Source: a virus | Taxonomy: Duplodnaviria > Heunggongvirae > Uroviricota > Caudoviricetes | IMG/VR virus record: IMGVR_UViG_2562617057_000009 | Location: 1-50,378 of that record | Length of the DNA stretch: 50,378 nt | Direction: 5' to 3' (one strand) | In this document: one piece after another, positions 1-50,378 of the stretch | How the letters are laid out: every line of letters begins with the position of its first letter | How positions within the stretch are numbered: the first letter of the stretch is position 1 | Notes under the pieces: model-generated | What the model was told of the DNA's origin: nothing | The model's input: the letters and a program-made list of their open reading frames with translations, nothing else | The model's database searches: none | Program-made: the position numbers and the translations under genes

Positions 1-8718: not shown

Positions 8719-9432
8719 ATGGCAGTGAACACCGCAATTTTTAACGACAAAGTATCCATGACCAGCGTTGAAATCGCAGAGTTGGTGGGTAAACGTCATG
8801 ACAATGTGAAACGCACTATTGAAACATTAGCCAAAGGTGGCGTTGTCCGGTCTCCTCAAATTGAGGTTTCCGAAAGAATCAATAACTTAGGTTTTAAAGT
8901 TCAATATGAGCATTACCTGTTTGAAGGAGAGCAAGGTAAGCGCGACAGTATCATTGTCGTCGCACAGCTCTGTCCTGAATTTACTGCTCGCCTGGTAGAT
9001 CGCTGGCGCGAACTGGAAGAACAGATCCGTAAGCCAATGAGCGAAATCGAAATGGTTGCCGCGATGGCTCTTGAAGCAGTTCGTCAGCAAAAACGCCTCG
9101 ACAAGATGGAAGAAAAAGTCAGCCATGTTGCCGAAACAGTTGAGCAAATCAAAAAGGGTACCATTCGTGAGGGCTATGCCGGATATCGCCAGCTGAAAGC
9201 AAAAACCGGTATGTCAGATGCGAAATGTCGCAATCTGGTGAACGCATATCAGATCCCTACCGATACCCATGAATTTATGACGCCGGATGGATTGTTATCT
9301 CGTCGCGCGATTGTTGCTGTGGAACCGTTTATGGCTGCTTTTTATCGGGTTATGGAGGAAGCAGAACCGCGAGGGACTCGCTGGTATCACCCGAAAATGG
9401 GGTTATTTCAGGTTATTGGTTGGCAGAAATAA
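8719..9432 (+). CDS. Rha-family phage regulatory protein / antirepressor
   Basis: N-terminal Rha-like motif (SVEIAELVGKRHDNVKR); AAGGAG before the ATG at 8719; C-terminal domain shared with 2738-3487. Confidence 0.7.
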   Translation: MAVNTAIFNDKVSMTSVEIAELVGKRHDNVKRTIETLAKGGVVRSPQIEVSERINNLGFKVQYEHYLFEGEQGKRDSIIVVAQLCPEFTARLVDRWRELEEQIRKPMSEIEMVAAMALEAVRQQKRLDKMEEKVSHVAETVEQIKKGTIREGYAGYRQLKAKTGMSDAKCRNLVNAYQIPTDTHEFMTPDGLLSRRAIVAVEPFMAAFYRVMEEAEPRGTRWYHPKMGLFQVIGWQK

Positions 9433-9484
9433 GAAAGGCCGGCAGAGAAAACCGGCCAGTCGGGTTTATCGTCGGAGATATTAC

Positions 9485-10309
9485 GTGAAAAACAATATCA
9501 AAGTTTTCGATTTTAAATCAAGCACTGGTGAATTGTTGTCATCAGTTCGTAGTGTGGTCATTGATTCAACACCATGGTTTTTTGCCGTGGATATATGTAA
9601 CGCGCTGGGGCTGACAAATACTGCTATCTCCCTTCAGTCCATCGATGATGAAGATAAAACCGAATATAAGGATTACTTAGGTTCGGGACGTAAGCCTTTG
9701 CTGGTCAATGAATCCGGGCTCTATGCGCTGATTATCAAAAGTCGAAAAAAACAGGCAAGACGTTTTAAACGGTGGATTACATCGGAGGTAATTCCCTCAA
9801 TTCGTAAAACGGGGAATTACTGTCTTACCACAATGGCATCCCTACCAGATTTTAGCGATCCGGCTGCTGCTGCCCGTGCCTGGGCGGACGAATATGAGGC
9901 TAAAAACAGAGCAATTAGTTACGTTCATCGTCAGGCCCAATACATCGAACATCTGGAAAATTTATTCCAGCCTGGCATGACACCGGTTCAGTTCTGCAAG
10001 CAACTTAATGGAGTAAATGTTCAGCGCATCACAGCATTTCTGGAGGCTCACAACTGGCTTTATGACGAGCGTCCTGAATCGCGAAGCCCCGCATGGCGTG
10101 TAAAGGCATATGCCCGAGATCTGTATCTGACCGAACGTCACCACTATATCGATTCAGGTTATGAAGAAGGGTTTTATTCGTACACACCAGTTCTTCTCCA
10201 GAAAGGGGCGGTCTGGATTTATCGCCAGTATCTTAGAGGTGCATTACCCATGAAGAGAAACTGGAATGGCGAATTTACTCACGATAAAGAACTGGCGGGT
10301 GCTGCATGA
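9485..10309 (+). CDS. Bro-N / KilAC-type antirepressor
   Basis: Bro-N-like N-terminus (WFFAVDICNALGLTN) and antirepressor-like C-terminal half; GTG start after GGAGA. Confidence 0.7.
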   Translation: MKNNIKVFDFKSSTGELLSSVRSVVIDSTPWFFAVDICNALGLTNTAISLQSIDDEDKTEYKDYLGSGRKPLLVNESGLYALIIKSRKKQARRFKRWITSEVIPSIRKTGNYCLTTMASLPDFSDPAAAARAWADEYEAKNRAISYVHRQAQYIEHLENLFQPGMTPVQFCKQLNGVNVQRITAFLEAHNWLYDERPESRSPAWRVKAYARDLYLTERHHYIDSGYEEGFYSYTPVLLQKGAVWIYRQYLRGALPMKRNWNGEFTHDKELAGAA

Positions 10310-10965
10310 TTGTTCTCCAAGATATTGATTCTGCAATTTCGGGACGTTACACTGTCTCTGCCCCTTATAAAGCGGGGGCCGGGATTGGAACCCCGGAATT
10401 GATCGAGGCGATATACGACGCGCCAGCGTCTTTTTTATCGTCCGCGCTCACGCACGCCAGAATTATGGTGGGCTGGGCAGGGGAGCCGAAAGGCTCGCCG
10501 GTTTCCTTGATCGCCGGTAGTTCCAACCCTGTTCAGTCCGCCACCAGCGAGCTTGGAACCTCCGGTGGTGGAAGTTTTTCACCGATCAAGGAGGCTGCCA
10601 TCATGGCTACGATCCCAGTTTCCCCATTCCTCAAAATCGAAGTCGTCAACGGCAAGGCCGTTATTTTCTCTTTGCATGTAGCCTGCCATTTCAAGCGCAT
10701 GCACCAGAACATCGTCGACAAAATCGAGTATCTGAACTGCTCGCGCGAATTTTTTACCCGCAATTTCATACCGGGTACTTACCACATCTATGACGACTCT
10801 CTGCGTGGTTATTACATCACCCTTGATGGTCTGATGCTGCTTCAGCTTGGGTTAAGTCTGCGCACAATGCGGTACTACGAGAGTTGCATTGAAGCGTTCC
10901 ATGAGGCTGAAACCGTCCAGGTGCATTCCGCTTTCCGTCGTCATCAACGGGAGGTGCACCTATGA
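10306..10965 (+). CDS. module 1: Rha-like domain protein; the 5' ~300 nt of the ORF is a structured leader (alternative start ATG 10603 after AAGGAGG gives a 120-aa protein)
   Basis: C-terminal 120 aa are Rha-like; ORF start overlaps the upstream stop (ATGA). Confidence 0.55.
   Translation: MIVLQDIDSAISGRYTVSAPYKAGAGIGTPELIEAIYDAPASFLSSALTHARIMVGWAGEPKGSPVSLIAGSSNPVQSATSELGTSGGGSFSPIKEAAIMATIPVSPFLKIEVVNGKAVIFSLHVACHFKRMHQNIVDKIEYLNCSREFFTRNFIPGTYHIYDDSLRGYYITLDGLMLLQLGLSLRTMRYYESCIEAFHEAETVQVHSAFRRHQREVHL
10356..10602 (+). ncRNA. candidate c4/ImmI-like antisense regulatory element, copy 1
   Basis: Hairpin gcccc/ggggc (10360-10379), hairpin plus U-tract 10417-10436, GAAA-tetraloop hairpin 10480-10499, loop CCTTGATCG complementary to the SD region CGATCAAGG (10583-10591), GTTCCAA complementary to TTGGAAC at 10385 and 10553. 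Confidence 0.5.
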
Positions 10966-11621
10966 TCCGCTACCTGAATATTGATTCTGCAATTTCGGGA
11001 CGTTACACTGTCTCCGCACCTTATAAAGCGGGTGCCGGGATTTGCACCCCGGAATTGTCAACGGCGATATACGACGCGCCAGCGTCTTTTTTATCGTCCG
11101 CGCTCACGCACGCCAGAATTATGGTGGGCTGGGCAGGGGAGCCGAAAGGCTCGCCGGTCTCCGTTGACGCCGGTAGTGCAAACCCTGTTCAGTCCGCCAC
11201 CAGCGAGATTTGCACCTCCGGTGGTGGAAGTTTTCCACAGTCAACGGAGGCTGCCATCATGGCTACAGTCCCAACCCACTCATTCCTCAAAATTGAGACC
11301 GTCAACGGCAAGGCCGTTATTTTCTCTTTGCATGTGGCCTGCCACTTTAAGCGCATGCACCAGAACATCGTCGACAAAATCGAGTATCTGAACTGCTCGC
11401 GCGAATTTTTTACCCGCAATTTCATACCGGGTACTTACCACATCTATGACGACTCTCTGCGTGGTTATTACATCACCCTTGATGGTCTGATGCTGCTTCA
11501 GCTTGGGTTAAGTCTGCGCACAATGCGGTACTACGAGAGTTGCATTGAAGCGTTCCATGAGGCTGAAACCGTCCAGGTGCATTCCGCTTTCCGTCGTCAT
11601 CAACGGGAGGTGCACCTATGA
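10962..11621 (+). CDS. module 2: Rha-like domain protein (alternative start ATG 11259)
   Basis: Paralog of module 1; GGGAGGTG precedes the ATG, which overlaps the upstream stop. Confidence 0.55.
   Translation: MIRYLNIDSAISGRYTVSAPYKAGAGICTPELSTAIYDAPASFLSSALTHARIMVGWAGEPKGSPVSVDAGSANPVQSATSEICTSGGGSFPQSTEAAIMATVPTHSFLKIETVNGKAVIFSLHVACHFKRMHQNIVDKIEYLNCSREFFTRNFIPGTYHIYDDSLRGYYITLDGLMLLQLGLSLRTMRYYESCIEAFHEAETVQVHSAFRRHQREVHL
11012..11258 (+). ncRNA. candidate c4/ImmI-like antisense regulatory element, copy 2 (different specificity)
   Basis: Same architecture with compensatory changes: gcacc/ggtgc, TTTGCAC/GTGCAAA, CCGTTGACG versus GTCAACGG at the SD. Confidence 0.5.
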
Positions 11622-12478
11622 TCCGCTACCTGAATATTGATTCTGCAATTCCGGGACGTTACACTGTCTCTGCACCTTATAAAGCGGGTGCCGGGATTGG
11701 CGTCCTGAAATTCAATATAGAGCATAACCGCGCTCATGCGGTTTTTTCGTGTCATGAGCATTGCTACGCCCAAATTATGGTGGGGCGTGCAGGGGCATCG
11801 CAAGATGCGCCGGGTTCTATGTTGACCGGTTACGCCAACCCTGTACGTCTCACCACCTCTGTGATTGGCGTCCCATGTGGTGAGTTCTTTGAATTCAACA
11901 TAGGGGCTGTCACCATGACTACTCTCCCAACCCTCTCTCAACCTGAAATTGCCATCGTTGATGGTCAGGCTGTTACTTCATCCCTGGCTGTTGCCAACTT
12001 CTTCTCTAAACGTCATGACGATGTTCTGAAAAAGATCCGCATTTTGGATTGTTCTCCAGAGTTTTGTGCCCGCAATTTTGCGGAGACATCAATTTTGGTA
12101 CGCCAGCCCAACGGCGGTACTCGCAAACTTCCCTGCTACCAAATCACCCGCGACGGCTTCGCCTTCCTTGCTATGGGCTTCACTGGTAAACGTGCCGCCC
12201 GGTTCAAAGAGGCATACATCAATGCCTTTAACCAGATGGAGAGGAGCTTATCAGGAGCTGGTGCGGCTGACATGTCATCTGTCGCACAAAACGCCAGAGG
12301 CGTATACCTGCATTTGCGTGAAATCCATCAAATCTGGACAAGCCAGCTTTACCCAATGCTTAAGGCCGTTGAATCTCCGCTGGCTGGCAAACTGTACGAC
12401 CGTGTAGGTGATGCTGTTTTTGGTGCTGCACTTGTTGATTCCAGGCTGAATGGTTCTGACAAGGAGGTGCGCCCATGA
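11618..12478 (+). CDS. module 3: full Rha-family regulatory protein (alternative start ATG 11915)
   Basis: Rha-like motif (VTSSLAVANFFSKRHDDVLKKIR); diverged leader of the same design. Confidence 0.6.
   Translation: MIRYLNIDSAIPGRYTVSAPYKAGAGIGVLKFNIEHNRAHAVFSCHEHCYAQIMVGRAGASQDAPGSMLTGYANPVRLTTSVIGVPCGEFFEFNIGAVTMTTLPTLSQPEIAIVDGQAVTSSLAVANFFSKRHDDVLKKIRILDCSPEFCARNFAETSILVRQPNGGTRKLPCYQITRDGFAFLAMGFTGKRAARFKEAYINAFNQMERSLSGAGAADMSSVAQNARGVYLHLREIHQIWTSQLYPMLKAVESPLAGKLYDRVGDAVFGAALVDSRLNGSDKEVRP
11667..11914 (+). ncRNA. candidate c4/ImmI-like antisense regulatory element, copy 3 (third specificity)
   Basis: Terminator-like hairpin aaccgc/gcggtt plus U-run at 11726-11749, GCAA-tetraloop hairpin, TTGGCGT/ACGCCAA pairing, loop CTATGTTGA complementary to TCAACATAG next to the SD. 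Confidence 0.45.
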
Positions 12479-12708
12479 TCCGCCACATCGTTAATTTCCT
12501 GTATCACCGATACAACCATTGCCCCCGTGTGGGGCAGTGGTTCACCACCAGCAACGGCTACGTTCTGCGGGTTTGCCTGGTCAGTACCGAAAGCCAGAAG
12601 GTTGTCTGCCAGGTTCAGGGACGTACTCATACCCTGAGTTATCCGCTGGTGGCGTTTCAGTCCGGAAAAATGTTTAAACGCCTGGGAGGTGGCTATGCGT
12701 CCGTCTGA
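12475..12708 (+). CDS. hypothetical 77-aa protein in the cII-equivalent position
   Basis: AAGGAGGTG before the ATG, which overlaps the upstream stop. Confidence 0.4.
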   Translation: MIRHIVNFLYHRYNHCPRVGQWFTTSNGYVLRVCLVSTESQKVVCQVQGRTHTLSYPLVAFQSGKMFKRLGGGYASV

Positions 12709-13603
12709 TCTTCTGCTCGATTTTGGACATCCGGTTGCTTATTACCCTGGGCTCGTTAAATACATGGGAAGTCCGCACGCTGTTATTTTCTTTGGTCAGA
12801 TTTTTTACTGGCAGGATAAAGCACATGCAGCGGAAGGCGTACATAAAACGCGTGAAGAGATACAACACGAAACCGGACTTACATTTGAACAACAGGCTGT
12901 AGCGCGTAAGCATCTTGTGTCCAGAGGCATTTTGGTTGAAACCAACAAGCGTCTTGAGCACAAAATGTTCTACCGTATAGATTGTGAGCGCCTTAATGAA
13001 ATTATCAATGAAAACAATCAGTTTTCCCGAAATGGGGAAACCCGTTTTCGGGAAACTGTAAAACCCAATTTCGCGGAGGAGGGAAAGCCTTCACCGCGGA
13101 CACGGGAAACCCCTCGCCGCGGAGAAGGGAAAACCAATTTCGATCTTACAGAGAATACAACAGAGATTACTTCAGAGAATACTACAGAGAGTAAAAACAC
13201 TATTGGCGCATCCGCTGACGCGTCTGCACCAGCGCGTTCTTCCCGACAGGAATATTCACCGGAATTTGAACAGGCCTGGCAGGAATATCCAAAACGTGCT
13301 GGTGGTAACTCAAAATCCGCAGCCTTCAAAGCCTGGAAAGCCCGGCTCAGGGAGGGAATAAAACCTGAAGCCATGCTTGATGGCGTGAAACGCTATGCTG
13401 CCTGGGTACGTGCCACAGGAAATACCGGCACACAGTTCGTGAAGCAGGCTGCGACGTTCTTTGGACCCGATCGTCACTTCGAAGACTTCTGGCAACAGCC
13501 AGCCGCTCCCGGAGGTGGGCGACAGCGACAGGTCGATGTCCTGGCTGGCCTGGGAGCCATGTCTGACAAATTCGGTAAATCCAGTGACAAACTGACATTC
13601 TGA
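12695..13603 (+). CDS. phage replication initiation protein (O-like, DnaT-like C-terminus)
   Basis: Sits directly upstream of the DnaC-like and DnaB-like genes; internal iteron cluster. Confidence 0.65.
   Translation: MRPSDLLLDFGHPVAYYPGLVKYMGSPHAVIFFGQIFYWQDKAHAAEGVHKTREEIQHETGLTFEQQAVARKHLVSRGILVETNKRLEHKMFYRIDCERLNEIINENNQFSRNGETRFRETVKPNFAEEGKPSPRTRETPRRGEGKTNFDLTENTTEITSENTTESKNTIGASADASAPARSSRQEYSPEFEQAWQEYPKRAGGNSKSAAFKAWKARLREGIKPEAMLDGVKRYAAWVRATGNTGTQFVKQAATFFGPDRHFEDFWQQPAAPGGGRQRQVDVLAGLGAMSDKFGKSSDKLTF
13020..13195. repeat. putative replication origin iterons (GGGAAAC x4-5, then ACAGAGA-type repeats) inside the initiator gene
   Basis: Spaced direct repeats in the linker region of the initiator gene, as lambda ori lies inside O. 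Confidence 0.45.
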
Positions 13604-13604
13604 G

Positions 13605-14492
13605 GTGACAGCGATGATGACGTTTAACCTGCGTGAACAACAAAAAAGACTACAGGCGCGAATGGATGAGTTACGGGCAGAGATTGCATTTGCTCAGAAG
13701 GGCGAAAAGCCATGGCCTTATCGTTCCTGCCTGATGCGTGAAGGTCGCGGATATTGCGAAAAACATGGCGAATATCACACGCATATACTGGTGTGGAGCG
13801 ATCGTAATGGTGAGGACAGAGAAAAAATTTCATGCTGCCCTGACTGCTTAATCGCTGAGGCCAACGATTTGACCATGGAGCTGTCGTCCATCAAGGCGGA
13901 AGAGCTGACTGATAACGCCGGAATTGCCCTGCGTTTTCGGGACTGCGAGTTTGATAATTATCTGGAGGTTAATCCTGACGCAGCCAGAAATCTTGCGGCC
14001 TGTCGCCGCTATGCGGAGAACTGGCCAGATATGCTGGAGAACGGTACCAGTCTTGTTATGACCGGCAGTTGTGGTACCGGAAAAAATCATCTGGCTGTGG
14101 CTATGGCAAAACACATCATCCGTAACTATCTGGCCAGTGTGGAGATCACCGACGTGATGCGCCTTACCCGTGCTGTGAAAAATTGCTGGCGGAATGACAG
14201 CGAAAAAACAGCGGATGAAGTTATTGAGCGTTATGCGTCAATGGGTTTGCTGATCATCGACGAAGTTGGCGTTCAGTTTGGCAGCGCGGCTGAAATGGCT
14301 ATTTTGCAGGAAATTATCAACGCCAGGTACGAAAGTATCTTGCCCACCATTCTGATCAGTAACCTCTCACCGGAAGAGTTGTGGGCGTTCATCAGTCCCC
14401 GAATTGCCGACAGGATCACAGACGGGGGACGCAACTGGTTGTCGTTTAACTGGCCCAGTTACCGTTCTCGTATCAGAGGTGTGGCTGCATGA
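13605..14492 (+). CDS. DnaC-like helicase loader (AAA+ ATPase)
   Basis: Walker A GSCGTGKNHLA and Walker B LLIIDEVG. Confidence 0.85.
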   Translation: MTAMMTFNLREQQKRLQARMDELRAEIAFAQKGEKPWPYRSCLMREGRGYCEKHGEYHTHILVWSDRNGEDREKISCCPDCLIAEANDLTMELSSIKAEELTDNAGIALRFRDCEFDNYLEVNPDAARNLAACRRYAENWPDMLENGTSLVMTGSCGTGKNHLAVAMAKHIIRNYLASVEITDVMRLTRAVKNCWRNDSEKTADEVIERYASMGLLIIDEVGVQFGSAAEMAILQEIINARYESILPTILISNLSPEELWAFISPRIADRITDGGRNWLSFNWPSYRSRIRGVAA

Positions 14493-15880
14493 CAACTCCA
14501 GTATGGCGTAACGATGACCTTGAAGGCGCTGTCATCGGCGCGTTCTTTCTGCGCGGAGCAGATCCTGAAGTGATGGATATTCTGGCCACACTGCCAGCGG
14601 ACGTTTTTTCTGTACGAGCGTATCAGGATATCTATACAGGCATCTGCAGACAGGCCCGTGTTTCAGGAGTGATTGACCCCGTGCTGTTGTGTAATGAGAT
14701 GCCGGAACTTGCCCCGGTGATTACTGATACCGGGCGTAAAACCTGGGTGAAGTCTTCACTGGAGCACTATGTTGCAGCGTTGCGGCGCAATGCCGCACTG
14801 CGCGATGCAGAAAAAACACTGAATGAGGCGCTGCAGAAATTACGTGATGCGCATACCTGTGAAGCAGCTGAAGATGCCCTGAAGGATGCGCAGAACATGA
14901 TGGTCACACTGTCGACAGGAAAGGGCGTCATTCAGCCGGTACATATTGATGATGTGCTTCCGGAAGTGGTTGAGCGTGTTGAATGCCGGAATCAGGGGCT
15001 GGAGAAATCCAGGACGTTGATGACCGGTATTGATGAACTGGACGCAAAAACAGGCGGTATGGAGCCCGGAGACCTGGTATTCATTGCCGCCCGTCCTTCG
15101 ATGGGGAAAACCGAACTTGCGCTGGACATCATCGACAAGGTGACTGAGCAGGGGCATGGTGTGCTTCTGTTCACCATGGAGATGGCGAACATCCAGATTG
15201 GTGAACGTATGGTGTCTGCGGCTGGAGGGATGCCAGTATCACGCCTGAAATCTGTGGCTCACTTTGAAGATGAAGACTGGACGCGTTTCTCACAAGGGGT
15301 GGGGCGGATGACCGGGCGCAATATCTGGATGGTGGACCAGGCGAACCTGGCCATTGATGAGATATGCGCAACAACGAAACACCACCTGATTAAATATCCG
15401 GAAACGGCGCTGGTGGTGGTTGATTATCTCGGGCTGATAAAAACCCGAACCACGGGGCGTCATGACCTTGCCGTGGGTGAAATCTCAAAGGGGCTTAAAG
15501 GCCTGGCAAAATCCGGTGGTTTTCCGTTGATTGCGCTGAGCCAGCTCTCCCGCGGTGTGGAGTCCAGACCCAATAAACGTCCCATGAACTCAGACCTGAA
15601 AAATTCCGGAGAAATAGAGGCGGATGCAGACATCATTCTGATGCTTTACAGGGATGAAGTGTACAACCCGGATACGCAGGCCAGGGGCATCGCAGAAATC
15701 AATATCACGAAACAACGTAACGGTTCTCTGGGAACGATTTACCGGCGTTTTTATAACGGACATTTTCTGCCTGTGGACCAGGAAAGTGCACGGGTGCTTT
15801 CCACTCCCATGAAGCCCGGCAATCCGCGCAGATACAGTAATAAACGAACTGACAGCAGTAAGATGGAGCGTTTCTTTTGA
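14489..15880 (+). CDS. DnaB-like replicative DNA helicase
   Basis: 463 aa with Walker A ARPSMGKTELAL and DnaB-like C-terminal motifs. Confidence 0.85.
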   Translation: MTTPVWRNDDLEGAVIGAFFLRGADPEVMDILATLPADVFSVRAYQDIYTGICRQARVSGVIDPVLLCNEMPELAPVITDTGRKTWVKSSLEHYVAALRRNAALRDAEKTLNEALQKLRDAHTCEAAEDALKDAQNMMVTLSTGKGVIQPVHIDDVLPEVVERVECRNQGLEKSRTLMTGIDELDAKTGGMEPGDLVFIAARPSMGKTELALDIIDKVTEQGHGVLLFTMEMANIQIGERMVSAAGGMPVSRLKSVAHFEDEDWTRFSQGVGRMTGRNIWMVDQANLAIDEICATTKHHLIKYPETALVVVDYLGLIKTRTTGRHDLAVGEISKGLKGLAKSGGFPLIALSQLSRGVESRPNKRPMNSDLKNSGEIEADADIILMLYRDEVYNPDTQARGIAEINITKQRNGSLGTIYRRFYNGHFLPVDQESARVLSTPMKPGNPRRYSNKRTDSSKMERFF

Positions 15881-16134
15881 ACAACCAGACAATGACTTTT
15901 ACCCCTGAACAATTGCGTAAACACGCGCAGGAAATGCTGCGTCATGCTGAACAACTCGAAAAAACGGGCATAACAAAAGATGCTATCCGTAAAGATATGG
16001 TACCCGCGCTTCGGGAACTGATGCAGGCGAAGCATCGCGCACAGAAAGCAGTAGATGAGCTGGTGGACTGTGTGGCAGAGCTGGAAACCAGAGTCGGAAA
16101 GTTTGAAAAACTGGTGCAGGAGGCGCTGCGCTGA
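15877..16134 (+). CDS. hypothetical small phage protein
   Basis: 85-aa ORF overlapping the helicase stop. Confidence 0.45.
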   Translation: MNNQTMTFTPEQLRKHAQEMLRHAEQLEKTGITKDAIRKDMVPALRELMQAKHRAQKAVDELVDCVAELETRVGKFEKLVQEALR

Positions 16135-16225
16135 TGCGCCATGAGTTTGTTTTGCCCTGGCTTGTGCGCGATCATTATGTCCCTGGTGGAAAGCCCGGGA
16201 TAAAAATCACCGAACCGGAGAGTAT

Positions 16226-16429
16226 TTGATGAGCGTCAAAATTCAAACGATACCGGAACTGCTTATCCAGACACGAGGTAATATGACCGAAGTTTCACGA
16301 ATGCTGAACTGTAATCGCGCCACGGTAAGAAAATATGCTGAAGATAAAGAGGGCAAAGGGCACGCCATTGTTGATGGTGTTCTGATTGTTCATCGTGGAT
16401 GGGACAGGGGTAAAGACAGTGATGCGTGA
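16226..16429 (+). CDS. ninH: NinH-like protein
   Basis: Pattern TIPELL...[34 protein letters not shown] matches lambda NinH as recalled. Confidence 0.65.
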
Positions 16430-16802
16430 TATTCAGCAGGTTCTTGAGCGCTGGGGCGCGTGGGTGGCTAATAATCATGAGGATGTGACCTGGTCGTCCA
16501 TTGCTGCCGGTTTTAAGGGATTAATCCCTTCAAAAGTAAAATCCCGCCCGCAATGCTGTGACGATGACGCGATGGTTATATGTGGGTGTATGGCCCGCCT
16601 TAACCGGAACAACAACGATCTACATGACTTGCTGGTTGACTACTACGTGTTTGGGATGACATTCATGACGCTGGCGCGGAAGCATGGATGCTCAGATGGT
16701 TATATAGGAAAGAAGCTACAAAAAGCCGAGGGGGTGGTGGAAGGAATGTTGATGATGTTGGGTGTCCGGTTAGAAATGGACAAATATATTGAACATCCCT
16801 GA
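16422..16802 (+). CDS. Q: late-gene antiterminator Q (933W/phage-21 type)
   Basis: [23 protein letters not shown]-terminus matches the recalled Stx-phage Q family; position before tRNAs and lysis genes. Confidence 0.7.
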
Positions 16803-16888
16803 TGGTAAGGGGCGACTTTCTAGAAAATATTTTACGTACGTAAAAAACGGGATATTCTGTTAAGAGTGGTTGCTTCGCCACACAGCTT

Positions 16889-16914
16889 AAACCCGCCTCC
16901 GGGCGGGTTTTTTA
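16889..16914 (+). terminator. intrinsic terminator (tR'-like) downstream of Q
   Basis: Hairpin acccgcc-tcc-gggcggg followed by TTTTTTA. Confidence 0.65.
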
Positions 16915-17001
16915 TGCCTGAAAAACGGTACAGGACGTTAAACACGCTGGTGGTCAGATGAGTTTGCAGATGTGATGACATATGGTTATTATTCTGCCTC
17001 C

Positions 17002-17078
17002 GGCCCTTTAGCTCAGTTGGTCAGAGCGAGCGACTCATAATCGCCAGGTCGCTGGTTCAAGTCCAGCAAGGGCCACCA
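17002..17078 (+). tRNA. ileZ: tRNA-Ile2-like (anticodon CAU, ileX/ileZ type)
   Basis: Cloverleaf with anticodon loop CTCATAA and 3' CCA; close to E. coli ileX as recalled. Confidence 0.75.
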
Positions 17079-17079
17079 A

Positions 17080-17156
17080 CCACCACTAGCTCATCCGGAT
17101 AGAGCATCAACCTTCTAAGTTGACGGTGCGAGGTTCGAGTCCTCGGTGGTGGGCCA
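17080..17156 (+). tRNA. argN: tRNA-Arg (anticodon UCU)
   Basis: Perfect 7-bp acceptor stem ccaccac/gtggtgg, anticodon loop CTTCTAA, CCA end. Confidence 0.75.
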
Positions 17157-17158
17157 GC

Positions 17159-17234
<76 letters not shown>

Positions 17235-17237
17235 TAT

Positions 17238-17312
<75 letters not shown>

Positions 17313-17604
17313 GTCAGAGTCTTTCAGTCTGCGATGATGGGAAATCCCGGAGTGACTGAAAGACGTTTAAGTTATGAATGATCGCCTTTTTTTGCAAAAT
17401 TGCTGTGCAGAAATACTAACCTTCGGGCGTGCGATCATTCATAAGCACTCTGCTTTTATTCCGATTAACTGTGGGTGGTTTGTTGGATAGAGTGCTTTCC
17501 TTACTGTATATATCGTTTCGCCCGCTTTTGCGTTTTTTTCTTTTCAAATCCCTTTCATTTCTCAGTGTAAAACTACGCCATCCGTTATTTGCGGAGGTGA
17601 GGCT

Positions 17605-17802
17605 ATGAAATCCATGGACAAAATTTCAACGGGCATTGCCTACGGCACCTCCGCCGGCAGTGCCGGCTACTGGTTTTTGCAGTGGTTGGATCAGGTCAGT
17701 CCATCACAGTGGGCTGCGATTGGTGTGCTGGGAAGTCTGCTTCTGGGGCTTCTGACTTATCTGACGAATCTGTATTTCAAAATTAAGAGAAGACAAGCGT
17801 AA
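17605..17802 (+). CDS. S: pinholin (phage 21 S21-type) with dual-start motif MKSM
   Basis: N-terminus [44 protein letters not shown] matches recalled S21; two transmembrane segments. Confidence 0.8.
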
Positions 17803-17824
17803 GGCTGCACGGGGAGAGTAAATA

Positions 17825-18454
17825 ATGAAGCATGAAGAAATGAATCAGCGATTCAATCACCTGGAAAATGAAATCACTGAGCTTAATAAAAAATTGTCGG
17901 CGTTGGTGAGTTCTGAAGATGAAAACAAACGCCGCGATGAGCATTATGCGGCGATTTACGATTACTGCCACAAAGTCGCTCACGAGACTTTTATGAAGTT
18001 TTTGCAGGAAAAGTTTTTACCGGCCGCATTGTCAGAAAAAGAGGCGGCTTACCTGCGGCCTGAGTACGTCATTACGGTTAACAGTGCCGGAGAGGAAGAG
18101 CATAAAAGTGATTTTATTGCGTCTGCACCGGATAAAGACCAGGAACCCCGTCGGCCTTTCAGGGTTTCCTGTGAAGAGGGTGAGTTCGTCGTTTATGAGA
18201 ACGGAAAACCTGTCCGGGCATCGCATCATCACTGCCTGAAAATTATTAATCTCGCTATCAGATGCCTGAAAGACGAAAACACCAGAGTTATGAAACGCAT
18301 TGGCCGTTGCATGGGGTATTTGCAGGTGGCGGCAGAGATTGAAGCACTTGCCAGTGGTGCAGACATGGATGCTGCGGTGCGGGAGGCTCTTCTTCGTGAT
18401 TTCAATACTCCCCCTTTAAGAAAGAGCCTGATGACTGGATCCAGCCGGGGCTGA
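17825..18454 (+). CDS. hypothetical 209-aa protein inserted between holin and endolysin
   Basis: Acidic, coiled-coil-like N-terminus; no lysis-protein features. Confidence 0.55.
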   Translation: MKHEEMNQRFNHLENEITELNKKLSALVSSEDENKRRDEHYAAIYDYCHKVAHETFMKFLQEKFLPAALSEKEAAYLRPEYVITVNSAGEEEHKSDFIASAPDKDQEPRRPFRVSCEEGEFVVYENGKPVRASHHHCLKIINLAIRCLKDENTRVMKRIGRCMGYLQVAAEIEALASGADMDAAVREALLRDFNTPPLRKSLMTGSSRG

Positions 18455-18519
18455 CTTATCTTAAAAGGCGTATATAAGTTGGCTCGTTATTTGTTGCCGA
18501 TAAATCCTGATAAATATCC

Positions 18520-19053
18520 ATGAGCGCAAAAATCAAATACGGCCTGTCGGCTGCTGTTCTGGCGCTGATTGCCGCAGGCGCGTCTGCTCCCCAGATACTT
18601 GACCAGTTTCTGAACGAAAAAGAGGGTAATCACACAACGGCATACCGTGATGGTTCTGGCATATGGACCATCTGTCGTGGTGCCACAATGGTGGATGGTA
18701 AGCCTGTCATACCGGGAATGAAGCTGTCGAAGGAAAAATGTGACCAGGTTAACGCTATTGAACGTGATAAGGCGCTGGCATGGGTGGAGCGCAATATTAA
18801 AGTACCTCTGACCGAACCACAGAAAGCGGGTATAGCGTCATTTTGTCCCTATAACATTGGCCCCGGTAAGTGTTTTCCGTCGACGTTTTATAAGCGGCTG
18901 AATGCTGGTGATCGTAAAGGTGCATGCGAGGCGATTCGCTGGTGGATAAAAGATGTTGGGCGCGATTGCCGCATACGTTCAAATAACTGCTATGGACAGG
19001 TTATTCGTCGTGACCAGGAAAGCGCATTAGCCTGTTGGGGGATAGATCAATGA
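18520..19053 (+). CDS. R: SAR endolysin (T4-type lysozyme with N-terminal signal-arrest-release domain)
   Basis: Gly/Ala-rich N-terminal membrane segment followed by catalytic E-x8-D-x5-T ([16 protein letters not shown]). Confidence 0.85.
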
Positions 19054-19517
19054 GCAGAGTCACCGCGATTATCTCCGCTCTGGTTATCTGCATCATCGTC
19101 TGCCTGTCATGGGCTGTTAATCATTACCGTGATAACGCCATTACCTACAAAGAGCAGCGCGACAAAAACGCAAGAGAACTGAAGCTGGCGAACGCAACCA
19201 TTACTGACATGCAGCAGCGCCAGCGTTCTGCTGATGCACTCGATGCTAAATACACGAAGGAGTTAGCTGATGCGAAAGCTGAAAATGATGCTCTTCGGCG
19301 CAAGCTTGATAATGGTGGTCGGGTGCTCGTCAAAGGAAAATGCCCTGTGCCATCCTCAGCCGAAACCTCCAGCGCCTCCGGCATGGGCAATGATGCCAGC
19401 GTCGAACTCTCTCCAGTTGCTGGACGAAACGTTCTCGGTATCAGAGACGGAATCATCAGAGACCAGACAGCACTGAGAACGCTTCAGGAATACATCAGAA
19501 CGCAGTGTCTGAATTAA
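19050..19517 (+). CDS. Rz: Rz-like i-spanin
   Basis: N-terminal transmembrane segment then coiled-coil; immediately after the endolysin. Confidence 0.75.
19270..19476 (+). CDS. Rz1: Rz1-like o-spanin lipoprotein embedded in the +1 frame of Rz
   Basis: Lipobox VVGCSS, proline-rich, wholly inside Rz in another frame. Confidence 0.6.
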
Positions 19518-19657
19518 CGGAGCTGGAATGAATGCTGTTTACCTGTTGCGGAAATAAAGATTGCATATTGCGACAATTTGTTGCATGTTTAAGGTGCGCT
19601 TTTCCAGAGCGTATGCGTACGCACCGCATGAAGTACAACCACAGAGAGGCAACCATA

Positions 19658-19888
19658 ATGGCAACAAGCATCCGTTTAGACGATGATTTCGTCAGTGACG
19701 TAAAGGTTCACGCTGATGCCGCAAGTCGCAGCATACCAAAACAAATTGAGCACTGGGCTAAGATTGGTCGTATAGCTGAAGATAATCCAGATCTGCCATT
19801 CAGTTTTATTAGCGAAGTTCTGCTGTCACAAAGCGAAATCAGACACAACAAGGTAACGCGTTATGTCAGAAGAACAGACAGGTCGTGA
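19658..19888 (+). CDS. type II antitoxin (ParD-like)
   Basis: 76-aa ORF after AGAGAGG; overlaps the start of the downstream RelE/ParE-like gene. Confidence 0.55.
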   Translation: MATSIRLDDDFVSDVKVHADAASRSIPKQIEHWAKIGRIAEDNPDLPFSFISEVLLSQSEIRHNKVTRYVRRTDRS

Positions 19889-20192
19889 AATTGATGTTTA
19901 TCAGAGTCGGCGTTTCGAAAAGTCTCTGAGTAAACTCCCGGAAGCGCAACTGAAAGTTGTGGAAGATGAGATCGACAGAATAATTGACAATCCTCTGTTG
20001 GGAACGCAAAAGAAAGGAGACCTCAGTTTTCTTCGTGTGCATAAATTTCAGCTGAATAATCAACAGGTGCTTCTGGGTTACAGCTGGCTTGACGATAAAC
20101 TTGAGCTCTACCTCCTTAGCATCGGTCCACATGAAAATTTTTATACCGATCAGAAAAAACACCGAAAAGCTGATTTAAAACTCATCGGTTAG
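19863..20192 (+). CDS. RelE/ParE-family toxin
   Basis: 109-aa basic protein in a two-gene overlapping arrangement typical of type II TA pairs. Confidence 0.55.
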   Translation: MSEEQTGREIDVYQSRRFEKSLSKLPEAQLKVVEDEIDRIIDNPLLGTQKKGDLSFLRVHKFQLNNQQVLLGYSWLDDKLELYLLSIGPHENFYTDQKKHRKADLKLIG

Positions 20193-20211
20193 TCCTGACG
20201 TCATGCATACC

Positions 20212-20237
20212 AGCCCACGTAAACGCGTGGGCTTTTT
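20212..20237 (+). terminator. intrinsic terminator after the TA pair
   Basis: 8-bp stem agcccacg/cgtgggct followed by TTTTT. Confidence 0.65.
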
Positions 20238-20448
20238 CATATCTGAATTTCACCGCGCACCGCAGCGCATGATAACCACCGAACCTGCCCCTTTGGAATG
20301 AGCCTTTGAGGATACCAGTTAGTGCTGGCGAGCCTCGGTGGGCTGGTTTCCTGTGCGGCAAAGGTTCATTTCAAAGAACAGGTATACGACATGAAATCAT
20401 TAACCTGAGGTGTACTGGCAATAGCGGACACTACCATTTGTTCTTTTT

Positions 20449-21267
20449 TTAAGCAGCCATCTGATGATATTTTTCCCTGAAGGCTGCCGGGGAGATATTC
20501 CCCAGACGAGAGTGACGACGCTGACGATTGTAGAAAATCTCAATGTATTCCCGTATTACTGAGATGGCTTCATCCCGGTTATTAAAACGATAGTGGCTCA
20601 GGCTCTCATTTTTCAGCGTTCCCCAGAAGCTTTCCATCGGAGCGTTGTCGTAACAGTTACCTTTACGCGACATTGATGTTTTCAGACCAAACTGCTCCTG
20701 TATGACCCGGTAATCGTATGCGCAGTACTGTGAACCTCGATCAGAGTGGTGGATTAGCCCGGCAGGTGGGCGCTGGCTCCTGAGCGCCATAAACAGGGCT
20801 TTACCTGTCAGCTCTTTTGTCATGCGCTCTCCCATGGCGTAGCCGACAATTTCGCACGTATAAACATCTTTGATGCCAGCGAGGTACAACCATCCCTCCT
20901 GTGTGGCAACATACGTCAGGTCCGCCACCCAGACCTGATTTGGTGCTGTAGGAGCGAACGTCTGGTTCAGCAGATTTGGCGCAACTGGCAGATTGTGGTT
21001 CGAGTTCGTAGTCGCTCTGAACTTGCGTTTCTGCTTACAGCGTAGCCTTAGCTCCTTACGAAGACGTGCCAGTCGGTCACGACCAACGATGATGCCATTC
21101 TCTGCCAGCTCCGTCTGGAGCCGCCGGGTTCCATATGTTTCGCGAGTGCGGATATGTGCCACCTTAATCTCCAGTTTTAGCCGCTCATCACTTTGTTTTC
21201 TGTCTGAGGGTTCATGCTGTACCCAGTTGTAATAACCGCTCCTGGATACACCAAATACCTGACACAT
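20449..21267 (-). CDS. IS3-family transposase OrfB (DDE catalytic domain)
   Basis: DDE-type integrase-core motifs; located after orfA with overlap expected for frameshifted OrfAB. Confidence 0.75.
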   Translation of the reverse strand: MCQVFGVSRSGYYNWVQHEPSDRKQSDERLKLEIKVAHIRTRETYGTRRLQTELAENGIIVGRDRLARLRKELRLRCKQKRKFRATTNSNHNLPVAPNLLNQTFAPTAPNQVWVADLTYVATQEGWLYLAGIKDVYTCEIVGYAMGERMTKELTGKALFMALRSQRPPAGLIHHSDRGSQYCAYDYRVIQEQFGLKTSMSRKGNCYDNAPMESFWGTLKNESLSHYRFNNRDEAISVIREYIEIFYNRQRRHSRLGNISPAAFREKYHQMAA

Positions 21268-21302
21268 CGCTTCAATGGGAAATTGTTGTCGCCATTGTTC
21301 GA

Positions 21303-21605
21303 TTAACGCGTATTTTTCAGCGACTCCTGTGCAAAATACGCTGTTGCTTTTTTTAATATATCTCGCTCAAGGCGAGCTTCATTTAACGCCTTACGCAGTT
21401 GCAGAATTTCAGATTCCAGTTCAGCCACCGTGCGGGAACCAGGAGTACCGAGCCCTTTTCTGGCGGCGGTAACCCATTGTCCTAAAGTGCCTTCAGGAAG
21501 GGATAATCGGGAAGCGCCTTCACTGATCGAAAGTTGATTTTCAAGAACCGTTCTGACAGCTTCGGCTTTGAACTCTTTAGAGTAACGTTGGGTTTTTCTG
21601 CTCAT
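21303..21605 (-). CDS. IS3-family transposase OrfA
   Basis: 100-aa HTH protein typical of IS3-family OrfA. Confidence 0.75.
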   Translation of the reverse strand: MSRKTQRYSKEFKAEAVRTVLENQLSISEGASRLSLPEGTLGQWVTAARKGLGTPGSRTVAELESEILQLRKALNEARLERDILKKATAYFAQESLKNTR

Positions 21606-22151
21606 TATTAGCTCCTTCTGATGCCATTCTATTTCAGGAAGGAGTGTCCGTTAAACTCAGGCTACCTCAACCCTCTTCAATCAGCCAATCCGTATCGGTG
21701 AAGATGGCATGATCTGCCTCACTGATATGTGGAAAGCCAGTGGTAAAAGTGAATCTGAATCTCCGTACCACTACCTGCGAAACAAGCAGACCAAAGAGTT
21801 CTTAGCCGAGCTGGAGAAAAACCACGAATCTGTGGTTTTTACTGAGCGCGGTGTACACGGTGGAACATATGGCGGGAAGTTTGTTGCTTATGATTATGCA
21901 GCATGGCTAAACCCCGGATTTAAATATGCAGCCTATAAAGTCCTGGATGACTACTTCACCGGAGAACTTCAGCATCGCAACAGCTTAAGTGCGCAGCTCA
22001 ATATGAAGTGTCATGAGTTTGATCAGAAAAAAGATATGGCGAGCTTCTGTGGACAAGGGCTGGCGGCATGGCGCTATACGAAGCCAGTGTTGGTCGCTGA
22101 GATTAACTCCCTGGCTAACCAGCTGCAGATAACGATCCCCGGGCTTCCGGG

Positions 22152-22409
22152 ATGAGTGATCGTGTCATTGAATGCGCCTCCAGAGCGGGGCGCGACTTCT
22201 CAGAGTTCATGAAAGGCGAGAAGGGCATGATGGAAGCATTGGCCTCGGTGGATGAGTTTGGCGAGCAGCTGCGCCTCAACGGCTGTGTCAATCATCACTT
22301 TGTTAGCTACATGATGCGGAACTCGATCATGCAGGCATTCATGGACATGGCAAAAGCCGAGAGGAAAGAAGAGCGCCGGCGTAAGCGAGCGGAAGCAAAA
22401 GCGAAGTAG
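22152..22409 (+). CDS. hypothetical protein
   Basis: 85-aa ORF overlapping the KilA-N stop. Confidence 0.45.
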   Translation: MSDRVIECASRAGRDFSEFMKGEKGMMEALASVDEFGEQLRLNGCVNHHFVSYMMRNSIMQAFMDMAKAERKEERRRKRAEAKAK

Positions 22410-22832
22410 CCATTACAAAGCCCATCTACTGGTGGGCTTGATAATGGCTTATACCCTACACGGGATAACTTAACTGATATCCCTTTTAACGGATAAAGGT
22501 ATTCAAGCCTGACACATCATGCGCTGTATCGTCGCTGTATTCCCGCATTAACCATGACCGTAGCCCGACGGGGAACTCCTTCTGCGCGAGTGTGCGGGAA
22601 TAATCAAAAACGATGCACACCGGGTTTTTACCGCGTTTATGGTTCGCGGGTTTGTCCCTCATGCTCGCCAGTCCTGTGCGGGGGTGGAAGAAACAGGACA
22701 CTTACACTGATTCTTGTGGGTACGATGCTATTCCTTTCTGGATTATCCCGATGTCATTCATGCAGGGCGCTGTATCAGACGTTCGTCATGGCTGTCAGGC
22801 TGACGGGTCCTCCCGGTGGGGTGGCCTGCCAC

Positions 22833-22980
22833 GGGGCGGGAGCGGCGCAGAATTTCACTATTTATGAAAATTTTTCGGAAACCATGTCCGGTTTCTCTGA
22901 AGGTTAACCATTTGAAAAATATAGAAATGTGCCTTCTGCGAACCGGACATGCGCAAAAATTGAACACTCAAACCGGACAT
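22833..22980. other. cos region (cosN-like core ggggcgggagcggcgc and ACCGGACAT repeats) of the lambdoid prophage
   Basis: Sequence pattern ...TTACGGGGCGG...CTATTTATGAAAATTTT... resembles the recalled lambda cos; ~220 bp upstream of Nu1. Confidence 0.6.
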
Positions 22981-23058
22981 ATATGCCGCGTTTCATAAAG
23001 TTGTTCGCAAGATGCATGTTTAAAACGCATGAGGGGAGATTTTTTGGCGAGGTGAACA

Positions 23059-23568
23059 GTGGCTACTCAGACTGAAGTTGCCAGGCATTTGAGTCTGACC
23101 GATCGCCAGCTTCGCAGATTACAGAAACTGCCGGGTGCCCCGGTTTCGAACAAGCGAGGACAACTGGATCTGGATGCCTGGCGTGATTTTTACATATCGT
23201 ATCTGAGAAGAAGTAAAAACGATGTGCCTGATGGTGATCCGGAAGAGGATTATGAAGAGAAACTACTCATTGCGAGATGGGAACTGACCGCAGAACAGGC
23301 TGTCGCACAGCAGTTAAAAAATCAGGTGTCAAAAGGAAATCTTATTGATAGCGGATTTTGTATTTTTGCCCTTAGTAAGCTGGCGATGGCTTTATCCAGT
23401 ACGCTTGACTCCATTCCTTTGTCCATGCAACGACAGTTCCCGGATTTAACGCCGCGTCATATTGATCATCTGAAAATCCTTATTGCTAAGGGAGCGAATC
23501 AGTGCGCGCGTGCGGGGGATAAATTACCGGATTTACTCGATGAATATATCAGAACAACAACTGAGTAA
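23059..23568 (+). CDS. nu1: terminase small subunit (lambda Nu1-like)
   Basis: C-terminal region aligns with recalled lambda Nu1 (FCIFALSKLA...LPLSMQRQFPDL...HIDHLK); GTG start. Confidence 0.8.
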   Translation: MATQTEVARHLSLTDRQLRRLQKLPGAPVSNKRGQLDLDAWRDFYISYLRRSKNDVPDGDPEEDYEEKLLIARWELTAEQAVAQQLKNQVSKGNLIDSGFCIFALSKLAMALSSTLDSIPLSMQRQFPDLTPRHIDHLKILIAKGANQCARAGDKLPDLLDEYIRTTTE

Positions 23569-24900
23569 TATGATGGTGGCAGTCACTATCGCACTGCAGC
23601 CACTGGTCAGGGTATTGCCGGTGACGGCTGTAGAATGGGCCGATCAAAATTATTACCTGCCTAAAGAATCGTCATACGGTGAGGGGGAATGGAAAACGCT
23701 GCCGTTTCAGGTCGCCATCATGAACTGCATGGGCAATGACGAGATTCGTACAGTTAACCTGATTAAATCTGCCCGTGTTGGTTATACAAAGATGTTGCTG
23801 GGGGTGGTCGGGTATTTTATTGAGCATAAATCCCGCAACAGCCTGCTTTTTCAGCCCACTGACTCGGCTGCTGAAGATTTTATGAAGTCTCACGTGGAGT
23901 CGACGATCCGGGACGTACCCTGTCTGAAAGCCCTTTCTCCATGGCTGGGACGTAAACATCGTGACAATACCCTCACACTGAAACGCTTTTCCTCCGGCGT
24001 GGGATTCTGGTGTCTGGGCGGTGCAGCTGCCAAAAACTACCGTGAAAAATCTGTGGATGTGGTCTGCTATGACGAACTCTCCTCGTTTGAACCGGATGTG
24101 GAAAAAGAAGGTTCGCCGACGCTGCTTGGCGATAAACGTATCGAAGGTTCGGTATGGCCTAAATCCATACGCGGCTCAACGCCAAAAATTAAAGGCTCCT
24201 GTCAGATTGAAAAAGCTGCGAATGAATCTGCGCATTTCATGCGGTTTTATGTCCCTTGCCCTCATTGCGGGGAGGAGCAGTATCTGAAGTTTGGCGATGA
24301 TGCGACGTCGTTTGGCCTGAAATGGGAGAAGGGTAAACCGGAAACGGTGTATTACCTGTGTGAACATAATGGCTGCGTGATCCGTCAGTCTGAACTTGAT
24401 CAGACCGGGGGGCGCTGGATTTGTGACAATACCGGGATGTGGACGCGTGACGGCCTGACATTTTACAGCGTCGGTGATGAGGAGATACCCCCGCCACGTT
24501 CTGTCACTTTCCACATCTGGACGGCGTACAGCCCGTTCACTACCTGGGCGCAGATTGTTTATGACTGGCTGGATGCACTGAAGGATCCTAACGGCGTCAA
24601 GACGTTTGTAAACACCACACTGGGGGAGACCTGGGAAGAGGCCGTGGGCGAAAAACTCGATCACCAGGTGCTGATGGATAAGGTTGTGCATTACCCGGCG
24701 GCGGTGCCTGTCCGGGTGGTTTACCTGACTGCTGGTATTGACTCGCAGCGAAACCGTTTTGAGATGTATGTCTGGGGATGGGCTCCGGGAGAGGAAGCCT
24801 TTCTGGTGGATAAAATCATCATTATGGGACGACCTGATGAGGAAGAGACGCTGTTACGTGTGGATGCGGCGATCAACAAAAAATACCGCCATGCAGACGG
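23540..24900 (+). pseudogene. A: terminase large subunit (lambda gpA-like), 3'-truncated by IS1
   Basis: Collinear with recalled lambda A for ~450 aa (TAVEWADQNYYLPKES...); reading frame runs into the IS1 left end at 24901. Confidence 0.8.
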
Positions 24901-24955
24901 GGTGATGCTGCCAACTTACTGATTTAGTGTATGATGGTGTTTTTGAGGTGCTCCA

Positions 24956-25231
24956 GTGGCTTCTGTTTCTATCAGCTGTCCCTCCTGTTCAGCTACTGAC
25001 GGGGTGGTGCGTAACGGCAAAAGCACCGCCGGACATCAGCGCTATCTCTGCTCTCACTGCCGTAAAACATGGCAACTGCAGTTCACTTACACCGCTTCTC
25101 AACCCGGTACGCACCAGAAAATCATTGATATGGCCATGAATGGCGTTGGATGCCGGGCAACTGCCCGCATTATGGGCGTTGGCCTCAACACGATTTTACG
25201 TCACTTAAAAAACTCAGGCCGCAGTCGGTAA
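24956..25231 (+). CDS. insA: IS1 InsA
   Basis: 91-aa protein matching recalled InsA. Confidence 0.9.
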
Positions 25232-25653
25232 CCTCGCGCATACAGCCGGGCAGTGACGTCATCGTCTGCGCGGAAATGGACGAACAGTGGGGCTATGTCG
25301 GGGCTAAATCGCGCCAGCGCTGGCTGTTTTACGCGTATGACAGTCTCCGGAAGACGGTTGTTGCGCACGTATTCGGTGAACGCACTATGGCGACGCTGGG
25401 GCGTCTTATGAGCCTGCTGTCACCCTTTGACGTGGTGATATGGATGACGGATGGCTGGCCGCTGTATGAATCCCGCCTGAAGGGAAAGCTGCACGTAATC
25501 AGCAAGCGATATACGCAGCGAATTGAGCGGCATAACCTGAATCTGAGGCAGCACCTGGCACGGCTGGGACGGAAGTCGCTGTCGTTCTCAAAATCGGTGG
25601 AGCTGCATGACAAAGTCATCGGGCATTATCTGAACATAAAACACTATCAATAA
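25150..25653 (+). CDS. insB: IS1 InsB reading frame
   Basis: 167-aa ORF matching recalled InsB. Confidence 0.85.
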
Positions 25654-25668
25654 GTTGGAGTCATTACC

Positions 25669-25951
25669 CGGTATAGCGTATGACGATCCGGGGAGCGGAA
25701 ATAACCTAGGAGGCACGCGATACACGGGTTATGGTTTTGAAGTTCGCAAAAACGGCGTATTAATCGCATCCAGAGAAACTAAAGGGGCCATTCCCGGTAG
25801 TTACAGTGCAGTTATTGATATGCCTAGTGGTGGTGGTAGCGTCACTCTGGAGTTTAAGATTTTCCAGAAAGGCAATCAGGGGGCAGGCAATATCACCGAC
25901 TGTACGGTGATTGTGACCAAAAAAGCGGCTTCCGGCATCAGTATTCGTTGA
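25669..25951 (+). pseudogene. 3' fragment of a tail protein gene (probably host-specificity protein J, by position upstream of lom)
   Basis: Open frame begins at the IS1 right end without a start codon. Confidence 0.4.
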
Positions 25952-26020
25952 AATTGTTATAACCCATATAAGGGCACCAGAAATGGTGCCTTTTTTATTG
26001 CAGAAAAGCGAGAGGTAATT

Positions 26021-26620
26021 ATGCGTAAACTTTATGCCGCCATTTTGTCCGCAGCCATTTGTCTGGCCGTATCCGGTGCGCCTGCATGGGCATCTGAACA
26101 TCAGTCCACGCTGAGCGCGGGGTATCTTCATGCCTCGACGAACGTTCCCGGCAGCGATGATCTTAACGGGATTAACGTGAAATACCGTTATGAGTTTACG
26201 GACACACTGGGGCTGGTGACGTCATTCAGCTATGCAGGAGACAAGAATCGCCAGCTTACCCGTTACAGCGATACCCGCTGGCATGAAGATTCCGTGCGTA
26301 ACCGCTGGTTCAGCGTGATGGTGGGGCCGTCTGTGCGCGTGAATGAATGGTTCAGCGCGTATGCGATGGCGGGTATGGCTTACAGCCGTGTGTCGACTTT
26401 CTCCGGGGATTATCTCCGCGTAACTGACAACAAGGGGAAAACGCACGATGTGCTGACCGGGAGTGATGACAACCGCCACAGCAACACGTCTCTGGCGTGG
26501 GGGGCTGGCGTGCAGTTTAACCCGACCGAATCCGTGGCCATTGACCTTGCTTATGAAGGTTCCGGCAGTGGCGACTGGCGCACTGACGGTTTCATCGTGG
26601 GTGTCGGTTATAAGTTCTGA
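26021..26620 (+). CDS. lom: Lom/Ail/PagC-family outer-membrane protein
   Basis: Signal peptide, beta-barrel-like alternating pattern, C-terminal ...GVGYKF. Confidence 0.8.
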
Positions 26621-26683
26621 TTAGCCAGGTAACACAGTGTTATGACAGCCCGCTGGTTCAGGCGGGCTTTTTGTGGGGTGAAT

Positions 26684-28099
26684 ATGGCAGTAAAGATTTC
26701 AGGTGTACTGAAAGATGGGGCGGGTAAACCTGTCGTAAATTGTGCGATTGAACTGCGGGCCAGAAGAACCAGTCCGACCGTTGTGGCACACGTTGTTGCC
26801 ACTTGCGTGACGGACAATAACGGTGCTTATGTGATTGAGGCTGAGCCGGGGTATTACGAGGTTGCGCTTCACTGTAACGGCTGGCAGCCAACCCGTGTCG
26901 GGGATATTGATGTGGCACCGACTGATGCACCGGGGACACTGAACGCGTTTCTGAATGCACCAAAGGATGGTGATTTACGTCCGGAGGTGATGAAGCGCTT
27001 TGAGGAAATGGTGGCGCAGGCGCAGCAGAGTGCCGGGGCTGCAGCCGGAAACGCACAGCAGACGGCGCAGGATGTGGCGCCAGCCGCAACGGCCCGTGAT
27101 GATGCACAACGTTTTGCGGAGAATGCCAGACAGGATGCAGTTGCCACTGCAGAGGACAGAAAGGCCACTGCGGAAGACGTGAAAAGCACGGGGAAAAACG
27201 CCGTCTTATCCGGTCAGCGTGCACAGGCAGCCGCAGGTTATGCCCGCGCAGCAGAACAGGCCAAAAATGACATTGATGCTGCGCTGACCGGCACTCTGAA
27301 AACGGCTAACCATCTGTCTGAAATCGCAGCAGCAGGCGAAAAGGCACAACAGAAGTCCCGGGATAATCTGGGGCTGAAAAGTGCGGCCACGATGGAAGCA
27401 CAGAGCGACATTTACGACCGGACAAAAGGCCGTCTGGCGATACCCGGCGCATTCGGCTTTGGGTGTGCTTTTCTGCCTGAAGATGTTATCCGTTTTGACA
27501 CTAAGAGTGATTTCCTGGCCTGGGTAAGGAATGCGCTGCCAGGTGAATATTCCGTTGCTGGCCCCTACGACATCATCATACCCGACACACGGTTTGAAGG
27601 GGTGCTCAGCATCCGGTGGACTGATGCACGCCCTGAGACAACAGAACCGCGGTACAGAGCCAAATCCCTTACTTTTTACGGCATTAACGGCCCCATTTAT
27701 CACACCCGCTACTGCTACTGGCCCATATCCAGACTGACTGGCTGGGTGAAAATAAATATAACCACAGAAGATATTATTTACAGAATCGTGGCGAGCTCTG
27801 TCTGCAACAGATGGGGAGACCCTGACATTGGCGGGCTGATTATTGCTGCGTACCAGGGAGAAGCTGACGGTGATAAAGTCATCAGACTTGTCAGGGGGCA
27901 GTCATACAGAGGCTCACGACTGGGACCGGTGGGGATTTCAGTGCCCAGTACTCCCACCGGAACGTATATAGCATCCCCACAATTTTTCATTACGGGATGT
28001 TCAGAGCATTCATTACCGGGGTCATATTGCGCCCTGTCCGGGGTGCCGGATGCACATGTCTCTGGCGCAATGCCCGGGCTTTTTATTCGCACATCGTGA
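26684..28099 (+). CDS. stf: side tail fiber protein (Stf-like)
   Basis: N-terminus MAVKISGVLKDGAGKPV matches recalled lambda Stf; Ala/Gln-rich shaft. Confidence 0.75.
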   Translation: MAVKISGVLKDGAGKPVVNCAIELRARRTSPTVVAHVVATCVTDNNGAYVIEAEPGYYEVALHCNGWQPTRVGDIDVAPTDAPGTLNAFLNAPKDGDLRPEVMKRFEEMVAQAQQSAGAAAGNAQQTAQDVAPAATARDDAQRFAENARQDAVATAEDRKATAEDVKSTGKNAVLSGQRAQAAAGYARAAEQAKNDIDAALTGTLKTANHLSEIAAAGEKAQQKSRDNLGLKSAATMEAQSDIYDRTKGRLAIPGAFGFGCAFLPEDVIRFDTKSDFLAWVRNALPGEYSVAGPYDIIIPDTRFEGVLSIRWTDARPETTEPRYRAKSLTFYGINGPIYHTRYCYWPISRLTGWVKINITTEDIIYRIVASSVCNRWGDPDIGGLIIAAYQGEADGDKVIRLVRGQSYRGSRLGPVGISVPSTPTGTYIASPQFFITGCSEHSLPGSYCALSGVPDAHVSGAMPGLFIRTS

Positions 28100-28109
28100 G
28101 GAATGCACC

Positions 28110-39363: not shown

Positions 39364-41635
39364 GGAAAACTCCCCAGTTTTGCAGCGATGCCAGTGCCTG
39401 CTGTTCGAGTTGTTGATGATGTGCAATGGCCTGTGGTGGACAATGCAACGGCATTTGCAGCGCCGAAACGGGAAGTTGCGCCAGTTGATAATGCTCAAGC
39501 ACCTGATGCGCCAGCGTCCCGCGTTCTCGTGGTGGTAGCCAGGCCATCGCCGCGCGTAAATCGGGCAGGGCGTTAATAAAATCGGCTTCACTCAGTTGAT
39601 TTAAATGACTGCTGAAACCGGCGATAAATGCCGGCTGACAGGCCAGTTGATGGCGGGCCAGCGCCAGCAAACCGTGCAGCGCCTCACCAGATTGTGCCGG
39701 GGATAACTGCGCCAGCATCGTCAGCGCCGCTTCGGCACTGGCGTTGGGATGTTCCAGACGCATTAGTGCGCCAAGAGCCGCGCCGCGATCCAGCGCCGGG
39801 GCATGAATTGCCTGACTGCGTCGCTCCAGTAAGGCTACCGCCGCAGAAAGAGAAACGCCGGGTAAATTAACGCCGCTATGTAGATCGCGCAGAATATGGC
39901 AAAGCGCTTGCCAGCTATGCAGGTGAGCGTGAAACTCCTTTTCATCCGGTCTGCCGTTAGATTCACACAGCCACAGCGTGCGATAGATAGTCGCGCATAA
40001 CGTCGTTTGTAATATCTGCGCGCCTTGCATACCGCTAATTTCATCCAGCCGCCATAAGGCATAAAGCACTTCCAGCGCCTGGCCCATTTCGGCAAATTGA
40101 TTTTCCTGGGCGATTAATAGTGTGAGTTGCTCCAGTAATTGTTGACTGAAGGACGCCAGACCCGCTAACGCCGCCTGGCTAAGACATGTGGTGATACTGC
40201 CGATTCCGCCCGCGTCCAGCATATCGGCTTCTAATTTATTGCGTGCGGCTTCCTGGAGTGTGGCACCAAAACAGGCGGCCTCAATCAATGCCGCATGCTG
40301 GCTAAGCGGGCGGGTTAATTTCCAGCGTTCTTCACCGTTGCCTGCAAGTGTCAGTGTACTTCCCTGCTGGCGTACAATCCCAGGGATCTCCAGTATTGCC
40401 AGCCGATGTAACACCTGACTTTGCGCCAGCCCATCGGGGGTAAAGCGATTTAAGGTAAGCTCCGCCGGAAGGGAGATTGCGGTACGTTCCAGTTCGCAGG
40501 TGACATCTTTTGGCAGAGGCGGTTGTGGCGTAGAAGGGGCAAGTTTACCGAATCCGTCACCCGCTAATGTGTCTATCAACGTTAGCAGAATCGGATCGGT
40601 ATCGGGATGAATAACGCCGCGATAGCTCCACGGCAACGGCGCGTTCAGGGCTTCTTTAATCAGCGAGCCTGCTATGGCATCCAGCCAGTCAGTGCGTAAC
40701 GGTAGTGTATGACCGCGCAACTGTGCCAGCGCCATCGCATGCAGATGAGCGGCAGCCATATCCGCGGTAGAAGCGGGCAATTTGTGCTGGCGCAAACGGG
40801 TAAGGATAGTTTTTAGCAGTTGTTCACCGGCCTTCTGCAAGCCCCACTGCCAGCACCAGTTTTGCCATACCGGGGCAGGCATTCCTGAAAGGTATCCTGC
40901 CAGCACATCAAGGCGCTTTTCACTGTAGGGTGTGAGATAACAACCTGTAACGGCATCTGCCAGCGAGGGCAATTCTGGCTTGTTAATTTTCTGAGGGCAT
41001 TCGCGCCACATCTTTGCCAGTGCCGGAGCGTGCCAGCCACCGCAGACAACTAACACGTCGCCATTATTTTGCTGCATCGCCCATCCAATCCAGCGGGCCA
41101 TAAAGGCTTCGCGCTGACGATTGAGCGCATCGCCGGAGGCGTCGCCCCGCAGTTGGGCAAAATAGTGCGCCAGCGCAGAGGGTAATGCAGTTTGCTGGCT
41201 TTCATCTTCGAACAAGTGATCCCACAGGGTATCGCTGTTATCCATGCGGGTGGCACGCAGCAGTAAGGCCTGGCTTTCATCTTGCGTATCAGGCGAATCG
41301 TCCTCTTCTTCACTCTGCGCCCAGCAAGGCAAATCGATGAAGTAAGTTTGTGCCTGAATGCGACGTGCGGCTTGTAGCGCCTGCCACTCCGGCGAAAATT
41401 CAGCAAATGGCGTCCAGGCACCACGCCCGGGGGCTGCACCGTCCTGATACTGGCAATAACTGTAAATAGCTACCGGAAGCTGGTGGGCTAAAAACAGTTC
41501 GTCTACCCGGTCATTAAAATCAGCCGGGCCTTCAATCAACACGTATCGTGGCCGCTGGCTTTCGATTAACGATTTCACCAGCCGGGCGCAGGCCGGACTA
41601 TGATGCCGGATGCCGACAATTAACGGCTCGCTCAT
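39356..41635 (-). CDS. yehM: YehM
   Basis: 759 aa from MSEPLIVGIRHH; length matches recalled YehM. Confidence 0.7.
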   Translation of the reverse strand: MSEPLIVGIRHHSPACARLVKSLIESQRPRYVLIEGPADFNDRVDELFLAHQLPVAIYSYCQYQDGAAPGRGAWTPFAEFSPEWQALQAARRIQAQTYFIDLPCWAQSEEEDDSPDTQDESQALLLRATRMDNSDTLWDHLFEDESQQTALPSALAHYFAQLRGDASGDALNRQREAFMARWIGWAMQQNNGDVLVVCGGWHAPALAKMWRECPQKINKPELPSLADAVTGCYLTPYSEKRLDVLAGYLSGMPAPVWQNWCWQWGLQKAGEQLLKTILTRLRQHKLPASTADMAAAHLHAMALAQLRGHTLPLRTDWLDAIAGSLIKEALNAPLPWSYRGVIHPDTDPILLTLIDTLAGDGFGKLAPSTPQPPLPKDVTCELERTAISLPAELTLNRFTPDGLAQSQVLHRLAILEIPGIVRQQGSTLTLAGNGEERWKLTRPLSQHAALIEAACFGATLQEAARNKLEADMLDAGGIGSITTCLSQAALAGLASFSQQLLEQLTLLIAQENQFAEMGQALEVLYALWRLDEISGMQGAQILQTTLCATIYRTLWLCESNGRPDEKEFHAHLHSWQALCHILRDLHSGVNLPGVSLSAAVALLERRSQAIHAPALDRGAALGALMRLEHPNASAEAALTMLAQLSPAQSGEALHGLLALARHQLACQPAFIAGFSSHLNQLSEADFINALPDLRAAMAWLPPRERGTLAHQVLEHYQLAQLPVSALQMPLHCPPQAIAHHQQLEQQALASLQNWGVFHV

Positions 41636-41645
41636 GCATCTTTCC

Positions 41646-42402
41646 TCACGGCAGGCGGTGGCGGGCTTGATAATAAGCCTGCCAGTGAGCTTCTTTATGT
41701 GTGGCGACACGCTGTTCGAAGTAACGGCGCAGACGCGCGCGATCTTCTTCGTTATCTTTGACGATGGTTCCGGCAATACATTCCACCAGGTCGGCAGGCT
41801 CCCCCGCGCGATTCGCTAAAAACCAGGCGCGGACGCCCACAGCATGGGCCACGTTCACGGCTTCAGCGGTGGACATAATCGCTGTCAGTGTATCCATTGA
41901 CGTTTTCTTTTCGCCGTTGGCACGCAGATCGCGGAAGGTGCGGACCAGTAATTCCAGTACCGCGTCAGGCACTTTATGCGGAATACCGCTATGGGCCAGC
42001 AAACGCGCCGAAGCACTGGCGACCAGTTCCAACTCCTGGGCGAAATCCATAATCGGAAAAACCGTTTCAAAATCGAAGCGACGCTTTAGCGCAGCACTCA
42101 TTTCATTGACGCCGCGATCGCGGGTATTGGCAGTGGCAATAATATTAAAGCCTTCTCGCGCATAGAGCTGACTGGCTTCACCAGTGAGTTCCGGCACCGT
42201 CATCACCCTGTCAGAAAGCATACCTAACAGACAGTCCTGCACTTCCAGCGGTGTACGCGTTATCTCTTCGAAACGGACGATTTTGCCGTCGCGCATTCCC
42301 TGATAAAGCGGGGCAGGGACCAGCGCTTCCGTTGACGGACCATGATTGATAAGCAGGGCGTAGTTCCAGCCATACTTGATTTGATCTTCGGTGGTAGATG
42401 CC
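41646..42402 (-). pseudogene. yehL: YehL (MoxR-type AAA ATPase), 5'-truncated by IS186
   Basis: Open frame continues upstream of the listed ORF to the IS186 end at 42403; roughly 110 N-terminal codons missing. Confidence 0.6.
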
Positions 42403-43741
42403 CATAAGCGCTAACTTAAGGGTTGAACCATCTGAAGAATGCGACGCCTCGGTGCCTCGTTAAGACGATGCCTCGCGTTCTTCAATTGCGTTTTGTAGGC
42501 TGTCAGGGATACTGTCCCACGAATGGCCACCTGTAAGCTCCAGATGACCATTTTTGTTATTCTCCACAACGAGTTAGTTCTTCTTTTCGGATCCGGCACT
42601 TCTGGGGGGGAAATCCAGCGATGGCTGGATTATGTCGTCAATTAAAAATGCGGCGAGTAGATTAGCAAATATCCACGCTTTCGCGAGTTCAGGTTCCTTT
42701 GCACGCAAAGCATCCAGGTGCAGCAAACTTTTGAGCCGCTTAAAAGCCAGTTCAATTTGCCATCGCAGACGGTAACAATCAGCCACTTGCTCTGCTGAAT
42801 ATTCATCTTCCGGTAATGATGTTAGCAATAGCACATGGCCCGCTGCTTCCAGCGTTTCCGCCTGAACTACTCGTCCTTTTCGACGATTCTCGCTGAGCAG
42901 TCGGGTTTTACTGATTAATGCTTTTTCGGGAGGAAGTGATACGGCAATGAGACGTGCCGGAAAGGGAGCTCCGGCTTTTTTATTACCTGAATTGCCTATC
43001 ATTACAGTGGTTTCACCGTTCTTACCGCAATCCAGCCCGCGCAGAAAACCCATCATGTCAAAGCGCATTCCTTCTGCAGTTAACCAGCGCAATCCTCGCC
43101 AGTGAACCCGGACGATATAATCAGCTTCTCCAAAAGCAAGTGAGCGGATACATTCGGGACGCGAACCGAATCCCCGGTCAGCAATGCGTATCTCGTCTGC
43201 CGTTTGCGCAAATCGGTCCAGCCGTTCAGCGTCTCTGCTGTCGGTTAGCTCAAAATCAGTGAACTGACAGGTATGAGGATCATATCCCATATGTAGTCGC
43301 CATTCAGCGCTGCCGCCCCCGGGCGCACTGATTGCTGTTCCATCGACAAGACGCAATCTCTTTCCGCTTGTACAACCCGTAACTGCGGCGCGTACAGCAA
43401 GTGTTTGTGCGGCAAGTATGCCAAACCAGTCGGCGGCATTCCGCAGCCGCTTCAGGAGAGCCACGTCAGATAATGTTGCAACGTCATGGAGCTGAGCCCA
43501 TGCAGTGACTTCACGTAATGACATCCCCCCGGGGCCGTAAGCCAGCCCCAGACGTAGCAGAGTTGCAGCATCACGAATTTCGCGGCGGCGGGTTAGAGCC
43601 CCGGCATTACGTGCCGAAGTATCCAGTTCTTCGGGCTTACCAATATGGGCCAGAATTGCTGACCAGTTATCGTGAGAGTAATTCATCGGCACGTTAAATC
43701 ATATCAGGCGTAATACCACAACCCTTAAGTTAGCGCTTATG
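42403..43741 (-). mobile_element. IS186 (IS4 family, ~1339 bp)
   Basis: Terminal inverted repeats CATAAGCGCTAACTTAAGGGTTG at both ends; transposase matches recalled IS186; flanks differ on the two sides. Confidence 0.8.
42574..43692 (-). CDS. IS186 transposase
   Basis: 372-aa ORF filling the element. Confidence 0.8.
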   Translation of the reverse strand: MPMNYSHDNWSAILAHIGKPEELDTSARNAGALTRRREIRDAATLLRLGLAYGPGGMSLREVTAWAQLHDVATLSDVALLKRLRNAADWFGILAAQTLAVRAAVTGCTSGKRLRLVDGTAISAPGGGSAEWRLHMGYDPHTCQFTDFELTDSRDAERLDRFAQTADEIRIADRGFGSRPECIRSLAFGEADYIVRVHWRGLRWLTAEGMRFDMMGFLRGLDCGKNGETTVMIGNSGNKKAGAPFPARLIAVSLPPEKALISKTRLLSENRRKGRVVQAETLEAAGHVLLLTSLPEDEYSAEQVADCYRLRWQIELAFKRLKSLLHLDALRAKEPELAKAWIFANLLAAFLIDDIIQPSLDFPPRSAGSEKKN

Positions 43742-44058
43742 GGGAATTTTCCCCGCACACGCCGGAGAACTGGATCACCACGCACAACGGCATTGAGTAC
43801 ACGGCACCAGCACCAGGGGAGAACATCCGCGACAACGCTCCAAACTTTCATAAATGGCTTGATCACGCTGCCGGAAAAGATCCGGGCAAGATGATGCGTA
43901 TATGCGCCGCGCTATACATGATTATGGCGAACCGGTACGACTGGCAGATGTTTATTGAGGCCACCGGAGACGGCGGGAGCGGCAAGAGCACTTTCACGCA
44001 CATAGCCAGCCTTCTGGCAGGGAAACAGAACACAGTAAGGCAGTATGACTTTCCGTGA
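43742..44058 (+). pseudogene. internal fragment of a P4-type primase/helicase gene (Walker A GDGGSGKS)
   Basis: Frame reads ...YDWQMFIEATGDGGSGKSTFTHIASLLAGKQN...; no start codon; begins at the IS186 end. Confidence 0.6.
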
Positions 44059-44059
44059 G

Positions 44060-45565
44060 ACAGATGCTGGCCAACGTGGGATATTTAACGCGGGTTAACA
44101 TCGTTGTCAGAGCCGCATGGGTGAGCTGTTGCTACACCCCGGTATTTCCACCACGGAGGCCAGCATGAACAACAATAACACATTGTACGTCGGGTTAGAT
44201 GTTCACAAAGAATCGATTACTGTCGCTTATGCTATCAATTCAGAACCTGTTGAACTGATGGGTAAAATTGGCACATCACCTACTGATATTCAGAATCTTT
44301 GTAAACGTCTCAGGTCAAAGTCATCGCAGGTCAGTATCGTTTATGAAGCGGGGCCCTGTGGTTATGGACTTTATCGTCGGCTGGTGAAATCCGGTTTTGA
44401 CTGCATGGTCTGCGCCCCCTCACTTATCCCGAAAAAACCGGGGGAGCGGGTTAAAACCGATCGCCGTGATGCCATCAGACTTGTGCGTTCACTGCGTGCA
44501 GGAGATCTTTCTGCTGTCTACGTACCCGGCATTGAAGATGAGGCATTCCGGGATTTGGCCCGGGCATGGGCATCTGCCCGCGATGATTTACGGCATGCAA
44601 GGCAACGTCTGAAATCGTTTCTTCTGGTTCATGGGGTCCATTATGTCGGGCGAGCAGATTGGGGCCCTGCACACCGACGCTGGCTCAGCAAATACTCATT
44701 CGAAAGTCCCTGGCGACAATTAGCTTTTGACGAACACCGTCGTACAATAGAAGACCGGCAGGCACAATGTGAACGGCTGGAATCCGCCCTGAAGGAGGCC
44801 GTTACCGAATGGAGGCTGTATCCGGTAGTAGAGGCGCTGCAAGCCATGCGAGGGATTCAGTTTATTACTGCGGTTGGATTAATTTCTGAACTGGGTGATC
44901 TGACCCGTTTTGAACATCCACGACAACTGATGTCATGGTTTGGTATCACGCCATCAGAATATTCATCGGGTGGAAGCAGACATCAGGGCAGCATTACCAA
45001 AGCCGGAAACAGCTATGCCAGAAAGCTATTGGTCGAGGCAGCGTGGAGTTACCGTCATCCGGCACGCATCAGTCCGGCAATACAAAAAAGGCAGGAAAAT
45101 TTACCCCGCCCCGTCATTGACAGAGCATGGGATGCTCAACTCAGGCTTTGTAAGAGGTATCGAAAACTTCAGGCCAAAGGAAAGAATGTCAATATTACAA
45201 TTGTTGCTGTTGCACGTGAGCTGGCGGGTTTTATCTGGGATATGGGCCGAATAGCAATGTCTGTCGCACAACAACCACAATGTCACAAATAAAAAATGAG
45301 AATAACCAGTTCCCTGAAGGCGACGTAGCCCGGTACAAGAGTAACCCACGTTAGCGCTTGGCGACGGCGGAACAAAGCTGATTCGCGACGTAAGAAAGTG
45401 GCAGGCTCATATGACGGACCTCTGTAATGCGGTATCCAACCCGCGAATATCAGCGTGATTCACCGTCGGATTTACTGCTACGTCGCCCTCAGGGAATTAA
45501 ACCTAAAAAGAAAATCGTCAAAATTAGAGATTCCGGTTTGACACGGAAAGTCATATCAGCGCTGA
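44060..45565 (+). mobile_element. IS110-family insertion sequence (boundaries approximate) inserted in the primase gene
   Basis: Transposase with DEDD-type N-terminus (LYVGLDVHKESITVA); primase coding sequence resumes at 45567. Confidence 0.55.
44165..45292 (+). CDS. IS110-family transposase
   Basis: Start MNNNNTLYVGLDVHK; ~375 aa. Confidence 0.7.
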   Translation: MNNNNTLYVGLDVHKESITVAYAINSEPVELMGKIGTSPTDIQNLCKRLRSKSSQVSIVYEAGPCGYGLYRRLVKSGFDCMVCAPSLIPKKPGERVKTDRRDAIRLVRSLRAGDLSAVYVPGIEDEAFRDLARAWASARDDLRHARQRLKSFLLVHGVHYVGRADWGPAHRRWLSKYSFESPWRQLAFDEHRRTIEDRQAQCERLESALKEAVTEWRLYPVVEALQAMRGIQFITAVGLISELGDLTRFEHPRQLMSWFGITPSEYSSGGSRHQGSITKAGNSYARKLLVEAAWSYRHPARISPAIQKRQENLPRPVIDRAWDAQLRLCKRYRKLQAKGKNVNITIVAVARELAGFIWDMGRIAMSVAQQPQCHK

Positions 45566-45566
45566 G

Positions 45567-46292
45567 ATGACATCGCTTGATGATGCTGGTGGGCGTGCAC
45601 AGGTTGTCGGGAGTCGTCTTATCGTCCTGGCAGACCAGCCGAAATATACAGGCGAAGGAACGGGCATCAAGAAAATCACGGGCGGCGACCCCGTGGAAAT
45701 TAACCCGAAATATGAAAAGCGTTTTACGGCGGTAATCAGGGCGGTGGTGCTGGCAACCAATAACAATCCGATGATATTCACCGAACGGGCCGGAGGCGTG
45801 GCACGTCGTCGCGTGATTTTCCGTTTCGACAATATCGTCAACGAGGCCGAAAAAGACAGGGAACTACCGGAAAAGATTGCGGCTGAAATCCCCGTCATTA
45901 TCCGCCGATTACTGGCGAACTTTGCAGACCCTGAAAAGGCGCGGGCTTTACTACTGGAACAGCGTGACGGTGATGAAGCACTGGCGATAAAGCAGCAAAC
46001 GGATCCGGTTATTGAGTTTTGCCAGTTCCTGAATTTTCTGGAGGAAGCACGTGGCCTGATGATGGGTGGCGGTGGCGATTCCGTGAAGTACACGACCAGA
46101 AACAGCCTTTACCGCGTCTATCTGGCGTTTATGGCATACGCAGGCAGAACCAAACCACTAAACGTAAATGACTTTGGCAAGGCCATGAAGCCAGCCGCAA
46201 AAGTTTACGGACATGAATATATTACGCGAAAAATTAATGGAGTGACGCAGACTAACGCAATAACAACCGACGATTGCGACGCGTTTTTATAA
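45567..46292 (+). pseudogene. 3' part of the P4-type primase/helicase gene
   Basis: Continues the primase C-terminal region (LIVLADQPKYTGEGTGIKKITGGDPVEINPK...). Confidence 0.65.
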
Positions 46293-46299
46293 TTTTTGG

Positions 46300-46545
46300 C
46301 AATTGCTGTCTACCTTGTCTACCTGATTACATAAAAGTTGTTTTAATTCAGTGTATTAATTTAGGTAGACAGCTTTTTTTTACTGTCTACAAGCTGTCTA
46401 CCTTGTCTACCTGTTTTTGTAGCCAGTCGGAGGGATGGGTAGACATCAGGTAGACAGAGATTTTTTACTGTCTACCACCATAAAACCCGCGTCATTACTG
46501 GCCTGAGCATCCACCAGGTAGATAAGGTAGACAAGGTGGGGGTAT
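46300..46545. repeat. iteron array: at least 11 copies of GGTAGACA / TGTCTACC in both orientations (putative satellite ori)
   Basis: Directly downstream of the primase gene; includes palindromes around T-runs. Confidence 0.6.
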
Positions 46546-46582
46546 CTCCAAAACTTTTTAAACGAGGGGGGTAAAAACAAAA

Positions 46583-46840
46583 ATGCACACATCAGGAAAA
46601 CTTAACAATCAGAAGAAGCAACATAACCGCGCCATTGACCTTACAGAGCACTGGCTGAGGGTGGCGATAAAAATCATCGACCGCAACGCGGGAGAAGGAT
46701 ACGCGAAAGCACATCCTGAACTGATAAGCGCATTCATGACCACGGCGGCAGCAAACTTTGCCACGCTGACAGAACGGGAGATTGCCGAAGCGGAACAGGT
46801 GACAACCATCAACGTTAAAACCGGAGAGCAGACAGCATGA
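46583..46840 (+). CDS. hypothetical protein
   Basis: 85-aa ORF upstream of and overlapping the SSB start. Confidence 0.45.
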   Translation: MHTSGKLNNQKKQHNRAIDLTEHWLRVAIKIIDRNAGEGYAKAHPELISAFMTTAAANFATLTEREIAEAEQVTTINVKTGEQTA

Positions 46841-47259
46841 CAGCACAGATAGCAGCTTACGGGCGGCTGGTGGCTGACCCGCAGTTAAAGACCACCAGCA
46901 AAGGGACACAAATGGCGATGGCGAGTATGGCGGTTCCCCTGCCGTGCAGCCAGGCCGATGACGGAACGGCGACGATGTGGTTATCCGTCCTGGCGTTTGG
47001 CAGACAGGCCGAAGCACTGGCAAAGCACCGCAAGGGTGAACCCCTGAGCGTGGCGGGTAACATGCAGGTGAGCCAGTGGACCGGACAGAACGGGGAAATG
47101 CGGCAGGGCTGGCAGGTTATCGCAGACAGCGTAATCAGTGCGAGAACGGCGCGACCGGGCGGCAAAAAAGGCCAACAGGGGCAGGCTGCTGATGCACTGA
47201 GCAGAGCAAAACAACAGGCGGGAAATGATGATCCGTACGGGGATAACATACCGTTTTAA
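46837..47259 (+). CDS. ssb: single-stranded DNA-binding protein (SSB-like)
   Basis: OB-fold-like N-terminus, Gly/Gln-rich tail ending DDPYGDNIPF (SSB acidic tip). Confidence 0.7.
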   Translation: MTAQIAAYGRLVADPQLKTTSKGTQMAMASMAVPLPCSQADDGTATMWLSVLAFGRQAEALAKHRKGEPLSVAGNMQVSQWTGQNGEMRQGWQVIADSVISARTARPGGKKGQQGQAADALSRAKQQAGNDDPYGDNIPF

Positions 47260-47272
47260 GCAACGAGTAACA

Positions 47273-47297
47273 GAAGCCGGAGCAATCCGGCTTTTTT
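47273..47297 (+). terminator. intrinsic terminator
   Basis: Hairpin gccggagcaatccggc plus TTTTTTAT. Confidence 0.7.
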
Positions 47298-47325
47298 ATG
47301 GGTCCTCCCGGTGTAGTGACCTGCC

Positions 47326-47343
47326 ACGGGGCGGGAGCGGCGC
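47326..47343. other. cos-like site C (cosN-like core acggggcgggagcggcgc)
   Basis: About 40 bp on the left side match the cos region at 22800-22848; right side unrelated. Confidence 0.45.
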
Positions 47344-47606
47344 GGAAAAAGGCTAGTTTTTGAAATTTCATTCGTCATCACCACTACTGTAATGGATTGA
47401 TATTACAGTGGTTTTATTTTTATGGTGTCGATTTTGATTGTTTTTTTGTTCGACACCTTTGCAGGCAGATAAAAAAGCCCGATAAGTACAGGAGGCAAAC
47501 TTAGCGGGCTTTTTCATATATGAGGTTAACAGCATGGTGACTACTGTTTCCGGAAATCATTTCATAATTTGCAACATGGATCGATATTATTGCGAAATAT
47601 GAAATC

Positions 47607-47642
47607 ATGATTATAATCATAACTGGATGAACATCCAGTTAT
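47607..47642. promoter_or_regulatory. two perfect palindromes (ATGATTATAATCAT; ATAACTGG-N8-CCAGTTAT) upstream of the capsid gene block
   Basis: Adjacent to the first gene of the capsid block. Confidence 0.4.
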
Positions 47643-47673
47643 GATTTTTAACGTCAAAGAGGAATTTCTGACT

Positions 47674-47880
47674 ATGGCAGAAGAGAAAAAAGGTGGGGTT
47701 ACAGTCTACATAAGCCCCGACATCGTGGAGGCACTCAAGGAACGCCACCAGCAGAACGTAAAAGCGAGCATTGCGGCAGGACTTGATCCGCTGGCAATGG
47801 TTGAGCCGTCAACAGGCTGGCAGGTGCGCGCCTATTTACGTGCGGCGTTGGGCATGAATCAGGTTCACGGGGGTGAATAA
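47674..47880 (+). CDS. hypothetical small protein preceding the capsid gene
   Basis: Start MAEEKK after AAGAGGA; stop overlaps the E-like start. Confidence 0.45.
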   Translation: MAEEKKGGVTVYISPDIVEALKERHQQNVKASIAAGLDPLAMVEPSTGWQVRAYLRAALGMNQVHGGE

Positions 47881-48935
47881 TGGCAGGTAAAGCAACGGCT
47901 CTTAACACTAACCAGCTTTTCGCGTACCTGAATCGGCAGGATGTTCCGGATTTTAGATTCAGTCCGCTGTTTACGTCGCTGTTTTTTCCGAACGTGGCGA
48001 CCTTCAACACGCAGGACATCATGCTGGATACCCTGGATATTGAAGAAGTCACCATGTCGGCGTTTTGTTCGCCTATGGTGGGTAGCCAGGTTCAGCGCGA
48101 TAAAGGGTACGAAACAAGCACTATCCGCCCCGGCTACATGAAGCCCAAGCACGAAATCGATCCATCAAAAACCATTATGCGCATGGCTGGAGAAGATCCG
48201 GCACAGCTTAACGACCCCACCTGGCGACGTATGCGCCTCATTACTGGCAACATGCGCCGCCAGATAAACGCCATTAAAGCGCGTGTGGAATGGCTGGCAG
48301 TGAATGCGGTCACGACCGGAAAAAACATCATTGAAGGCGAAGGCATAGAACGCTATGAAATCGACTGGAATATGCCGGCAAACTGCATTGTCCATCAGGG
48401 GCCAGGAAAAAAATGGTCTGAGCAGAATAAAGAGACGCATGATCCGACAGATGACATCGAGCTATACGCCGAACAGGCCAGCTGCCCCGCCAACGTCATG
48501 ATTATGGGCGCTGAGGTATGGCGAACGTTACGCAGCTTTAAAAAATTCCGCGAGCTGTACGATCTTTCCCGTGGTTCAGAATCCGCCGCAGAGCTGGCGT
48601 GTAAAAACCTGGGCGAAGTGGTGAGCTTTAAAGGCTATCTGGGCGATATTGCCCTTATCGTCTATTCCGGCAAATACGCCGACAGCGACGGCACCGAAAA
48701 ATATTTCCTTGAGCCTGATTTGCTTGTCCTGGGCAACACCAACAATAAAGGGCTGGTGGCCTATGGTGCGATTATGGATCAGGACGCAGTAAGAACGGGC
48801 GCAACGCAAAACATGTTTTACCCGAAAAACTGGATTGAGGACGGCGATCCGGCGATTGAGTACGTGCAGACGCACAGCGCACCGCAGCCGGTTCCGGCAG
48901 ATATTCGCAAATTTGTTACCGTCAAAATTGGTTAA
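47880..48935 (+). CDS. E: major capsid protein, lambda gpE family
   Basis: Collinear with recalled lambda E (YMKPKHEIDP..., TWRRMRLITGNMR..., HDPTDDIELYA..., YPKNWIEDGDPA...). Confidence 0.8.
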   Translation: MAGKATALNTNQLFAYLNRQDVPDFRFSPLFTSLFFPNVATFNTQDIMLDTLDIEEVTMSAFCSPMVGSQVQRDKGYETSTIRPGYMKPKHEIDPSKTIMRMAGEDPAQLNDPTWRRMRLITGNMRRQINAIKARVEWLAVNAVTTGKNIIEGEGIERYEIDWNMPANCIVHQGPGKKWSEQNKETHDPTDDIELYAEQASCPANVMIMGAEVWRTLRSFKKFRELYDLSRGSESAAELACKNLGEVVSFKGYLGDIALIVYSGKYADSDGTEKYFLEPDLLVLGNTNNKGLVAYGAIMDQDAVRTGATQNMFYPKNWIEDGDPAIEYVQTHSAPQPVPADIRKFVTVKIG

Positions 48936-48946
48936 CGGGAGATTCT

Positions 48947-49282
48947 ATGGGCACTCCATATGTTGAGTTATTTGCAGGCAGTCAGCAGGTCGCCACGACG
49001 CTGGTACATTTTGCCGCTGATGCTGGCGTTATTCAGGAATTTACCCCGCTGATGCTGGCGGACAATGGCGAGTTTAAGGCGTGGGATGGTCAGGAATCTG
49101 GCAAGGCTGTTTATCTGACGGCGTACCCCGTGGACACGTCAAAGCAGAAATCAGCACAGTGTTACAAGACGGGGATATTCAATATTGCCGCCGTTAACTG
49201 GCCTGAGAGCGTCGACACCGATGCGAAAAAATGCGCCGCCTTTACGGGTTCTGGCGTATCCGTTCAGCCGCTGGCCCGATAA
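48947..49282 (+). CDS. head decoration protein, lambda gpD-like
   Basis: C-terminal region (TPLMLADNGEFKAWDG...) resembles recalled lambda D. Confidence 0.55.
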   Translation: MGTPYVELFAGSQQVATTLVHFAADAGVIQEFTPLMLADNGEFKAWDGQESGKAVYLTAYPVDTSKQKSAQCYKTGIFNIAAVNWPESVDTDAKKCAAFTGSGVSVQPLAR

Positions 49283-49294
49283 GCAGGGGGAACG

Positions 49295-49708
49295 ATGGCA
49301 ACGAATGAAAGCATCATGGCGCTACCGCTGGCGAGTAAATTTAAAGCCGAAGCGCGGGCAATGGCTGACAGAGGGTTATCAACCTACGAGGCCATATATC
49401 AACTTAACAAACTGGAAGAGCAGGACAAGCCGCGCGCTGATGCGATTATGGCGCTTGATGAATCTGGCGACTATCAGCCGCTGTTACGTGCAATGGCAAA
49501 CGTGCCTTGTATCGATGTTGGTACGGCTAAAAGCATTCTTAGCATGACCATAGAGCAGGAACGCCAGAAGGTTGCACCAGAGCTTACCGCAGCCTTTGAA
49601 AACTTTATGGACATACACAGCCCGAAAGCCGTATCAGCTGGCATGGCATACGATGGCAGAAACCCGGGCGATGACGGCGACATCGATCGCATACTGAAAA
49701 CCATCTGA
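49295..49708 (+). CDS. hypothetical protein
   Basis: 137-aa ORF followed by a terminator. Confidence 0.45.
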   Translation: MATNESIMALPLASKFKAEARAMADRGLSTYEAIYQLNKLEEQDKPRADAIMALDESGDYQPLLRAMANVPCIDVGTAKSILSMTIEQERQKVAPELTAAFENFMDIHSPKAVSAGMAYDGRNPGDDGDIDRILKTI

Positions 49709-49713
49709 GACAG

Positions 49714-50378: not shown

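Follow-up and report, generated by a model that had tools for sequence, protein, structure and literature searches.

Three Tandem, Differently Keyed C4-Type RNA Switches in a Defective Lambda-Like Prophage of Escherichia coli

In the window (the whole stretch of 50,378 nucleotides that was analysed), a defective lambdoid prophage of Escherichia coli contains in its early-right operon, between cro-proximal Rha and BRO-N genes and the replication genes that begin at 12689 (O-like, DnaC-like, and DnaB), three consecutive Rha-like genes with leaders of closely similar layout. An earlier note had read these leaders as three c4/immI-type antisense modules of different specificity, which raises the question of whether they are RNA switches, whether each is keyed to its own target, and what they would control. 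Rfam matches, the order and spacing of the elements, and covariation support that claim: the array consists of three head-to-tail C4-type RNA switches, each differently keyed, and its motif and RNA matches are far beyond chance. The wider reading, in which three tandem RNA-immunity cassettes of the P4, P1/P7, and Gifsy-1 type each work as proposed below, we regard as likely. A single module of this kind is already known (the c4 of P1/P7, IsrK-orf45/STnc1160-AnrP of Gifsy-1 and, closest, the P4 immunity region); the novelty is apparently confined to the tandem, differently keyed arrangement, and the stacking of several differently keyed copies seems to lack an earlier description in the literature.

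Three C4-Type Modules in Exact Register

Each module (656, 656, and 857 bp, with the first ~300 nt in exact register) comprises a putative decoy short RNA with sites a1 and b1, a terminator, a C4 RNA exposing loops b′ and a′, sites a2 and b2 on a Shine-Dalgarno sequence (SD), and a Rha-like ORF; every feature located below lies on the plus strand. The RNA elements are identified directly by covariance models. The search against Rfam C4 that the earlier note had proposed cleared the threshold of 45 bits three times, with full-length matches of 80–85 bits (E-values 3e-15 to 3e-14), and Rfam isrK gave three full-length matches of ~62 bits (threshold 50; E ~4–7e-11), one 5′ of each C4. The Rfam families C4, isrK, and c4-a1b1 already cover the module.

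In module 1, the IsrK/seqA-type short RNA (10360–10436; isrK 62.8 bits, threshold 50) is made up of a 5′ hairpin, a1 in a hairpin loop (10385–10391), b1 (10400–10408), and an intrinsic terminator (10417–10436). The C4 antisense RNA (10461–10548; full length, 84.6 bits against a threshold of 45) has a predicted mature form at ~10467–10545 and carries the b′ loop UUUCCUUGAUCG (10502–10513) and a′, GUUCCAA (10520–10526); its minimum free energy fold (−49 kcal/mol) agrees with the Rfam model, and its stems covary. The target region (10553–10596) holds a2 (10553–10559) and b2 (10583–10592), the latter overlapping the SD AAGGAGG. Module 2 repeats these parts as an IsrK-type RNA (11016–11092; isrK 61.8 bits) with a1 at 11041–11047 (UUUGCAC), b1 at 11056–11064, and a terminator at 11073–11092, a C4 RNA (11117–11204; 80.1 bits) with b′ UCUCCGUUGACG at 11158–11169 and a′ GUGCAAA at 11176–11182, and a target region (11209–11252) with a2 at 11209–11215 and b2 at 11239–11248, again overlapping the SD. 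Module 3 has its IsrK-type RNA at 11672–11748 (isrK 61.9 bits; a1 11697–11703, b1 11712–11720, terminator 11726–11748), its C4 RNA at 11773–11860 (80.1 bits; b′ GUUCUAUGUUGA at 11814–11825, a′ ACGCCAA at 11832–11838), and its target region at 11865–11908 (a2 11865–11871; b2 11895–11904, directly 5′ of the ATG); its a1, UUGGCGU, is identical in a-type to Gifsy-1 IsrK.

All motifs listed in the earlier note, namely A (a1 and a2), B (a′), Y (within the b′ loop, starting at 10505, 11161, and 11817), and the complement overlapping the SD (b2, starting at 10583, about 11239–11240, and 11895), were found where it had placed them. The terminator does differ in the third copy as claimed, modules 1 and 2 sharing GACGCGCCAGCGTC plus T6 (at 10417 and 11073) whereas module 3 has the dissimilar AACCGCGCTCATGCGGTT plus T (at 11726), and the changes of the first hairpin (gcccc/ggggc to gcacc/ggtgc) and the tetraloop stem (gagcc-GAAA-ggctc to gcatc-GCAA-gatgc) were likewise seen.

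A candidate internal promoter (TTGATT-17 nt-TACACT), invariant across the three modules, lies at 10325–10353, 10981–11009, and 11637–11665, with inferred transcription starts at G10360, 11016, and 11672. Its agreement with the consensus extends to only 8 of 12 positions, and a promoter scan did not report it; it aligns with PisrK of Gifsy-1 (TTGACA..TATATT), whose published numbering supplies the start site, and from this we infer an internal promoter. The array's 3′ junction, GGAGGTGCgCCcATGATCCGC, can be read directly from the sequence at 12459–12483, where it starts the next ORF (12475–12708), and recurs at 10946–10970 and 11602–11626; it is likely the joint by which modules would be gained or lost.

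Loops and Targets Change Together

The covarying complementarity is seen directly in an alignment of 36 leaders (35 distinct relatives and P1). The C4 structure taken together with a′–a2 and b′–b2 is paired in 96.8% of cells, compared with 83% when columns are shuffled and 36–44% when partners are slid by 1–3 columns; the upstream pairings a′–a1 and b′–b1 reach 96.2%, versus 31–50% when slid. Singly, b′–b2 is 97.8% paired, with 7 of its 10 pairs altered on both sides, and b′–b1, a′–a2, and a′–a1 are 98.1%, 94%, and 93.6% paired (slid controls 31–50%). The b′–b2 matches are perfect in modules 1 and 2; the pairing that had been claimed between Y and the upstream motif X (b1) is present, although in modules 1 and 3 it runs through a G·U wobble.

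A comparison of modules 1 and 2 shows 50 differences over 656 positions. Those in the leader are almost all confined to a1, b1, b′, a′, a2, and b2; the C4 stems, the terminator, and the promoter have none. P1 and P7 differ by just 2 + 2 coordinated base changes at the same six sites, and modules 1–3 differ from one another by at least that much. Computed for the three modules, cognate loop–target duplexes have −22 to −27 kcal/mol and non-cognate ones −12 to −15 kcal/mol, a gap of ~10 kcal/mol, and cognate duplexes are stronger also across 40 distinct modules. The modules are thus predicted by these energies not to cross-react.

A Frame Open through Each Module

The leaders are not ORF-free: in every module one frame stays open end to end. 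This long ORF begins with an ATG overlapping the preceding gene's stop, crosses the promoter, IsrK, and C4, and shares its frame with the nested ORF. It stays open in every relative; none of the 35 distinct leaders has an in-frame stop, and the remaining frames have stops at 27 distinct columns. The eta-like long ORF of module 1 (10306–10965; 219 aa), annotated by PGAP as an "ash family protein", shares an ATGA with the stop of the upstream BRO-N gene, matches Pfam Phage_ASH over aa 15–106 (which correspond to the RNA leader) and weakly Rha over aa 122–202, and aligns over aa 9–102 with aa 32–152 of P4 Eta (E 5e-10). That of module 2 (10962–11621; 219 aa, eta-like) has a strong SD, GGGAGGTG, 5′ of its ATG, which forms an ATGA with the stop of module 1. 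The long ORF of module 3 (11618–12478; 286 aa), to which PGAP gives the name "Rha family phage regulatory protein", matches Phage_ASH over aa 15–109 and Rha over aa 120–209 (93 bits). The ORFs are in this way linked by ATGA overlaps with SDs. In P1 the frame through c4 contains stops and no frame is open there, so eta-like translation is not universal among C4 systems.

The nested ORFs start at 10603, 11259, and 11915. That of module 1 (10603–10965; 120 aa), which C4-1 would gate in the model below, encodes a divergent Rha domain (Pfam Rha 27.3 bits, slightly under the 29.9 threshold), and its homologues come from E. coli only and have 118–121 aa. The module 2 ORF (11259–11621; 120 aa) is nearly identical to it beyond the first ~30 codons; both fall slightly below the Pfam Rha threshold and under that of NCBIfam. 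The module 3 ORF (11915–12478; 187 aa) belongs to the Rha family, and its product shares 85.6% identity with a protein of Stx1a phages that bears the annotation "phage antirepressor Ant"; comparison with P1 Ant1 and Gifsy-1 AnrP found no similarity. The label "antirepressor" for the cargo comes from annotation alone and is unproven, because the cargo proteins are unlike P1 Ant1 and AnrP.

Comparison with Known RNA-Immunity Systems

The earlier note had invoked the logic of P1/P7 c4. Order, spacings, and coordinated changes do match, but the closest architecture is that of the P4 immunity region (PLE, seqA, CI RNA, seqC, and nested kil/eta), and icd, present in P1, is absent here. Rfam isrK matches P4 seqA and Rfam C4 matches CI; the sites follow the same order (a1–b1, C4, a2–b2 on the SD); P4 and modules 1 and 2 have one and the same start region, GGAGGCUGCCAUCAUGGCUAC; in P4 as in module 1, C4 and the nested ATG are 54 nt apart; a 214-aa eta ORF spans promoter and RNA genes in frame with nested kil, which has a2/b2 upstream; replication genes lie downstream, as here; and the P4 a-type is found again in lambdoid modules. 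The role of eta translation has been summarised (PMC10111431). P4 differs in having one cassette rather than three tandem, differently keyed ones, a 65-aa kil rather than a 120- or 187-aa Rha-domain protein, and a seqA–CI start-to-start distance of 185 nt rather than 101 nt, and it is a satellite relying on RNA immunity alone, whereas the element here is a lambdoid prophage with a protein repressor.

P1 and P7 immI share the Rfam C4 family and, in the annotated P1 record, the order a1, b1, c4, a2, b2, ORF, with spacings close to those of module 1 (a1–b1 14 and 14 nt, a2–b2 29 and 30, b2–ATG 18 and 20) and a terminator-like hairpin between b1 and c4. The coordinated 2 + 2-base changes that alone separate P1 from P7 at the six sites follow the same pattern as those between modules 1 and 2; P1/P7 heteroimmunity was reportedly treated by Citron and Schuster in 1990. 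P1 further differs in its single copy, in the C1 operator on its c4 promoter, in its closed c4 frame, and in Ant1, to which the cargo here is not homologous.

The IsrK-orf45 (STnc1160)-AnrP region of Gifsy-1 matches Rfam isrK, C4, and c4-a1b1; its promoter position, start site, and terminator line up with those of the modules, which also retain the orf45 AUG, and the published compensatory mutants within a1 and a′ (pairs G28–C162 and G31–C159) map exactly onto a1–a′ of the a-type shared with module 3. This homologue supplies experimental support: anrP translation increases ~140-fold when IsrK is provided in trans, and a processed RNA of ~80 nt is known (PMC4825925). Gifsy-1 has a single copy after the Q gene rather than in the early-right operon, a shorter b′ loop, an AnrP unrelated to the module 3 protein, and an orf45 that occupies a frame of its own and ends in AUGA; in the modules the corresponding frame and the cargo ORF are fused. 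The "Rha/Ash domain" genes in the replication regions of Stx-phage types Eru6/7/9 are the same cassettes, as direct matches to the Eru7 reference phage LC567818 and many other Stx phages attest; the literature on them describes proteins of unknown function, with the RNAs unmentioned (PMC8951638).

Proposed Mechanism and Alternatives

By homology with these systems, from which promoter, processing, repression, decoy effect, and eta-like bypass are all taken, we hypothesize that the internal, probably constitutive promoter yields a transcript mostly stopped at the intrinsic terminator, giving a ~77-nt IsrK-type RNA with a1 and b1. Read-through transcripts would carry the ~80-nt C4 RNA, which RNase P probably excises, as in P1 and P4, and which would offer b′, in a loop of 12 nt, and a′, a single-stranded stretch of 7 nt, for pairing with b2 and a2 on the SD of the nested Rha-like ORF. 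Translation would thereby be blocked, probably with polarity on downstream transcription. The short a1b1 RNA may compete for the C4 loops and would therefore act as derepressor; since the a and b sequences differ among modules, each C4 should act on its own module alone, and the outcome would be three orthogonal locks in series. For the long ORF, as for P4 eta, translation is probably confined to transcripts that begin at the upstream phage promoter (PR); this would bring ribosomes across terminators and C4 targets, and lytic transcription would therefore reach the replication genes regardless of C4.

One could instead suppose that the main job is P4-style transcription control rather than three antirepressor switches, each cassette silencing its own constitutive promoter and read-through such that the replication genes from 12689 stay off in the lysogen, with the Rha-like ORFs mattering mainly as a translated stretch whose occupancy decides termination. 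The array does lie immediately 5′ of the O-like, DnaC-like, and DnaB genes, another array of three modules has the same position, and in the homologous P4 architecture CI, with seqA and seqC, blocks downstream replication-gene expression and kil/eta translation prevents termination; terminator-like hairpins 45 nt inside the module 1 and 2 nested ORFs and cargo unlike proven antirepressors point the same way. However, the same leader is also found far away from replication genes, in front of unrelated cargo (anrP of Gifsy-1, which follows Q; P1 icd-ant; an APSE BRO-N gene), b2 covers the SD, which indicates translational control first, and Rho dependence is not readable from sequence; we consider this account possible though rather unlikely. 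A little less probable to us is the published IsrK model, in which alternative cis structures and orf45 coupling, not a trans-acting C4 repressor, account for control (PMC4825925): the long transcript would fold in cis into a translationally inactive form in which a1/b1 pair with the C4 region, the short RNA would be a trans activator, translation would start from the AUG at the C4 5′ edge (10465, 11121, and 11777), and processed C4 would be a by-product. Gifsy-1 mutational and structure-probing data speak for that account, and in the same work, against our main reading, extra STnc1160 failed to relieve IsrK toxicity (PMC4825925); the orf45 AUG (AAUUAUGGUGGG) is kept in all three modules, here in frame with the nested ORF, and a1–a′ and b1–b′ covary as well as the downstream pairings. 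Yet a2 and b2, lying on the SD, covary with the loops equally, which a cis-only model does not need, and the P1 record and its literature describe c4 as a repressor that acts in trans and defines heteroimmunity. The Gifsy-1 a′ mutants C159U and C162U strongly derepress and the double mutants fail to restore repression, which fits a′ also needing a2.

That only module 3 is a working unit, modules 1 and 2 being decaying duplicates in a dead prophage, would suit their nested ORFs falling below both Rha thresholds, their family limited to close E. coli relatives, and a prophage that carries IS911 twice as well as IS1 and has truncated genes, for which reason the array may indeed be idle here. It is nevertheless improbable, given that modules 1 and 2 have RNA elements with scores equal to or above those of module 3, that their b′–b2 matches are perfect and their differences all coordinated over the six sites, that the 120-aa ORF length is kept in homologues, and that arrays in at least 85 genomes again contain the short-ORF type of module. 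That these are merely three paralogous protein-coding Ash/Rha genes with incidental RNA-like features would accommodate the uninterrupted ORFs annotated by PGAP (219, 219, and 286 aa) and the match of Pfam PF10554 to the leaders, but six covariance-model matches above curated thresholds, dozens of compensatory double changes that keep the RNA pairings, intrinsic terminators within the supposed genes, and homologous RNAs experimentally proven in P1, P4, and Gifsy-1 already contradict it as an exclusive explanation and leave it very improbable. Most probably the sequence both encodes protein and works as RNA, as is the case for P4 eta.

Recurrence of Differently Keyed Arrays

The recurrence of arrays is also observed directly: among 5,426 complete E. 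coli genomes, at least 85 contain the tandem junction, and two- or three-module arrays make up 20 of 87 sampled arrays. None of the 12 distinct multi-module arrays repeats a specificity pair (b′, a′), although in some arrays one loop is common to modules (a′ in L012, b′ in L002); the latter is the second three-module array, likewise directly 5′ of replication genes.

Conserved RNA Elements of the Three Modules

Direct inspection of the window recovered every motif that the earlier note had assigned to the modules, whose unit lengths are 656, 656, and 857 bp and whose first ~300 nt lie in exact register. Its proposal of C4-like antisense RNAs is borne out by the Rfam covariance model (RF01695, threshold 45 bits), which returned three full-length C4 RNAs (model positions 1-87 of 87) at 10461-10548 (84.6 bits), 11117-11204 (80.1 bits), and 11773-11860 (80.1 bits). 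Each follows, after a gap of ~25 nt, a full-length match to isrK (RF01394, threshold 50 bits), located at 10360-10436 (62.8 bits), 11016-11092 (61.8 bits), and 11672-11748 (61.9 bits); the c4-a1b1 model (RF03163) was reported by the Rfam search for Gifsy-1 only, with no match reported in the window. Every isrK match ends in an intrinsic terminator whose sequence differs in module 3 while its shape is kept, and the Rfam models, module comparison, and folds reproduce the compensatory changes described for the first hairpin and the tetraloop stem. Minimum free energy structures of all three C4 RNAs agree with the covariance model and have the expected architecture of a long basal stem, a tetraloop hairpin, a second hairpin with a large b' loop, and then a single-stranded a'. 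Their ends (5' GGUGGG and 3' GCCACC) are those of the annotated 77-nt P1 c4. There are sequence hints that the C4 RNAs may be excised by RNase P and act as repressors in trans.

In module 1, the promoter motif TTGATT-17-TACACT (10325-10353), which alignment shows to be conserved in the modules, would place the transcription start at G10360. Beyond the start lie a 5' hairpin, a second hairpin with a1 (10385-10391) in its loop, then b1 (10400-10408) and the terminator (10417-10436), followed by the b' loop (10502-10513) and a' (10520-10526) within C4, a2 (10553-10559), b2 on the Shine-Dalgarno (SD) sequence (10583-10592), and the 120-aa nested ORF (ATG at 10603). A promoter scan did not call this motif (8 of 12 consensus matches) and flagged TCGTCA-17-TATGAT at both module junctions instead; we prefer TTGATT-17-TACACT because it aligns with PisrK of Gifsy-1 and the resulting start reproduces the published numbering. 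We infer from the same alignment that each module has an isrK-type RNA with its own promoter, for which Hfq binding and activation in trans, functions established for Gifsy-1 only, may hold by analogy.

Relationship to P1, Gifsy-1, and Other Known Carriers

The comparison with the c4 logic of P1/P7 drawn in the earlier note holds: the annotated P1 record gives promoters, a1, b1, c4, a2, b2, icd, and ant1 in matching order and with near-equal spacings, and in P1, as in the modules, b1 and c4 are separated by a terminator-like hairpin. The two differ in that P1 immI has icd coupled to the Ant1/Ant2 antirepressor, whereas the modules have no icd-like ORF and their cargo begins directly at b2.

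In Salmonella Gifsy-1, matches to isrK, c4-a1b1, and C4 precede anrP, and module 3 shares the Gifsy-1 a-type exactly. The 77-nt IsrK is produced there with partial read-through of its terminator, the ~80-nt STnc1160 is processed out of the read-through transcript, anrP translation rises ~140-fold with IsrK in trans, and compensatory IsrK mutants have been made (Hershko-Shalev et al., PMC4825925). The C4 family goes unmentioned in that paper (PMC4825925). When the published numbering is applied to the Gifsy-1 locus (L090), all quoted bases fit, with G28 and G31 in a1 and C159 and C162 in a'; the verified IsrK pairs are therefore the a1-a' interaction. The compensatory pairs themselves, G28/C162 and G31/C159, lie within L090 34050-34360 (minus strand), where orf45 starts with the AUG that is conserved at the 5' margin of C4.

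Other carriers are already on record. Both c4 and c4-a1b1 motifs were listed by Weinberg et al. (2010), both the isrK and C4 Rfam models pick up relatives of seqA/CI (Williams and colleagues, PMC10111431), and APSE phages carry an isrK/C4 pair before a BRO-N gene (PMC7313666). A single module is a known device, given the C4 and isrK families and the P4-type cassette. P1 c4, P4 CI/seqA/eta, and Salmonella IsrK are one device described under different terms, which links three literatures.

Covariation and Specificity of the Recognition Sites

To sample leaders beyond the window, we took 86 IMG/VR contigs with the conserved promoter motif and located leaders with an nhmmer profile, since a regular expression for C4 cores missed divergent modules; 35 distinct leaders and P1 (36 in total) were aligned, with the structure taken from module 1. 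Across this alignment 96.8% of paired cells are complementary, versus 83% after shuffling and 36-44% with partners displaced by 1-3 columns. The basal stem of C4 is 99.8% paired, with both sides changed at five pairs, and the tetraloop stem is 98.9% paired, with four of its five pairs changed on both sides. The b' and a' loops are complementary to b2 and a2, which lie at the ribosome-binding site of the next gene on the same transcript: the b'-b2 helix is 97.8% paired (7 of 10 pairs doubly changed, with up to four pair types) and a'-a2 94%. The upstream sites behave alike (b'-b1, 98.1%; a'-a1, 93.6%; jointly 96.2%).

Modules 1 and 2 differ at 50 of 656 positions. Nearly all of those within the leader affect one of the six recognition sites or a single compensatory pair in a hairpin, and pairwise comparison found none in the promoter, terminator, or C4 stems. 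P1 and P7, reportedly the classical heteroimmune pair, show the same pattern, with two bases differing per a site and two per b site. Duplex energies in the window range from -22 to -27 kcal/mol for cognate loop-target pairs and from -12 to -15 kcal/mol for noncognate pairs. The three modules diverge at least as much as P1 and P7, so that the absence of cross-reaction between them, as the earlier note had supposed, is a reasonable prediction by analogy.

The repertoire comprises at least nine b types, at least six a types, and at least 18 combinations. The b and a types assort combinatorially despite the interleaving of the six sites, and identical a-types are shared by very different elements: GUGAGAA/UUCUCAC of P4 (L092, 8365-8692) recurs in lambdoid modules (loci L026, L028, and L063), and UUGGCGU/ACGCCAA of Gifsy-1 recurs in module 3 (window 11697-11838). 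Freely combined b and a types on an almost invariant scaffold constitute a natural set of RNA pairs predicted to be orthogonal, useful for studying the evolution of specificity at three sites together and as parts for synthetic riboregulators.

Long ORFs, the Ash Domain, and Likeness to P4

One frame is open in each module from an ATG overlapping the preceding stop (ATGA), via the promoter, isrK, and C4, into the nested ORF, giving long ORFs at 10306-10965, 10962-11621, and 11618-12478 with nested ATGs at 10603, 11259, and 11915. The ATGA overlaps, each with an SD, lie at 10306, 10962, 11618, and 12475. As in eta/kil of P4, the long ORF starts upstream of the internal promoter and spans both RNAs, with the nested ORF in frame. 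PGAP names two of the long ORFs "ash family protein" and one "Rha family", and Pfam Phage_ASH (PF10554) matches residues 15-106, precisely the RNA leader; the matches (10348-10624, 11004-11280, and 11660-11944) are the translated isrK and C4 leader. Two RNA genes account for the "Ash domain of unknown function": it is their shadow at the protein level or a case of eta-like dual coding. Papers on Stx-phage replication regions regard "Rha/Ash domain" genes as proteins of unknown function; genes named "ash family" or "Rha/Ash domain", including those of outbreak-strain types, can be re-annotated as RNA-immunity cassettes.

In-frame stops are absent from all 35 distinct lambdoid-type leaders, whereas the other two frames have stops at 12 and 15 alignment columns, which argues that the frame has been kept open by selection. 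An open frame through C4 as a universal feature was rejected: P1 carries in-frame stops, so the eta-like layer is limited to the P4/lambdoid branch.

The closest architecture is that of P4, in which isrK (seqA) and C4 (CI) are matched by Rfam as in the modules, and a 214-aa eta ORF spans seqA and CI and contains in its frame the 65-aa kil, which has a2 ahead of it and b2 on its SD. The P4 start region is that of modules 1 and 2, the C4-to-ATG distance is 54 nt in P4 also, and the module 1 long ORF aligns with P4 Eta as far as "...EAAIMAT" (E 5e-10). The constitutive P4 promoter sits within eta; synthesis of full-length Eta requires a regulated promoter farther upstream and proceeds through coupling to the preceding gene, and Eta translation prevents termination (PMC10111431). 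By this precedent, translation of the long ORFs would suppress termination in the modules. The P4 study of Forti et al. (1999, J Bacteriol) reportedly agrees with this picture of Eta.

Cargo Proteins

The claim of a Rha-like gene behind each leader stands for module 3, whose 187-aa protein has a clear Rha domain (PF09669 Phage_pRha, 93.3 bits against a threshold of 29.9), and is borderline for modules 1 and 2, whose nested ORFs score 27.3 and 27.2 bits (E ~6e-6), just under that threshold, and do not reach the TIGR02681 cutoff either. These 120-aa proteins are divergent Rha domains found in E. coli only. The module 3 protein is 85.6% identical to a Stx1a-phage protein annotated Ant, and "antirepressor" as applied to the cargo is only a label taken from the annotation of this relative. 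Homology of the cargo to proven antirepressors was rejected, as pairwise comparison of the module 3 protein detected no similarity to P1 Ant1 (E 0.63) or to Gifsy-1 AnrP. Varied "Bro-network" cargo is joined to the leader, evidently a portable front end for regulation.

Modules 1 and 2 have a terminator-like hairpin, AACGGCAAGGCCGTT then ATTTTCTCTT, 45 nt within the nested ORF (10648-10672 and 11304-11328); module 3 lacks it. Transcription could end there if the ORF goes untranslated.

Spread and Possible Origin of Tandem Arrays

Among 87 sampled arrays located with the leader profile, 15 have two modules and five have three, usually with a period of 656 bp. No (b', a') pair is repeated within any of the 12 distinct multi-module arrays, and some share one of the two loops between modules. 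A junction query, consisting of a short nested-ORF end and the next module's promoter, was covered to at least 80% in 85 of 5,426 complete E. coli genomes, while any part of the array had matches in 1,467 (27%). A literature search that covered few subscription journals found no description of tandem C4/isrK arrays, and the stacking of differently keyed modules appears to be a new organizational variant. An assembly artifact was rejected, since an identical array occurs in two complete genomes and one IMG/VR contig, and is also countered by the other two- and three-module arrays with different specificities.

A ~23-nt junction, GGAGGTGCnCCnATGATCCGC, in which an SD and ATG overlap the preceding stop, is found at 10946-10970, 11602-11626, and 12459-12483, bounding modules 2 and 3 and the first post-array gene. 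Modules are probably acquired or lost by way of this joint. The accumulation of differing keys might provide independent control, broadened immunity, or sensing of other elements; equally, it might be a mere by-product of recombination at this conserved junction. Tandem arrays offer an experimental handle on the independence of specificities and on RNA talk between prophages and satellites.

Proposed Mechanism

We propose that in the lysogen, with PR off, the short a1b1 RNA would be the main product of each internal promoter, alongside some read-through RNA from which C4 would be cut. C4 would then pair with a2/b2 and mask the nested SD, and the untranslated RNA would probably terminate; surplus short RNA would titrate C4 and open the lock, for which IsrK is the precedent. 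On induction, PR transcripts would be translated along the ATGA-coupled long ORFs, overriding terminators and C4 and reaching the replication genes. Homology and covariation strongly support the proposed first layer, that is, the C4 lock and its titration by the short RNA. The second, a PR-driven translated bypass, we infer from what is known of P4, from the conservation of the open frame, and from the overlap of start with stop codons.

A more far-reaching reading, which we consider improbable, is that the stacked cassettes work as a device for RNA sensing and immunity with several channels, the array serving as an OR gate for prophage awakening through RNA cross-talk between elements. Because the ORFs are translationally chained, opening one lock would on this reading drive the downstream modules and the replication genes. 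Were it true, each C4/IsrK pair would be tuned to a specificity "alphabet" shared by P4-like satellites and Gifsy-type and lambdoid prophages, and a three-channel prophage could shut off the cognate cargo genes of elements of three kinds, whether incoming or co-resident, whose decoy RNAs could equally unlock the prophage.

Prophage Setting of the Array

The window matches a prophage integrated beside mlrA, and E. coli O121 strain 201805972 is 100% identical over the 2.3-kb array region queried. The gene order begins with integrase, excisionase, an IS911 copy, a CI-type repressor (7145-7834, minus strand; domain matches to HTH and S24 peptidase), cro, a Rha-family gene (8725-9432), a BRO-N gene (9485-10309), and the array (10306-12478), and continues with a 77-aa ORF, an O-like gene, a DnaC-like ATPase, DnaB, ninH, Q, and four tRNAs; toward the late end, the lysis genes are split by a second IS911 and the terminase is truncated by IS1. 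From this order, the prophage is lambdoid and defective, and the array occupies a place in its early-right operon directly ahead of the replication genes. The Rha-family and BRO-N genes directly before it belong to the Bro network and lack a C4/isrK leader, making five such genes consecutive in the early-right operon.

The two IS911 copies and IS1 (~5300-6468, ~17890-19058, and ~23692-24389; positions from the annotated prophage record) affect a gene fragment with a beta-clamp domain, the lysis region, and the large terminase gene. Although the RNA array has remained intact, it may be inactive in this strain on account of the defective prophage. Four consecutive tRNA genes (17002-17309; Ile, Arg, Thr, and Gly in RefSeq) lie downstream of the Q antiterminator gene, and the same prophage record annotates a ParD/ParE-type toxin-antitoxin pair in the late region (~19661-20195). 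Outside the array, Rfam also gives a full-length match to the Shigella sRNA CssrB (230 bits; 30624-30803) and an IS009 RNA match (129 bits; 31560-31763).

Follow-up and report, generated by a model that had tools for sequence, protein, structure and literature searches.

The window, by which we mean the whole 50,378-nt stretch of viral DNA that was analysed, contains three modules in a lambdoid early-right operon, downstream of cro-like, Rha and Bro-N genes and 5' of the replication genes. Each module opens with a leader of about 300 nt. The preliminary description had reported that these leaders are open in three ORFs of 219, 219 and 286 codons, and the ORF listing confirmed the coordinates. 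The chain extends into the replication genes as follows:

10306-10965, plus strand: long ORF 1 (219 aa), eta-like, with an Ash region and a nested Rha-like part
10962-11621, plus strand: long ORF 2 (219 aa), SD GGGAGGTG, ATGA shared with the ORF 1 stop
11618-12478, plus strand: long ORF 3 (286 aa), SD GGGAGGTG, ATGA shared with the ORF 2 stop
12475-12708, plus strand: 77-aa ORF, SD AAGGAGGTG, ATGA shared with the ORF 3 stop
12695-13603, plus strand: replication-initiator-like gene, SD GGGAGGTGG (PGAP: LvrA C-terminal domain-related)

The SD-ATGA chain put forward in the preliminary description is present at 10306, where ORF 1 overlaps the stop of the Bro-N gene, and at 10962, 11618 and 12475. 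It needs correcting in two places: the SD at 10306 is weak (GGCGGGTG at most) and the last junction is not an ATGA but a 14-nt overlap, with ATG 12695 lying inside the 77-aa ORF, whose stop is at 12706-12708. A profile search gave no family match for the 77-aa ORF (12475-12708), and the ORF listing gives 12689 as an alternative start for the replication-initiator-like gene, with the end at 13603. Of the six frames of the leader, that of the long ORF alone is open in every module; the other two sense frames contain 2-7 stops, and a given frame stays open in 1.2-2.5% of mononucleotide shuffles, per module. Modules 1 and 2 are recent duplicates with leaders that are 89% identical; module 3 is a partly independent sample because its leader identity is just 66%.

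The Rha-like protein proper begins at an internal ATG in each long ORF (10603, 11259 and 11915):

10603-10965, plus strand: nested Rha-like ORF 1 (120 aa, MATIPVSPF...), the gene in the kil/icd position
11259-11621, plus strand: nested Rha-like ORF 2 (120 aa)
11915-12478, plus strand: nested Rha-family ORF 3 (187 aa)

Position 2 of the TIGR02681 profile aligns to residue 9 of nested ORF 1, and in the homologue alignment the protein-coding substitution signature sets in at the internal ATG. Module 3 scores 93.3 bits with PF09669 (cutoff 29.9) and 90-91 bits with TIGR02681 (cutoff 45.95); modules 1 and 2 score 27.3 and 27.2 bits with the former and 36.6 bits with the latter, below both cutoffs.

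RNA genes inside the leaders

Each leader encodes an isrK/c4-a1b1 RNA and then a C4 antisense RNA, and in every module both score higher than the gathering cutoffs of Rfam:

10326-10354, plus strand: promoter-like site of module 1 (TTGATT, 17 nt, TACACT), read from the sequence
10982-11010 and 11638-11666, plus strand: equivalent copies of that site in modules 2 and 3
10360-10436, plus strand: isrK/c4-a1b1 RNA of module 1 (Rfam RF01394, 62.8 bits); a1 TTGGAAC 10385-10391 and b1 10400-10408 by complementarity, intrinsic terminator 10417-10436 by terminator scan
10461-10548, plus strand: C4 antisense RNA of module 1 (Rfam RF01695, 84.6 bits); 5' ATG 10465, b' loop 10502-10513, a' about 10519-10526
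10553-10594, plus strand: C4 targets of module 1; a2 10553-10559 (7-nt complementarity to a'), b2 10583-10594 (12-nt complementarity to the b' loop)
11016-11092, plus strand: isrK/c4-a1b1 RNA of module 2; a1 11041-11047, b1 11056-11064, terminator 11073-11092
11117-11204, plus strand: C4 RNA of module 2; ATG 11121, b' 11158-11169
11209-11215 and 11240-11250, plus strand: C4 targets a2 and b2 of module 2
11672-11748, plus strand: isrK/c4-a1b1 RNA of module 3; a1 11697-11703, b1 11712-11723, terminator 11726-11748
11773-11860, plus strand: C4 RNA of module 3; ATG 11777, b' 11814-11825
11865-11871 and 11895-11905, plus strand: C4 targets a2 and b2 of module 3

The promoter-like site of module 1 lies 20 nt 3' of ATG 10306 and stops 6 nt short of the 5' end of isrK. 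It scores under the threshold of a generic promoter scan; the pattern TTGnnn-17/18-TAnnnT occupies a fixed position just 5' of the isrK +1 in 140 homologous leaders. Across the modules b2 is complementary to the b' loop over 11-12 nt and covers the SD of the internal ATG; in module 1 it includes AAGGAGG (10588-10594), the SD of the start at 10603. The a1/b1, a'/b' and a2/b2 pairings are consistent within each module and different among all three.

Constraint on the frame and on the peptide

Translated in the frame of the long ORF, the leader matches Pfam PF10554 (Ash, or Phage_ASH) over residues 15-106 of each ORF, with 60.8, 55.2 and 47.4 bits for ORFs 1 to 3 (cutoff 26; E values from 2e-16 to 3e-12). 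PF10554, the NCBI 'ash family protein', is catalogued as a protein domain whose function is unassigned. The Ash DNA is the isrK and C4 RNA cassette, so that the 'Ash' domain of Pfam and PGAP and the isrK and C4 RNAs of Rfam are two annotation layers over the same DNA, reconciled here. The comparison of synonymous and nonsynonymous changes that the preliminary description had suggested was run on 213 homologues and gave no sign of selection on the peptide: in-frame pN/pS is 0.84 in the C4 part and 0.68 in the isrK part of the leader, with 0.86-0.98 out of frame (0.96 and 0.86 are the out-of-frame values that go with 0.84). Over the first 50 codons past the internal ATG, the values are 0.19 in frame and 1.41 and 1.88 out of frame. 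Column entropy in the leader alignment has no 3-periodicity, and the differences between the window's own modules fall evenly on the three codon positions (13/9/13 and 34/37/33). The leader peptide, unlike the nested gene, is under no amino-acid-level constraint; judged by pN/pS, PF10554 is not a protein domain under purifying selection, and the earlier suggestion of a functional Ala/Ser/Gly-rich N-terminal extension finds neither amino-acid constraint nor codon periodicity behind it. Nor is an RNA that is both structured and coding as unusual as had been supposed, the arrangement being a Pfam family (PF10554) with a published mechanism.

The stop codons tell of the frame. The 213 unique leaders are phylogenetically related sequences, and depletion of stops was assessed by nearest-neighbour contrasts and out-of-frame controls in place of a full phylogenetic model. 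These contrasts gave 2 stop changes in the leader frame against 31 expected, about 15-fold under expectation, with 70 against 36 and 95 against 42 in the other two frames, which stand at about twice expectation and in which stops come and go freely. Upstream of C4 the leader frame had no stop changes against 11.7 expected, and further nearest-neighbour contrasts gave 27 against 13.7 and 24 against 11.2 expected in the other frames. Single substitutions that the RNA would tolerate and that lead to a stop are similarly available in all three frames (7.6, 8.7 and 10.9 per sequence, leader frame first), and the stops realised are 0.12, 1.14 and 2.53 per sequence in the same order. The long-ORF frame is stop-free in 163 of the 213 leaders, the other frames in 28 and 1, and stop counts per leader are bimodal, being either zero or 2.5 on average. 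The isrK-to-C4 length classes are mostly multiples of 3 (84, 87, 90, 96, 108, 111 and 126; the exceptions are 85 and 91). As a matter of sequence arrangement, 116 of the 153 open homologous leaders have an ATGA start, and in 70 of them that start is the exact place where an upstream ORF of 60 codons or more terminates. Together with the pN/pS values, these numbers are quantitative evidence that the frame is selected as open and the peptide is not.

The preliminary description would have regarded the long ORFs as incidental if homologous leaders carried stops with the RNAs intact. Such leaders do occur: 50 of the 213, P1-type and Gifsy-1 leaders among them, have in-frame stops and an intact C4 stem, yet the frame is still depleted of stops overall. 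Because these leaders are closed, the RNA system works without the long ORF. They show the ORF to be dispensable for the RNAs, not that it is incidental in the window lineage, where the sequence record points to a long frame that is kept stop-free.

Counterparts in P4, P1 and Gifsy-1

The closest precedent is the eta/kil gene pair of satellite phage P4 (Forti et al. 1999, J Bacteriol 181:5225, as summarised in PMC10111431). According to that summary, eta is a long ORF that is coupled to the gene upstream, has seqA, the CI RNA and a promoter within it and nests a shorter gene, and its translation prevents transcription termination. Re-derivation from the P4 sequence gave an ORF of 199 aa that begins at ATGATGATG, where it overlaps the stop of ORF88. 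This ORF encloses isrK/seqA (8615-8692) and C4/CI (8420-8507); nested in it, kil (65 aa, MATTLTPSHPEF) follows CAGGAGGCTGCCATCATGG, a context near-identical to window positions 10588-10606. The window long ORFs likewise overlap the preceding gene through ATGA; their frame spans a promoter-like site, seqA/isrK-like and CI/C4-like RNAs and the seqC/a2b2 equivalent, where b2 covers the nested gene's RBS; and the nested gene has its own SD-ATG in frame, starts MAT... like kil and shares the near-identical GGAGGCTGCCATCATGG context. The Pfam Ash match falls on the equivalent segment in both; in P4 this is the ORF formerly named the cI protein, at the site of the C4/CI RNA gene. The differences are that the nested product in the window is a Rha-family protein of the winged-helix type (120, 120 and 187 aa), whereas that of P4 is the 65-aa Kil; that the unit is present three times head to tail with three a/b specificities; and that it lies in a lambdoid early-right operon before replication genes and not in a satellite left operon. 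The window ORFs appear to be new copies of the eta/kil design already described, in which the frame around a small-RNA immunity cassette seems to be preserved so that it is translated and not because of its peptide; eta function is attributed to them by analogy.

The immI region of P1 and P7 (c4, icd, ant) resembles the window in having a C4 RNA with a' and b' loops, flanked by a1/b1 targets on its upstream side and a2/b2 targets on its downstream side; b2 covers the RBS of the gene that is translated first. The N-terminus of P1 Icd (MATVPTPTHPEF) is homologous to the MATIPVSPF of the window and was compared with it and with that of P4 Kil. It is here that the comparison of leader translation with P1 icd, drawn in the preliminary description, was misplaced: what matches icd/kil is the nested Rha ORF at its own N-terminus, and the leader ORF corresponds to P4 eta. 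P1 has one module, the window three. In P1 a separate 73-aa icd overlaps ant and no ORF crosses c4; in the window nothing separates the MATIP N-terminus from the Rha-like domain, and an ORF does run across C4. In the P1-like phage RCS47, stops interrupt the Ash frame both before and after C4, and a long ORF is therefore absent.

Gifsy-1 isrK-orf45-anrP (Hershko-Shalev et al. 2016, PMC4825925) provides an IsrK sRNA that has a terminator and a promoter of its own, where the window has a promoter-like site, and then a C4-like element. That element is translated: orf45 starts at the C4 5' AUG, its product was seen by western blot of a SPA-tagged form, and it is required for translation of anrP (PMC4825925). 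As in the window, the nucleotide sequence is conserved and not the peptide, and there is AUGA coupling, in Gifsy-1 to an antirepressor-like gene. However, orf45 is short (45 codons) and ends at the AUGA, whereas in the window the corresponding AUG at 10465 lies 46 codons 5' of the internal ATG and its ORF is fused in frame to the Rha-like ORF; a b' hairpin shorter by 4 nt shifts orf45 out of frame relative to the window. The Gifsy-1 frame upstream of C4 is closed, and therefore there is no eta-like long form. In VT2-Sakai, the end of the 57-codon orf34 overlaps the start of ant by 4 nt at the same place.

A probable nested gene pair and its alternatives

We think it probable that each long ORF is a nested gene pair of the P4 eta/kil type built around an RNA immunity cassette; translatability would be what is selected and the leader peptide a by-product. 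Transcripts from a module's own promoter, which would lack the long-ORF start, would yield the nested Rha-like protein only, and then only in the absence of C4 RNA occluding b2 and the SD. On read-through transcripts from the early operon (cro-like, Rha, Bro-N), ribosomes would reinitiate at the ATGA and translate across the IsrK terminator, the C4 element and the a2/b2 operator. By analogy with what is reported for P4 eta, this translation would suppress the terminator and Rho action and bypass C4 control, and each long ORF would pass ribosomes on to the next ATGA. Such a hand-over would link the three modules, each with a specificity of its own, and the 77-aa ORF in one chain that reaches the replication genes. 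More tentatively, and with somewhat less than even confidence, we suggest that the three eta-like ORFs form a translation-driven relay and that the Pfam 'Ash domain' is an RNA-gene cassette kept open for translation, not a protein domain. Ribosomes would enter the relay either by way of the early operon or from an upstream module that has been derepressed and, by termination and reinitiation, pass three IsrK terminators and three C4 checkpoints of distinct specificities; the relay would license the 77-aa ORF and the replication genes whatever the RNA immunity state, and the peptide of the cassette would evolve neutrally in a frame open purely for translation.

It is unlikely that the long ORFs are incidental and untranslated, with the RNA genes free of stops in one frame by accident, Ash a spurious family that gene callers and Pfam built on conserved RNA, only the nested Rha ORFs expressed and the 138 nt from the C4 ATG to the downstream ATG a multiple of 3 by chance. 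The lack of amino-acid constraint would fit, as would the closed frames with intact RNAs in P1-type, Gifsy-1 and other leaders (the 50 noted above); the conserved stops of frames 1 and 2 stem from RNA motifs such as CCGGTAG and TATAAAG, and resampling of alignment columns keeps the frame open in 42-71% of cases. This account does not explain why stop gains are depleted in the leader frame only, why stop counts are bimodal and isrK-C4 lengths nearly all multiples of 3, or why ATGA coupling is enriched, and leader translation has precedents in Gifsy-1 orf45 (PMC4825925) and, in the summary cited, P4 eta. The earlier interpretation is partly supported: the stop depletion, the recurrent ATGA arrangement and these precedents favour translation across the leader, and the role it gave to the protein finds no support.

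We also consider it improbable that the key translation starts at the C4 5' AUG (10465, 11121 and 11777) on own-promoter transcripts, as in orf45, adding 46 residues to the Rha-like protein or opening a2/b2 for the internal ATG, and that the part upstream of C4 is irrelevant. Gifsy-1 orf45 uses exactly that AUG, VT2-Sakai orf34 overlaps the ant start at the equivalent place, and the ATG is nearly universal at that position in homologues; but its conservation says little because it belongs to the C4 5' consensus (AUGG), no SD precedes any of the three ATGs, and neither the absence of stop changes upstream of C4 nor ATGA starts 5' of the internal promoter-like site would be explained. Such a start can coexist with the eta/kil-type explanation. 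That Ash is a genuine domain and the long proteins (219 and 286 aa) two-domain regulators with a functional N-terminal domain seems to us very hard to credit. The PF10554 match exceeds its threshold, Ash occurs in in-frame fusions with a wide range of partners, C-terminal as well as N-terminal, and the literature handles it as a 'Bro network' domain. However, its in-frame pN/pS equals that of the out-of-frame controls, its third codon position shows no bias, its conservation tracks RNA helices and loops, its P4 match is to an RNA gene, and downstream homologues (P1 Icd, loci of the L017 type) function without it.

The principle behind the eta/kil-type explanation is not new, since the mechanism was established in P4 in 1999 according to the summary in PMC10111431. 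For the prophage of the window it predicts that each Rha-like regulator is made in two forms, a long one from read-through transcripts and a short, C4-controlled one. A polarity link between the anti-repressor modules and the replication genes is predicted as well, and Shiga-toxin-phage-like elements would allow this to be tested directly. The evidence on the frame bears on the annotation of hundreds of 'ash family proteins' in prophages and satellites and on how domain architectures of the Bro/Rha/Ant network are read. At the identical locus of E. coli O121 (NZ_CP119441), PGAP draws CDS boundaries exactly as in the window ORFs and names ORFs 1 and 2 'ash family protein' and the third a 'Rha family phage regulatory protein'.

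Reading frames and RNA elements of the three modules

The three long ORFs lie where the preliminary description had placed them, with the 77-aa ORF and the gene resembling a replication initiator downstream:

7968-8234, cro-like gene (early operon)
8725-9432, Rha family gene (early operon)
9485-10309, Bro-N gene (early operon)
10306-10965, ORF 1, 219 aa
10962-11621, ORF 2, 219 aa
11618-12478, ORF 3, 286 aa
10360-10436, plus strand, isrK RNA, module 1 (Rfam, above gathering score)
11016-11092, plus strand, isrK RNA, module 2 (likewise)
11672-11748, plus strand, isrK RNA, module 3 (likewise)
10461-10548, plus strand, C4 antisense RNA, module 1 (Rfam, above gathering score)
11117-11204, plus strand, C4 antisense RNA, module 2 (likewise)
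11773-11860, plus strand, C4 antisense RNA, module 3 (likewise)
12475-12708, plus strand, 77-aa ORF
from 12695, plus strand, replication-initiator-like gene

The accompanying proposal, that a Shine-Dalgarno sequence and an overlapping ATGA couple the whole chain, is correct only in part. ATGA is present at 10306, 10962, 11618 and 12475, but the last junction is a 14-nt overlap; GGGAGGTG or AAGGAGGTG lies 5 nt upstream of 10962, 11618 and 12475, but 10306 has only GGCGGGTG. The leader frame is the only one open in all three of the ~298-nt leaders, the other sense frames having 2-7 stops, and a given frame was open in 1.2-2.5% of trials with shuffled leaders. Modules 1 and 2 are near-duplicates and the module 3 leader is 66% identical. 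E. coli O121 (NZ_CP119441) has an identical copy of the locus with exactly these CDS, named by PGAP as 'ash family protein' (two) and 'Rha family phage regulatory protein' (one). A minus-strand ORF of 113 aa is also open across the module 3 leader (window 11600-11941); it is probably incidental because modules 1 and 2 have no equivalent.

Residues 15-106 of the translated leader match Pfam PF10554 (Ash), and what the present analysis adds is to equate this domain explicitly with the cassette of isrK and C4. Towards their C terminus the ORFs match Rha, strongly in module 3 and below the cutoff in modules 1 and 2, and the Rha family profile starts at residues 9-12 when numbering begins at the internal ATG. 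A PDB sequence search with ORF 3 gave no match.

The isrK segments also match the 'c4-a1b1' target motif. In each module the b1 site inside isrK is complementary to the b' loop of that module's C4, the b2 site downstream of C4 is complementary to the b' loop over 11-12 nt and includes the Shine-Dalgarno sequence of the internal ATG that starts the nested Rha-like ORF (10603, 11259, 11915), and both a1 and a2 are complementary to the a' segment. The recognition sequences differ from module to module (b' is TTTCCTTGATCG, TCTCCGTTGACG or GTTCTATGTTGA) and each matches its own b1/b2 and a1/a2, so that the modules, which span 10360-11905, look from their pairing sequences like three tandem heteroimmune switches of the immI type. 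A terminator-like hairpin and then a T-run close each isrK at its 3' side, and TTGATT-17-TACACT stands upstream; 140 distinct homologous leaders have TTGnnn-17/18-TAnnnT at this same distance from isrK +1. Promoter-like sites were judged by this positional conservation instead of a generic promoter scan, in which the putative isrK promoters, matching 8 of 12 positions, fell below the threshold of 9. Another terminator-like hairpin (AACGGCAAGGCCGTT then ATTTTCTCTT) is found within nested Rha-like ORFs 1 and 2 (10648-10672 and 11304-11328), in the coding part some 45 nt past the internal ATG.

Selection on the leader frame

Homologous leaders were collected with a frame-neutral DNA pattern derived from the C4 core, in IMG/VR and GTDB (one genome per species), yielding 213 unique sequences in which the outer C4 stem is intact. 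Quantitative tests were limited to those with 138-nt spacing because the automatic, complementarity-based choice of 'downstream ATG' is imperfect at some loci. The comparison of synonymous with nonsynonymous change that the preliminary description had proposed shows that the leader peptide is without amino-acid constraint. In nearest-neighbour contrasts, pN/pS between the C4 ATG and the internal ATG was 0.84 in frame versus 0.96 and 0.86 out of frame; the segment between isrK and C4 gave 0.68 versus 0.86 and 0.98, and the first 50 codons past the internal ATG gave 0.19 versus 1.41 and 1.88. In 97 open leaders aligned with MAFFT, column entropy by codon position had no 3-periodicity. When the window's three modules are compared with one another, all codon positions differ about equally often (13/9/13, 34/37/33, 32/35/31), and synonymous pairs are few among the codons that differ.

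Between isrK +1 and the internal ATG the leader frame is free of stops in 163 of the 213 leaders, versus 28 and 1 for the other two frames; the 50 broken leaders have a mean of 2.5 stops each. Sorting leaders as 'open' or 'closed' and scoring multiple-of-3 indels are partly circular, so we replaced these measures with stop tests that are not conditioned on openness. Along the nearest-neighbour contrasts the leader frame gained or lost a stop 2 times against 31 expected in the C4 part and 0 times against 11.7 in the isrK part, whereas control frames had 70 against 36, 95 against 42, 27 against 13.7 and 24 against 11.2, and the count for the true coding region was 0 against 25. The RNAs tolerate about equal numbers of stop-creating substitutions in each frame (7.6, 8.7 and 10.9 per sequence), and realised stops per sequence were 0.12 in the leader frame and 1.14 and 2.53 in the others. 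These data are evidence that selection acts on the openness of the frame, not on the peptide. The coupling arrangement is conserved as well: ATGA is found at the first in-frame ATG in 116 of 153 open leaders, and in 70 of these 116 that is also exactly where an upstream ORF of 60 or more codons ends. Tandem arrays of such units recur among homologues, one example being the three modules of locus L026.

At some homologous loci (L006 and L035, with 481-aa ORFs, L012, L020, L031 and L050) an icd-like gene in a different frame is crossed by 80-100 codons of open Ash frame, as if an eta-like ORF overprinted icd; beyond this stretch the Ash frame of L006 and L035 fuses in frame with the next gene. 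In L028 (800-aa ORF) and L083 (464-aa ORF) the Ash region is preceded by very long frame-0 ORFs that do not resemble protein sequence, and their repeated peptides (e.g. TTKPGSALTLTGLLT...MA..THP) suggest further translated RNA-like cassettes upstream.

Comparison with P1, Gifsy-1 and P4

The long ORF is dispensable for the RNA system, since isrK, C4, b2/SD and icd (MATVPTPTHPEF) are all present in P1-like RCS47, where stops flank C4 on either side, and IMG/VR loci such as L017, L025 and L065 are of the same type. The ORF arrangement described here is not P1-like. The orf45 of Gifsy-1 begins at the AUG at the 5' end of C4, and its stop overlaps the anrP start as AUGA; published work has demonstrated that it is translated and that anrP translation depends on it, and its nucleotide sequence is conserved but its amino-acid sequence is not (PMC4825925). 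VT2-Sakai has a similar 57-codon ORF (orf34) with a 4-nt overlap with the ant start. The b' hairpin of the Gifsy-1 C4-like element (L245, 34130-34215, minus strand) is 4 nt shorter than that of the window, and orf45 therefore reads the C4 3' half out of the Ash frame, a difference that illustrates how translation is conserved and the peptide is not. The orf45 stop is not matched by our locus.

All the sequence-level defining features of P4 eta/kil that we tested are shared with this locus. In P4, the match to Pfam Ash (4e-16) falls on the ORF whose historical annotation is 'cI gene product'. The C4/CI RNA (8420-8507) lies within that ORF, and isrK/seqA is at 8615-8692. The full frame is a 199-aa ORF that starts at ATGATGATG, overlapping the ORF88 stop, and nests a 65-aa gene (MATTLTPSHPEF...) behind CAGGAGGCTGCCATCATGG; these are eta and kil. 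As Forti et al. (1999) are related in PMC10111431, a constitutive promoter, CI and seqA lie inside eta, truncated Eta is Kil, and full-length Eta is translated only from an upstream late promoter, its translation preventing termination. The anatomy and the selection pattern of the present locus are shown here; by analogy with P4, it would also function in the same way. It departs from P4 in three respects: it nests a Rha-like product, it has three copies of the unit with differing specificities, and it belongs to a lambdoid prophage. A specialist in phage regulation would find the design familiar; the quantitative pattern or the proposed three-module relay may be unexpected.

In such a scheme, transcripts from a module's own promoter would lack the start of the long ORF and could give rise to no more than the nested Rha-like protein, controlled by C4 at b2/SD. 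Transcripts entering from the early operon would carry the ATGA start, and ribosomes reinitiating there would translate across the IsrK terminator, C4 and a2/b2, preventing intrinsic and Rho-dependent termination and overriding C4, before continuing into the next module and in the end reaching the 77-aa ORF and the genes for replication. The peptide encoded by the leader is apparently a by-product.

Other features of the window

Two more anti-repressor-type genes, of the Rha family (8725-9432) and Bro-N type (9485-10309), precede the modules in the same operon without an RNA leader, so that five consecutive Rha/Bro-type genes separate the cro-like gene from the replication genes. Within the replication-initiator-like gene, three overlapping 21-nt units with 12-nt spacing (13149-13193; CAGAGAATACAACAGAGATTA) are iteron-like and may mark an origin. 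Rfam matches elsewhere were:

17002-17309, cluster of four tRNA genes
30624-30803, CssrB sRNA (230 bits)
31560-31763, IS009 RNA

Follow-up and report, generated by a model that had tools for sequence, protein, structure and literature searches.

The window, by which we mean the whole 50,378-nt stretch of DNA analysed (IMG/VR virus record IMGVR_UViG_2562617057_000009, positions 1 to 50,378), carries a phage lysis cassette that holds one more gene than the holin, lysozyme and spanins. This gene, an ORF of 209 aa, lies between an S21-type pinholin gene (S) and a SAR-type lysozyme gene (R), on the same strand as both, and is present there as the sequence-only reading had described it. The features of this region, from the start of the late operon to the spanins, are as follows.

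16386..16802, + strand: Q-family antiterminator gene, with which the late operon begins; the 99.9%-identical region of E. coli CFSAN029787 has the annotation ‘antiterminator Q family protein’ here
17002..17312, + strand: four tRNA genes (CAT, TCT, TGT and TCC anticodons), from ARAGORN, Rfam and the annotation of the relative
17605..17802, + strand: S21-type class II holin (pinholin) of 65 aa; PF04971 Phage_holin_2_1, E 2e-33
17811-17818, + strand: Shine-Dalgarno sequence of the 209-aa ORF, GGGGAGAG, inside the ancestral last codons of S
17825..18454, + strand: 209-aa ORF with an ATG start, encoding a short-form PHROG 1085 protein
18520..19053, + strand: SAR-type phage lysozyme R; PF00959, E 5e-24; PHROG 7 endolysin
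19050..19517, + strand: Rz i-spanin; PF03245, E 3e-30; PHROG 13
19270..19476, + strand: Rz1 o-spanin, a lipoprotein ORF embedded in Rz, with a VVGC lipobox

The tRNA cluster at 17002..17312 is packed between the Q antiterminator and the S holin; its first member is a tRNA-Ile in the CFSAN029787 annotation but a tRNA-Met (CAT) according to ARAGORN. Seen in translation, the N-terminus of the R lysozyme is hydrophobic, Gly/Ala-rich and SAR-like. Directly 3′ of Rz, a ParD-like and RelE-ParE-family toxin-antitoxin pair (named after the CFSAN029787 annotation) occupies 19532-20192, ahead of the first convincing intrinsic terminator in the region (20212-20233). An IS3-family element lies about 1 kb downstream on the minus strand (20449-21605), with a 100-aa orfA and a 272-aa orfB that are transposase-like. 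It occupies the place of KilA-N and terminase-proximal genes in the CFSAN029787 prophage; immediately 3′ of its lysis cassette, the window prophage is thus interrupted or rearranged.

The holin gene itself departs from its relatives. Alignment with four of them places an extra T near 17784 of the window (AAAATTAAG against AAAATAAG in the relatives), which turns the cytoplasmic tail of the holin into KIKRRQA, gives a protein of 65 aa instead of the 71 aa of the intact form and lengthens the distance between the S stop and the ATG of the 209-aa ORF from 3 nt to 22 nt. None of the 178 fetched loci has this insertion and 14 near-identical prophages carry the intact version; the extra T is either a private mutation or a sequencing error.

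Two further regions of the window deserve mention. Three tandem copies of a 656-bp unit span 10306-12478, the 300-nt cores of the later copies being 89% and 66% identical to the first. Each unit contains a match to the isrK sRNA and one to the C4 antisense RNA (10360-10548, 11016-11204 and 11672-11860), and the units lie inside three back-to-back ORFs of 219, 219 and 286 aa; the array looks like a triplicated antirepressor-control module of the isrK/C4 type. Additionally, Rfam matches at 30624-30803 and 31560-31763, to CssrB (chromosome-encoded Shigella sRNA B, 230 bits) and IS009, suggest a Shigella or EIEC-type chromosome.

Coding status and expression

The 209-aa ORF is a real gene and not a chance reading frame, as judged from its homologues and its substitution pattern. 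A search of 5.8 billion proteins returned 132 homologues at E<=1e-3, and a profile search gave 497. Codon-level comparison with five homologous genes gave pairwise dN/dS values of 0.28-0.45 at dS 0.2-1.5, indicating purifying selection at the protein level. Moreover, GC and GC3 of the gene resemble those of the adjoining lysis genes. The start is well defined: a TAA in frame at 17819-17821 excludes an earlier one, and GGGGAGAG at 17811-17818 is a good ribosome-binding site.

The exact protein exists in RefSeq as WP_001300760.1, a ‘hypothetical protein’, and its sequence is unchanged on 379 public contigs, those named being from E. coli O28ac and Shigella flexneri. Along the stretch from S to R, the window shares 99.9% identity with a prophage of E. 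coli CFSAN029787, whose copy of the gene bears the same annotation, ‘hypothetical protein’ WP_001300760.1. The product was described as acidic in the sequence-only reading; acidic it is, but mildly so (pI 6.2, with 35 D+E against 31 K+R). It is hydrophilic on average (GRAVY -0.64), and its highest Kyte-Doolittle mean over 19 residues is 0.76.

The TAA at 17819-17821 is also the ancestral stop of S, 3 nt before the ATG of the 209-aa ORF, and alignment of the relatives shows that a spacing of 3-4 nt between the S stop and the next start is kept, whichever module opens the gene in the slot. Consensus scans, which are crude, found no terminator-like site between S and 20212 and no convincing promoter-like site on the + strand near the gene. 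Late co-expression with S-R-Rz from the Q-dependent transcript can reasonably be inferred from the shared strand, the lack of a terminator-like site before 20212 and the lack of a convincing promoter of its own. Gene order, the 3-4 nt spacing, the missing flanking signals and the variable presence of the gene together point to a late product coupled to S. Translation of the ORF would thus be coupled to that of S, with the Shine-Dalgarno sequence embedded in the end of S, and the product would be made only in lytic growth, from the Q-antiterminated late transcript.

A modular family in a variable slot

The sequence-only reading had called the gene unrecognised. No function is assigned to it, and in this respect the description holds: PHROG 1085 is listed as function unknown, and Pfam, NCBIfam, PADLOC and the PDB gave no match. 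The gene itself, by contrast with that description, is already catalogued. All 209 residues align with positions 117-288 of the 296-position PHROG 1085 profile (HMM match with E 3.9e-74, 250.7 bits), the protein is identical to WP_001300760.1, and its close relatives are annotated as ‘YdfR family’ or ‘DUF1327 domain-containing protein’.

Alignments resolve PHROG 1085 proteins into three modules. The first is a DUF1327/YdfR domain (PF07041) at the N-terminus, the second a variable linker, often with a coiled-coil segment of ~60 residues, and the third a conserved C-domain of ~105 residues with the motifs H136, GRCMGxLQxAAEIEA and DFDNPPFKxxPxxWxxPGxxYLKxR. All three are present in the long forms of 260-333 aa, and many long ‘YdfR family’ proteins hold the whole sequence of the window protein as their C-terminal two-thirds. 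For example, the 333-aa long form P0004 shares 82% identity with the window protein across 94% of the latter's length and matches PF07041 at 7e-35. K-12-type YdfR and mEp460 gp55 consist of the first module only, and the window protein of the second and third only. In the window protein, PF07041 has no match at E<=1, and alignment places its start after the DUF1327 domain (~90 residues). A helical hairpin or coiled coil spans its residues 1-64, and a variable, probably disordered linker its residues 65-108; the conserved C-domain, at residues 109-197, carries the core motifs H136 and GRCMGxLQxAAEIEA (residues 160-174), and the last 12 residues are frameshifted.

The taxonomic range of the family is narrow. 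Named homologue matches come from Escherichia, Shigella and Salmonella. An exhaustive HMMER search of 1.84 billion cluster representatives yielded only 43 at E<=1e-3, and the C-domain occurs in just three of 185,579 species-representative genomes (Shigella flexneri, E. coli and Escherichia sp.), leaving no distant relatives to learn from.

How often the position between S and R is occupied was surveyed in the 80 IMG/VR contigs whose holin is closest to that of the window, with S, R and the candidate modules located by tblastn. Seventy-three of these contigs, a sample biased toward close relatives of this holin, have R on the locus and serve as the denominator. A DUF1327-type gene fills the slot in 47/73 (64%), and S adjoins R in the other 26/73; the commonest occupant in this survey of S21-type cassettes is the DUF1327 domain alone. 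Annotated examples of a filled slot include phage mEp460 (holin, YdfR family protein, lysozyme), gp05 of Stx2-converting phage 86, Stx2_12E129 and PhiR12_2. The premise of the sequence-only reading, that S-R-Rz normally runs without interruption in such cassettes, is thus at odds with the survey.

A second survey covered 83 loci with the C-domain, 3 of them from species-representative genomes and 80 from IMG/VR contigs. In all loci whose flanks can be seen, S lies upstream and R downstream. The architecture of the window (S, then coiled coil plus C-domain, then R) recurs in 43 of the 83, and 38 of the 83 carry DUF1327 as well, so the short form is a common, established variant and not a one-off. 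E. coli copies are almost always found directly after an S21-type holin and before R. In Salmonella, the homologue sits between Q/HicAB and the holin, in one case beside a holin of a different family (PF16080), suggesting that the gene travels with the late operon and is bound neither to the S-R junction nor to a single holin. Given this placement and the empty slot in 26/73 cassettes, the gene is most likely accessory and not a core lysis component. Taken together, the 209-aa gene is an already catalogued, recurrent and uncharacterised accessory gene of lambdoid prophages of E. coli, Shigella and Salmonella, and there is no support for reading it as an unusual, unrecognised insertion. The gene proved to be a conserved member of this cassette family, a finding that the sequence-only reading had named as counting against it when combined with a known role; the conservation was found, the known role was not.

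The same surveys bear on whether the protein sets the timing of lysis. As a cytoplasmic protein, it might bind the basic tail of the pinholin or the unreleased SAR endolysin and act as a soluble antiholin-like or pro-holin factor. The position of the E. coli gene directly after S, the conserved spacing of 3-4 nt, the mild acidity of the protein beside a basic holin tail and the existence of accessory holin modulators elsewhere, such as BSPM4 ORF52 (PMC11657625), are consistent with such a role. However, the slot is empty in 36% of closely related cassettes and is most commonly occupied by an unrelated domain, DUF1327 alone; Salmonella homologues lie upstream of the holin, one of them beside a PF16080 holin; and the protein is without a membrane segment. 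We therefore consider a lysis-timing modulator unlikely.

In some relatives, a convergent ORF of ~86-118 aa lies 3′ of the homologue on the minus strand (2993-3307 in locus L002, 4807-5124 in L011 and 2311-2667 in L008); it belongs to PHROG 1853 or 2572, both of function unknown. The ~105-aa versions in Stx2-86 and Salmonella are 46% identical (E 2e-34) despite their different positions in the late operon. As an obligatory partner of the gene this ORF was rejected, being absent from the window and from 76/82 E. coli loci.

Its conservation is one of the observations that could argue for a gene of benefit to the lysogen, expressed from the prophage and serving superinfection exclusion or host physiology, possibly together with the convergent ORF. 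Cargo genes do cluster around lambdoid lysis cassettes, and toxin-antitoxin genes are close by, the ParD/RelE-family pair after Rz in the window and HicAB before the Salmonella homologue. Against this, PADLOC gave no match, no promoter-like or terminator-like site brackets the gene, the convergent partner is missing from the window and most E. coli loci, and the apparent tight coupling to S favours late lytic expression. A role as a lysogen-benefit moron or in anti-phage defence thus appears very unlikely.

The frameshifted C-terminal tail

The window copy differs from most of its family at the C-terminus, where two features overlap the end of the ORF.

18410..18418, + strand: frameshift site, a C5 run left after the loss of one base; relatives have CCGCCC or CCACCC, and the in-frame reading is now C CCT TTA
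18412..18477, + strand: remnant that still codes for the ancestral tail, FKKEPDDWIQPGLTYLKRRI*, but lies in the -1 frame of the 209-aa ORF

In the DNA alignment, one base of ACTCC[G]CCCTTT is missing at 18411/18412 in both the window and CFSAN029787. Independent assemblies have the same deletion, which is thus probably genuine. Insertion of one base restores the family tail PFKKEPDDWIQPGLTYLKRRI and gives a product of 217 aa with a TAA stop at 18475-18477. As it stands, the ORF ends in 12 unrelated residues, LRKSLMTGSSRG, in place of the tail PPFKK.P..W..PG..YLK.R. Conservation in the family peaks in this tail and extends to Salmonella homologues of ~35% identity; its near-invariant positions are the P, K, W, P, G, Y and L of PPFKxxPxxWxxPGxxYLKxR. 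It is kept in 70/83 C-domain loci, and the remaining 13/83 all carry the same deletion allele as the window. Other relatives have independent lesions, namely a frameshifted pseudogene, further pseudogenes and the alternative tails of P0042 and P0074. The allele is without DUF1327 and has lost the near-invariant tail to a 1-bp deletion; the window copy is probably impaired or decaying, as either a hypomorph or a remnant.

The allele could also be a dead remnant, non-functional and kept only between two selected lysis genes in a decaying prophage, a reading that overlaps with the one we prefer. The frameshift in so conserved a tail, the independently frameshifted or truncated copies elsewhere and the company of a frameshifted holin and an IS element 1 kb downstream in the same prophage all point this way. 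On the other side, 197 of the 209 codons are intact without an internal stop, the core of the C-domain (residues 109-195) is retained and the allele is unchanged on 379 contigs. A dead gene is therefore quite possible, and the impaired copy of an accessory gene remains our preferred description.

Alternatively, the tail might still be made by programmed -1 frameshifting. The C CCT TTA heptamer at 18412-18418 has the slippery pattern X XXY YYZ in the right phase, and as KKEPDDWIQPGLTYLKRRI* is encoded in the -1 frame, slippage there would restore a full-length protein. However, the 82 nt downstream do not fold into a stimulatory structure (z = +0.70), the heptamer owes its existence to the deletion and occurs in none of the relatives whose frame is intact, and slippage without stimulation is expected to be of very low efficiency. 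With a z of +0.70 and a heptamer that is not conserved, programmed frameshifting was so unlikely that we rejected it, and we consider the heptamer an accident.

Possible role and comparison with known systems

The coiled-coil-like N-terminus proposed in the sequence-only reading is borne out by structure prediction, with AF2 helices at residues 3-27 and 31-64 in both runs, and by weak matches to coiled-coil families. For the C-domain, the better AF2 model was that of the intact P0002, which is 90% identical to the window protein; built from 69 sequences, it has moderate pLDDT values of 72-83 in this domain and consists of a three-stranded beta-meander followed by three or four helices. The invariant residues of the C-domain are Gly, Leu, Gln, Pro, Lys and Trp and a single His. 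They are not of a catalytic type, which suggests a binding or adaptor module and not an enzyme. A metal-binding or catalytic site was rejected, since H136 alone is invariant, Salmonella forms having Ala or Ser in place of C162.

Among the checks proposed in the sequence-only reading, homology led to PHROG 1085, and structure prediction brought no match of fold or function. Pfam, NCBIfam and PADLOC scans of the window protein returned nothing or sub-threshold coiled-coil noise, and none of the PADLOC-DB 2.0 defence HMMs matched it or the long form P0004 at E<=1. Sequence searches of the PDB with whole-family and C-domain profiles found only coiled-coil or chance matches (E>=0.05), and no fold match or structural relative of the C-domain was detected. 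Furthermore, no holin, spanin or endolysin in Pfam or PHROGs matched the window protein, and it has no transmembrane or SAR segment (maximum 19-residue hydropathy 0.76) and no lipobox. In the literature on YdfR, DUF1327 and lysis-cassette genes of Stx phages, nothing was found on the function of this protein. Without a hydrophobic segment, it is not a holin, antiholin or spanin.

The sole functional lead for the family is the frequent fusion of the C-domain to DUF1327. According to a 2026 study, Qin YdfR binds the N-terminal, catalytic half of RNase E, as seen by two-hybrid assay and co-purification, and co-purifies with RNA; binding to the N-terminal domain of RNase E maps to YdfR residues 1-72 (PMC13232886). 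By analogy with this fusion partner, the family may influence how host or phage RNA is turned over in late infection, a tentative and somewhat doubtful suggestion. As the window protein is without DUF1327, the RNase E binding of YdfR is not directly transferable to it. An improbable extension of the same idea is that the C-domain, for which there is no Pfam model, defines together with DUF1327 a new class of late-phase effectors in Stx and other enterobacterial lambdoid phages, controlling RNase E or late-mRNA stability or, alternatively, pinholin timing; the short form would be a free-standing version of such an effector.

We favour, with a probability of about 0.6, a reading of the 209-aa gene as a short PHROG 1085 form: accessory cargo of the late operon, coupled to S, encoding a cytoplasmic binding module and probably impaired in this copy. 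The soluble product would begin with a helical hairpin or coiled coil, continue through a variable linker and end in a C-domain of beta-meander and helices, and would act in the cytoplasm, perhaps as a dimeric adaptor. Such a binding or adaptor module would stand outside the membrane lysis machinery and would be dispensable for lysis.

For the window itself, the gene is of little importance, being a damaged copy of a catalogued hypothetical protein in a slot that is usually occupied. Beyond the window, a gene of this family, probably coupled to that of the pinholin, is present in many prophages of E. coli, Shigella and Salmonella, including Stx-converting phages. If the fusion-based link to RNase E is true, it would represent a phage strategy to manage RNA decay during late expression and toxin release.

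Among known systems, the nearest are the YdfR/DUF1327 proteins (K-12 Qin ydfR and mEp460 gp55), which sit in the same slot, between an S21-type holin that directly precedes them and the lysozyme; the DUF1327 domain that defines them is, however, absent from the window protein. Closest in sequence are two PHROG 1085 members likewise placed between S and R, BCI98956.1 of Stx2_12E129 (63% identity over the full length) and gp05 of Stx2-converting phage 86 (57% identity over residues 63-201). Relative to PHROG 1085 as a whole, the window protein is without the N-terminal domain (profile positions 117-288 of 296) and has lost the conserved tail.

Cargo genes of the lambdoid late region, or ‘morons’, such as lambda bor and the stx and nanS-p genes of Stx phages, are non-essential, variably present and inserted at late-operon junctions next to lysis genes. 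The 209-aa gene resembles them as variable late-operon cargo beside lysis genes. A classical moron comes with a promoter and a terminator of its own and is active in the lysogen, whereas the crude scans found no such signals for the 209-aa gene, and its start is probably coupled to the S stop.

The antiholin RI of T4 is an accessory lysis-timing protein. ORF52 of Salmonella phage BSPM4 is another (PMC11657625). Like the 209-aa gene, both are extra holin-associated genes not needed for lysis itself; unlike its product, they are membrane-associated or periplasmic and unrelated in sequence, whereas the window protein is soluble and its homologues occur beside more than one holin family.

Follow-up and report, generated by a model that had tools for sequence, protein, structure and literature searches.

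The two small overlapping genes that follow the lysis genes in the window, i.e. the whole stretch of 50,378 nucleotides analysed here, appear to form a type II toxin-antitoxin cassette that is self-contained, measures about 0.8 kb and is carried as a moron between Rz and kilA-N. The cassette is probably autoregulated and encodes a RelE-fold toxin that probably acts as an mRNase; we give this reading as a whole a probability of about 0.75. The result is mostly confirmatory, as a preliminary description of this DNA had proposed a ParD/RelE-like pair inserted as a moron after the lysis genes and closed by a strong terminator. We are dealing with a rare accessory cassette at the lysis-terminase junction of an enteroinvasive E. 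coli/Shigella-type prophage remnant, and its boundaries, likely operator and terminator are now defined.

The two-gene pair and its family

The pair consists of two co-oriented genes:

19658–19888, plus strand: antitoxin gene, 76 amino acids, ParD_like family, with a predicted ribbon-helix-helix N-terminal domain followed by a C-terminal helix and a tail
19863–20192, plus strand: toxin gene, 109 amino acids, ParE-like_toxin family, predicted RelE/ParE fold

The antitoxin ORF begins with ATG behind a Shine-Dalgarno sequence (GAGAGG, 19644–19649), the toxin ORF is preceded by AAGG, and the two reading frames overlap out of frame by 26 nt. A longer ORF (19532–19888, 118 amino acids) was considered as the antitoxin and ruled out: all homologues start with MATSIRL and are 75–80 amino acids long, and the RefSeq gene measures 231 bp.

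Both proteins score far above the curated gathering thresholds that define membership in Pfam families. The antitoxin matches PF11903 (ParD_like) with 69.3 bits against a cut-off of 23 (E = 2.7e-19), its residues 3–60 aligning to profile positions 2–59 of 73, and the toxin matches PF15781 (ParE-like_toxin) with 113.9 bits (cut-off 28), its residues 12–98 covering positions 1–87 of 87. This homology search bears out the ParD/RelE-like assignment that had been made from the letters. Names for both genes are already in public annotation; identical copies are labelled 'ParD-like family protein' and 'type II toxin-antitoxin system RelE/ParE family toxin' in RefSeq, and the PHROGs category of the toxin is 'RelE-like toxin, moron'. 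NCBIfam has no model for either protein, and single-sequence searches of the PDB with both returned only noise, with no solved structure detectable.

Homologues fall into 569 toxin clusters and 272 antitoxin clusters from Enterobacterales, Vibrionaceae, Shewanella, Aeromonas and others, and 342 species proved to be carriers when a single genome of each was scanned. Of 80 loci from other species, 78 show the overlapping layout again, with the antitoxin gene ending about 20–26 nt inside the toxin gene; the remaining two loci are cut by contig ends. In pairwise comparisons with the E. coli and Salmonella copies dN/dS is about 0.02–0.13 for both genes (about 0.07–0.09 for the antitoxin). Given the Pfam scores, the recurrence of the layout and the low dN/dS values, we consider both genes to be real and constrained by strong purifying selection, and not a chance pair of ORFs. 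Small co-oriented genes, an upstream antitoxin that overlaps the toxin and conservation of the two together make up the type II arrangement recognised in the preliminary description. From its sequence the pair is thus predicted to be an ordinary-looking, self-contained type II toxin-antitoxin system. The family is widespread on plasmids, chromosomes and prophages, yet it has no experimental study and has been called experimentally undescribed with respect to PF15781 (Gerdes 2025, PMC11980606). No papers turned up in the literature under DUF3423 or under the RefSeq accessions. Toxicity, rescue and target data on the 0.8-kb cassette would annotate thousands of genes.

Fold of the two proteins and probable target of the toxin

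The AlphaFold2 model of the toxin, built from close homologues and of moderate confidence only (pLDDT 76), has the order strand-helix-helix-three-strand-helix of RelE/ParE toxins, i.e. the beta-alpha-alpha element, three-stranded antiparallel sheet and C-terminal helix that characterize the RelE/ParE (BECR-fold) superfamily. Lack of this fold would have counted against the pair as first described; it is present in the AlphaFold2 model and in the Foldseek matches. HigB2, RelE1 and E. coli RelE lead the Foldseek order, and ParE proteins stand lower (E 0.017–0.08, TM 0.44–0.49). The modelled fold fixes the superfamily; it would be compatible with an mRNase and with a gyrase poison alike.

If the toxin were a true ParE that poisons DNA gyrase, as its Pfam name and its ParD-like partner would fit, the module would be a classical post-segregational killing system. 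The family profile, derived from 83 relatives at 31–60% identity, argues against this. Its only matches in the PDB are E. coli RelE (E = 0.0016, marginal) and an HP0892-type toxin of H. pylori, and even at an E-value of 10 it matched none of the ParE chains deposited there. The toxin is also without a match to PF05016, the Pfam RelE/ParE family, up to an E-value of 10; neither this domain nor detectable similarity to a characterised ParE, the marks of a canonical ParE, is therefore found. The Foldseek order, with RNase toxins ahead of ParE, points in the same direction. In the profile alignment the invariant K61 of the toxin falls on RelE K52, while the conserved H90 falls on RelE R81 and on the G-S-H motif of HP0892. 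Residues conserved among the 83 relatives are K50, D53, K61, Y73, G88 and H90-E91-N92-F93-Y94, all of which the window toxin keeps; they form a plausible active site, and the strictly conserved K...H-E-N-F-Y set resembles a catalytic site, which again speaks against a gyrase poison. A published phylogeny nests PF15781 in the RelE mRNase subcluster, apart from the subcluster of gyrase inhibitors (Gerdes 2025, PMC11980606). The ParD-like partner is not diagnostic of ParE, since PF11903 antitoxins also pair with non-ParE toxins, e.g. the PezT-like Rv0366c.

Because the profile matches comprise RelE and HP0892 without any ParE, the conserved residues look like an active site and the phylogeny places the family among mRNases, we favour a ribosome-dependent mRNA endonuclease of the RelE/YafQ type, which would use K61, H90 and Y94/F93. 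We hold this target to be reasonably likely, and gyrase poisoning to be rather unlikely. As a guide to the target, the Pfam name 'ParE-like' is probably misleading.

The closest points of comparison are E. coli K-12 RelBE, YafQ, YoeB, HigB2 and HP0892/HP0894, with which the pair has in common the overlapping operon with the antitoxin first, a RelE-fold toxin and, as predicted here, a ribbon-helix-helix antitoxin. RelE-type toxins use a conserved catalytic set placed on strand beta-2 and the C-terminal helix, either K52, K54, R61, R81 and Y87 as in RelE or the His-based sets of YafQ/YoeB. The profile alignment gives the toxin counterparts of two of these RelE residues (K61 for K52, H90 for R81), those of R61 and Y87 being assignable only with a residue-level superposition. 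The G-x-H motif at the start of the toxin's C-terminal helix resembles that of YafQ and HP0892. E. coli K-12 relBE is located in the cryptic lambdoid prophage Qin, and the two systems thus share residence in a lambdoid prophage remnant. The differences are nonetheless considerable: identity in structural alignments is only 10–23%, the window toxin has no match to PF05016, the H-E-N-F-Y motif and the basic C-terminal tail (residues 95–109) are not RelE features, and the antitoxin differs from RelB in being a PF11903 protein.

From the ParDE systems (that of RK2, PaaR2-PaaA2-ParE2 from E. coli O157:H7 prophages, and ParE_SO/CopA_SO from the Shewanella prophage CP4So, PDB 7etr) the pair differs in that its toxin lacks a sequence match to any solved ParE and that the phylogeny groups the toxin family with mRNases. 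PaaR2-PaaA2-ParE2 moreover comprises three genes, compared with two here. A BoxA/Nus-regulated 'ParE-like toxin' of Citrobacter koseri, CKO_00699 (PMC5725501), was considered and set aside, no link having been shown. The Citrobacter toxin is expressed straight from its own leader and carries a catalytic R82 (PMC5725501); in the window toxin, the product of the second gene of its pair, position 82 is Leu.

The basic tail of the toxin (window 20145–20189) is conserved in the close subfamily at K98, R101, K102, D104, L105 and K106; distant PF15781 members end soon after FYRDLK without it.

The AlphaFold2 model of the antitoxin (pLDDT 87) shows an extended N-terminus, helices at residues 9–21 and 26–42 and a C-terminal helix at 48–62. 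Its Foldseek matches are almost all ribbon-helix-helix proteins (CdbA, Arc, CopG, AmrZ, FitA, AtaR and the antitoxin of a Shewanella prophage ParE/CopA pair), every one of them at a non-significant E > 0.6. The modelled fold is consistent with a ribbon-helix-helix protein and does not prove it. In the mechanism that we propose, the C-terminal helix and tail of the antitoxin would neutralise the toxin.

Candidate promoter, operator and terminator

The following candidate regulatory elements surround the pair:

19561–19566, plus strand: −35-like hexamer TTGCAT, with the position of TTG fixed in most operator contexts
19570–19584, no strand assigned: inverted-repeat operator candidate GCGACAATTTGTTGC, family consensus GCGACA-N3-TGTCGC
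19584–19589, plus strand: −10-like hexamer CATGTT; CATATT, CATAAT or CATACT in relatives
19613–19629, plus strand: leader inverted repeat ATGCG-tacgcac-CGCAT, a possible 5' UTR hairpin or second operator
20212–20238, plus strand: intrinsic-terminator-like hairpin AGCCCACGTAAACGCGTGGGCT plus TTTTT

The operator candidate emerged from an alignment of the 160 nt upstream of the antitoxin start at 78 loci. Allowing for at most two arm mismatches, the repeat occurs in 52 of these 78 upstream regions compared with 23 of 1198 control windows, and GCGACAATTTGTTGC is the sole exact match to the GCGACANNNTGTYGC pattern within the window. Across genera the repeat takes the form GCGACA-N3-TGTYGC and accompanies the pair in unrelated genomic surroundings. 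It sits within a spacer of fixed length, 17 nt, between TTGCAT and a CATAnT hexamer. Among 49 unique operator contexts from many genera, TTG is fixed 9 nt before the operator in 36, and in 39 the second base of the −10-like hexamer is A and the sixth T. The hexamers of the window itself, TTGCAT and CATGTT, each agree with the consensus at three of six positions, and a plus-strand scan with the sigma-70 consensus returned no promoter here or in two relatives. As the repeat and the hexamers travel together with the pair in unrelated surroundings, it is their cross-genus conservation that suggests an autoregulated promoter/operator belonging to the cassette. We propose that the antitoxin, as a ribbon-helix-helix dimer, binds GCGACA-N3-TGTYGC between the two hexamers and would in this way repress its own weak sigma-70 promoter.

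The terminator hairpin (20212–20233) begins 19 nt past the toxin stop and comprises nine pairs, six of them G-C, and a 4-nt loop, followed by the TTTTT tail. Its RNA folding energy of −16.1 kcal/mol (z = −3.1 compared with shuffled sequences) agrees with the strong terminator that had been placed after the pair. Of 84 loci, 50 have a comparable hairpin with a T-run no more than 110 nt from the toxin stop.

Between the putative promoter and the antitoxin gene, the leader repeat at 19613–19629 could act as a 5' UTR hairpin or as a second operator. Leader repeats of differing sequence are found at the same place in other lineages. Inverted repeats of at least 5 bp are present in 52% of unique leaders compared with 21% of shuffles, a modest excess among phylogenetically related sequences. 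Such repeats recur at one place across genera in five of the loci (L004, L008, L067, L075 and L081), examples being ATGCG...CGCAT, ATGTGA...TCACAT, TTGCGTAG...CTACGCAA and TACGTCA...TGACGTA.

In four loci (L006, L027, L058 and L080) short tandem repeats with units of 6–8 nt fill the stretch immediately before the antitoxin gene, about 100 nt ahead of its start. Yersinia similis has GCTATC units, a Vibrio CAAACAGA, a Photobacterium AAGACT and an Aeromonas CGACGAAC-like ones; those of Y. similis stand between the operator and the antitoxin gene. Repeats of this kind could give variable expression.

The cassette in its prophage and its possible roles

The pair lies inside a lambdoid late operon, co-oriented with it and downstream of Q. 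The relevant features of the prophage are, in order:

16386–16802: Q antiterminator, upstream of the pair
17002–17312: four tRNA genes between Q and the holin gene (ARAGORN: Met(CAT), Arg(TCT), Thr(TGT), Gly(TCC))
17605–17802: P21-type holin (Pfam), upstream of the pair
17825–18454: ORF of 209 amino acids between holin and lysozyme
18520–19053: phage lysozyme (Pfam)
19035–19517: Rz (Pfam)
19270–19476: embedded Rz1-like ORF with a lipobox-like VVGC and a proline-rich segment
19511–19657, plus strand: left cassette end and regulatory region, between the Rz stop and the start of the antitoxin gene, placed by loss of homology
20239–20306, plus strand: right cassette edge, BLAST homology to the empty-site prophage resuming at about 20307
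20406–21669: IS600 (IS3 family, 1264 bp), target duplication ACC at 20403–20405 and 21670–21672
21303–21605 and 20449–21267, minus strand: orfA and orfB of IS600
21709–22155: remaining kilA-N ORF, interrupted near codon 5 by IS600
23483–24922: large terminase gene, truncated in the nuclease domain at residue 479
25150–25653: IS1, after the truncated terminase (junction ~24900–25700)
26642–28099: tail-fibre gene, after IS1

The ORF embedded in Rz is consistent with Rz1, and both lie upstream of the pair, as the preliminary description had it. The 209-amino-acid ORF has function-unknown PHROG matches only (phrog_1085) and none in Pfam, NCBIfam or PADLOC; it is possibly another cargo gene inside the lysis cassette. 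The first tRNA gene, Met(CAT) according to ARAGORN, is annotated by RefSeq as tRNA-Ile in an identical prophage, and its CAT anticodon is probably lysidine-modified.

The left boundary was located with a query spanning 18900–19700. In more than 5000 E. coli genomes homology to Rz ends at query position 605–611, i.e. window 19504–19510, and only carriers of the pair continue beyond it. On the right, a related prophage of E. coli S19-141 provides an empty site in which Rz is joined directly to kilA-N, and its homology to the window picks up again at about 20307. From these two edges the cassette can be placed at window ~19511–20306, about 0.8 kb from putative promoter to terminator. Its G+C content of 42–44%, compared with 48–52% in the flanks, is ~6–8 points lower.

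The pair is present in 10 of 5426 complete E. coli genomes, on the chromosome in every case. In this species it follows Rz in three distinct prophage backbones, with a lambda-like head module (CFSAN029787), an N4-gp56-type capsid module (JNEC-KY171) and a third type (A34). Salmonella prophages have it at the same site, with Rz on one side and antirepressor and Nu1 genes on the other; in V. cholerae it lies within an unrelated prophage, in Serratia and Proteus it stands alone among housekeeping genes at non-phage chromosomal sites, and 73 plasmids have homologues. Among 50,697 deposited phage genomes, compared at the DNA and the protein level, there was no homologue and nothing beyond short matches to the terminator stretch, and hence no documented case of carriage by an active phage.

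Morons are additions of deviating G+C with their own promoter and terminator, and their cargo is known to include toxin-antitoxin pairs and exclusion genes (PMC3594210). The cassette, with a promoter that is putative, likewise behaves as mobile accessory cargo: it is extra DNA relative to close phages and stands at a junction of gene modules, in agreement with the moron proposed at the outset. With phage morons such as HK97 gene 15 and lambda bor/lom (PMC3594210) it shares presence or absence between related phages, promoter-like and terminator elements, deviating G+C and position at a module junction; it differs in being a mobile toxin-antitoxin cassette, found outside phages as well.

In Yersinia, Xenorhabdus and Arsenophonus (four loci: L004, L026, L037 and L051) the pair is upstream of lysozyme and Rz. 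The association with the lysis cassette recurs there, but on the other side than in E. coli and Salmonella, where the pair is downstream. Three of the Salmonella lambdoid prophages with the pair (L084, L086 and L087) also have hicA/hicB just downstream of Q, at ~1300–2500 of these loci, and two toxin-antitoxin modules accordingly flank their lysis cassette.

In a lysogen the pair would be transcribed from its own promoter and transcription would stop at its own terminator. Q-antiterminated late transcription is established lambdoid biology. Since the pair points the same way as the late operon and lies downstream of Q, such transcription would read it as well during lytic growth or induction. 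Should the antitoxin supply fail, either because the region is lost or because an infecting phage brings host transcription to a halt, the freed toxin would arrest growth. The benefit is likely to be retention of the prophage region and/or abortive infection.

The main role might be anti-phage defence of the lysogen, by abortive infection or superinfection exclusion, and not retention of the prophage. The pair occupies a classical lambdoid cargo site beside the lysis genes, its putative own promoter and terminator would suit expression in a lysogen, the Salmonella prophages combine it with hicAB after Q, and known prophage morons include toxin-antitoxin and exclusion genes (PMC3594210). However, neither protein matches a defence-system model in PADLOC-DB 2.0 at E-values up to 0.1, the family has no experimental precedent (Gerdes 2025, PMC11980606) and the same cassette occurs in plain chromosomal and plasmid contexts. 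It is also intact in a prophage without morphogenesis genes, which simple addiction or selfish persistence explains equally well. We regard a primarily defensive role as conceivable, though doubtful. Still a little further from what we would expect is a specific version of it, in which PF15781/PF11903 form an experimentally unexplored branch of the RelE superfamily whose toxin is a ribosome-dependent mRNase with a His-based K61/H90-E91-N92-F93-Y94 active site, and which serves E. coli and Salmonella lambdoid prophages as an abortive-infection module that an infecting phage triggers by stopping host transcription. If this were true, the Rz-to-terminase junction would be a hot spot for toxin-antitoxin and defence cargo.

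The prophage itself is defective, its head genes and most of its tail genes having been deleted. Comparison with CFSAN029787 and the annotation of IS600 show that this element has inserted into kilA-N, 213 nt beyond the toxin stop, leaving the cassette and its terminator intact. E. coli O121 strain 201805972 and strain VL7S7 share the deletion junction, without IS600. This decay, i.e. IS600 in kilA-N and the IS1-linked deletion, together with a −10-like hexamer (CATGTT) weaker than the CATATT or CATAAT of relatives, could be taken to mean that the pair survives only as an inert relic, annotated by homology, which in this strain has lost its toxicity or its expression. We consider this very improbable, as both ORFs are intact and 100% identical in seven other genomes, one of them with an apparently complete prophage, the family-conserved residues are all in place and dN/dS is low. 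An intact cassette in a defective prophage fits addiction-type retention without proving it, and it offers a convenient case for separating retention from defence.

Outside the late operon the window contains three tandem paralogues with Ash/Rha domains (10306–12478) with a period of 656 nt, the copies being 89% and 66% identical over 300 nt. Tandem Repeats Finder reported nothing over 8500–12800, the period being over its limit, and another repeat search recovered the repeat. CFSAN029787 has a single copy at this place.

Follow-up and report, generated by a model that had tools for sequence, protein, structure and literature searches.

IS600 and the KilA-N genes of lambdoid phages

In the IS3 family of insertion sequences, two overlapping reading frames encode OrfA and OrfAB, the latter being produced when ribosomes slip by -1 at A AAA AAA. 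The DDE transposase OrfAB drives copy-out/paste-in movement of the element via a circular intermediate, and the direct repeat bordering a new copy arises from target cuts staggered by 3 bp. IS600, a member of this family, was originally described from Shigella sonnei, and it is one of the five insertion sequences that have expanded across all Shigella species and EIEC (PMC7373316). Genome decay in Shigella and EIEC is well documented to include insertions of IS600 into genes of prophages and of the chromosome (PMC7373316).

The second component of the locus described here is a phage gene of the HkbK type, in which a KilA-N domain is combined with an ORF11CD3 domain. Such genes are found in lambdoid and P22-like phages between the lysis cassette and the terminase. 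HkbK of phage HK620, KilA of phage 2851 and WP_000839225.1 belong to this group, and at all three loci an overlapping gene for an 85-aa homologue of hkbL comes next. To our knowledge, no experimental function has been reported for this subfamily. The KilA-N family as a whole is named for KilA of phage P1, the expression of which kills the host.

The element and its insertion site

The window, by which we mean the whole stretch of DNA analysed (50,378 nt), contains only one copy of IS600, and this copy is located at the 5' end of a gene of the HkbK type. The features of the locus are listed below in the order of their coordinates.

20236-20390, plus strand: conserved leader of the interrupted gene, with a long predicted hairpin
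20391-20405, plus strand: 5' fragment of the KilA-N gene, codons 1-5 (MKSLT), ATG at 20391-20393
20403-20405, no strand: first copy of the target-site duplication (ACC), from sequence reading and the excision script
20406-21669, minus strand: element identified as a complete IS600, 1264/1264 bp identity to IS600-annotated copies
20406-20437, plus strand: right inverted repeat (IRR), TGAGGTGTACTGGCAATAGCGGACACTACC..., from pairwise alignment of both ends
20449-21267, minus strand: orfB, 272 aa from the first ATG, DDE integrase core (rve); PF00665, PF13683, PF13333, PF13276
21303-21605, minus strand: orfA, 100 aa, HTH_Tnp_1 (PF01527, E = 1.5e-20)
21348-21354, minus strand: slippery heptamer A AAA AAA in the orfA frame, predicted -1 shift site
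21626-21654, minus strand: promoter-like site TTAACG-17-TAGAAT upstream of orfA, partly within IRL, a consensus match only
21638-21669, minus strand: left inverted repeat (IRL), TGAGGTAGCCTGAGTTTAACGGACACTCC..., the transposase-proximal end, from pairwise alignment of both ends
21670-21672, no strand: second copy of the target-site duplication (ACC), from sequence reading and the excision script
21673-22155, plus strand: 3' part of the KilA-N gene, codons 6-165 and stop, with KilA-N (residues 9-101) and ORF11CD3 (residues 109-161)
21709-22155, plus strand: residual 148-aa ORF from Met18, GGTGA 7 nt upstream; the gene-caller form, EDU66309.1
22152-22409, plus strand: downstream 85-aa gene (phrog_875), whose start overlaps the KilA-N stop (ATGA)
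24901-25668: IS1, truncating the large terminase gene

Reading of the window and scripted excision delimit the inserted block as 20406-21669 (1264 bp), which starts with TGAGGT and finishes with ACCTCA. Over its full 1264 bp the block is 100% identical to RefSeq copies annotated as 'IS3-like element IS600 family transposase', and copies with this complete identity are numerous in EIEC chromosomes and large plasmids. The first-pass annotation had described the element as IS600-like; considering the identity to the RefSeq-annotated copies, this is borne out and can be sharpened, as the element is identified as IS600 itself. It had also been given TGAGGT termini. The TGAGGT and ACCTCA ends are indeed present, but the inverted repeats to which they belong match imperfectly, at 22 of the 32 columns of their alignment, in which TGAGGT and the CGGACACT block are conserved. 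Owing to this imperfection, an exact-seed repeat finder reported no inverted repeat at the ends of the element.

The transposase genes are located on the minus strand and are therefore antisense to the KilA-N gene. In Pfam terms, orfB carries HTH_21, rve, rve_2 and rve_3. A -1 shift at A AAA AAA is predicted to fuse orfA and orfB into an OrfAB of 385 aa over 1157 nt, a span that equals the length of the 'programmed frameshift' CDS assigned by PGAP on an identical IS600 copy. Against the NCBIfam model NF033516 (IS3 family transposase) the predicted 385-aa OrfAB reaches 414.5 bits, with a cut-off of 160.

Judged by its letters, the element agrees with IS600 and the IS3 family in every respect that a sequence can reveal. 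Its length lies in the range of ~1.2-1.55 kb and its imperfect terminal repeats end in 5'-TG...CA-3'; there are two consecutive ORFs, the second in frame -1 relative to the first, and an A-rich slippery heptamer with a predicted OrfAB fusion; OrfA carries an HTH and OrfB a DDE (rve) core, with a transposase model matching the whole protein; and the target-site duplication has the 3 bp (or 3-4 bp) seen in the family. In comparison with IS600 as described, the length, the imperfect TGAGGT...ACCTCA repeats, orfA/orfB with the -1 site and the 3-bp duplication are all alike. The element itself is no different, and only its insertion site appears to be lineage-specific. Considering that its ORFs and ends are intact, that it is identical to other copies and that the insertion is absent in the closest relatives, the copy can be regarded as complete and apparently functional.

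The gene is interrupted directly after its fifth codon. Codons 1-5 (ATG AAA TCA TTA ACC, 20391-20405) are followed at once by TGA, the first three bases of the element, and the interrupted frame reads MKSLT and then stops. When 20406-21672 is excised, a single ORF of 165 codons is obtained, with its stop TGA at 22153-22155. The earlier description of the locus (20391-21672, with the element at 20406-21669, 1264 bp long) was confirmed in all its coordinates by sequence reading and scripted excision, as was the placement at codon 5, the element beginning directly after the ACC that ends at 20405; the uninterrupted ORF expected after excision was obtained as well, and it uses the same ATG as the PGAP annotation of a genome with an empty site.

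Empty sites were detected by a 900-nt query that joined 400 nt of the left flank to 500 nt of the right flank and contained a single ACC. It matched in one piece and with 100% identity in seven complete E. coli genomes, including those of EIEC strain CFSAN029787 and O121 strain 201805972. The annotated order at the empty site is ParE-family toxin, KilA-N domain-containing protein and hypothetical protein, and in CFSAN029787 the KilA-N CDS called by PGAP (WP_000839225.1, 498 nt) starts at the identical ATG. These genomes show that both flanks were contiguous before the insertion. As the empty sites hold one ACC and the element is surrounded by two (20403-20405 and 21670-21672), the ACC repeat, which had been proposed as a duplication from the window alone, represents a true 3-bp target-site duplication. 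An insertion with these properties would be far beyond chance.

It is almost certain, in our judgement, that an intact IS600 transposed into the KilA-N/ORF11CD3 gene of a defective, ipaH-carrying lambdoid prophage in the lineage of EIEC strain 53638, and no observation argues against the insertion itself. IS600 would have inserted between codons 5 and 6 with duplication of the target triplet ACC. OrfAB, produced by the -1 frameshift, would have performed the copy-out/paste-in reaction through the circle, and the 3-bp stagger would have given rise to the direct repeat.

The interrupted gene and its prophage

The restored 165-aa protein reaches 57.6 bits against the KilA-N model (PF04383; cut-off 23.8), residues 9-101 corresponding to profile positions 8-106 of 107, and the domain identity given in the first-pass annotation is upheld by this match. 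ORF11CD3 was detected in residues 109-161 with 50.5 bits, above the Pfam cut-off, and PHROG 129 ('transcriptional regulator') covers residues 1-163. The protein is 100% identical to a protein of phage ECP1, 96-97% identical to HK620 HkbK and phage 2851 KilA, and 51% identical to HkbK of Erwinia phage phiEt88 over residues 1-163. All of these alignments continue unbroken across the junction of residues 5 and 6. Excision followed by alignment to intact homologues had been suggested as a check; when it was run, the alignments crossed the junction from residue 1. By these alignments, the interrupted gene is identified as a homologue of hkbK of phage HK620. HkbK, 2851 KilA and WP_000839225.1 are 96-100% identical to it over all 165 residues, and their loci have the slot in common with the window; in contrast to these intact genes, the gene in the window is split after codon 5.

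The relationship to KilA of phage P1, the founder of the family, is more distant. An N-terminal KilA-N domain is common to both proteins (29% identity over residues 11-127), but the protein of the window is much shorter, ends in ORF11CD3 and is encoded in a different genomic context. On a similarity of 29%, the host-killing phenotype of P1 KilA cannot be transferred to the protein considered here. A sequence search of the PDB with the KilA-N protein returned chance matches only and no solved relative, and a single-sequence AlphaFold model of it, with a mean pLDDT of 44, was set aside.

Upstream of the gene, the 3' arm of the predicted leader hairpin would pair with the AGGT Shine-Dalgarno sequence. 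The ribosome binding region had been called AGGT-rich, which is overstated: AGGT is present, but as a single motif 7 nt upstream of the ATG. A search with Rfam of the insertion region and the whole window found no family overlapping the insertion locus. Downstream, the 85-aa gene, the HK620 counterpart of which is hkbL, is probably translationally coupled to the interrupted gene, as the overlap of its start with the KilA-N stop suggests.

The arrangement of the frames shows what the insertion does to the gene. The native ATG now opens a frame of only five codons, which is closed by the TGA of the IS end, and 1264 bp of antisense IS lie between the other 160 codons and their leader and ribosome binding site. 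We infer that the full-length KilA-N protein is lost and that expression of the coupled 85-aa gene downstream is probably reduced. A truncated 148-aa protein could still be made from Met18, provided that the region is transcribed. An outward promoter at the end of the IS was considered as a source of such transcripts and rejected, no promoter-like site being found on the plus strand between 21500 and 21709.

The host prophage is lambdoid, carries ipaH and adjoins the yeh and btsSR genes; the corresponding region of the best-matching relatives also carries ipaHe. From ~14 kb onwards it contains, from left to right, replication genes, the Q antiterminator, four tRNAs and lysis genes, followed by a ParD/ParE-like pair, the interrupted gene with its 85-aa partner and a small terminase gene. 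To the right of IS1 there is directly a tail-tip remnant, and then lom and tail-fibre genes; an IS1-associated deletion has removed most of the large terminase gene together with head and tail genes. With its terminase truncated and its head and tail genes missing, the prophage was already unable to make particles, and owing to this defect the insertion of IS600 was probably selectively neutral.

Recurrence, start codon and lineage

On the one hand, the insertion could be regarded as one case of a recurrent process, in which elements of the IS3 family prefer the 5' end of the gene as a target, or in which the gene is repeatedly inactivated as harmful and the insertion is selected. The events that lie behind such a reading are the IS600 insertion described here, an IS3 insertion at codon 16, a nonsense mutation at codon 9 and an IS600 insertion in a Rha-family gene of O26 prophages. 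The IS3 case (GCA_900448735.1) affects the same KilA-N gene in a second genome, with the element in a like orientation and with a GAT duplication; the codon-9 nonsense allele is widespread; and the lethality of P1 KilA, which is general knowledge, agrees with a harmful product. On the other hand, the IS3 case was found by a search with the exact 148-aa ORF, which is biased in that it detects only events in codons 1-17, and the like orientation of three insertions is not significant (p = 0.25). Furthermore, among 5426 complete E. coli genomes there are 364 that carry the leader and the gene uninterrupted, and 60 evenly spaced rows from the ranking of the junction probe contained no copy split by an IS. 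These last two observations leave the idea of a general IS hotspot at the gene's 5' end without support.

The O26 insertion deserves a closer comparison. An IS600 insertion in the O26:H11 strain 97-3250, present in at least 13 further records as well, splits a Rha-family gene located in the equivalent slot, downstream of the same conserved leader. The two IS600 copies, in like orientation, differ by 2 mismatches in an alignment of 1270 nt that includes the element and both ACC triplets, and in both cases the ACC duplication is followed by the in-frame TGA of the IS end. However, the O26 insertion, at codon 27, hit a gene of another family in another prophage and arose independently.

Whether the shared ACC could reflect a target preference was decided by a survey of loci in S. 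flexneri and E. coli, which supplied 30 full-length, non-redundant copies of IS600. The 3-bp repeat was kept by 12 of the 30, and these had 12 different triplets. A preference of IS600 for ACC/GGT was consequently rejected, and the ACC duplication common to the window and the O26 prophages is regarded as a coincidence. A third IS600 copy, in yehI, has the triplet GGA/TCC. At one further locus IS911 abuts a variant allele, but its flanks do not match, which indicates a rearrangement, and it was not counted as an insertion. Taken together, a preferred target or selected inactivation is unlikely to account for the insertion. The related proposal, that the start of the KilA-N gene, or of the Rha gene with the same leader, is repeatedly knocked out or shortened in lysogens because the protein is costly or because the 148-aa form is retained, is equally improbable. 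A single transposition of IS600 into the KilA-N gene, probably neutral, is preferred.

The position of the true start codon determines whether the coding region was hit at all. If translation begins at Met18 (21709), the element is located within the 5' leader, at a distance of 39 nt from the coding start, and the protein would be intact but uncoupled from its promoter. In favour of this start, the Met18 codon is preceded by GGTGA at a distance of 7 nt, gene callers report the 148-aa form on 201 contigs, and many prophages without an IS have TAA at codon 9 and are still annotated as encoding KilA-N proteins. More speaks, however, for the upstream ATG. Homologues align from residue 1, including the one at 51% identity; the Pfam KilA-N alignment of the 165-aa form begins at residue 9, already at profile position 8 of 107; and PHROG 129 aligns from its residue 1, whereas the 148-aa form begins at profile position 20. 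Where alleles differ within the first 17 codons, the changes stay in frame and are either synonymous (CAG/CAA, ATC/ATT) or conservative. The upstream ATG is also used in three independent annotations, namely by PGAP, for HK620 hkbK and for phage 2851 kilA, and the exact 165-aa form occurs on at least 1000 public contigs. A start at Met18 is therefore very improbable, and the allele with TAA at codon 9 is treated as a probable nonsense mutant, the remnant of which is again the 148-aa form.

That the junctions in the window arose through IS-mediated recombination, or through a mis-assembled repeat, and not by simple transposition is hardly conceivable. IS600 is multicopy in these genomes, and 18 of the 30 copies surveyed in S. 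flexneri and E. coli have flanks that do not match, so that rearrangement at IS600 is common. However, the empty-site genomes have the two flanks side by side, separated by exactly one ACC, the 3-bp ACC repeat is intact, and the public record of strain 53638 shows the identical structure at 100% identity.

The transposition can be assigned to a particular lineage. Positions 18709-25155 of the window (6447 nt) are 100% identical to AAKB02000001.1 (GCA_000167915.2), a record of EIEC strain 53638, serotype O144 (PMC4374849). When the residual 148-aa ORF was looked up, the arrangement of ParD/ParE, IS and KilA-N was found in one place, which is again AAKB02000001.1. The closest relatives, with flanks 99.8-100% identical, carry the empty site. 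The left junction was not found as one contiguous match in any of the 5426 complete E. coli genomes; at a coverage of at least 80%, the junction probe gave only two-piece matches of ~95% identity, which correspond to the different IS600 insertion of the O26-type prophages. An exact-junction scan of species-representative genomes gave no match. The empty site in the relatives, the lack of a contiguous junction match in these searches and the 100% identity of the IS point to a recent insertion specific to the lineage of EIEC 53638.

The insertion is ordinary in the sense that it represents already known biology and no new kind of system; it adds to the known examples of prophages and genes decaying through IS activity, which is characteristic of Shigella and EIEC genomes (PMC7373316). 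A public record already contains the sequence and lists the remnant as the 148-aa KilA-N protein EDU66309.1; the locus would be better annotated as a KilA-N pseudogene interrupted by IS600 than as a 148-aa 'KilA-N domain-containing protein'. As the closest relatives carry the empty site, the insertion could also be used as a possible lineage marker for strain 53638.

Insertions and nonsense alleles in the KilA-N gene and its counterparts

The insertion of IS600 after codon 5 of the KilA-N gene has a close parallel in E. coli O26:H11 strain 97-3250 (NZ_CP027599.1, compared locus L002), where a Rha-family gene that occupies the equivalent slot of another prophage is split by IS600 after codon 27 (locus positions 3166-4513). 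The two elements lie in the same orientation, both are flanked by an ACC duplication, and they differ at 2 positions in a 1270-nt alignment that takes in the element and both ACC copies. When complete E. coli genomes were searched with a junction probe spanning the left end of the insertion, the two-piece match that marks the O26-type insertion was returned by at least 14 of them. A full IS600 was also encountered in the assembly of Streptomyces sp. UG1 (L040), on a 1380-nt contig with a coverage of 1.3, and its presence there is almost certainly contamination.

The same KilA-N gene is interrupted in other ways among the compared loci. In GCA_900448735.1 (L008), the gene carries IS3 at codon 16, flanked by a GAT duplication (positions 1640-3000), in the orientation that IS600 has in the window. 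A widespread allele carries a nonsense change at codon 9, where CAG or CAA has become TAA, and it is annotated as a 148-amino acid protein starting from Met18; this allele was recorded in loci L004-L007, L010, L011 and L013, at positions of about 2950-3000.

The leader and the toxin-antitoxin-like pair upstream

The KilA-N gene is preceded in the window by the following features:

19532-20192, a pair of ParD-like antitoxin and ParE-like toxin genes, situated after the Rz lysis gene and before the leader
20212-20233, a terminator-like hairpin preceding the leader
20236-20393, the leader, about 155 nt long, together with the KilA-N start codon that follows it

The predicted fold of the leader is a long hairpin with an energy of -55.7 kcal/mol and a z value of -3.0, and the AGGT Shine-Dalgarno sequence of the KilA-N gene would be paired with its 3' arm. 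In an alignment of seven sequences, compensatory changes were found in 7 of the 38 pairs of the hairpin, all of them contributed by only two lineages, and an Rfam search of the leader gave no match. The same leader is present in hundreds of E. coli prophages, where it stands 5' of either KilA-N or Rha-family genes, and the mosaic boundary between leader and gene falls at the start codon. The 900-nt empty-site query (400 nt to the left and 500 nt to the right of IS600, with a single ACC) matched 972 genomes, and in no more than 8 of these did the match extend over at least 80% of the query, taking in the ParE part.

Decay of the prophage and a possible rearrangement

The prophage is defective, because its large terminase gene is cut short by a 768-bp IS1 (24901-25668) and because the head genes and most of the tail genes are absent, the sequence picking up again in a tail-tip remnant. 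In the nearest relative, O121 strain 201805972 (L003), IS911 and a deletion stand in place of window positions 17887-19127, a stretch in which the lysozyme gene (18520-19053) lies and the Rz-like gene begins. The same prophage is being degraded by different IS events in each lineage.

Within 42403-43743, the window skips about 8 kb relative to the O121 strain, at position 42403, and picks up beside the IS4-like IS421. The skipped stretch goes upstream from part of yehL and takes in yehK, yehI and another IS600. The last 6.6 kb (43743-50378) are part of a different phage-like element, with a primase, SSB, a major capsid gene and the IS110-family ISSso6, which in relatives is located elsewhere. 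Taken together, the jump beside IS421 and the displaced element suggest an IS-mediated rearrangement.

Matches to RNA families

Matches to RNA families were located at three places in the window:

10360-11860, isrK Hfq-binding RNA and C4 antisense RNA, three units in tandem with one of each per unit
30624-30803, CssrB, a Shigella sRNA (Rfam, 230 bits)
31560-31763, IS009 (Rfam, 129 bits)

C4 is the antisense RNA of P1/P7 immunity. The counterpart of the isrK/C4 region in a closely related genome contains duplicated 'ash family' ORFs adjoining Rha and BRO-N genes. The CssrB and IS009 matches are situated towards the right-hand end of the prophage, in the interval bounded by the counterpart of the ipaH region and by the btsS gene.

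Follow-up and report, generated by a model that had tools for sequence, protein, structure and literature searches.

IS1-associated loss of 17.2 kb of head and tail genes from the ipaHe prophage of an enteroinvasive Escherichia coli lineage

The window analyzed here, i.e., the complete 50,378-nucleotide stretch of the IMG/VR record IMGVR_UViG_2562617057_000009, contains a lambda-like prophage that carries the ipaHe gene and is located between mlrA (yehV) and btsS (yehU). Positions 13540-34922 of the window (21.4 kb) are 100% identical to the genome of enteroinvasive E. coli (EIEC) strain 53638 (AAKB02000001.1). In lambdoid prophages, int and xis lie at one end, and the gene order proceeds through Q and the lysis genes, Nu1 and A, and the head and tail genes to J, lom and stf. 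The genes retained in the window fit this order, and the full set is present in the orthologous prophage of RMDEC364 (locus L027). The features around the junction described below, together with other elements of the window, are listed in the table; besides lom, the tail fibre genes and ipaHe, the prophage keeps int and xis as well as the regulatory and replication genes.

Table. Features of the ipaHe prophage and the adjacent element (window positions)
Feature	Position	Strand	Evidence or remark
IS1 target in the sister-strain inversion, AGAACGCT (8 bp)	19476-19483		inverted repeat at the two new junctions of L004
IS600	20406-21669		3-bp duplication ACC; simple insertion, specific to this strain
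Small terminase subunit (Nu1-type), intact	23059-23568	+	ORF; PF07471 Phage_Nu1 on identical gene
Large terminase (gpA-type), 5' fragment	23540-24900	+	1361 of 1929 nt (70.6%)
Complete IS1 (IS1A-like)	24901-25668	+	768 bp; forms the deletion junction
IS1 left terminal repeat (IRL)	24901-24923		GGTGATGCTGCCAACTTACTGAT
IS1 right terminal repeat (IRR)	25646-25668		imperfect
insA	24956-25231	+	Pfam Zn_ribbon_InsA and HTH_Tnp_IS1 on 24956-25228
insB'	ends at 25653	+	DDE_Tnp_IS1 on 25150-25650, E=6e-78
Tail-tip gene J, 3' fragment	25669-25951	+	last 283 nt of ~3480-3498
lom (Ail/Lom outer-membrane protein), intact	26021-26620	+	Pfam Ail_Lom 1-199 of 199, E=3e-119
Tail fibre gene	26642-28099	+	ORF; Pfam phage_tail_N on identical gene
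DUF4376 gene, overlaps the tail fibre gene	28050-28673	+	ORF; Pfam DUF4376 on identical gene
ipaHe, T3SS effector E3 ligase, cargo gene, intact	28853-30496	-	547-aa ORF; LRR_TTSS and NEL
MxiE box upstream of ipaHe	30615-30631	-	GTATCGTTTTTTTACAG, 0 mismatches to GTATCGTTTTTTTANAG
IS110-like transposase (satellite-like element)	44117-45292		
Primase fragment (satellite-like element)	45567-46292		
SSB (satellite-like element)	46837-47259		
Lambda-E-type major capsid gene (satellite-like element)	47880-48935		
D-type decoration gene (satellite-like element)	48947-49282		

The cargo gene is annotated as ipaHe both in the sister genome E. coli O121 201805972 (L001) and in RMDEC364. The MxiE box lies 119 nt upstream of its start codon and was identified in a search set to 2 mismatches, for which 0.04 chance matches are expected; the pattern employed, GTATCGTTTTTTTANAG, is the one that we take to be typical of MxiE-regulated promoters. 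Region 9427-11633, with genes for regulators of the ash and Rha families, contains an internal direct repeat of ~720 bp (units 10322-11042 and 10978-11698, ~95% identical), a copy structure unlike that in RMDEC364.

The element between the terminase and tail-tip gene fragments displays all the hallmarks of the IS1 family, namely a length of ~768 bp, imperfect terminal repeats of ~23 bp (78% complementary when the arms are extended to 27 nt), and insA and insB' with the A6C motif of the -1 frameshift (TTAAAAAAC at 25205) and the DDE_Tnp_IS1 domain. In O121 201805972, this element is annotated as an IS1A family transposase with programmed frameshift. A search of the whole window shows that it is the sole IS1 there. 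The 9 bp that flank it, tgcagacgg on the left (24892-24900) and cggtatagc on the right (25669-25677), were compared and contain no direct target duplication of 8-9 bp; the only bases that directly abut both ends are the three bases CGG, with a chance expectation of 1/64, i.e., at chance level. The lack of a duplication is no argument against the identity of the element as IS1 but indicates that this copy is not in the state of a simple insertion. The IS600 element within the same prophage provides an internal control: its insertion site is empty in sister strains (e.g., L006) and it is flanked by the expected duplication, so that ordinary insertions in this prophage look ordinary whereas that of IS1 does not.

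The genes on both sides of IS1 are broken. On the left, the Nu1-type gene, annotated as terminase small subunit in O121 201805972, L002 and RMDEC364, is followed by a large terminase gene that is 100% identical to the intact terL of RMDEC332 as far as the break. Conceptual translation indicates that the reading frame of the fragment runs 7 codons into IS1 and ends at a stop codon at 24920-24922; as judged by Pfam matches, the fragment keeps the whole GpA_ATPase domain and positions 2-142 of the 294 positions of the GpA_nuclease profile. On the right, the remnant of J covers positions 55-134 of the 135 positions of the Pfam profile Ig_GpJ_C, and another ipaH prophage, located at the acnB locus (L003), matches the sequence 25669-26700 at 99.6% identity with the 3' end of its J gene and its lom. 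The terminase breakpoint in intact relatives falls between CATGCAGACGG and AACTGAAATG, and the J breakpoint in the intact L003 prophage between CATTATTTTTAA and CGGTATAGCG; alignment with these relatives thus places both breakpoints without ambiguity. RefSeq annotation of the sister genomes agrees with this structure, with an IS1A transposase between a terminase that lacks the C-terminus and a tail-tip protein that lacks the N-terminus.

In the IS-free prophage of RMDEC364, which occupies the same mlrA/btsS site, encodes the same integrase protein and ipaHe, and has the complete order from Nu1 to stf, the two breakpoints are colinear and 17,230 bp apart (window position 24900 corresponds to position 23969, and the J break, anchored on the stop codon, to position 41200 of L027). 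The same distance of 17,230 bp is obtained from the match coordinates of the CFSAN029787 prophage, and 17,232 bp are missing by comparison with the RMDEC332 prophage when anchored on the J stop codon. The latter two prophages were not retained as the main references because they are located at other sites, and that of CFSAN029787 lacks ipaH; the RMDEC364 orthologue was preferred. In RMDEC332, the terminase gene is followed by W, portal, protease, D, E, FI, FII, Z, U, V, G, T, H, M, L, K, I, J, lom and stf. The loss accordingly comprises every head gene, the tail genes from Z through I, and parts of the two interrupted genes, i.e., 30% of the terminase gene at its 3' end and 92% of J at its 5' end; in total, 18 whole genes (W to I) and the ends of A and J are missing. 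A single IS copy thus joins two sites that, in intact relatives, lie far from each other on the same continuous sequence, which is the configuration expected of an adjacent deletion. The initial annotation of this locus had described IS1 with exactly these coordinates and flanks, a terminase frame ending about two-thirds through, a tail-gene 3' fragment before lom, and the absence of the head and most tail genes, and had predicted that comparison with intact prophages would reveal a missing segment of ~15-20 kb. Re-reading of the sequence and the comparisons above bear out this description in every respect.

The allele on the right side of the junction has a history of its own. The segment 25669-26270, which covers the receptor-binding C-terminal region encoded by J together with the 5' portion of lom, differs from the RMDEC364 orthologue at ~200 of 600 nt and is also unlike the RMDEC332 allele, whereas it is nearly identical to that of the ipaH prophage at the acnB locus. 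This allele distribution points to an exchange of modules between co-resident prophages, which would be normal lambdoid mosaicism, and leaves the conclusion on the deletion unaffected because both ends of the prophage lie at the orthologous chromosomal site. Within lom, O121 201805972 differs from the window by a patch of 18 mismatches.

The junction of terminase, IS1 and J is found in only two of the 5,426 complete E. coli genomes, O121 201805972 and VL7S7, as well as in two further long contigs. Among public assemblies, the chimeric terminase-IS1 ORF is present on 24 contigs and the chimeric IS1-J ORF on 13 contigs from overlapping assemblies, all of the same lineage; most of these are short-read contigs that end within IS1 and are uninformative on the other side of the junction. 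These occurrences show that the junction is inherited within one EIEC lineage. Given that the independent Sanger assembly of 53638, complete long-read genomes and additional long contigs all show it in identical form, it is not an artefact of a collapsed repeat. A reading under which nothing was lost, either because IS1-mediated inversion or translocation carried the head-tail block elsewhere or because the junction reflects an assembly collapse of two IS1 copies, is at odds with this agreement. At the DNA level, nothing else in the window matches the missing 17.2 kb, and its sole protein-level echo there is a capsid gene of an unrelated element (47880-48935) with 47% identity. The 75 nt to the right of the terminase break are found at 100% identity in only six complete E. 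coli genomes and are absent at this level from O121 201805972, the one sister complete genome checked. VL7S7 is one of the six, but there the match lies in a second, distinct prophage that has a Nu1 gene and a terminase 5' end of its own and is disrupted by IS600. No reciprocal junction is detectable in the 5,426 complete E. coli genomes. The initial annotation had named a matching duplication and head-tail genes located elsewhere as the findings that would overturn its interpretation; both were looked for, and neither the duplication, nor relocated head-tail genes in the window, nor the post-break terminase sequence in O121 201805972 was found.

What lends some substance to the idea of relocation is that in one sister strain, L004 (GCA_900448095.1, UFYX01000005.1), part of this locus is indeed inverted, with IS1 at both ends. 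At positions 6436-12129 of this contig, the equivalent of window 19476-24900 is inverted between two IS1 copies that are 100% identical and oppositely oriented, and the IS1 target (see the table) appears as an inverted repeat at the new junctions. However, the inverted segment extends from parD to the truncated terminase gene and does not include the head-tail genes, which are still absent, and both original IS1 junctions persist. With these data, the possibility that the block was never lost is essentially refuted. The L004 arrangement is a textbook product of IS1 inversion at the same IS1 copy, and IS1 activity thus continues at this locus; it can be accounted for equally well by duplicative inversion and by insertion of a second copy with subsequent IS1-IS1 recombination.

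Whichever route was taken, the association of the deletion with IS1 appears virtually certain, and this part of the initial interpretation, which proposed an IS1-mediated adjacent deletion, stands; the adjacent deletion itself is one of two routes that lead to the same product. IS1 generates duplications of 8 or 9 bp, and its intrachromosomal transposition has been reported to be replicative (PMC12428005); replicative deletions are the topic of Turlan and Chandler 1995 (EMBO J 14:5410), as it is cited in PMC1550401 and PMC12428005. The lack of an IS duplication is usually put down to adjacent deletion or to recombination between IS copies (PMC11708052). In the former scenario, IS1 would first have inserted at either break site or somewhere in between; this copy would then have transposed replicatively into a nearby site of the same DNA molecule and thereby produced the adjacent deletion, such that the intervening DNA would have been left as a circle with the second IS1 copy and subsequently lost, and the chromosome would have retained one IS1 between unrelated flanks. 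We consider this origin of the 17.23-kb loss probable, albeit with modest confidence, on the grounds of parsimony, given that it involves two events, insertion and deletion, as opposed to three, and of the known replicative behaviour of IS1. The principal alternative starts from two independent IS1 insertions of like orientation, of which one hit the terminase gene and the other J close to its 3' end, both flanked by duplications of their own; RecA-dependent recombination between the two copies would then have removed the 17.2 kb and left a single hybrid IS1 with mismatched flanks. Recombination of such direct copies would give a product identical to that of an adjacent deletion and to the one observed, and the sequence does not tell the two routes apart. 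The abundance of IS1 in this lineage is favourable to such a course of events (440 records contain at least 40 IS1 places each, and O121 201805972 at least 40), as is the repeated targeting of this prophage by IS elements in the window and sister genomes (IS600, IS911, and IS1 in dinI of FDAARGOS_943), and recombination between IS copies is a frequent cause of missing duplications (PMC11708052). The need for three events and for matching orientations weighs against it, so that we regard it as a serious possibility that nevertheless falls short of being probable.

Searches for intermediates bear on both routes. Synthetic queries of 100 nt were constructed to represent the simple-insertion precursors, one consisting of the IS1 end, TGCAGACGG and the 3' part of the terminase gene, and the other of the 5' part of J, CGGTATAGC and the IS1 start. 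The terminase-site query retrieves no records at 80% or greater coverage among the 5,426 complete E. coli genomes, a set without Shigella; no J-site insertion is found in the complete E. coli genomes either, where 19 records reach 82% coverage, all of them with an intact J at 92.8% identity. Exact-pattern scans of genome and metagenome contigs, among which the short-read Shigella and EIEC drafts break at IS1, do not detect these precursors. The same is true of viral contigs, but this result carries no weight because the true junction is absent there as well. An ancestor or relative with two copies, i.e., direct IS1s at both breakpoints with their own duplications, is not found in the same searches; this dearth of single-insertion and two-copy states counts against recombination between two copies only to the limited extent of the power of these searches. 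It also bears on the adjacent deletion, for which one junction would be expected to match that of an earlier simple insertion; no such anchoring insertion was found in these collections. The IS1 of FDAARGOS_943, located in the orthologous prophage, was examined as a candidate precursor and rejected given that it sits in dinI and the head module is different. The composition of IS1 target sites does not help to date the junctions because both sites adjoin A+T-rich stretches. The absence of any precursor would also be compatible with a one-step insertion with deletion, of the type proposed by Ngan et al. 2024, in which IS1 is captured at a DNA break or deletion intermediate, without staggered cleavage and hence without a duplication ever being formed; neither junction would then be a former insertion site. 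The study that proposes such capture as a third route (PMC11708052) reports transposed IS elements in the middle of large deletions that lack duplications, but it documents this behaviour for IS5 and IS481 rather than IS1 and classes its 14 IS150 cases as adjacent deletions. Moreover, the classical IS1 pathways already account for the structure, and capture at a break therefore seems improbable; if it did occur, it would extend the pathway of Ngan et al. 2024 to IS1 and to natural pathogen genomes.

Several other rearrangements are apparent in the window and in the sister genomes. The region 43741-50378 is a phage-satellite-like element that is joined to a truncated yehL by a gene of an IS4-family transposase (42574-43692) and resembles capsid-forming satellites of the PICI type. 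In O121, this element is located ~100 kb from the prophage, which implies a further IS-associated rearrangement in 53638. A 300-bp stretch of the element (49766-50065) is 95.7% identical to 22831-23130, a segment that lies just upstream of the Nu1-type gene and extends into its start, and presumably represents the cos region. This similarity suggests that the satellite may be packaged via a terminase of the kind that the prophage, in its decayed state, can no longer supply. In O121 (L001), copies of IS911 at 3165-4333 and 15755-16923 replace window segments 2665-6549 and 17884-19127, respectively, so that this genome lacks 3.9 kb of early genes and the 1.2-kb holin-lysozyme region that are retained in the window. 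In L004, an element of the IS3 family, whose Pfam domains are IS911-like, adjoins the holin gene without that loss. The replacements in O121 look like further IS-associated deletions, possibly with the precursor state preserved.

The junction in the 53638 prophage has close counterparts among known systems. As in the classical IS1-promoted adjacent deletions of the gal region, a single IS1 is kept, contiguous DNA on the kilobase scale is lost, and there is no duplication; the companion outcome of such events, an inversion with an inverted target duplication, is found in L004. Unlike the classical deletions, the event described here is natural and fixed in a lineage, and its replicative route is inferred. 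A single IS with mismatched flanks is equally typical of deletions by recombination between IS copies, as observed in the E. coli long-term evolution experiment (PMC11708052) and in Shigella comparisons (PMC1550401); these, however, require a two-copy ancestor, which was not found in the searches run here. Among the IS elements of Shigella-type genomes, which are known to cause deletions and inversions there, IS1 predominates (PMC1550401). The case also matches the decay of lambdoid prophages through IS activity in EIEC/Shigella and enterohemorrhagic E. coli: structural genes have disappeared, the cargo (here ipaHe and its MxiE box) persists along with lom and the tail fibre genes, and several types of IS occur in one prophage; nothing of substance differs. 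Thus, the event is of a standard, already known kind of prophage decay and involves no new biology beyond the established behaviour of IS1. A description of this particular prophage of 53638 was not found in the literature, and a useful feature of the case is the availability of an IS-free orthologue at the same site, that of RMDEC364, which allows an exact comparison.

Judging from the gene content, the deletion would explain why the ipaHe prophage of the 53638 lineage cannot package DNA or build particles, and ipaHe is now effectively a fixed chromosomal locus. With the empty, deleted and inverted states all represented in sequenced strains, this prophage provides a clean, base-exact case of prophage decay in EIEC and Shigella.

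What the first reader, a model, noticed from the sequence alone, without database searches (positions are those of the whole stretch)
42380..43760. IS186 forms a junction between truncated yehL and a truncated P4-type primase
Both genes abutting IS186 are incomplete (yehL lacks its 5' end; the primase lacks its 5' end) and the flanking sequences are unrelated. This indicates an IS-mediated rearrangement that placed the island remnant next to the yeh locus.
Basis: partly seen in the sequence, partly recalled or inferred. Interest (0 to 1): 0.4.

Follow-up and report, generated by a model that had tools for sequence, protein, structure and literature searches.

The report
IS186-bounded 119-kb chromosomal inversion endpoint
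An ordinary IS186 insertion sequence marks one end of a 119-kb chromosome inversion in enteroinvasive E. coli 53638, formed by recombination between two inverted IS186 copies; it is a textbook kind of rearrangement.

Summary
Window 42403-43741 is a complete 1339-bp IS186, 99.6% identical to K-12 IS186A, with 23-bp inverted repeats and an intact transposase. On its left lies the 3' 757 nt of yehL on the minus strand. On its right lies a satellite-island primase starting at nt 725. The two flanks (GGTAGATGCC and GGGAATTTTCC) are not a target duplication.

The window is E. coli 53638 (EIEC), scaffold AAKB02000001.1. I found the reciprocal junction 119 kb away: primase 5' part, GGGAATTTTCC, an identical inverted IS186, then the yehH 5' part and metG. 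The 11-bp primase duplication is therefore split between the two IS copies.

A near-identical NCTC assembly shows the un-inverted precursor. It has a simple IS186 insertion in the primase with that duplication, plus yehH'-IS186-yehL3', about 120 kb apart in K-12 gene order.

The inferred history is:
- IS186 insertions at GGGG(N6)CCCC-type sites.
- A roughly 9-kb deletion running from yehH to yehL.
- An IS186 x IS186 inversion.

The main caveat is that only one Sanger-era scaffold shows the inverted state, so misorientation is not fully excluded. This is ordinary IS-driven genome plasticity, of low interest.

The parts
1..42402 (.). Right-hand 42.4 kb of the roughly 119-kb inverted chromosomal segment (record AAKB02000001.1 3831529-3950549). 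It contains an ipaH-bearing prophage, btsSR and yehS-yehM, and ends in the yehL 3' fragment.
   Evidence: Window = record coordinate minus 3908147. Window 6553-42402 is collinear, in reverse, with CP119441.1 3001648-3036229.
41646..42402 (-). yehL 3' fragment (nt 333-1089 of 1089; MoxR/AAA_5 ATPase lacking its N-terminal 111 codons, including Walker A).
   Evidence: 100% identical to intact yehL of CP119441.1 up to the IS. Pfam AAA_5 on the intact protein.
42393..42402 (.). Orphan half of the yehL target-site duplication, GGTAGATGCC.
   Evidence: ETEC LR883012.1 has IS186 at the same site and in the same orientation, with GGTAGATGCC on both sides. The partner copy is absent from the 53638 reciprocal junction.
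42403..43741 (-). IS186 copy A (1339 bp). Inverted repeats at 42403-42425 and 43719-43741; transposase (insL) at 42574-43686 on the minus strand.
   Evidence: It is 100% identical to copy B at the other inversion end.
43742..43752 (.). One copy of the 11-bp primase target-site duplication, GGGAATTTTCC. With the terminal G of the IS it restores the canonical IS186 target GGGGAATTTTCCCC.
   Evidence: The second copy lies next to IS186 copy B on the primase 5' fragment (L036...ACGGGGGAATTTTCC|IS). The un-inverted NCTC strain has both copies flanking one IS. The motif is described in PMC5009759.
43742..44039 (+). Middle fragment of the satellite-island primase (nt 725-1022 of 1755).
   Evidence: 100% identical to the intact primase gene of FDAARGOS_943 (L052 6000-6298). 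The intact 584-aa protein matches D5_N, DUF5906 and Pox_D5.
44040..45557 (+). ISSso6 (IS110 family) inserted in the primase; transposase ORF at 44117-45292.
   Evidence: Boundaries come from alignment to the uninterrupted primase. NCBIfam transpos_IS110 at 273.7 bits. Annotated as ISSso6 in relatives.
45558..46292 (+). 3' fragment of the primase (nt 1021-1755, through the stop codon).
   Evidence: 100% identical to L052 6297-7031.

Best explanation
The IS186 at 42403-43741 is one of two identical, inverted IS186 copies that bound a roughly 119-kb inversion in the chromosome of EIEC strain 53638. Each step below is marked as shown or inferred.

1. **Insertions.** IS186 inserted into three GGGG(N6)CCCC-type targets: yehH (duplication AGTAGTCTCC), yehL (GGTAGATGCC) and the primase gene of a satellite island at proL (GGGAATTTTCC). 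Each simple insertion is seen in some genome. That all three occurred in this lineage is inferred.
2. **Deletion.** Homologous recombination between the directly oriented yehH and yehL copies deleted about 9 kb (yehH 3' part, yehI, yehK, yehL 5' part). This left yehH5'-IS186-yehL3'. That state is shown in two NCTC assemblies.
3. **Inversion.** Homologous recombination between that copy and the inverted primase copy flipped the segment between them. This produced yehL3'(rc)-IS186-primase3' (this window) and primase5'-IS186-yehH5'(rc), 119 kb away. Both junctions are shown. The recombination mechanism is inferred.

The consequences are that yehL, yehH and the primase are all dead, the satellite island is split in two, and 119 kb now lies in reversed orientation relative to replication.
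For: - **Source.** The window is 100% identical to E. coli 53638 AAKB02000001.1 across the junction.
- **Reciprocal junction.** In the same scaffold the order is yejK-yejL-yejM-int-AlpA-Ash/Icd-DUF4222-primase5' (248 aa, ending GEFSHKR*)-IS186-yehH5' (513 aa)-metG. The IS is 1339/1339 identical to the window copy and inverted in the chromosome.
- **Split duplication.** The sequences are ...GGGGGAATTTTCC|IS-B and IS-A|GGGAATTTTCCCC..., and the intact site is ACGGGGGAATTTTCCCCGCAC.
- **Precursor state.** One contig of GCA_900450475.1 carries primase5'-GGGAATTTTCC-IS186-GGGAATTTTCC-primase3' and yehH5'-IS186-yehL3'. The copies are inverted and 119,878 bp apart, against 119,021 bp in 53638. The flanks are about 99.98% identical to 53638.
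- **Ancestral order.** CP119441.1 has intact yehL and an IS186-free primase 117 kb apart on the same strand.
- **Strand logic.** Two 3' gene parts on opposite strands fit an inversion, not a deletion.
- **Nested intermediates.** A simple yehH::IS186 insertion is listed in 337 index blocks. The deletion form occurs in two assemblies. The inversion form occurs only in 53638 among the 24 longest contigs read.
- **Target motif and mechanism.** IS186's GGGG(N6/N7)CCCC target, and inversion by recombination between inverted IS copies, are documented in PMC5009759. High inversion rates in Shigella are documented in PMC8072062.
Against: - Only one assembly, a Sanger-era scaffold, shows the inverted state. 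None of 5,426 complete E. coli genomes has either window junction combination.
- A single reciprocal crossover predicts that one of the two 53638 copies keeps the G at IS position 1059. That G is present in the NCTC yeh copy and in the CP119441 yehH copy. Both 53638 copies have C. This requires gene conversion, or it reflects a consensus-filled repeat in the assembly.
- The middle ~60 kb of the segment was not inspected.
Confidence: 0.83

Rival explanations
1. Assembly artefact. The true 53638 chromosome has the NCTC-type arrangement, and the scaffolder mis-oriented the 119-kb segment lying between two identical 1339-bp inverted repeats.
For: The two IS copies are 100% identical, so orientation depends entirely on spanning clones or reads. 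No other assembly shows the junction. The 1059 G/C difference seen in relatives is absent from both 53638 copies, as it would be if the repeats were filled with a consensus. PMC5009759 notes that such inversions give no signal in short-insert data.
Against: A 1.3-kb repeat is easily spanned by the plasmid or fosmid mate pairs normally used in Sanger projects (my own knowledge; the 53638 genome paper was not held). Both junction sequences are clean and base-perfect, with the expected duplication halves. IS-mediated inversions are very common in this pathovar.
Confidence: 0.11
2. One-step transposition-coupled inversion. The yehH'-IS186-yehL3' copy attacked the primase target on the same chromosome in a replicative, intramolecular event. 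That single event created the second copy, the 11-bp duplication and the inversion. The NCTC arrangement would then be a later flip-back.
For: Intramolecular replicative transposition leaves exactly the structure seen: inverted copies at both ends, with the new duplication split between them in inverted orientation. Both copies are identical.
Against: IS186 is an IS4-family DDE element. The studied members of that family (IS10, IS50) move by non-replicative cut-and-paste (established knowledge). A near-identical strain carries the plain insertion with a direct 11-bp duplication, which is the simplest intermediate for a two-step route.
Confidence: 0.05
3. IS186-mediated deletion, or a translocation that moved an island fragment to the yeh locus.
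For: A single IS lies between two unrelated truncated genes, which is also what adjacent deletions produce. An IS186 x IS186 deletion did occur at yehH-yehL.
Against: The retained parts are both 3' parts on opposite strands. The supposedly missing primase 5' part and the island's left arm are present at the other IS186 copy. The island's right side is still next to its native yejO neighbourhood.
Confidence: 0.01

Closest known systems
IS186 (IS186A/B/C of E. coli K-12; IS4 family; PGAP name 'IS421 family')
   Same: It is 99.6% identical over 1339 bp. It has the same 23-bp inverted repeats and a 370-aa DDE transposase whose exact sequence occurs in more than 55,000 index blocks. It sits at a canonical GGGG(N6)CCCC target with a 10-11-bp duplication.
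   Different: Nothing intrinsic differs. This copy is a recombinant whose two flanks come from different insertion events.
IS-mediated chromosomal inversions by homologous recombination between inverted IS copies (as catalogued in Shigella/EIEC, PMC8072062, and in the E. coli work described in PMC5009759)
   Same: Two inverted identical IS copies bound a reversed segment, their flanks are exchanged, and the duplication is split.
   Different: This is a small (119 kb) event within one chromosome arm. It is layered on an earlier IS186 x IS186 deletion. I found no report of this particular inversion; my only search for one was.
IS186 hot-spot insertions (lon promoter; the 16-fold hit site in mutation-accumulation lines, PMC5009759)
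   Same: The primase site GGGGAATTTTCCCC and the yehL site are hit repeatedly and in both orientations in unrelated strains.
   Different: Here the hot spot lies inside the coding sequence (TGEFSP motif) of a satellite primase, not in a promoter.
P4 alpha primase-helicase / P4-like satellites
   Same: The intact homologue has D5_N, DUF5906 and Pox_D5 domains, and its best NCBIfam hit is TIGR01613 'phage/plasmid primase, P4 family'. The island also encodes an integrase, AlpA and Icd-like genes.
   Different: The TIGR01613 score (106.8 bits) is just under the curated cutoff (108.7). The protein is 584 aa, whereas P4 alpha is 777 aa (my own knowledge). The annotations of the intact island list no Psu, Delta or Sid genes. 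It carries major capsid, head decoration and head-tail connector genes, the combination that defines cfPICI.

Membership tests
IS186 (IS4 family insertion sequence) | About 1.34-kb element nearly identical to the K-12 reference IS186 | tested here: met
   1339 bp, 99.56% identical to IS186A of MG1655.
IS186 (IS4 family insertion sequence) | Terminal 23-bp inverted repeats | tested here: met
   CATAAGCGCTAACTTAAGGGTTG is perfect at both ends, 42403-42425 and 43719-43741.
IS186 (IS4 family insertion sequence) | Single DDE transposase of the IS4 family | tested here: met
   PF01609 at 93.7 bits. NF033592 at 133.3 bits, above the cutoff of 115.
IS186 (IS4 family insertion sequence) | Insertion at GGGG(N6/N7)CCCC with a 10-11-bp target duplication | tested here: met
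   This copy's own flanks do not match each other. Each half is paired elsewhere: GGGAATTTTCC with copy B and in the NCTC strain, and GGTAGATGCC in ETEC LR883012. Motif from PMC5009759.
IS186 (IS4 family insertion sequence) | Transposition activity of this copy | not testable with these tools
   The ORF and inverted repeats are intact.
Inversion by recombination between inverted IS copies | A second copy of the same IS in inverted orientation at the other breakpoint | tested here: met
   The L036 IS at record 3830190-3831528 is 100% identical and in the opposite orientation in the scaffold.
Inversion by recombination between inverted IS copies | Reciprocal exchange of flanks and of target-duplication halves | tested here: met
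   The primase 5' part with GGGAATTTTCC is at copy B, and GGGAATTTTCC with the primase 3' part is at copy A.
Inversion by recombination between inverted IS copies | Interior segment collinear but reversed relative to related genomes | tested here: inconclusive
   This is shown for 36 kb at one end and about 9 kb at the other. The segment length matches the NCTC strain (119.0 vs 119.9 kb). The middle ~60 kb could not be fetched.
Inversion by recombination between inverted IS copies | Un-inverted precursor with both IS copies in a close relative | tested here: met
   GCA_900450475.1 contig UGGJ01000006.1.
Inversion by recombination between inverted IS copies | Physical confirmation of orientation (spanning reads or PCR) | not testable with these tools
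   Only the deposited scaffold is available.
P4-family primase (TIGR01613) | Score at or above the curated cutoff of TIGR01613 | tested here: not met
   106.8 bits against a cutoff of 108.7 on the intact 584-aa homologue. This is a near miss.
P4-family primase (TIGR01613) | D5_N / DUF5906 / Pox_D5 helicase-type domain set | tested here: met
   All three are above the Pfam gathering scores.
P4-like satellite island | Psu-Delta-Sid hijacking operon | not tested
   The annotations of the intact relative list capsid, decoration and connector genes, and no gene named psu, delta or sid. No profile search for these genes was run. Family definitions from PMC10085698.

The most novel reading that the evidence does not exclude
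The canonical IS186 target GGGGAATTTTCCCC is embedded in the conserved TGEFSP coding motif of this family of satellite (cfPICI/P4-type) primases. The satellites could therefore be a recurrent, possibly selected, landing pad. IS186 repeatedly knocks out satellite replication in independent E. coli lineages and seeds chromosomal inversions or deletions from there. The repeated independent hits are shown: both orientations, 10- and 11-bp duplications, two island locations, and diverged N-terminal alleles. Any selective or functional significance is pure speculation.
Probability: 0.1. Interest if true: 0.35.

Novelty: already known. Interest (0 to 1): 0.12.

Why it matters
It matters little beyond bookkeeping. 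The result explains why yehL and the primase appear as unrelated truncated neighbours in E. coli 53638. It shows that the strain differs from its closest relatives by a 119-kb inversion within one chromosome arm, plus a 9-kb deletion. It also gives a worked example of an IS186 history reconstructed from split target duplications, with every intermediate found in public assemblies. It flags a junction in a widely used EIEC reference scaffold that should be checked with long reads. Finally, it documents two more recurrent IS186 hot spots, in yehL and in the satellite primase.

Tried and rejected
1. **Same junction in complete genomes.** I searched 5,426 complete E. coli genomes. None has it. One ETEC genome has the left junction as a simple insertion, four genomes have IS186 at the yehL site in the opposite orientation, and VL40 has IS186 at the primase site in the opposite orientation.
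2. **Contexts of the IS186 transposase.** The look-up was useless because the exact protein occurs in 55,212 index blocks.
3. **Homology search with the primase N-terminus.** It did not return the 53638 fragment. It did reveal other alleles ending in GEFSHKR*.
4. **First prediction for the reciprocal junction.** I predicted yehK-yehL5'-IS186-primase5'. Exact chimeric proteins built from CP119441 alleles were not in the collection. The real junction carries the yehH 5' part instead, so the model was revised to add a prior deletion.
5. **Simple deletion or translocation.** Rejected on strand logic and by the reciprocal junction.
6. **Source papers.** The SaiSree et al. 2001 IS186 consensus paper and the Rasko et al. 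2008 genome paper are not held. I used PMC5009759 for the target motif.
7. **Chance expectation for the motif.** One GGGG(N6)CCCC match in 50 kb against 0.55 expected is uninformative on its own. The argument rests on the split duplication, not on motif counts.

Full report
**Observation**

The sequence at 42380-43760 contains a complete IS186 at 42403-43741 (1339 bp). It is 99.56% identical to IS186A of K-12 MG1655. It has perfect 23-bp inverted repeats (CATAAGCGCTAACTTAAGGGTTG). Its intact 370-aa transposase gene lies on the minus strand at 42574-43686 and matches Pfam DDE_Tnp_1 and NCBIfam IS4 family above their cutoffs.

Immediately to the left, 41646-42402 (-) is the last 757 nt of the 1089-nt yehL gene. 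It is 100% identical to the intact gene of the closest complete genome, E. coli O121 EIEC strain 201805972 (CP119441.1). The first 332 nt, which encode the Walker A box, are missing.

Immediately to the right, 43742-44039 (+) is nt 725-1022 of a 1755-nt primase gene. An IS110-family ISSso6 follows at 44040-45557, and the primase 3' end follows at 45558-46292. The flanks read GGTGGTAGATGCC|IS186|GGGAATTTTCCCC, so there is no target duplication.

**Native positions of the two flanks**

In CP119441.1, yehL is intact at 3,001,316-3,002,404. The primase N-terminal part is continuous (cut only by ISSso6) at 3,118,175-3,119,194. It lies inside an island integrated at tRNA-Pro between yejM and yejO. 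The two genes are 117 kb apart on the same strand, and neither carries IS186.

The whole left part of the window, at least 6553-42402, is collinear with CP119441.1 but reversed. The right part continues in native order towards yejO. Two 3' gene halves on opposite strands, with one side reversed, predict an inversion rather than a deletion.

**Source genome and reciprocal junction**

An exact-protein look-up of the truncated YehL ORF identified the window as E. coli 53638 (EIEC), scaffold AAKB02000001.1. It is 100% identical over 18.7 kb across the junction, and the record coordinate equals the window coordinate plus 3,908,147.

My first prediction for the other breakpoint was yehK-yehL5'-IS186-primase5'. 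It failed an exact-sequence test. A 53638-specific protein of the island's left arm (P0165) then led to the real junction at record 3,823,234-3,844,643. The gene order there is yejK, yejL, yejM, integrase, AlpA, Ash/Icd, DUF4222, primase 5' fragment (248 aa, ending ...GEFSHKR*), IS186, yehH 5' fragment (513 aa, WGR domain), metG.

That IS186 (record 3,830,190-3,831,528) is 1339/1339 identical to the window copy and lies in the opposite orientation in the scaffold. Its primase-side flank is ...ACGGGGGAATTTTCC|IS, and the window has IS|GGGAATTTTCCCCGCAC. The intact site is ACGGGGGAATTTTCCCCGCAC. An 11-bp duplication, GGGAATTTTCC, is therefore split between the two copies. This is the signature of one insertion followed by exchange between IS copies. 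The segment between the copies is 119,021 bp.

**Intermediates in other assemblies**

| State | Where seen | Detail |
|---|---|---|
| Un-inverted precursor | GCA_900450475.1, contig UGGJ01000006.1 | Simple IS186 insertion in the primase with GGGAATTTTCC on both sides, plus yehH5'-IS186-yehL3'. Copies are inverted, 119,878 bp apart, in K-12 gene order. Flanks differ from 53638 by about 1 SNP per 6-10 kb. |
| Deletion form only | Second assembly, GCA_900449825.1 | yehH5'-IS186-yehL3'. |
| Simple yehH::IS186 insertion | CP119441.1 and many others | Duplication AGTAGTCTCC; 337 index blocks. |
| Simple yehL::IS186 insertion | ETEC LR883012.1 | Same site and orientation; duplication GGTAGATGCC. |

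The most economical history has four steps:
- IS186 inserted in yehH and in yehL.
- Recombination between these direct copies deleted about 9 kb (yehH 3' part, yehI, yehK, yehL 5' part).
- IS186 inserted into the primase in inverted orientation.
- Recombination between the inverted copies flipped 119 kb.

This accounts for every half-duplication. GGTAGATGCC (window left) and GGAGACTACT, the reverse complement of AGTAGTCTCC (L036 right), are orphans of the deletion. The GGGAATTTTCC pair is split by the inversion.

**Target specificity**

[quoted passage not shown] The primase site, GGGG-AATTTT-CCCC, is canonical. The yehL site, GGGG-CATCTA-CCAC, is one base off.

Both sites are recurrent hot spots:
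- IS186 occupies the yehL site in either orientation in at least five complete genomes, and the chimeric 117-aa product occurs in 101 index blocks.
- The primase site is occupied in the opposite orientation, with a 10-bp duplication, in VL40. There the island sits between cspD and clpS, and the IS has since recombined with a copy near fiu.
- Primase alleles with diverged N-termini (88% and 65% identity) also end in the diagnostic GEFSHKR* tail.

**Rival explanations**

Three alternatives were weighed; the main one is assembly misorientation.

- **Assembly misorientation.** Two identical inverted 1.3-kb repeats leave orientation dependent on spanning clones. No other assembly shows either 53638 junction. 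A G at IS position 1059 is present in the NCTC yeh copy and the CP119441 yehH copy, but absent from both 53638 copies. A plain reciprocal crossover should have left it in one of them. Gene conversion during recombination explains this, but so does consensus filling of repeats. I give this rival about 0.11.
- **One-step replicative intramolecular transposition.** It would leave the same structure. It is disfavoured because IS4-family elements studied so far move by cut-and-paste (established knowledge), and because the plain-insertion intermediate exists (about 0.05).
- **Deletion or translocation.** Both are excluded by the reciprocal junction.

**Comparison with known systems and novelty**

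The element is IS186 itself. The mechanism, recombination between inverted IS copies, is textbook and is frequent in Shigella (PMC5009759; PMC8072062).

The 'P4-type primase' label is only approximately right. The intact 584-aa homologue has D5_N, DUF5906 and Pox_D5 domains. Its best NCBIfam hit is TIGR01613 (P4 family), at 106.8 bits against a cutoff of 108.7. The island carries major capsid, head-decoration and head-tail connector genes, which fit a degraded capsid-forming PICI rather than a P4-like satellite.

Nothing here is a new kind of element or mechanism. I found no report of this specific inversion; my only search for one was.

**Verdict**

My confidence is about 0.83.
- The residual doubt is scaffold orientation in a single assembly.
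- Interest is low (0.12).

Noticed in passing
window 44040-45557: An ISSso6 (IS110 family) cuts the primase a second time. The same insertion is present in CP119441.1, VL7S7, VL40 and the NCTC strain, so it predates the IS186 insertion.
   Followed up: partly
window 46290-50378 (and L052/L004 for the intact island): The island at proL encodes SSB, a lambda-E-type major capsid protein, a head decoration protein and a head-tail connector, in addition to integrase, AlpA, Ash/Icd and the primase. This gene set is cfPICI-like rather than P4-like. In 53638 it is split between the two inversion ends.
   Followed up: partly
IS186 position 1059 (counted from window 42403); L015, L003, L036, L038: The NCTC yeh copy and the CP119441 yehH copy have G. 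The NCTC primase copy and both 53638 copies have C. This implies either gene conversion accompanying the inversion or consensus-filled repeats in the 53638 scaffold.
   Followed up: partly
L002 (VL40, NZ_CM177011.1 1789.6-1791.2 kb): IS186 sits at the very same primase site in the opposite orientation, with GGAATTTTCC on its primase side. It lies in a second island copy next to clpS, and its other flank is the fiu region. This is an independent IS186 hit followed by another IS186-mediated rearrangement.
   Followed up: partly
L049 (GCA_037957325.1 JARWBV010000003.1): A yehH5'-IS186-dmsC(rc) junction. The yehH IS186 copy has taken part in yet another rearrangement in a different strain.
   Followed up: no
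window 20489-20503: GGGGAGATATTCCCC is the only other GGGG(N6/N7)CCCC motif in the window. It is an unoccupied potential IS186 target.
   Followed up: no
window 46391-46447: There is a short extra stretch downstream of the primase relative to FDAARGOS_943, and the alignments overlap by 28 bp, which suggests a small tandem duplication. CP119441.1 shows the same alignment break.
   Followed up: no
P0009 (not in the window): Some primase alleles are frameshifted exactly at the G5 run of the IS186 target site (...LKTGNFPRTRRR...). The homopolymer is therefore also a slippage site.
   Followed up: no
window 1-6552: The leftmost prophage region is not collinear with the otherwise closest genome, CP119441.1. 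It matches other EIEC strains (FDAARGOS_944, CFSAN029787) at about 99%. This is a mosaic ipaH-bearing prophage.
   Followed up: no
L013 (CP050198.1): Two tandem IS186 copies, separated by a masked N-run, lie at a different yehL site (duplication GGTCCCTGCC). This is a third IS186 target within the yehH-yehL region.
   Followed up: no

Follow-up and report, generated by a model that had tools for sequence, protein, structure and literature searches.

An iteron array behind a disrupted P4-alpha-type primase gene is very probably the replication origin of an EcCICFT073-type PICI

Introduction

PICI origins share a common anatomy, in which 6-12 short iterons follow directly 3' of rep and opposed iterons flank an AT-rich centre (PMC9371898; PMC6092414). 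The Rep proteins of SaPIs are hexameric, self-loading SF3 helicases that need neither ATP nor accessory loaders to bind and melt the origin, and their C-terminal winged-helix domain recognises iterons of 5-6 nt, which are located past the rep ORF on both sides of the AT-rich centre (PMC9371898). For the island EcCICFT073, a plasmid carrying pri-ori was kept at the restrictive temperature, whereas pri-Δori and Δpri-ori plasmids were lost (Fillol-Salom et al. 2018, PMC6092414).

P4 needs two sites for replication, ori and crr, which lie ~4.5 kb apart. The crr (the 'cis required region for replication' of the P4 record) is located directly 3' of the alpha gene and is made up of two direct repeats of 120 bp, both of which hold five octamers ('ori type 1 repeat') in the two orientations, at a tandem spacing of 9 bp. 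Binding of alpha to these type 1 iterons was reportedly described by Ziegelin et al. in 1993 and by Yeo et al. in 2002. It is also remarked upon in PMC6092414 and noted in the GenBank annotation of P4.

We compare these systems here with an iteron array in a stretch of DNA of 50,378 bp, the whole of which is referred to as the window.

Layout of the iteron array

Exact octamers of the type GGTAGACA/TGTCTACC occur nine times, all of them at 46307-46533 (227 bp), and the rest of the 50,378-bp window contains none. Dinucleotide-preserving shuffles of the window (n=100) gave a chance expectation of 0.78 octamers for its whole length (sd 0.85, maximum 3), and none of the 100 reached nine. Two more octamers in the array deviate by one mismatch (TGTAGACA at 46384 on the - strand and GGTAGATA at 46517 on the + strand), while one-mismatch matches outside the array are at background level for the whole window. 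The resulting 11 sites agree with the preliminary description, which had reported at least 11 octamers in both orientations; it had also assigned them to a dense array of ~250 bp at 46300-46545, of which the density is real and the extent slightly tighter. The conserved unit is the hexamer GGTAGA followed by two more variable bases, and the consensus in the window is AGGTAGACAg. The first iteron is found 15 bp past the stop codon (46290-46292) of an ORF for a P4-alpha-family primase-helicase. The array is composed as follows.

46307(-), 46316(-), 46364(+), 46395(-), 46404(-), 46438(+), 46449(+), 46469(-), 46526(+): starts of the nine exact octamers
46307..46323, - strand: iterons 1-2 (TGTCTACC twice, 9-bp spacing), bordering the AT-rich spacer on the left; invariant in their core columns across 15 sequences
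46324..46363, no strand: AT-rich spacer (82% A+T), candidate DNA-unwinding element from composition and nearest-neighbour stability
46364..46391, no strand: iteron 3 (+, GGTAGACA) and iteron 4 (-, degenerate, TGTCTACA), an inverted pair around T8
46395..46411, - strand: iterons 5-6 (TGTCTACC twice, 9-bp spacing), start of the second ~88-bp direct repeat (D3)
46438..46456, + strand: iterons 7-8 (GGTAGACA twice, 11-bp spacing), from octamer scan and alignment
46469..46476, - strand: iteron 9 (TGTCTACC), inverted partner of iteron 8 around T6 (D2, I20)
46477..46516, no strand: second 40-bp spacer (47% A+T), a conserved non-iteron block (aAAaCCcGCGtCATTACTGg in the window), from the 15-sequence alignment
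46517..46533, + strand: iterons 10-11 (GGTAGATA and GGTAGACA, 9-bp spacing), mirror image of iterons 1-2 (I1)

The 11 sites are oriented - - + - - - + + - + +, with centre-to-centre spacings of 9, 46, 22, 11, 9, 32, 11, 22, 46 and 9 bp, so that the layout is nearly mirror-symmetric. Tandem neighbours stand 9-11 bp apart, which is about one helical turn, and inverted neighbours 22 bp, which is about two. According to a repeat finder, the array is built from two direct repeats that are ~86-88 bp apart and hold 4-5 octamers each, with the repeat families D3 (46305-46328 and 46393-46416, 24 nt, 96% identity, spacing 88) and D2 (46363-46390 and 46448-46475, 89% identity). The terminal pair at 46515-46533 is an inverted image of 46307-46325 (inverted repeat I1, 19 nt, 95% complementary). 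Palindromes around T-runs had been pointed out before and are real: AGGTAGACAGC-T8-ACTGTCTAC at 46363-46390 and AGGTAGACAGAGA-T6-ACTGTCTACC at 46448-46476 represent the two D2 copies.

The AT-rich spacer occupies the left 46-bp interval of the array, between oppositely oriented sites (iterons 1-2 on the - strand, iteron 3 on the + strand), and the 40-mer from 46325 is less stable than 99.97% of the 40-mers in the window, as judged by nearest-neighbour energies. This spacer lies off the centre of the mirror symmetry, and its mirror partner at 46477-46516 is GC-richer and conserved in sequence. A simple model in which iterons flank a melting site does not explain this second, conserved spacer.

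Motif scans of 46251-46620 detected no DnaA box (up to one mismatch), no IHF consensus and no GATC, which fits a self-loading initiator and differs from a plasmid iteron origin of the RepA type with DnaA assistance. A terminator scan of 46100-46900 gave nothing above shuffle background, an Rfam scan of 45800-47300 assigned no family and returned sub-threshold chance matches only (AfaR with 26 bits against a cut-off of 100), and a search of the phage collection produced no match.

The disrupted initiator gene

The array had been described as lying downstream of the primase, which holds for its position, but the ORF in question (45567-46292) is a C-terminal fragment of a disrupted gene. The fragments were delimited by tblastn with the intact 582-aa primase of the closest intact island, L001, as query.

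42403..43741, - strand: IS186/IS421-type element of the IS4 family, with terminal inverted repeats CATAAGCGCTAACTTAAGGGTT and a transposase ORF at 42574-43692
43741..44037, + strand: primase-helicase fragment, residues 240-338 of 582 aa (tblastn with the intact L001 primase, 97% identity)
about 44040..45557, + strand: IS110-family element (ISSso6-like) inserted into the primase gene within its SF3 helicase region, seen as a gap between blastn/tblastn segments
45546..46292, + strand: C-terminal primase-helicase fragment, residues 335-582 and stop (tblastn; Pfam DUF5906, Pox_D5)
46583-46840, + strand: ORF for a hypothetical protein of 85 aa
46837-47259, + strand: SSB (Pfam SSB, E=7e-15)

The IS186/IS421 element, a 99.9% match to an element annotated as IS421 in E. 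coli VL40, cuts yehL at 42403 and joins the yehL fragment to primase codon 240, with removal of primase codons 1-239 and of the island to the left of them. The IS110-like element contains a transposase ORF at 44117-45292, which is annotated as an ISSso6-family transposase in VL40, and the same broken primase arrangement is present in that strain. Because the gene is disrupted by IS elements, the ATG at 45567 is an internal methionine and not a start codon, and the 'primase' ORF 45567-46292 is a pseudogene fragment. With residues 1-239 lost and the remainder split by the IS110-like element, the origin cannot fire from the resident gene; its own sequence is preserved in cis, but it is orphaned and probably inactive in the window.

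The junction of the IS186/IS421 element with the primase fragment is located at 43741-43755 of the window (L002 3845), where the IS abuts GGGGAATTTTCCCC. This sequence resembles the G-run/C-run target favoured by IS186. In E. coli VL40, the IS is found at the same junction with its body inverted and with fiu instead of yehL on the other flank, and a single IS-IS recombination does not account for this difference from the window.

The intact primase comprises the Pfam domains D5_N, DUF5906 (SF3) and Pox_D5, and it matches the cryo-EM structure of SaPI5 PriRep (7OLA, E=3e-15) as well as the structure of the C-terminal domain of P4 alpha (1KA8, E=1e-6). The winged-helix origin-binding domain is retained in the window as residues 145-233 of ORF 45567-46292 (match to PDB 1KA8, E=2e-6). 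Residues 141-571 of the PICI protein align with residues 326-756 of P4 alpha at 41% identity over 432 aligned residues (E=4e-112). The likeness begins only at residue 141: the N-terminal ~140 residues (L001 7295-7714; absent from the window) have no Pfam match and are unlike the primase domain of P4 alpha (1-325), which makes the PICI protein a putative primase.

Genomic surroundings

Related islands in E. coli, of which single genomes carry up to six related places each, typically show the order int, HTH/AlpA, icd, DUF4222, primase (582-584 aa), a gap of ~290 bp, 85-aa ORF and SSB, and intact relatives have their integrase and att sites ~5 kb from the array. In the window, int, an alpA-type regulator and att sites are missing, and IS186 and yehL stand in place of the island's left part; the window thus holds the remnant of a decayed PICI-type island. 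The 85-aa ORF and the SSB gene, which follow in the same order in the E. coli relatives, probably belong to the replication module. They are succeeded in the window by genes for a lambda-E-like major capsid protein and a lambda-D-like decoration protein, and the morphogenesis genes beyond SSB vary among the related E. coli islands.

At the right end, terS of L001 (12666-13208) has no counterpart at 49802-50091 of the window, and the likeness resumes at 50091 with the last hypothetical gene. The ORF 50079-50378 was considered as a small terminase and rejected, as it matches this last hypothetical gene of L001 instead. Positions 1-25000 of the window represent a prophage (integrase, Rha regulator, replicative helicase, large terminase) that is best matched by enteroinvasive E. 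coli, and the yeh/btsS chromosomal region follows at 25001-43700, where matching genomes add a gene for an ipaH-type effector and one for a prophage tail fibre. The backbone of the window resembles genomes of enteroinvasive E. coli or Shigella.

Orthology to the EcCICFT073 origin

EcCICFT073 (AE014075 1377749-1389210; PMC6092414 supplement) has the same gene order, with DUF4222, primase, the ~290-bp gap, the 85-aa ORF and SSB. Its gap between primase and next ORF aligns column by column with 46293-46582 of the window at 72% identity; all 11 cores match in position and orientation, and the AT-rich spacer is likewise flanked by iterons. When mapped, the published Δori reverse primer reaches as far as the stop codon of the primase (L009 6980-7000), and the published ori reverse primer is placed where the next ORF begins (about L009 7287-7307; the supplement text deviates by one base). 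The published 'ori' is therefore exactly the iteron-filled gap. A primase-dependent origin or copy-control region had been suspected at this place from the start, and the array indeed is orthologous to the EcCICFT073 region whose loss abolished replication (PMC6092414). Differences between the two loci concern the iterons, which are more uniform in the window (nine exact GGTAGACA versus five GGTAGACA-type cores with CA at positions 7-8 in CFT073), and the state of the island: EcCICFT073 is a tested replicon, whereas initiator and left island half have been destroyed by IS elements in the window.

Conservation across relatives

An alignment of 15 sequences from four genera (Escherichia, Rosenbergiella, Xenorhabdus and Symbiopectobacterium) separates the iterons clearly from their surroundings: 49 of 66 GGTAGA-core columns are invariant (mean conservation 0.97), as opposed to 18 of 204 other columns (0.63; Mann-Whitney p=3e-26). 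The preliminary description had made its reading depend on conservation of the repeats in related islands, and the cores stand at the same positions in E. coli and three other genera. Among the E. coli relatives, the gap is 57-73% identical to the window, whereas the primase gene reaches 91-95% over its last 726 nt. Identity drops sharply at the stop codon: the spacers change much more quickly than the neighbouring gene, by evolution in place or by exchange. The region cannot be coding, since its spacers contain single-base indels.

A scan with one genome per species retrieved 14 loci with a primase C-terminus of 57-97% identity from Shigella, Rosenbergiella, Pantoea, Xenorhabdus, Symbiopectobacterium and Providencia. 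Repeats with the GGTAGA core follow directly past the primase stop in 13 of them, the exception being Providencia, where the protein match itself ends early. Positions 7-8 of the iterons differ between lineages, with CA in the window, CA or TA in CFT073, GG in O157-type islands, TA in Xenorhabdus and Pantoea and GA in Symbiopectobacterium, and also inside single arrays. The genes past the array are different again, ranging from lambda E/D-like genes to full head modules of the HK97 type, ClpP-capsid fusions and ProQ/FinO; in Rosenbergiella the array is directly followed by SSB, in Pantoea and Xenorhabdus by unrelated genes. While these downstream genes vary, the array stays behind the primase, which indicates that it travels with the primase and not with them.

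The two spacers are conserved in different ways. The first retains its AT-richness in the relatives, with a sequence that is free to vary, and the second contains AAA.CC, which is invariant in the 15 sequences of four genera, and GCGCCATTACTG, which is conserved within E. coli. The block past iteron 9 reads ATAAAACCC in the window and CTGAAAGCC in most E. coli relatives, and is followed by GCG(T/C)CATTACTG in E. coli. A conserved hairpin in this spacer was considered and dismissed as a general feature: TTACTGGC-N6-GCCAGTAA is present in some E. coli alleles and, in the alignment inspected by eye, absent from the window, from other E. coli alleles and from Xenorhabdus. A second conserved non-iteron block, AAAACTTTTTAAAC, is situated past the last iteron pair at 46552-46565 of the window.

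Some relatives carry half-arrays. In the first 250 bp past the stop, two Pantoea stewartii loci (L013, L014) have the first six iterons and the AT-rich spacer only, and two Xenorhabdus loci (L016, L024) lack the AT-rich part and have kept the second half. These natural half-arrays suggest that the array is modular, and not every part of it may be needed for initiation.

E. coli islands with iterons that end in GG (GGTAGAGG; L005, L007, L008) encode A201 and S204 in the origin-binding domain (numbering of ORF 45567-46292), and those with GGTAGACA or TA-ending iterons N201 and G204. Residues 201 and 204 are possible specificity determinants, a suggestion drawn from three related sequences, and iteron positions 7-8 also vary within single arrays.

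Discussion

The array is very probably the replication origin (ori) of a PICI of the EcCICFT073 type, with functional evidence contributed by its ortholog of 72% identity. It is placed directly 3' of the initiator gene, its iterons are short and within the range of about 6-12, opposed sets of them flank an AT-rich region, and the orthologous ori has been validated. Type, position and function of this origin are already known since 2018 from the orthologous island, and the assignment has little weight as a discovery. The analysis adds that the recognition core is GGTAGA, which is conserved at fixed positions in at least four enterobacterial genera. The map of 11 sites, together with the candidate melting spacer and the conserved spacer, could serve as a resource for dissecting helicase loading, and for annotation purposes the copy in the window should be flagged as a decayed island with a pseudogene 'primase' ORF.

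From homology with the described initiators and from the anatomy of the array, we infer that the P4-alpha-like primase-helicase would bind the GGTAGA(C/T)A iterons via its C-terminal winged-helix domain. The opposed sites on either side of 46324-46363 may position the SF3 helicase, which would load itself there, probably as two rings given the near mirror symmetry of the 11-site layout. The spacer at 46324-46363 would then melt, the protein or the host would prime, and a host polymerase could copy the island in its excised form with no need of DnaA. The contacts between domains and bases, the point of first melting and the loading of a double ring are thus predictions from the layout and from homology.

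Similarity to P4 is extensive. In both systems the initiator belongs to the P4 alpha family and carries an origin-binding domain at its C-terminus (1KA8), and the array resembles crr in its position 3' of an alpha homologue, its direct-repeat form and its type of iteron, although the DNA does not align. The P4 iteron GGTGAACA and GGTAGACA of the window are identical at 6/8 positions, or at 8/10 when flanks are included (RGGTGAACAG in P4, AGGTAGACAG in the window); in the opposite orientation, the type 1 octamer bound by alpha, TGTTCACC, differs from TGTCTACC with 6/8 positions identical. The PICI replication module and P4 alpha/crr are accordingly homologous in protein, site sequence and site position, which bears on the question whether P4 and Gram-negative PICIs are independent lineages. 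The comparison with P4 ori/crr that had been proposed is upheld for the initiator and for position and form of crr, but not for the arrangement in two sites, since the PICIs have one cluster (window, intact L001 and L009). P4 furthermore has a terminator between alpha and crr, and the window has none. The array works like P4 ori/crr and is evolutionarily related to it, but with its single cluster it belongs among the PICI origins and does not form an ori/crr pair.

SaPI origins also combine iterons 3' of rep, an AT-rich centre with at least two opposed iterons on each side and an initiator with SF3 and winged-helix domains. They show no DNA similarity to the window, which has 11 sites with a motif of 6-8 nt, GGTAGA(CA), and is distinguished from them by its two ~88-bp direct repeats and its overall mirror symmetry. 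In the origins of SV40 (large T antigen) and papillomaviruses (E1), short inverted sites lie by an AT-rich tract and an SF3 helicase is assembled on double-stranded DNA. These origins have no sequence relationship with the array, and the likeness would be a mechanistic one.

Iterons may serve purposes other than initiation, and the handcuffing iterons of plasmids are a model for copy-control elements. Copy control of this kind, or a cis-enhancer function, could be the main role of the array or at any rate of its second half (46393-46533), which would then titrate or loop the initiator and not be the site of DNA opening; this reading and that of an origin are compatible. P4 crr, with its 120-bp direct repeats of five octamers each, is found in the same place directly 3' of alpha, the array of the window likewise consists of two direct repeats (~86-88 bp, 4-5 octamers each), and the half-arrays of Pantoea (first half) and some Xenorhabdus (second half) suggest two modules. 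We nevertheless consider a mainly regulatory role rather unlikely: PICI relatives show one iteron cluster and nothing else that resembles an ori, so that initiation should take place here if anywhere, the least stable 40-mer of the neighbourhood lies inside the region, and the EcCICFT073 replicon no longer replicated once just this region had been deleted (PMC6092414).

The same deletion argues against iterons that function as operators of a transcription regulator or of an autoregulating primase and control the downstream operon of hypothetical, SSB and capsid genes, because the Δori phenotype is a replication phenotype (PMC6092414). An operator function would agree with the way in which the array fills the intergenic region, with the last iteron pair ~50 bp from the next start codon, and with the conserved block past this pair. 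It would not be expected of an array that follows the primase whatever lies downstream, be it SSB, unrelated genes or different morphogenesis modules; no sigma-70-like promoter was found on the + strand of 46100-46900 (one weak site on the - strand is at shuffle level), and transcription of Gram-negative PICIs is described as unidirectional, coming from upstream (PMC6092414). We regard this explanation as very improbable. Two IS elements within 3 kb might finally suggest that the repeats arose by chance or are degenerate, for instance as what is left of a mobile-element end or as a cluster of att/arm-type sites, and have no role in replication. We give this almost no credence, as none of the 100 shuffles attained the observed count, islands free of IS elements from four genera keep both the cores and their positions, the integrase and att sites of intact relatives lie some 5 kb off and Rfam yielded no match.

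The origin in the window, orphaned as it is, could be served in trans when a related island or an incoming satellite supplies a compatible primase-helicase, and it might then fire or titrate the incoming initiator as a decoy. We think this unlikely. If true, in-situ firing would amplify neighbouring chromosomal DNA, and decoy titration would result in incompatibility or interference between satellites. A hint of in-situ firing in nature may be contained in a 32.5-kb 'circular plasmid' record of E. coli (pD17EC0246-3, CP088587.1; L025), in which the island is accompanied by chromosomal flanks; the record is either an assembly artefact or the trace of in-situ over-replication from an array-type origin. 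It includes a complete related island from int to terminase, with HK97-type capsid, protease, portal, TerS and TerL, and the array is located at about L025 14777-15064. The chromosomal flanks extend for about 8-10 kb on each side (~8 kb and ~9.6 kb) and carry pntAB and ydgH on one side and mdtJI, asr, mlc and clcB on the other.

Follow-up and report, generated by a model that had tools for sequence, protein, structure and literature searches.

The two symmetric DNA elements that lie ahead of the capsid gene block very probably belong to the sigma-70 promoter and leader of that block's operon (positions 47590-47663), in which arrangement the core of the long inverted repeat, hereafter IR2, would constitute an operator for the LexA repressor of the host, and the 14-bp palindrome, hereafter palindrome 1, would be the −10 element. 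A preliminary description had proposed both as operators for a dimeric regulator, of which proposal one half is supported: the core of IR2 has the sequence of a good and conserved LexA box, whereas palindrome 1 has no independent support in such a role. The transcription start, the binding of LexA, and the SOS inducibility of this promoter are all predictions made from the DNA sequence.

The island, the capsid-block operon and its predicted promoter

The window—by which we mean the whole stretch of 50,378 nucleotides analysed—is a segment of E. coli chromosome, the last ~8 kb of which are occupied by a decayed phage-inducible chromosomal island (PICI), a phage-parasitic element, of the EcCICFT073 type, which is inserted beside the tRNA-Pro gene next to yejM. 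For the annotation of the island we used the RefSeq CDSs of the record FDAARGOS_943, which is 100% identical, and in which the island carries, in this order, an integrase gene (split by IS21), an AlpA-like HTH gene, icd-like genes, DUF4222, a primase gene, an 85-aa ORF, ssb, the 68-aa ORF, the capsid E homologue, the decoration D homologue, and a fourth gene. In the window the primase gene (43891-46292) is split by an IS110-family transposase gene (44117-45292), because of which interruption we consider this island decayed and probably immobile; in FDAARGOS_943, whose island is otherwise identical, the primase is intact and the integrase is the gene split by IS21. Intact islands of the same layout are found at other attachment sites in other strains, and in EcCICFT073, which island has been studied experimentally, the same block is c1498-c1501, next to phoQ. 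The palindromes of the window sit in the promoter of a c1498-c1501-like operon. In CFT073 those four genes change their expression together, rising upon a temperature upshift (PMC12890032); and since, in addition, two terminator-like hairpins cut off the upstream genes, the block acts as a transcription unit of its own. The literature yielded no phenotype for c1499 or c1500.

The features of the region are the following:

47274-47299: terminator-like hairpin with a T-run (hairpin 47274-47293)
47300-47456: lambda-type cos site, 92-96% identical to mEp460-like phage termini
47469-47517: second terminator-like hairpin, bidirectional
47560-47575, plus strand: conserved upstream block TTTCATAATTTGCAAC, near-invariant in 52 distinct E. 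coli PICI promoters
47590-47595, plus strand: predicted −35 hexamer TTGCGA, from a sigma-70 scan
47590-47604, plus strand: inverted repeat TTGC-N6-TGCAA over the −35 and the spacer, with TGAAA as the variant in the window
47607-47620, no strand assigned: palindrome 1, ATGATTATAATCAT, a −10 element with symmetric flanks
47612-47617, plus strand: predicted −10 hexamer TATAAT, invariant in all 33 aligned promoters that bear a LexA box
47615-47646, no strand assigned: IR2, in which the predicted LexA box is lengthened at either end by six symmetric bases (AATCAT / ATGATT)
47621-47640, no strand assigned: predicted LexA operator (SOS box) AACTGGATGAACATCCAGTT, CTG-N10-CAG, at about −3 to +17 of the putative start
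47622-47625, plus strand: putative transcription start, ~47624, from promoter geometry (7 nt after the −10)
47645-47649, plus strand: T-run after IR2; L177 lacks it, and E. coli, Salmonella, and L176 have T5-T7
47657-47663, plus strand: ribosome-binding site AAGAGGA, 10 nt before ATG 47674, kept in all relatives
47674-47880, plus strand: opening gene of the operon, a c1498 homologue of 68 aa (annotated as a CDS in the RefSeq record FDAARGOS_943; phrog_3255, unknown function)
47880-48935, plus strand: capsid protein E homologue, c1499 homologue (PF03864, E = 9e-50)
48947-49282, plus strand: head decoration protein D homologue, c1500 homologue (PF02924, E = 2.9e-17)
49295-49708, plus strand: fourth gene of the block, c1501 homologue (phrog_1999; RefSeq annotation head-tail connector), weakly matching the C-terminal end of a head maturation protease family

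The intergenic region ahead of the block opens at the ssb stop (47259). Over 1,300 E. coli genomes carry a stretch related to the cos site of the window, and the homology to phage termini ceases at ~47460; the corresponding region of EcCICFT073 has both hairpins, with no cos at that spot. The cosB-equivalent part of the cos region contains an inverted repeat (ACTACTGTAAT-N8-ATTACAGTGGT, 47383-47412) that was flagged as terminator-like and that could instead be a recognition element for terminase or Rpp. A 14-nt direct repeat, one copy of which (ATGGATTGATATTA, 47392-47405) lies in the loop of the cos-proximal hairpin while the other (ATGGATCGATATTA, 47576-47589) abuts the −35, was dropped as a functional element, not being kept in the 76%-identical island L002; and a replication origin, which the literature places immediately after pri-rep, was likewise discarded, since two genes and two hairpins intervene here.

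From the conserved block TTTCATAATTTGCAAC to the ribosome-binding site the DNA is far better kept among the 52 distinct E. coli promoters than is the DNA to the left of that block, which falls into unrelated types. The block itself, still recognisable in the loci L176 and L073, might serve as an UP-like element or bind a regulator. Downstream from it, the sigma-70 scan detected TTGCGA-16-TATAAT, with 10 matches out of 12. Most relatives carry TTGCAC as the −35, the TTGC being invariant in all of them; and in the two relatives that lack the LexA box, L073 and the Edwardsiella locus L174, the −10 is TAAAAT. The putative start at ~47624 would fall within the left arm of IR2.

The 14-bp perfect palindrome of the preliminary description was confirmed at 47607-47620, as was the location of both elements just before the first gene of the block, with the palindromes ending 28 nt ahead of ATG 47674 of the 68-aa ORF. 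The adjacent inverted repeat, described as ATAACTGG-N8-CCAGTTAT, is present as well, as a portion of a longer perfect inverted repeat, AATCATAACTGGATG / AA / CATCCAGTTATGATT, whose 15-nt arms (47615-47629 and 47632-47646) lie 2 nt apart, and which shares six bases (AATCAT) with palindrome 1. When the window was compared with first-order Markov resamplings, we counted three 14-bp perfect palindromes where 3.9 ± 1.5 were expected, so that palindrome 1 is not beyond chance. Inverted repeats with arms of at least 10 nt numbered two in the window, IR2 and a terminator-like GC hairpin at 35613, with 0.87 expected per resampling; and IR2 is far beyond chance.

Palindrome 1 is formed about the invariant TATAAT, the sequence ATTATAAT being self-complementary, and two of its seven pairs are inherent in that hexamer. 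Its outermost pair is A.T in 13 sequences, C.G in 10, and unpaired in 9, which pair is the sole one that varies within E. coli; the association between those two columns, 13 bp apart in closely related sequences, may be a matter of shared ancestry. E. coli and L177 preserve the core TGATTATAATCA, L176 has a palindrome shortened to 10 bp, and in the Salmonella relative the palindrome is lost (TGGTTTATAATCA) with the −10 and the LexA box retained. Palindrome 1 is thus essentially a −10 element with partly symmetric flanks and lacks independent support as an operator: its occurrence is at chance level, its outer pair is free to vary, and it is gone in Salmonella, so that its conservation in homologous elements fails at the larger distance.

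The pentamer ATGAT/ATCAT occurs five times within 47550-47650, with 0.4 occurrences expected, and is neither over-represented nor conserved in the Salmonella relative; such units give rise to palindrome 1, to another palindrome, AATCATGATT (47603-47612), and to the outer arms of IR2.

Fit of the IR2 core to LexA and its conservation

To score LexA sites we used a count matrix built on the 18 LexA boxes of E. coli that Table 4 of PMC3009722 gives as validated. By that matrix AACTGGATGAACATCCAGTT, with a heterology index (HI) of 6.98, or 7.34 when the matrix was symmetrised, was the best of the 50,359 positions of the window. The validated boxes themselves had leave-one-out HIs between 0.6 and 17 (ruvA, 8.5; cho, 7.9; recA, 6.6), in which range AACTGGATGAACATCCAGTT occupies the middle. 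It has, moreover, the form of an SOS box—a 20-bp dyad with CTG and CAG 10 bp apart and an A/T-rich centre—the consensus being TACTG(TA)5CAGTA (PMC6590174). In 41 kb of further CFT073 chromosome and prophage DNA no site with an HI of 11 or lower was found. The second- and third-best sites of the window, AACTGTAGTTATGTACAGGT and ATCTGTATGGATAACCAGTG (32184-32203 and 32213-32232, 29 bp apart; HI ~8.5-11.4, according to which matrix is used), are located directly upstream of a DinI-family gene (31922-32170, minus strand; 82 aa; PF06183, E = 1.2e-19), which location provides an internal validation of the matrix; that gene is probably an SOS-regulated dinI paralogue.

With respect to the promoter, AACTGGATGAACATCCAGTT begins 3 nt after the predicted, invariant TATAAT, which hexamer has TTGCGA 16 bp upstream; and boxes that overlap the start site are typical of genes under tight LexA control (PMC8072944). 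The E. coli LexA operators of ruvAB (CGCTGGATATCTATCCAGCA) and cho (ACTGGATAGATAACCAGC) are, like AACTGGATGAACATCCAGTT, 20-bp CTG-N10-CAG dyads whose spacer is AT-rich, and CTGGAT...ATCCAG is common to AACTGGATGAACATCCAGTT and the ruvA box. The predicted box has an HI in the same range and would, as in the tightly repressed SOS genes, overlap both core promoter and start site; unlike the E. coli boxes, it is carried by a mobile phage satellite instead of accompanying a DNA-repair gene, and is embedded in a 32-bp perfect palindrome that LexA does not need. In some islands a second, weaker LexA-like site was observed at the integrase stop codon, upstream of a small ORF that precedes alpA (L003:3102, HI 9.6; L001:6217, HI 10.8; L004:2144, HI 8.2, with CAC for CAG).

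To follow the site among relatives we assembled 80 IMG/VR loci by capsid homology and ~80 further ones by the pattern of the two conserved flanking blocks, which latter search is unbiased towards intact palindromes because it relies on the flanks. The comparison further included EcCICFT073, five loci from E. coli genomes, and contigs on which the 68-aa protein has divergent homologues (54-65% protein identity), these coming from Salmonella, Edwardsiella, and two metagenomic islands. Two scans of a species-representative genome collection, one by the capsid protein and the other by the flanking-block pattern, found nothing.

A LexA box occurs at the same offset from the −10, with an HI of 6.1-10.2, in 30 of the 31 E. 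coli promoter variants, the exception having a 1-nt spacer insertion that destroys the box; and EcCICFT073 carries exactly the box sequence of the window together with identical palindromes, the two differing over 47580-47670 only in the −35 region. Farther away, the boxes of Salmonella (GACTGGATAAATATCCAGAT, HI 8.8), L176 (GACTGGATGCACATACAGTT, HI 8.9), and L177 (CACTGTATATAAATTCAGTT, HI 7.7) all begin 3 nt after TATAAT and are each the top-scoring site of the locus, the products of the respective first genes being only 57-65% identical to that of the window. The L177 box differs from that of the window at 6 of the 20 positions, being closer to the canonical consensus and having lost the central CTGGAT/ATCCAG stem; likewise, the E. 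coli variants ATCCAG>ATACAG and GGATG>GGATA break the hairpin pairing while lowering the HI, and so improve the match to LexA. The ten invariant positions of the box (CTG, AT, AT, CAG) all have the base of the LexA consensus, and the variability per position correlates negatively with the information content of the LexA matrix (Spearman rho = −0.64, p = 0.002). Since the LexA score is maintained while the stability of the hairpin varies, the conserved property is the fit to LexA instead of a fixed sequence or a stable hairpin. The conservation in homologous elements on which the preliminary description had made its proposal depend therefore holds for the IR2 core, in both position and LexA-matrix quality.

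The LexA box is absent from L073 and the Edwardsiella locus L174, where the promoter architecture is otherwise the same, which absence indicates that LexA control is not obligatory for the operon. Positions 1-16213 of L174, from an Edwardsiella tarda chromosome, are a PICI having a block of a 70-aa ORF, capsid E, and decoration D directly upstream of a prophage portal gene, an S49 protease gene, another D/E gene pair, and genes for the tail; and this PICI may be a helper-embedded satellite. In L073 the list of ORFs contained no long ones downstream of the capsid block resembling the portal and protease of L174. We dropped the notion that the loss of the box was tied to helper-embedded islands, for the two loci gave no clean correlation.

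Alternative explanations for the symmetry

The dyad of IR2 reaches 6 bp past the 20-bp LexA box on both sides, its outer AATC...GATT is kept in all relatives, and this extension is left unexplained by LexA binding. IR2 and the T-run might, in replacement of or in addition to a LexA operator, form an RNA-level element, either an intrinsic terminator or attenuator for transcripts that enter from upstream or, by the inner part of IR2, a stabilising hairpin at the 5' end, which explanation we regard as improbable. If both arms were transcribed, the hairpin would be strong (−17.7 kcal/mol, z = −6.9), a run of T5-T7 follows it in most relatives, and the outer arms show compensatory changes and G.U-type intermediates, with 4 of the 15 pairs changed on both sides and a covariation score reached in 1 of 500 shuffles, albeit among closely related sequences. 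The operon's own mRNA, however, would start at ~47624, inside the left arm, and could then form a hairpin of only 5 bp, the leader fold not being significant (z = −0.9); the hairpin plus T5 would arise only in transcripts beginning upstream of 47615. The promoter that such transcripts would require, TTCATA-18-TATTAT (47561-47590), was rejected, since its −10 is not conserved among the relatives (TATCAT, TTCTAT, TTTTAT, TATTGT). Furthermore, the stability of the hairpin fluctuates from −17.7 through −13.4, −11.1, −9.9, and −8.4 to −5.5 kcal/mol (z = −1.1, not significant, in L176) while the LexA score is kept; the pair just outside the box is unpaired in 13 of the 33 sequences; the variants that break pairing match LexA better; and the T-run is missing in L177. 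The terminator scan did not flag IR2, no Rfam family matched it, and two terminator-like hairpins are already available upstream of the promoter.

A second explanation, to which we likewise assign little likelihood, retains the dimeric regulator but has it encoded by the PICI or a phage—for example, the 68-aa protein as a ribbon-helix-helix (RHH) autoregulator that would bind the ATGAT/ATCAT units together with palindrome 1 and the outer IR2 arms. The excess of those pentamers, the symmetry beyond the LexA box, and the conserved TTGC-N6-TGCAA over the −35, which suggests an additional factor at the promoter, would all agree with that idea, as would the strand-helix-helix topology of the AlphaFold model of the 68-aa product (pLDDT 77) and its RHH matches, which were sub-threshold only (Pfam RHH_1, E = 0.15, and BrnA antitoxin, E = 0.12, both at residues 4-24). 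Against it, that product had no significant family match, no PDB sequence match, and no significant fold match (best E = 2.7) that would speak for DNA binding; palindrome 1, at chance level, and the ATGAT units are not kept in Salmonella, although the homologue of the 68-aa protein is; and the box drifts along the LexA matrix, neither holding one sequence nor co-varying with the proteins of the island. A private repressor, moreover, would not be expected to mimic CTG-N10-CAG at an HI within the validated range in four lineages. Far less probable still, and rejected here, is a satellite packaging signal, namely the 'R elements' of the PICI-specific cosB, to which the Rpp-TerS complex binds. A lambda-type cos that matches mEp460-like termini does lie ~150-300 bp upstream, and Rpp is a winged-helix dimer; the sequence of the R elements is undefined in the literature, PICI cosB being known only functionally (PMC6739421). 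Yet the identical palindromes are found upstream of c1498 in EcCICFT073, where the intergenic region contains no cos; in the window the homology to phage termini ends before the palindromes, with the hairpin at 47469-47517 in between; and in all relatives the palindromes, spaced constantly from the ribosome-binding site, overlap a conserved −10 and the putative start.

The inverted repeat over the −35 deserves separate description. The dyad TTGC-N6-TGCAA is kept in every relative (L002-L005, L172, L174, L176, L177, L073), including the two that have no LexA box, and takes the form TTGCACAAAATGCAA in most E. coli PICIs, TTGCGATAAGTGCAA in Salmonella, TTGCTTAAAATGCAA in L176, TTGCGGTAAATGCAA in L177, TTGCATGTTATGCAA in L174, and TTGCAAAAAATGCAA in L073. 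The TGAAA that replaces TGCAA in the window is shared with a small sub-lineage, and L174 carries the dyad twice. When 17 loci were scanned, the dyad was found at this promoter in nearly every matching locus, and five loci had one off-promoter copy; near alpA the search for second copies gave only an occasional intragenic match. We consider the dyad a candidate site for a second regulator. A sigma-54 reading of TTGCAC-N4-TGCAA was discarded upon inspection, the spacing being off by 2 bp. The notion of AlpA as a Q-like antiterminator was dropped, the AlpA of P. aeruginosa, a promoter-loaded antiterminator, being a 21Q-like protein of ~150 residues, unrelated to the 68-aa AlpA of PICIs.

Regulatory meaning of a proposed LexA operator on the capsid block

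If the IR2 core is a LexA operator, a LexA dimer lying at about −3 to +17 in undamaged cells would occlude or block RNA polymerase and so keep the operon silent; under SOS conditions the RecA-stimulated self-cleavage of LexA would free the near-consensus promoter, upon which the capsid and decoration homologues of the satellite would be made. The lambdoid helper prophages are induced by the same SOS signal, the RecA-stimulated cleavage of LexA. For the induction of PICIs, published work reports a dependence on AlpA and on the helper phage, together with an SOS-independent expression of alpA (PMC6092414), for which reason LexA could provide, at the most, a second layer of control. In the searchable literature we found no report of LexA control of Gram-negative PICIs and no experimental results on LexA binding or SOS derepression at this site, LexA and EcCICFT073 being co-mentioned there only through citation of the SaPI study referred to below; the papers concerned present the control of Gram-negative PICIs as governed by AlpA and the helper and as independent of SOS.

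The symmetry not accounted for by LexA, the pentamers, and the −35 dyad may leave room for a second regulator or for a minor role at the RNA level. One tentative and rather unlikely elaboration is a two-input switch, in which LexA would work at the start site while a second factor, from the satellite or the helper, would bind the TTGC-N6-TGCAA dyad over the −35; that factor might in addition recognise the TGATT/AATCA units, from which palindrome 1 and the additional IR2 arms arise. Were this so, the capsid-interference genes would fire only when the SOS signal and a helper or PICI signal coincide. Alternatively, an extra factor could modulate the occupancy of the operator by LexA, as does gp7 of phage GIL01.

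The closest counterpart of the arrangement proposed here is operon I of the SaPIs, the packaging and interference module of the staphylococcal PICIs, whose control by LexA was demonstrated experimentally (Ubeda et al., 2007, through PMC5052747 and PMC11442139). In both systems a box for the LexA of the host—in ours a predicted one—is placed on the promoter of a capsid or packaging module downstream of the replication genes, and a distinct, helper-dependent switch governs the remainder of the island, Stl in the SaPIs and AlpA in the Gram-negative PICIs. The boxes are nevertheless of different types, the Gram-positive AGAACTTAAGTTCG in the SaPI (PMC11442139) versus the gamma-proteobacterial CTG-N10-CAG here, and the genes are unrelated, the SaPI ones being cpmAB, terS, and pti and ours the E-like capsid and D-like decoration homologues; the parallel would consequently be a convergent one, in which the LexA control is experimentally established on the SaPI side and predicted on that of the capsid block. 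The prophage-borne SOS boxes of the dinI family, exemplified in the window by 32184-32232, are similar in that an accessory gene of a mobile element is placed directly under the LexA of the host, but those boxes are two in tandem and have no link to virion genes, from which arrangement the capsid-block promoter differs.

A LexA operator on the capsid and decoration operon, if real, would amount to a second, host-wired layer of control over the satellite and to a convergent parallel of the LexA-controlled packaging operon of the staphylococcal islands. DNA-damaging antibiotics would then switch on the capsid-block genes even in cells free of a helper. The prediction furthermore offers a handle on c1498-c1501, whose genes have lately been observed to react jointly under host-like conditions; and, since EcCICFT073 is an established system that carries the identical LexA site, the prediction could be cheaply tested there.
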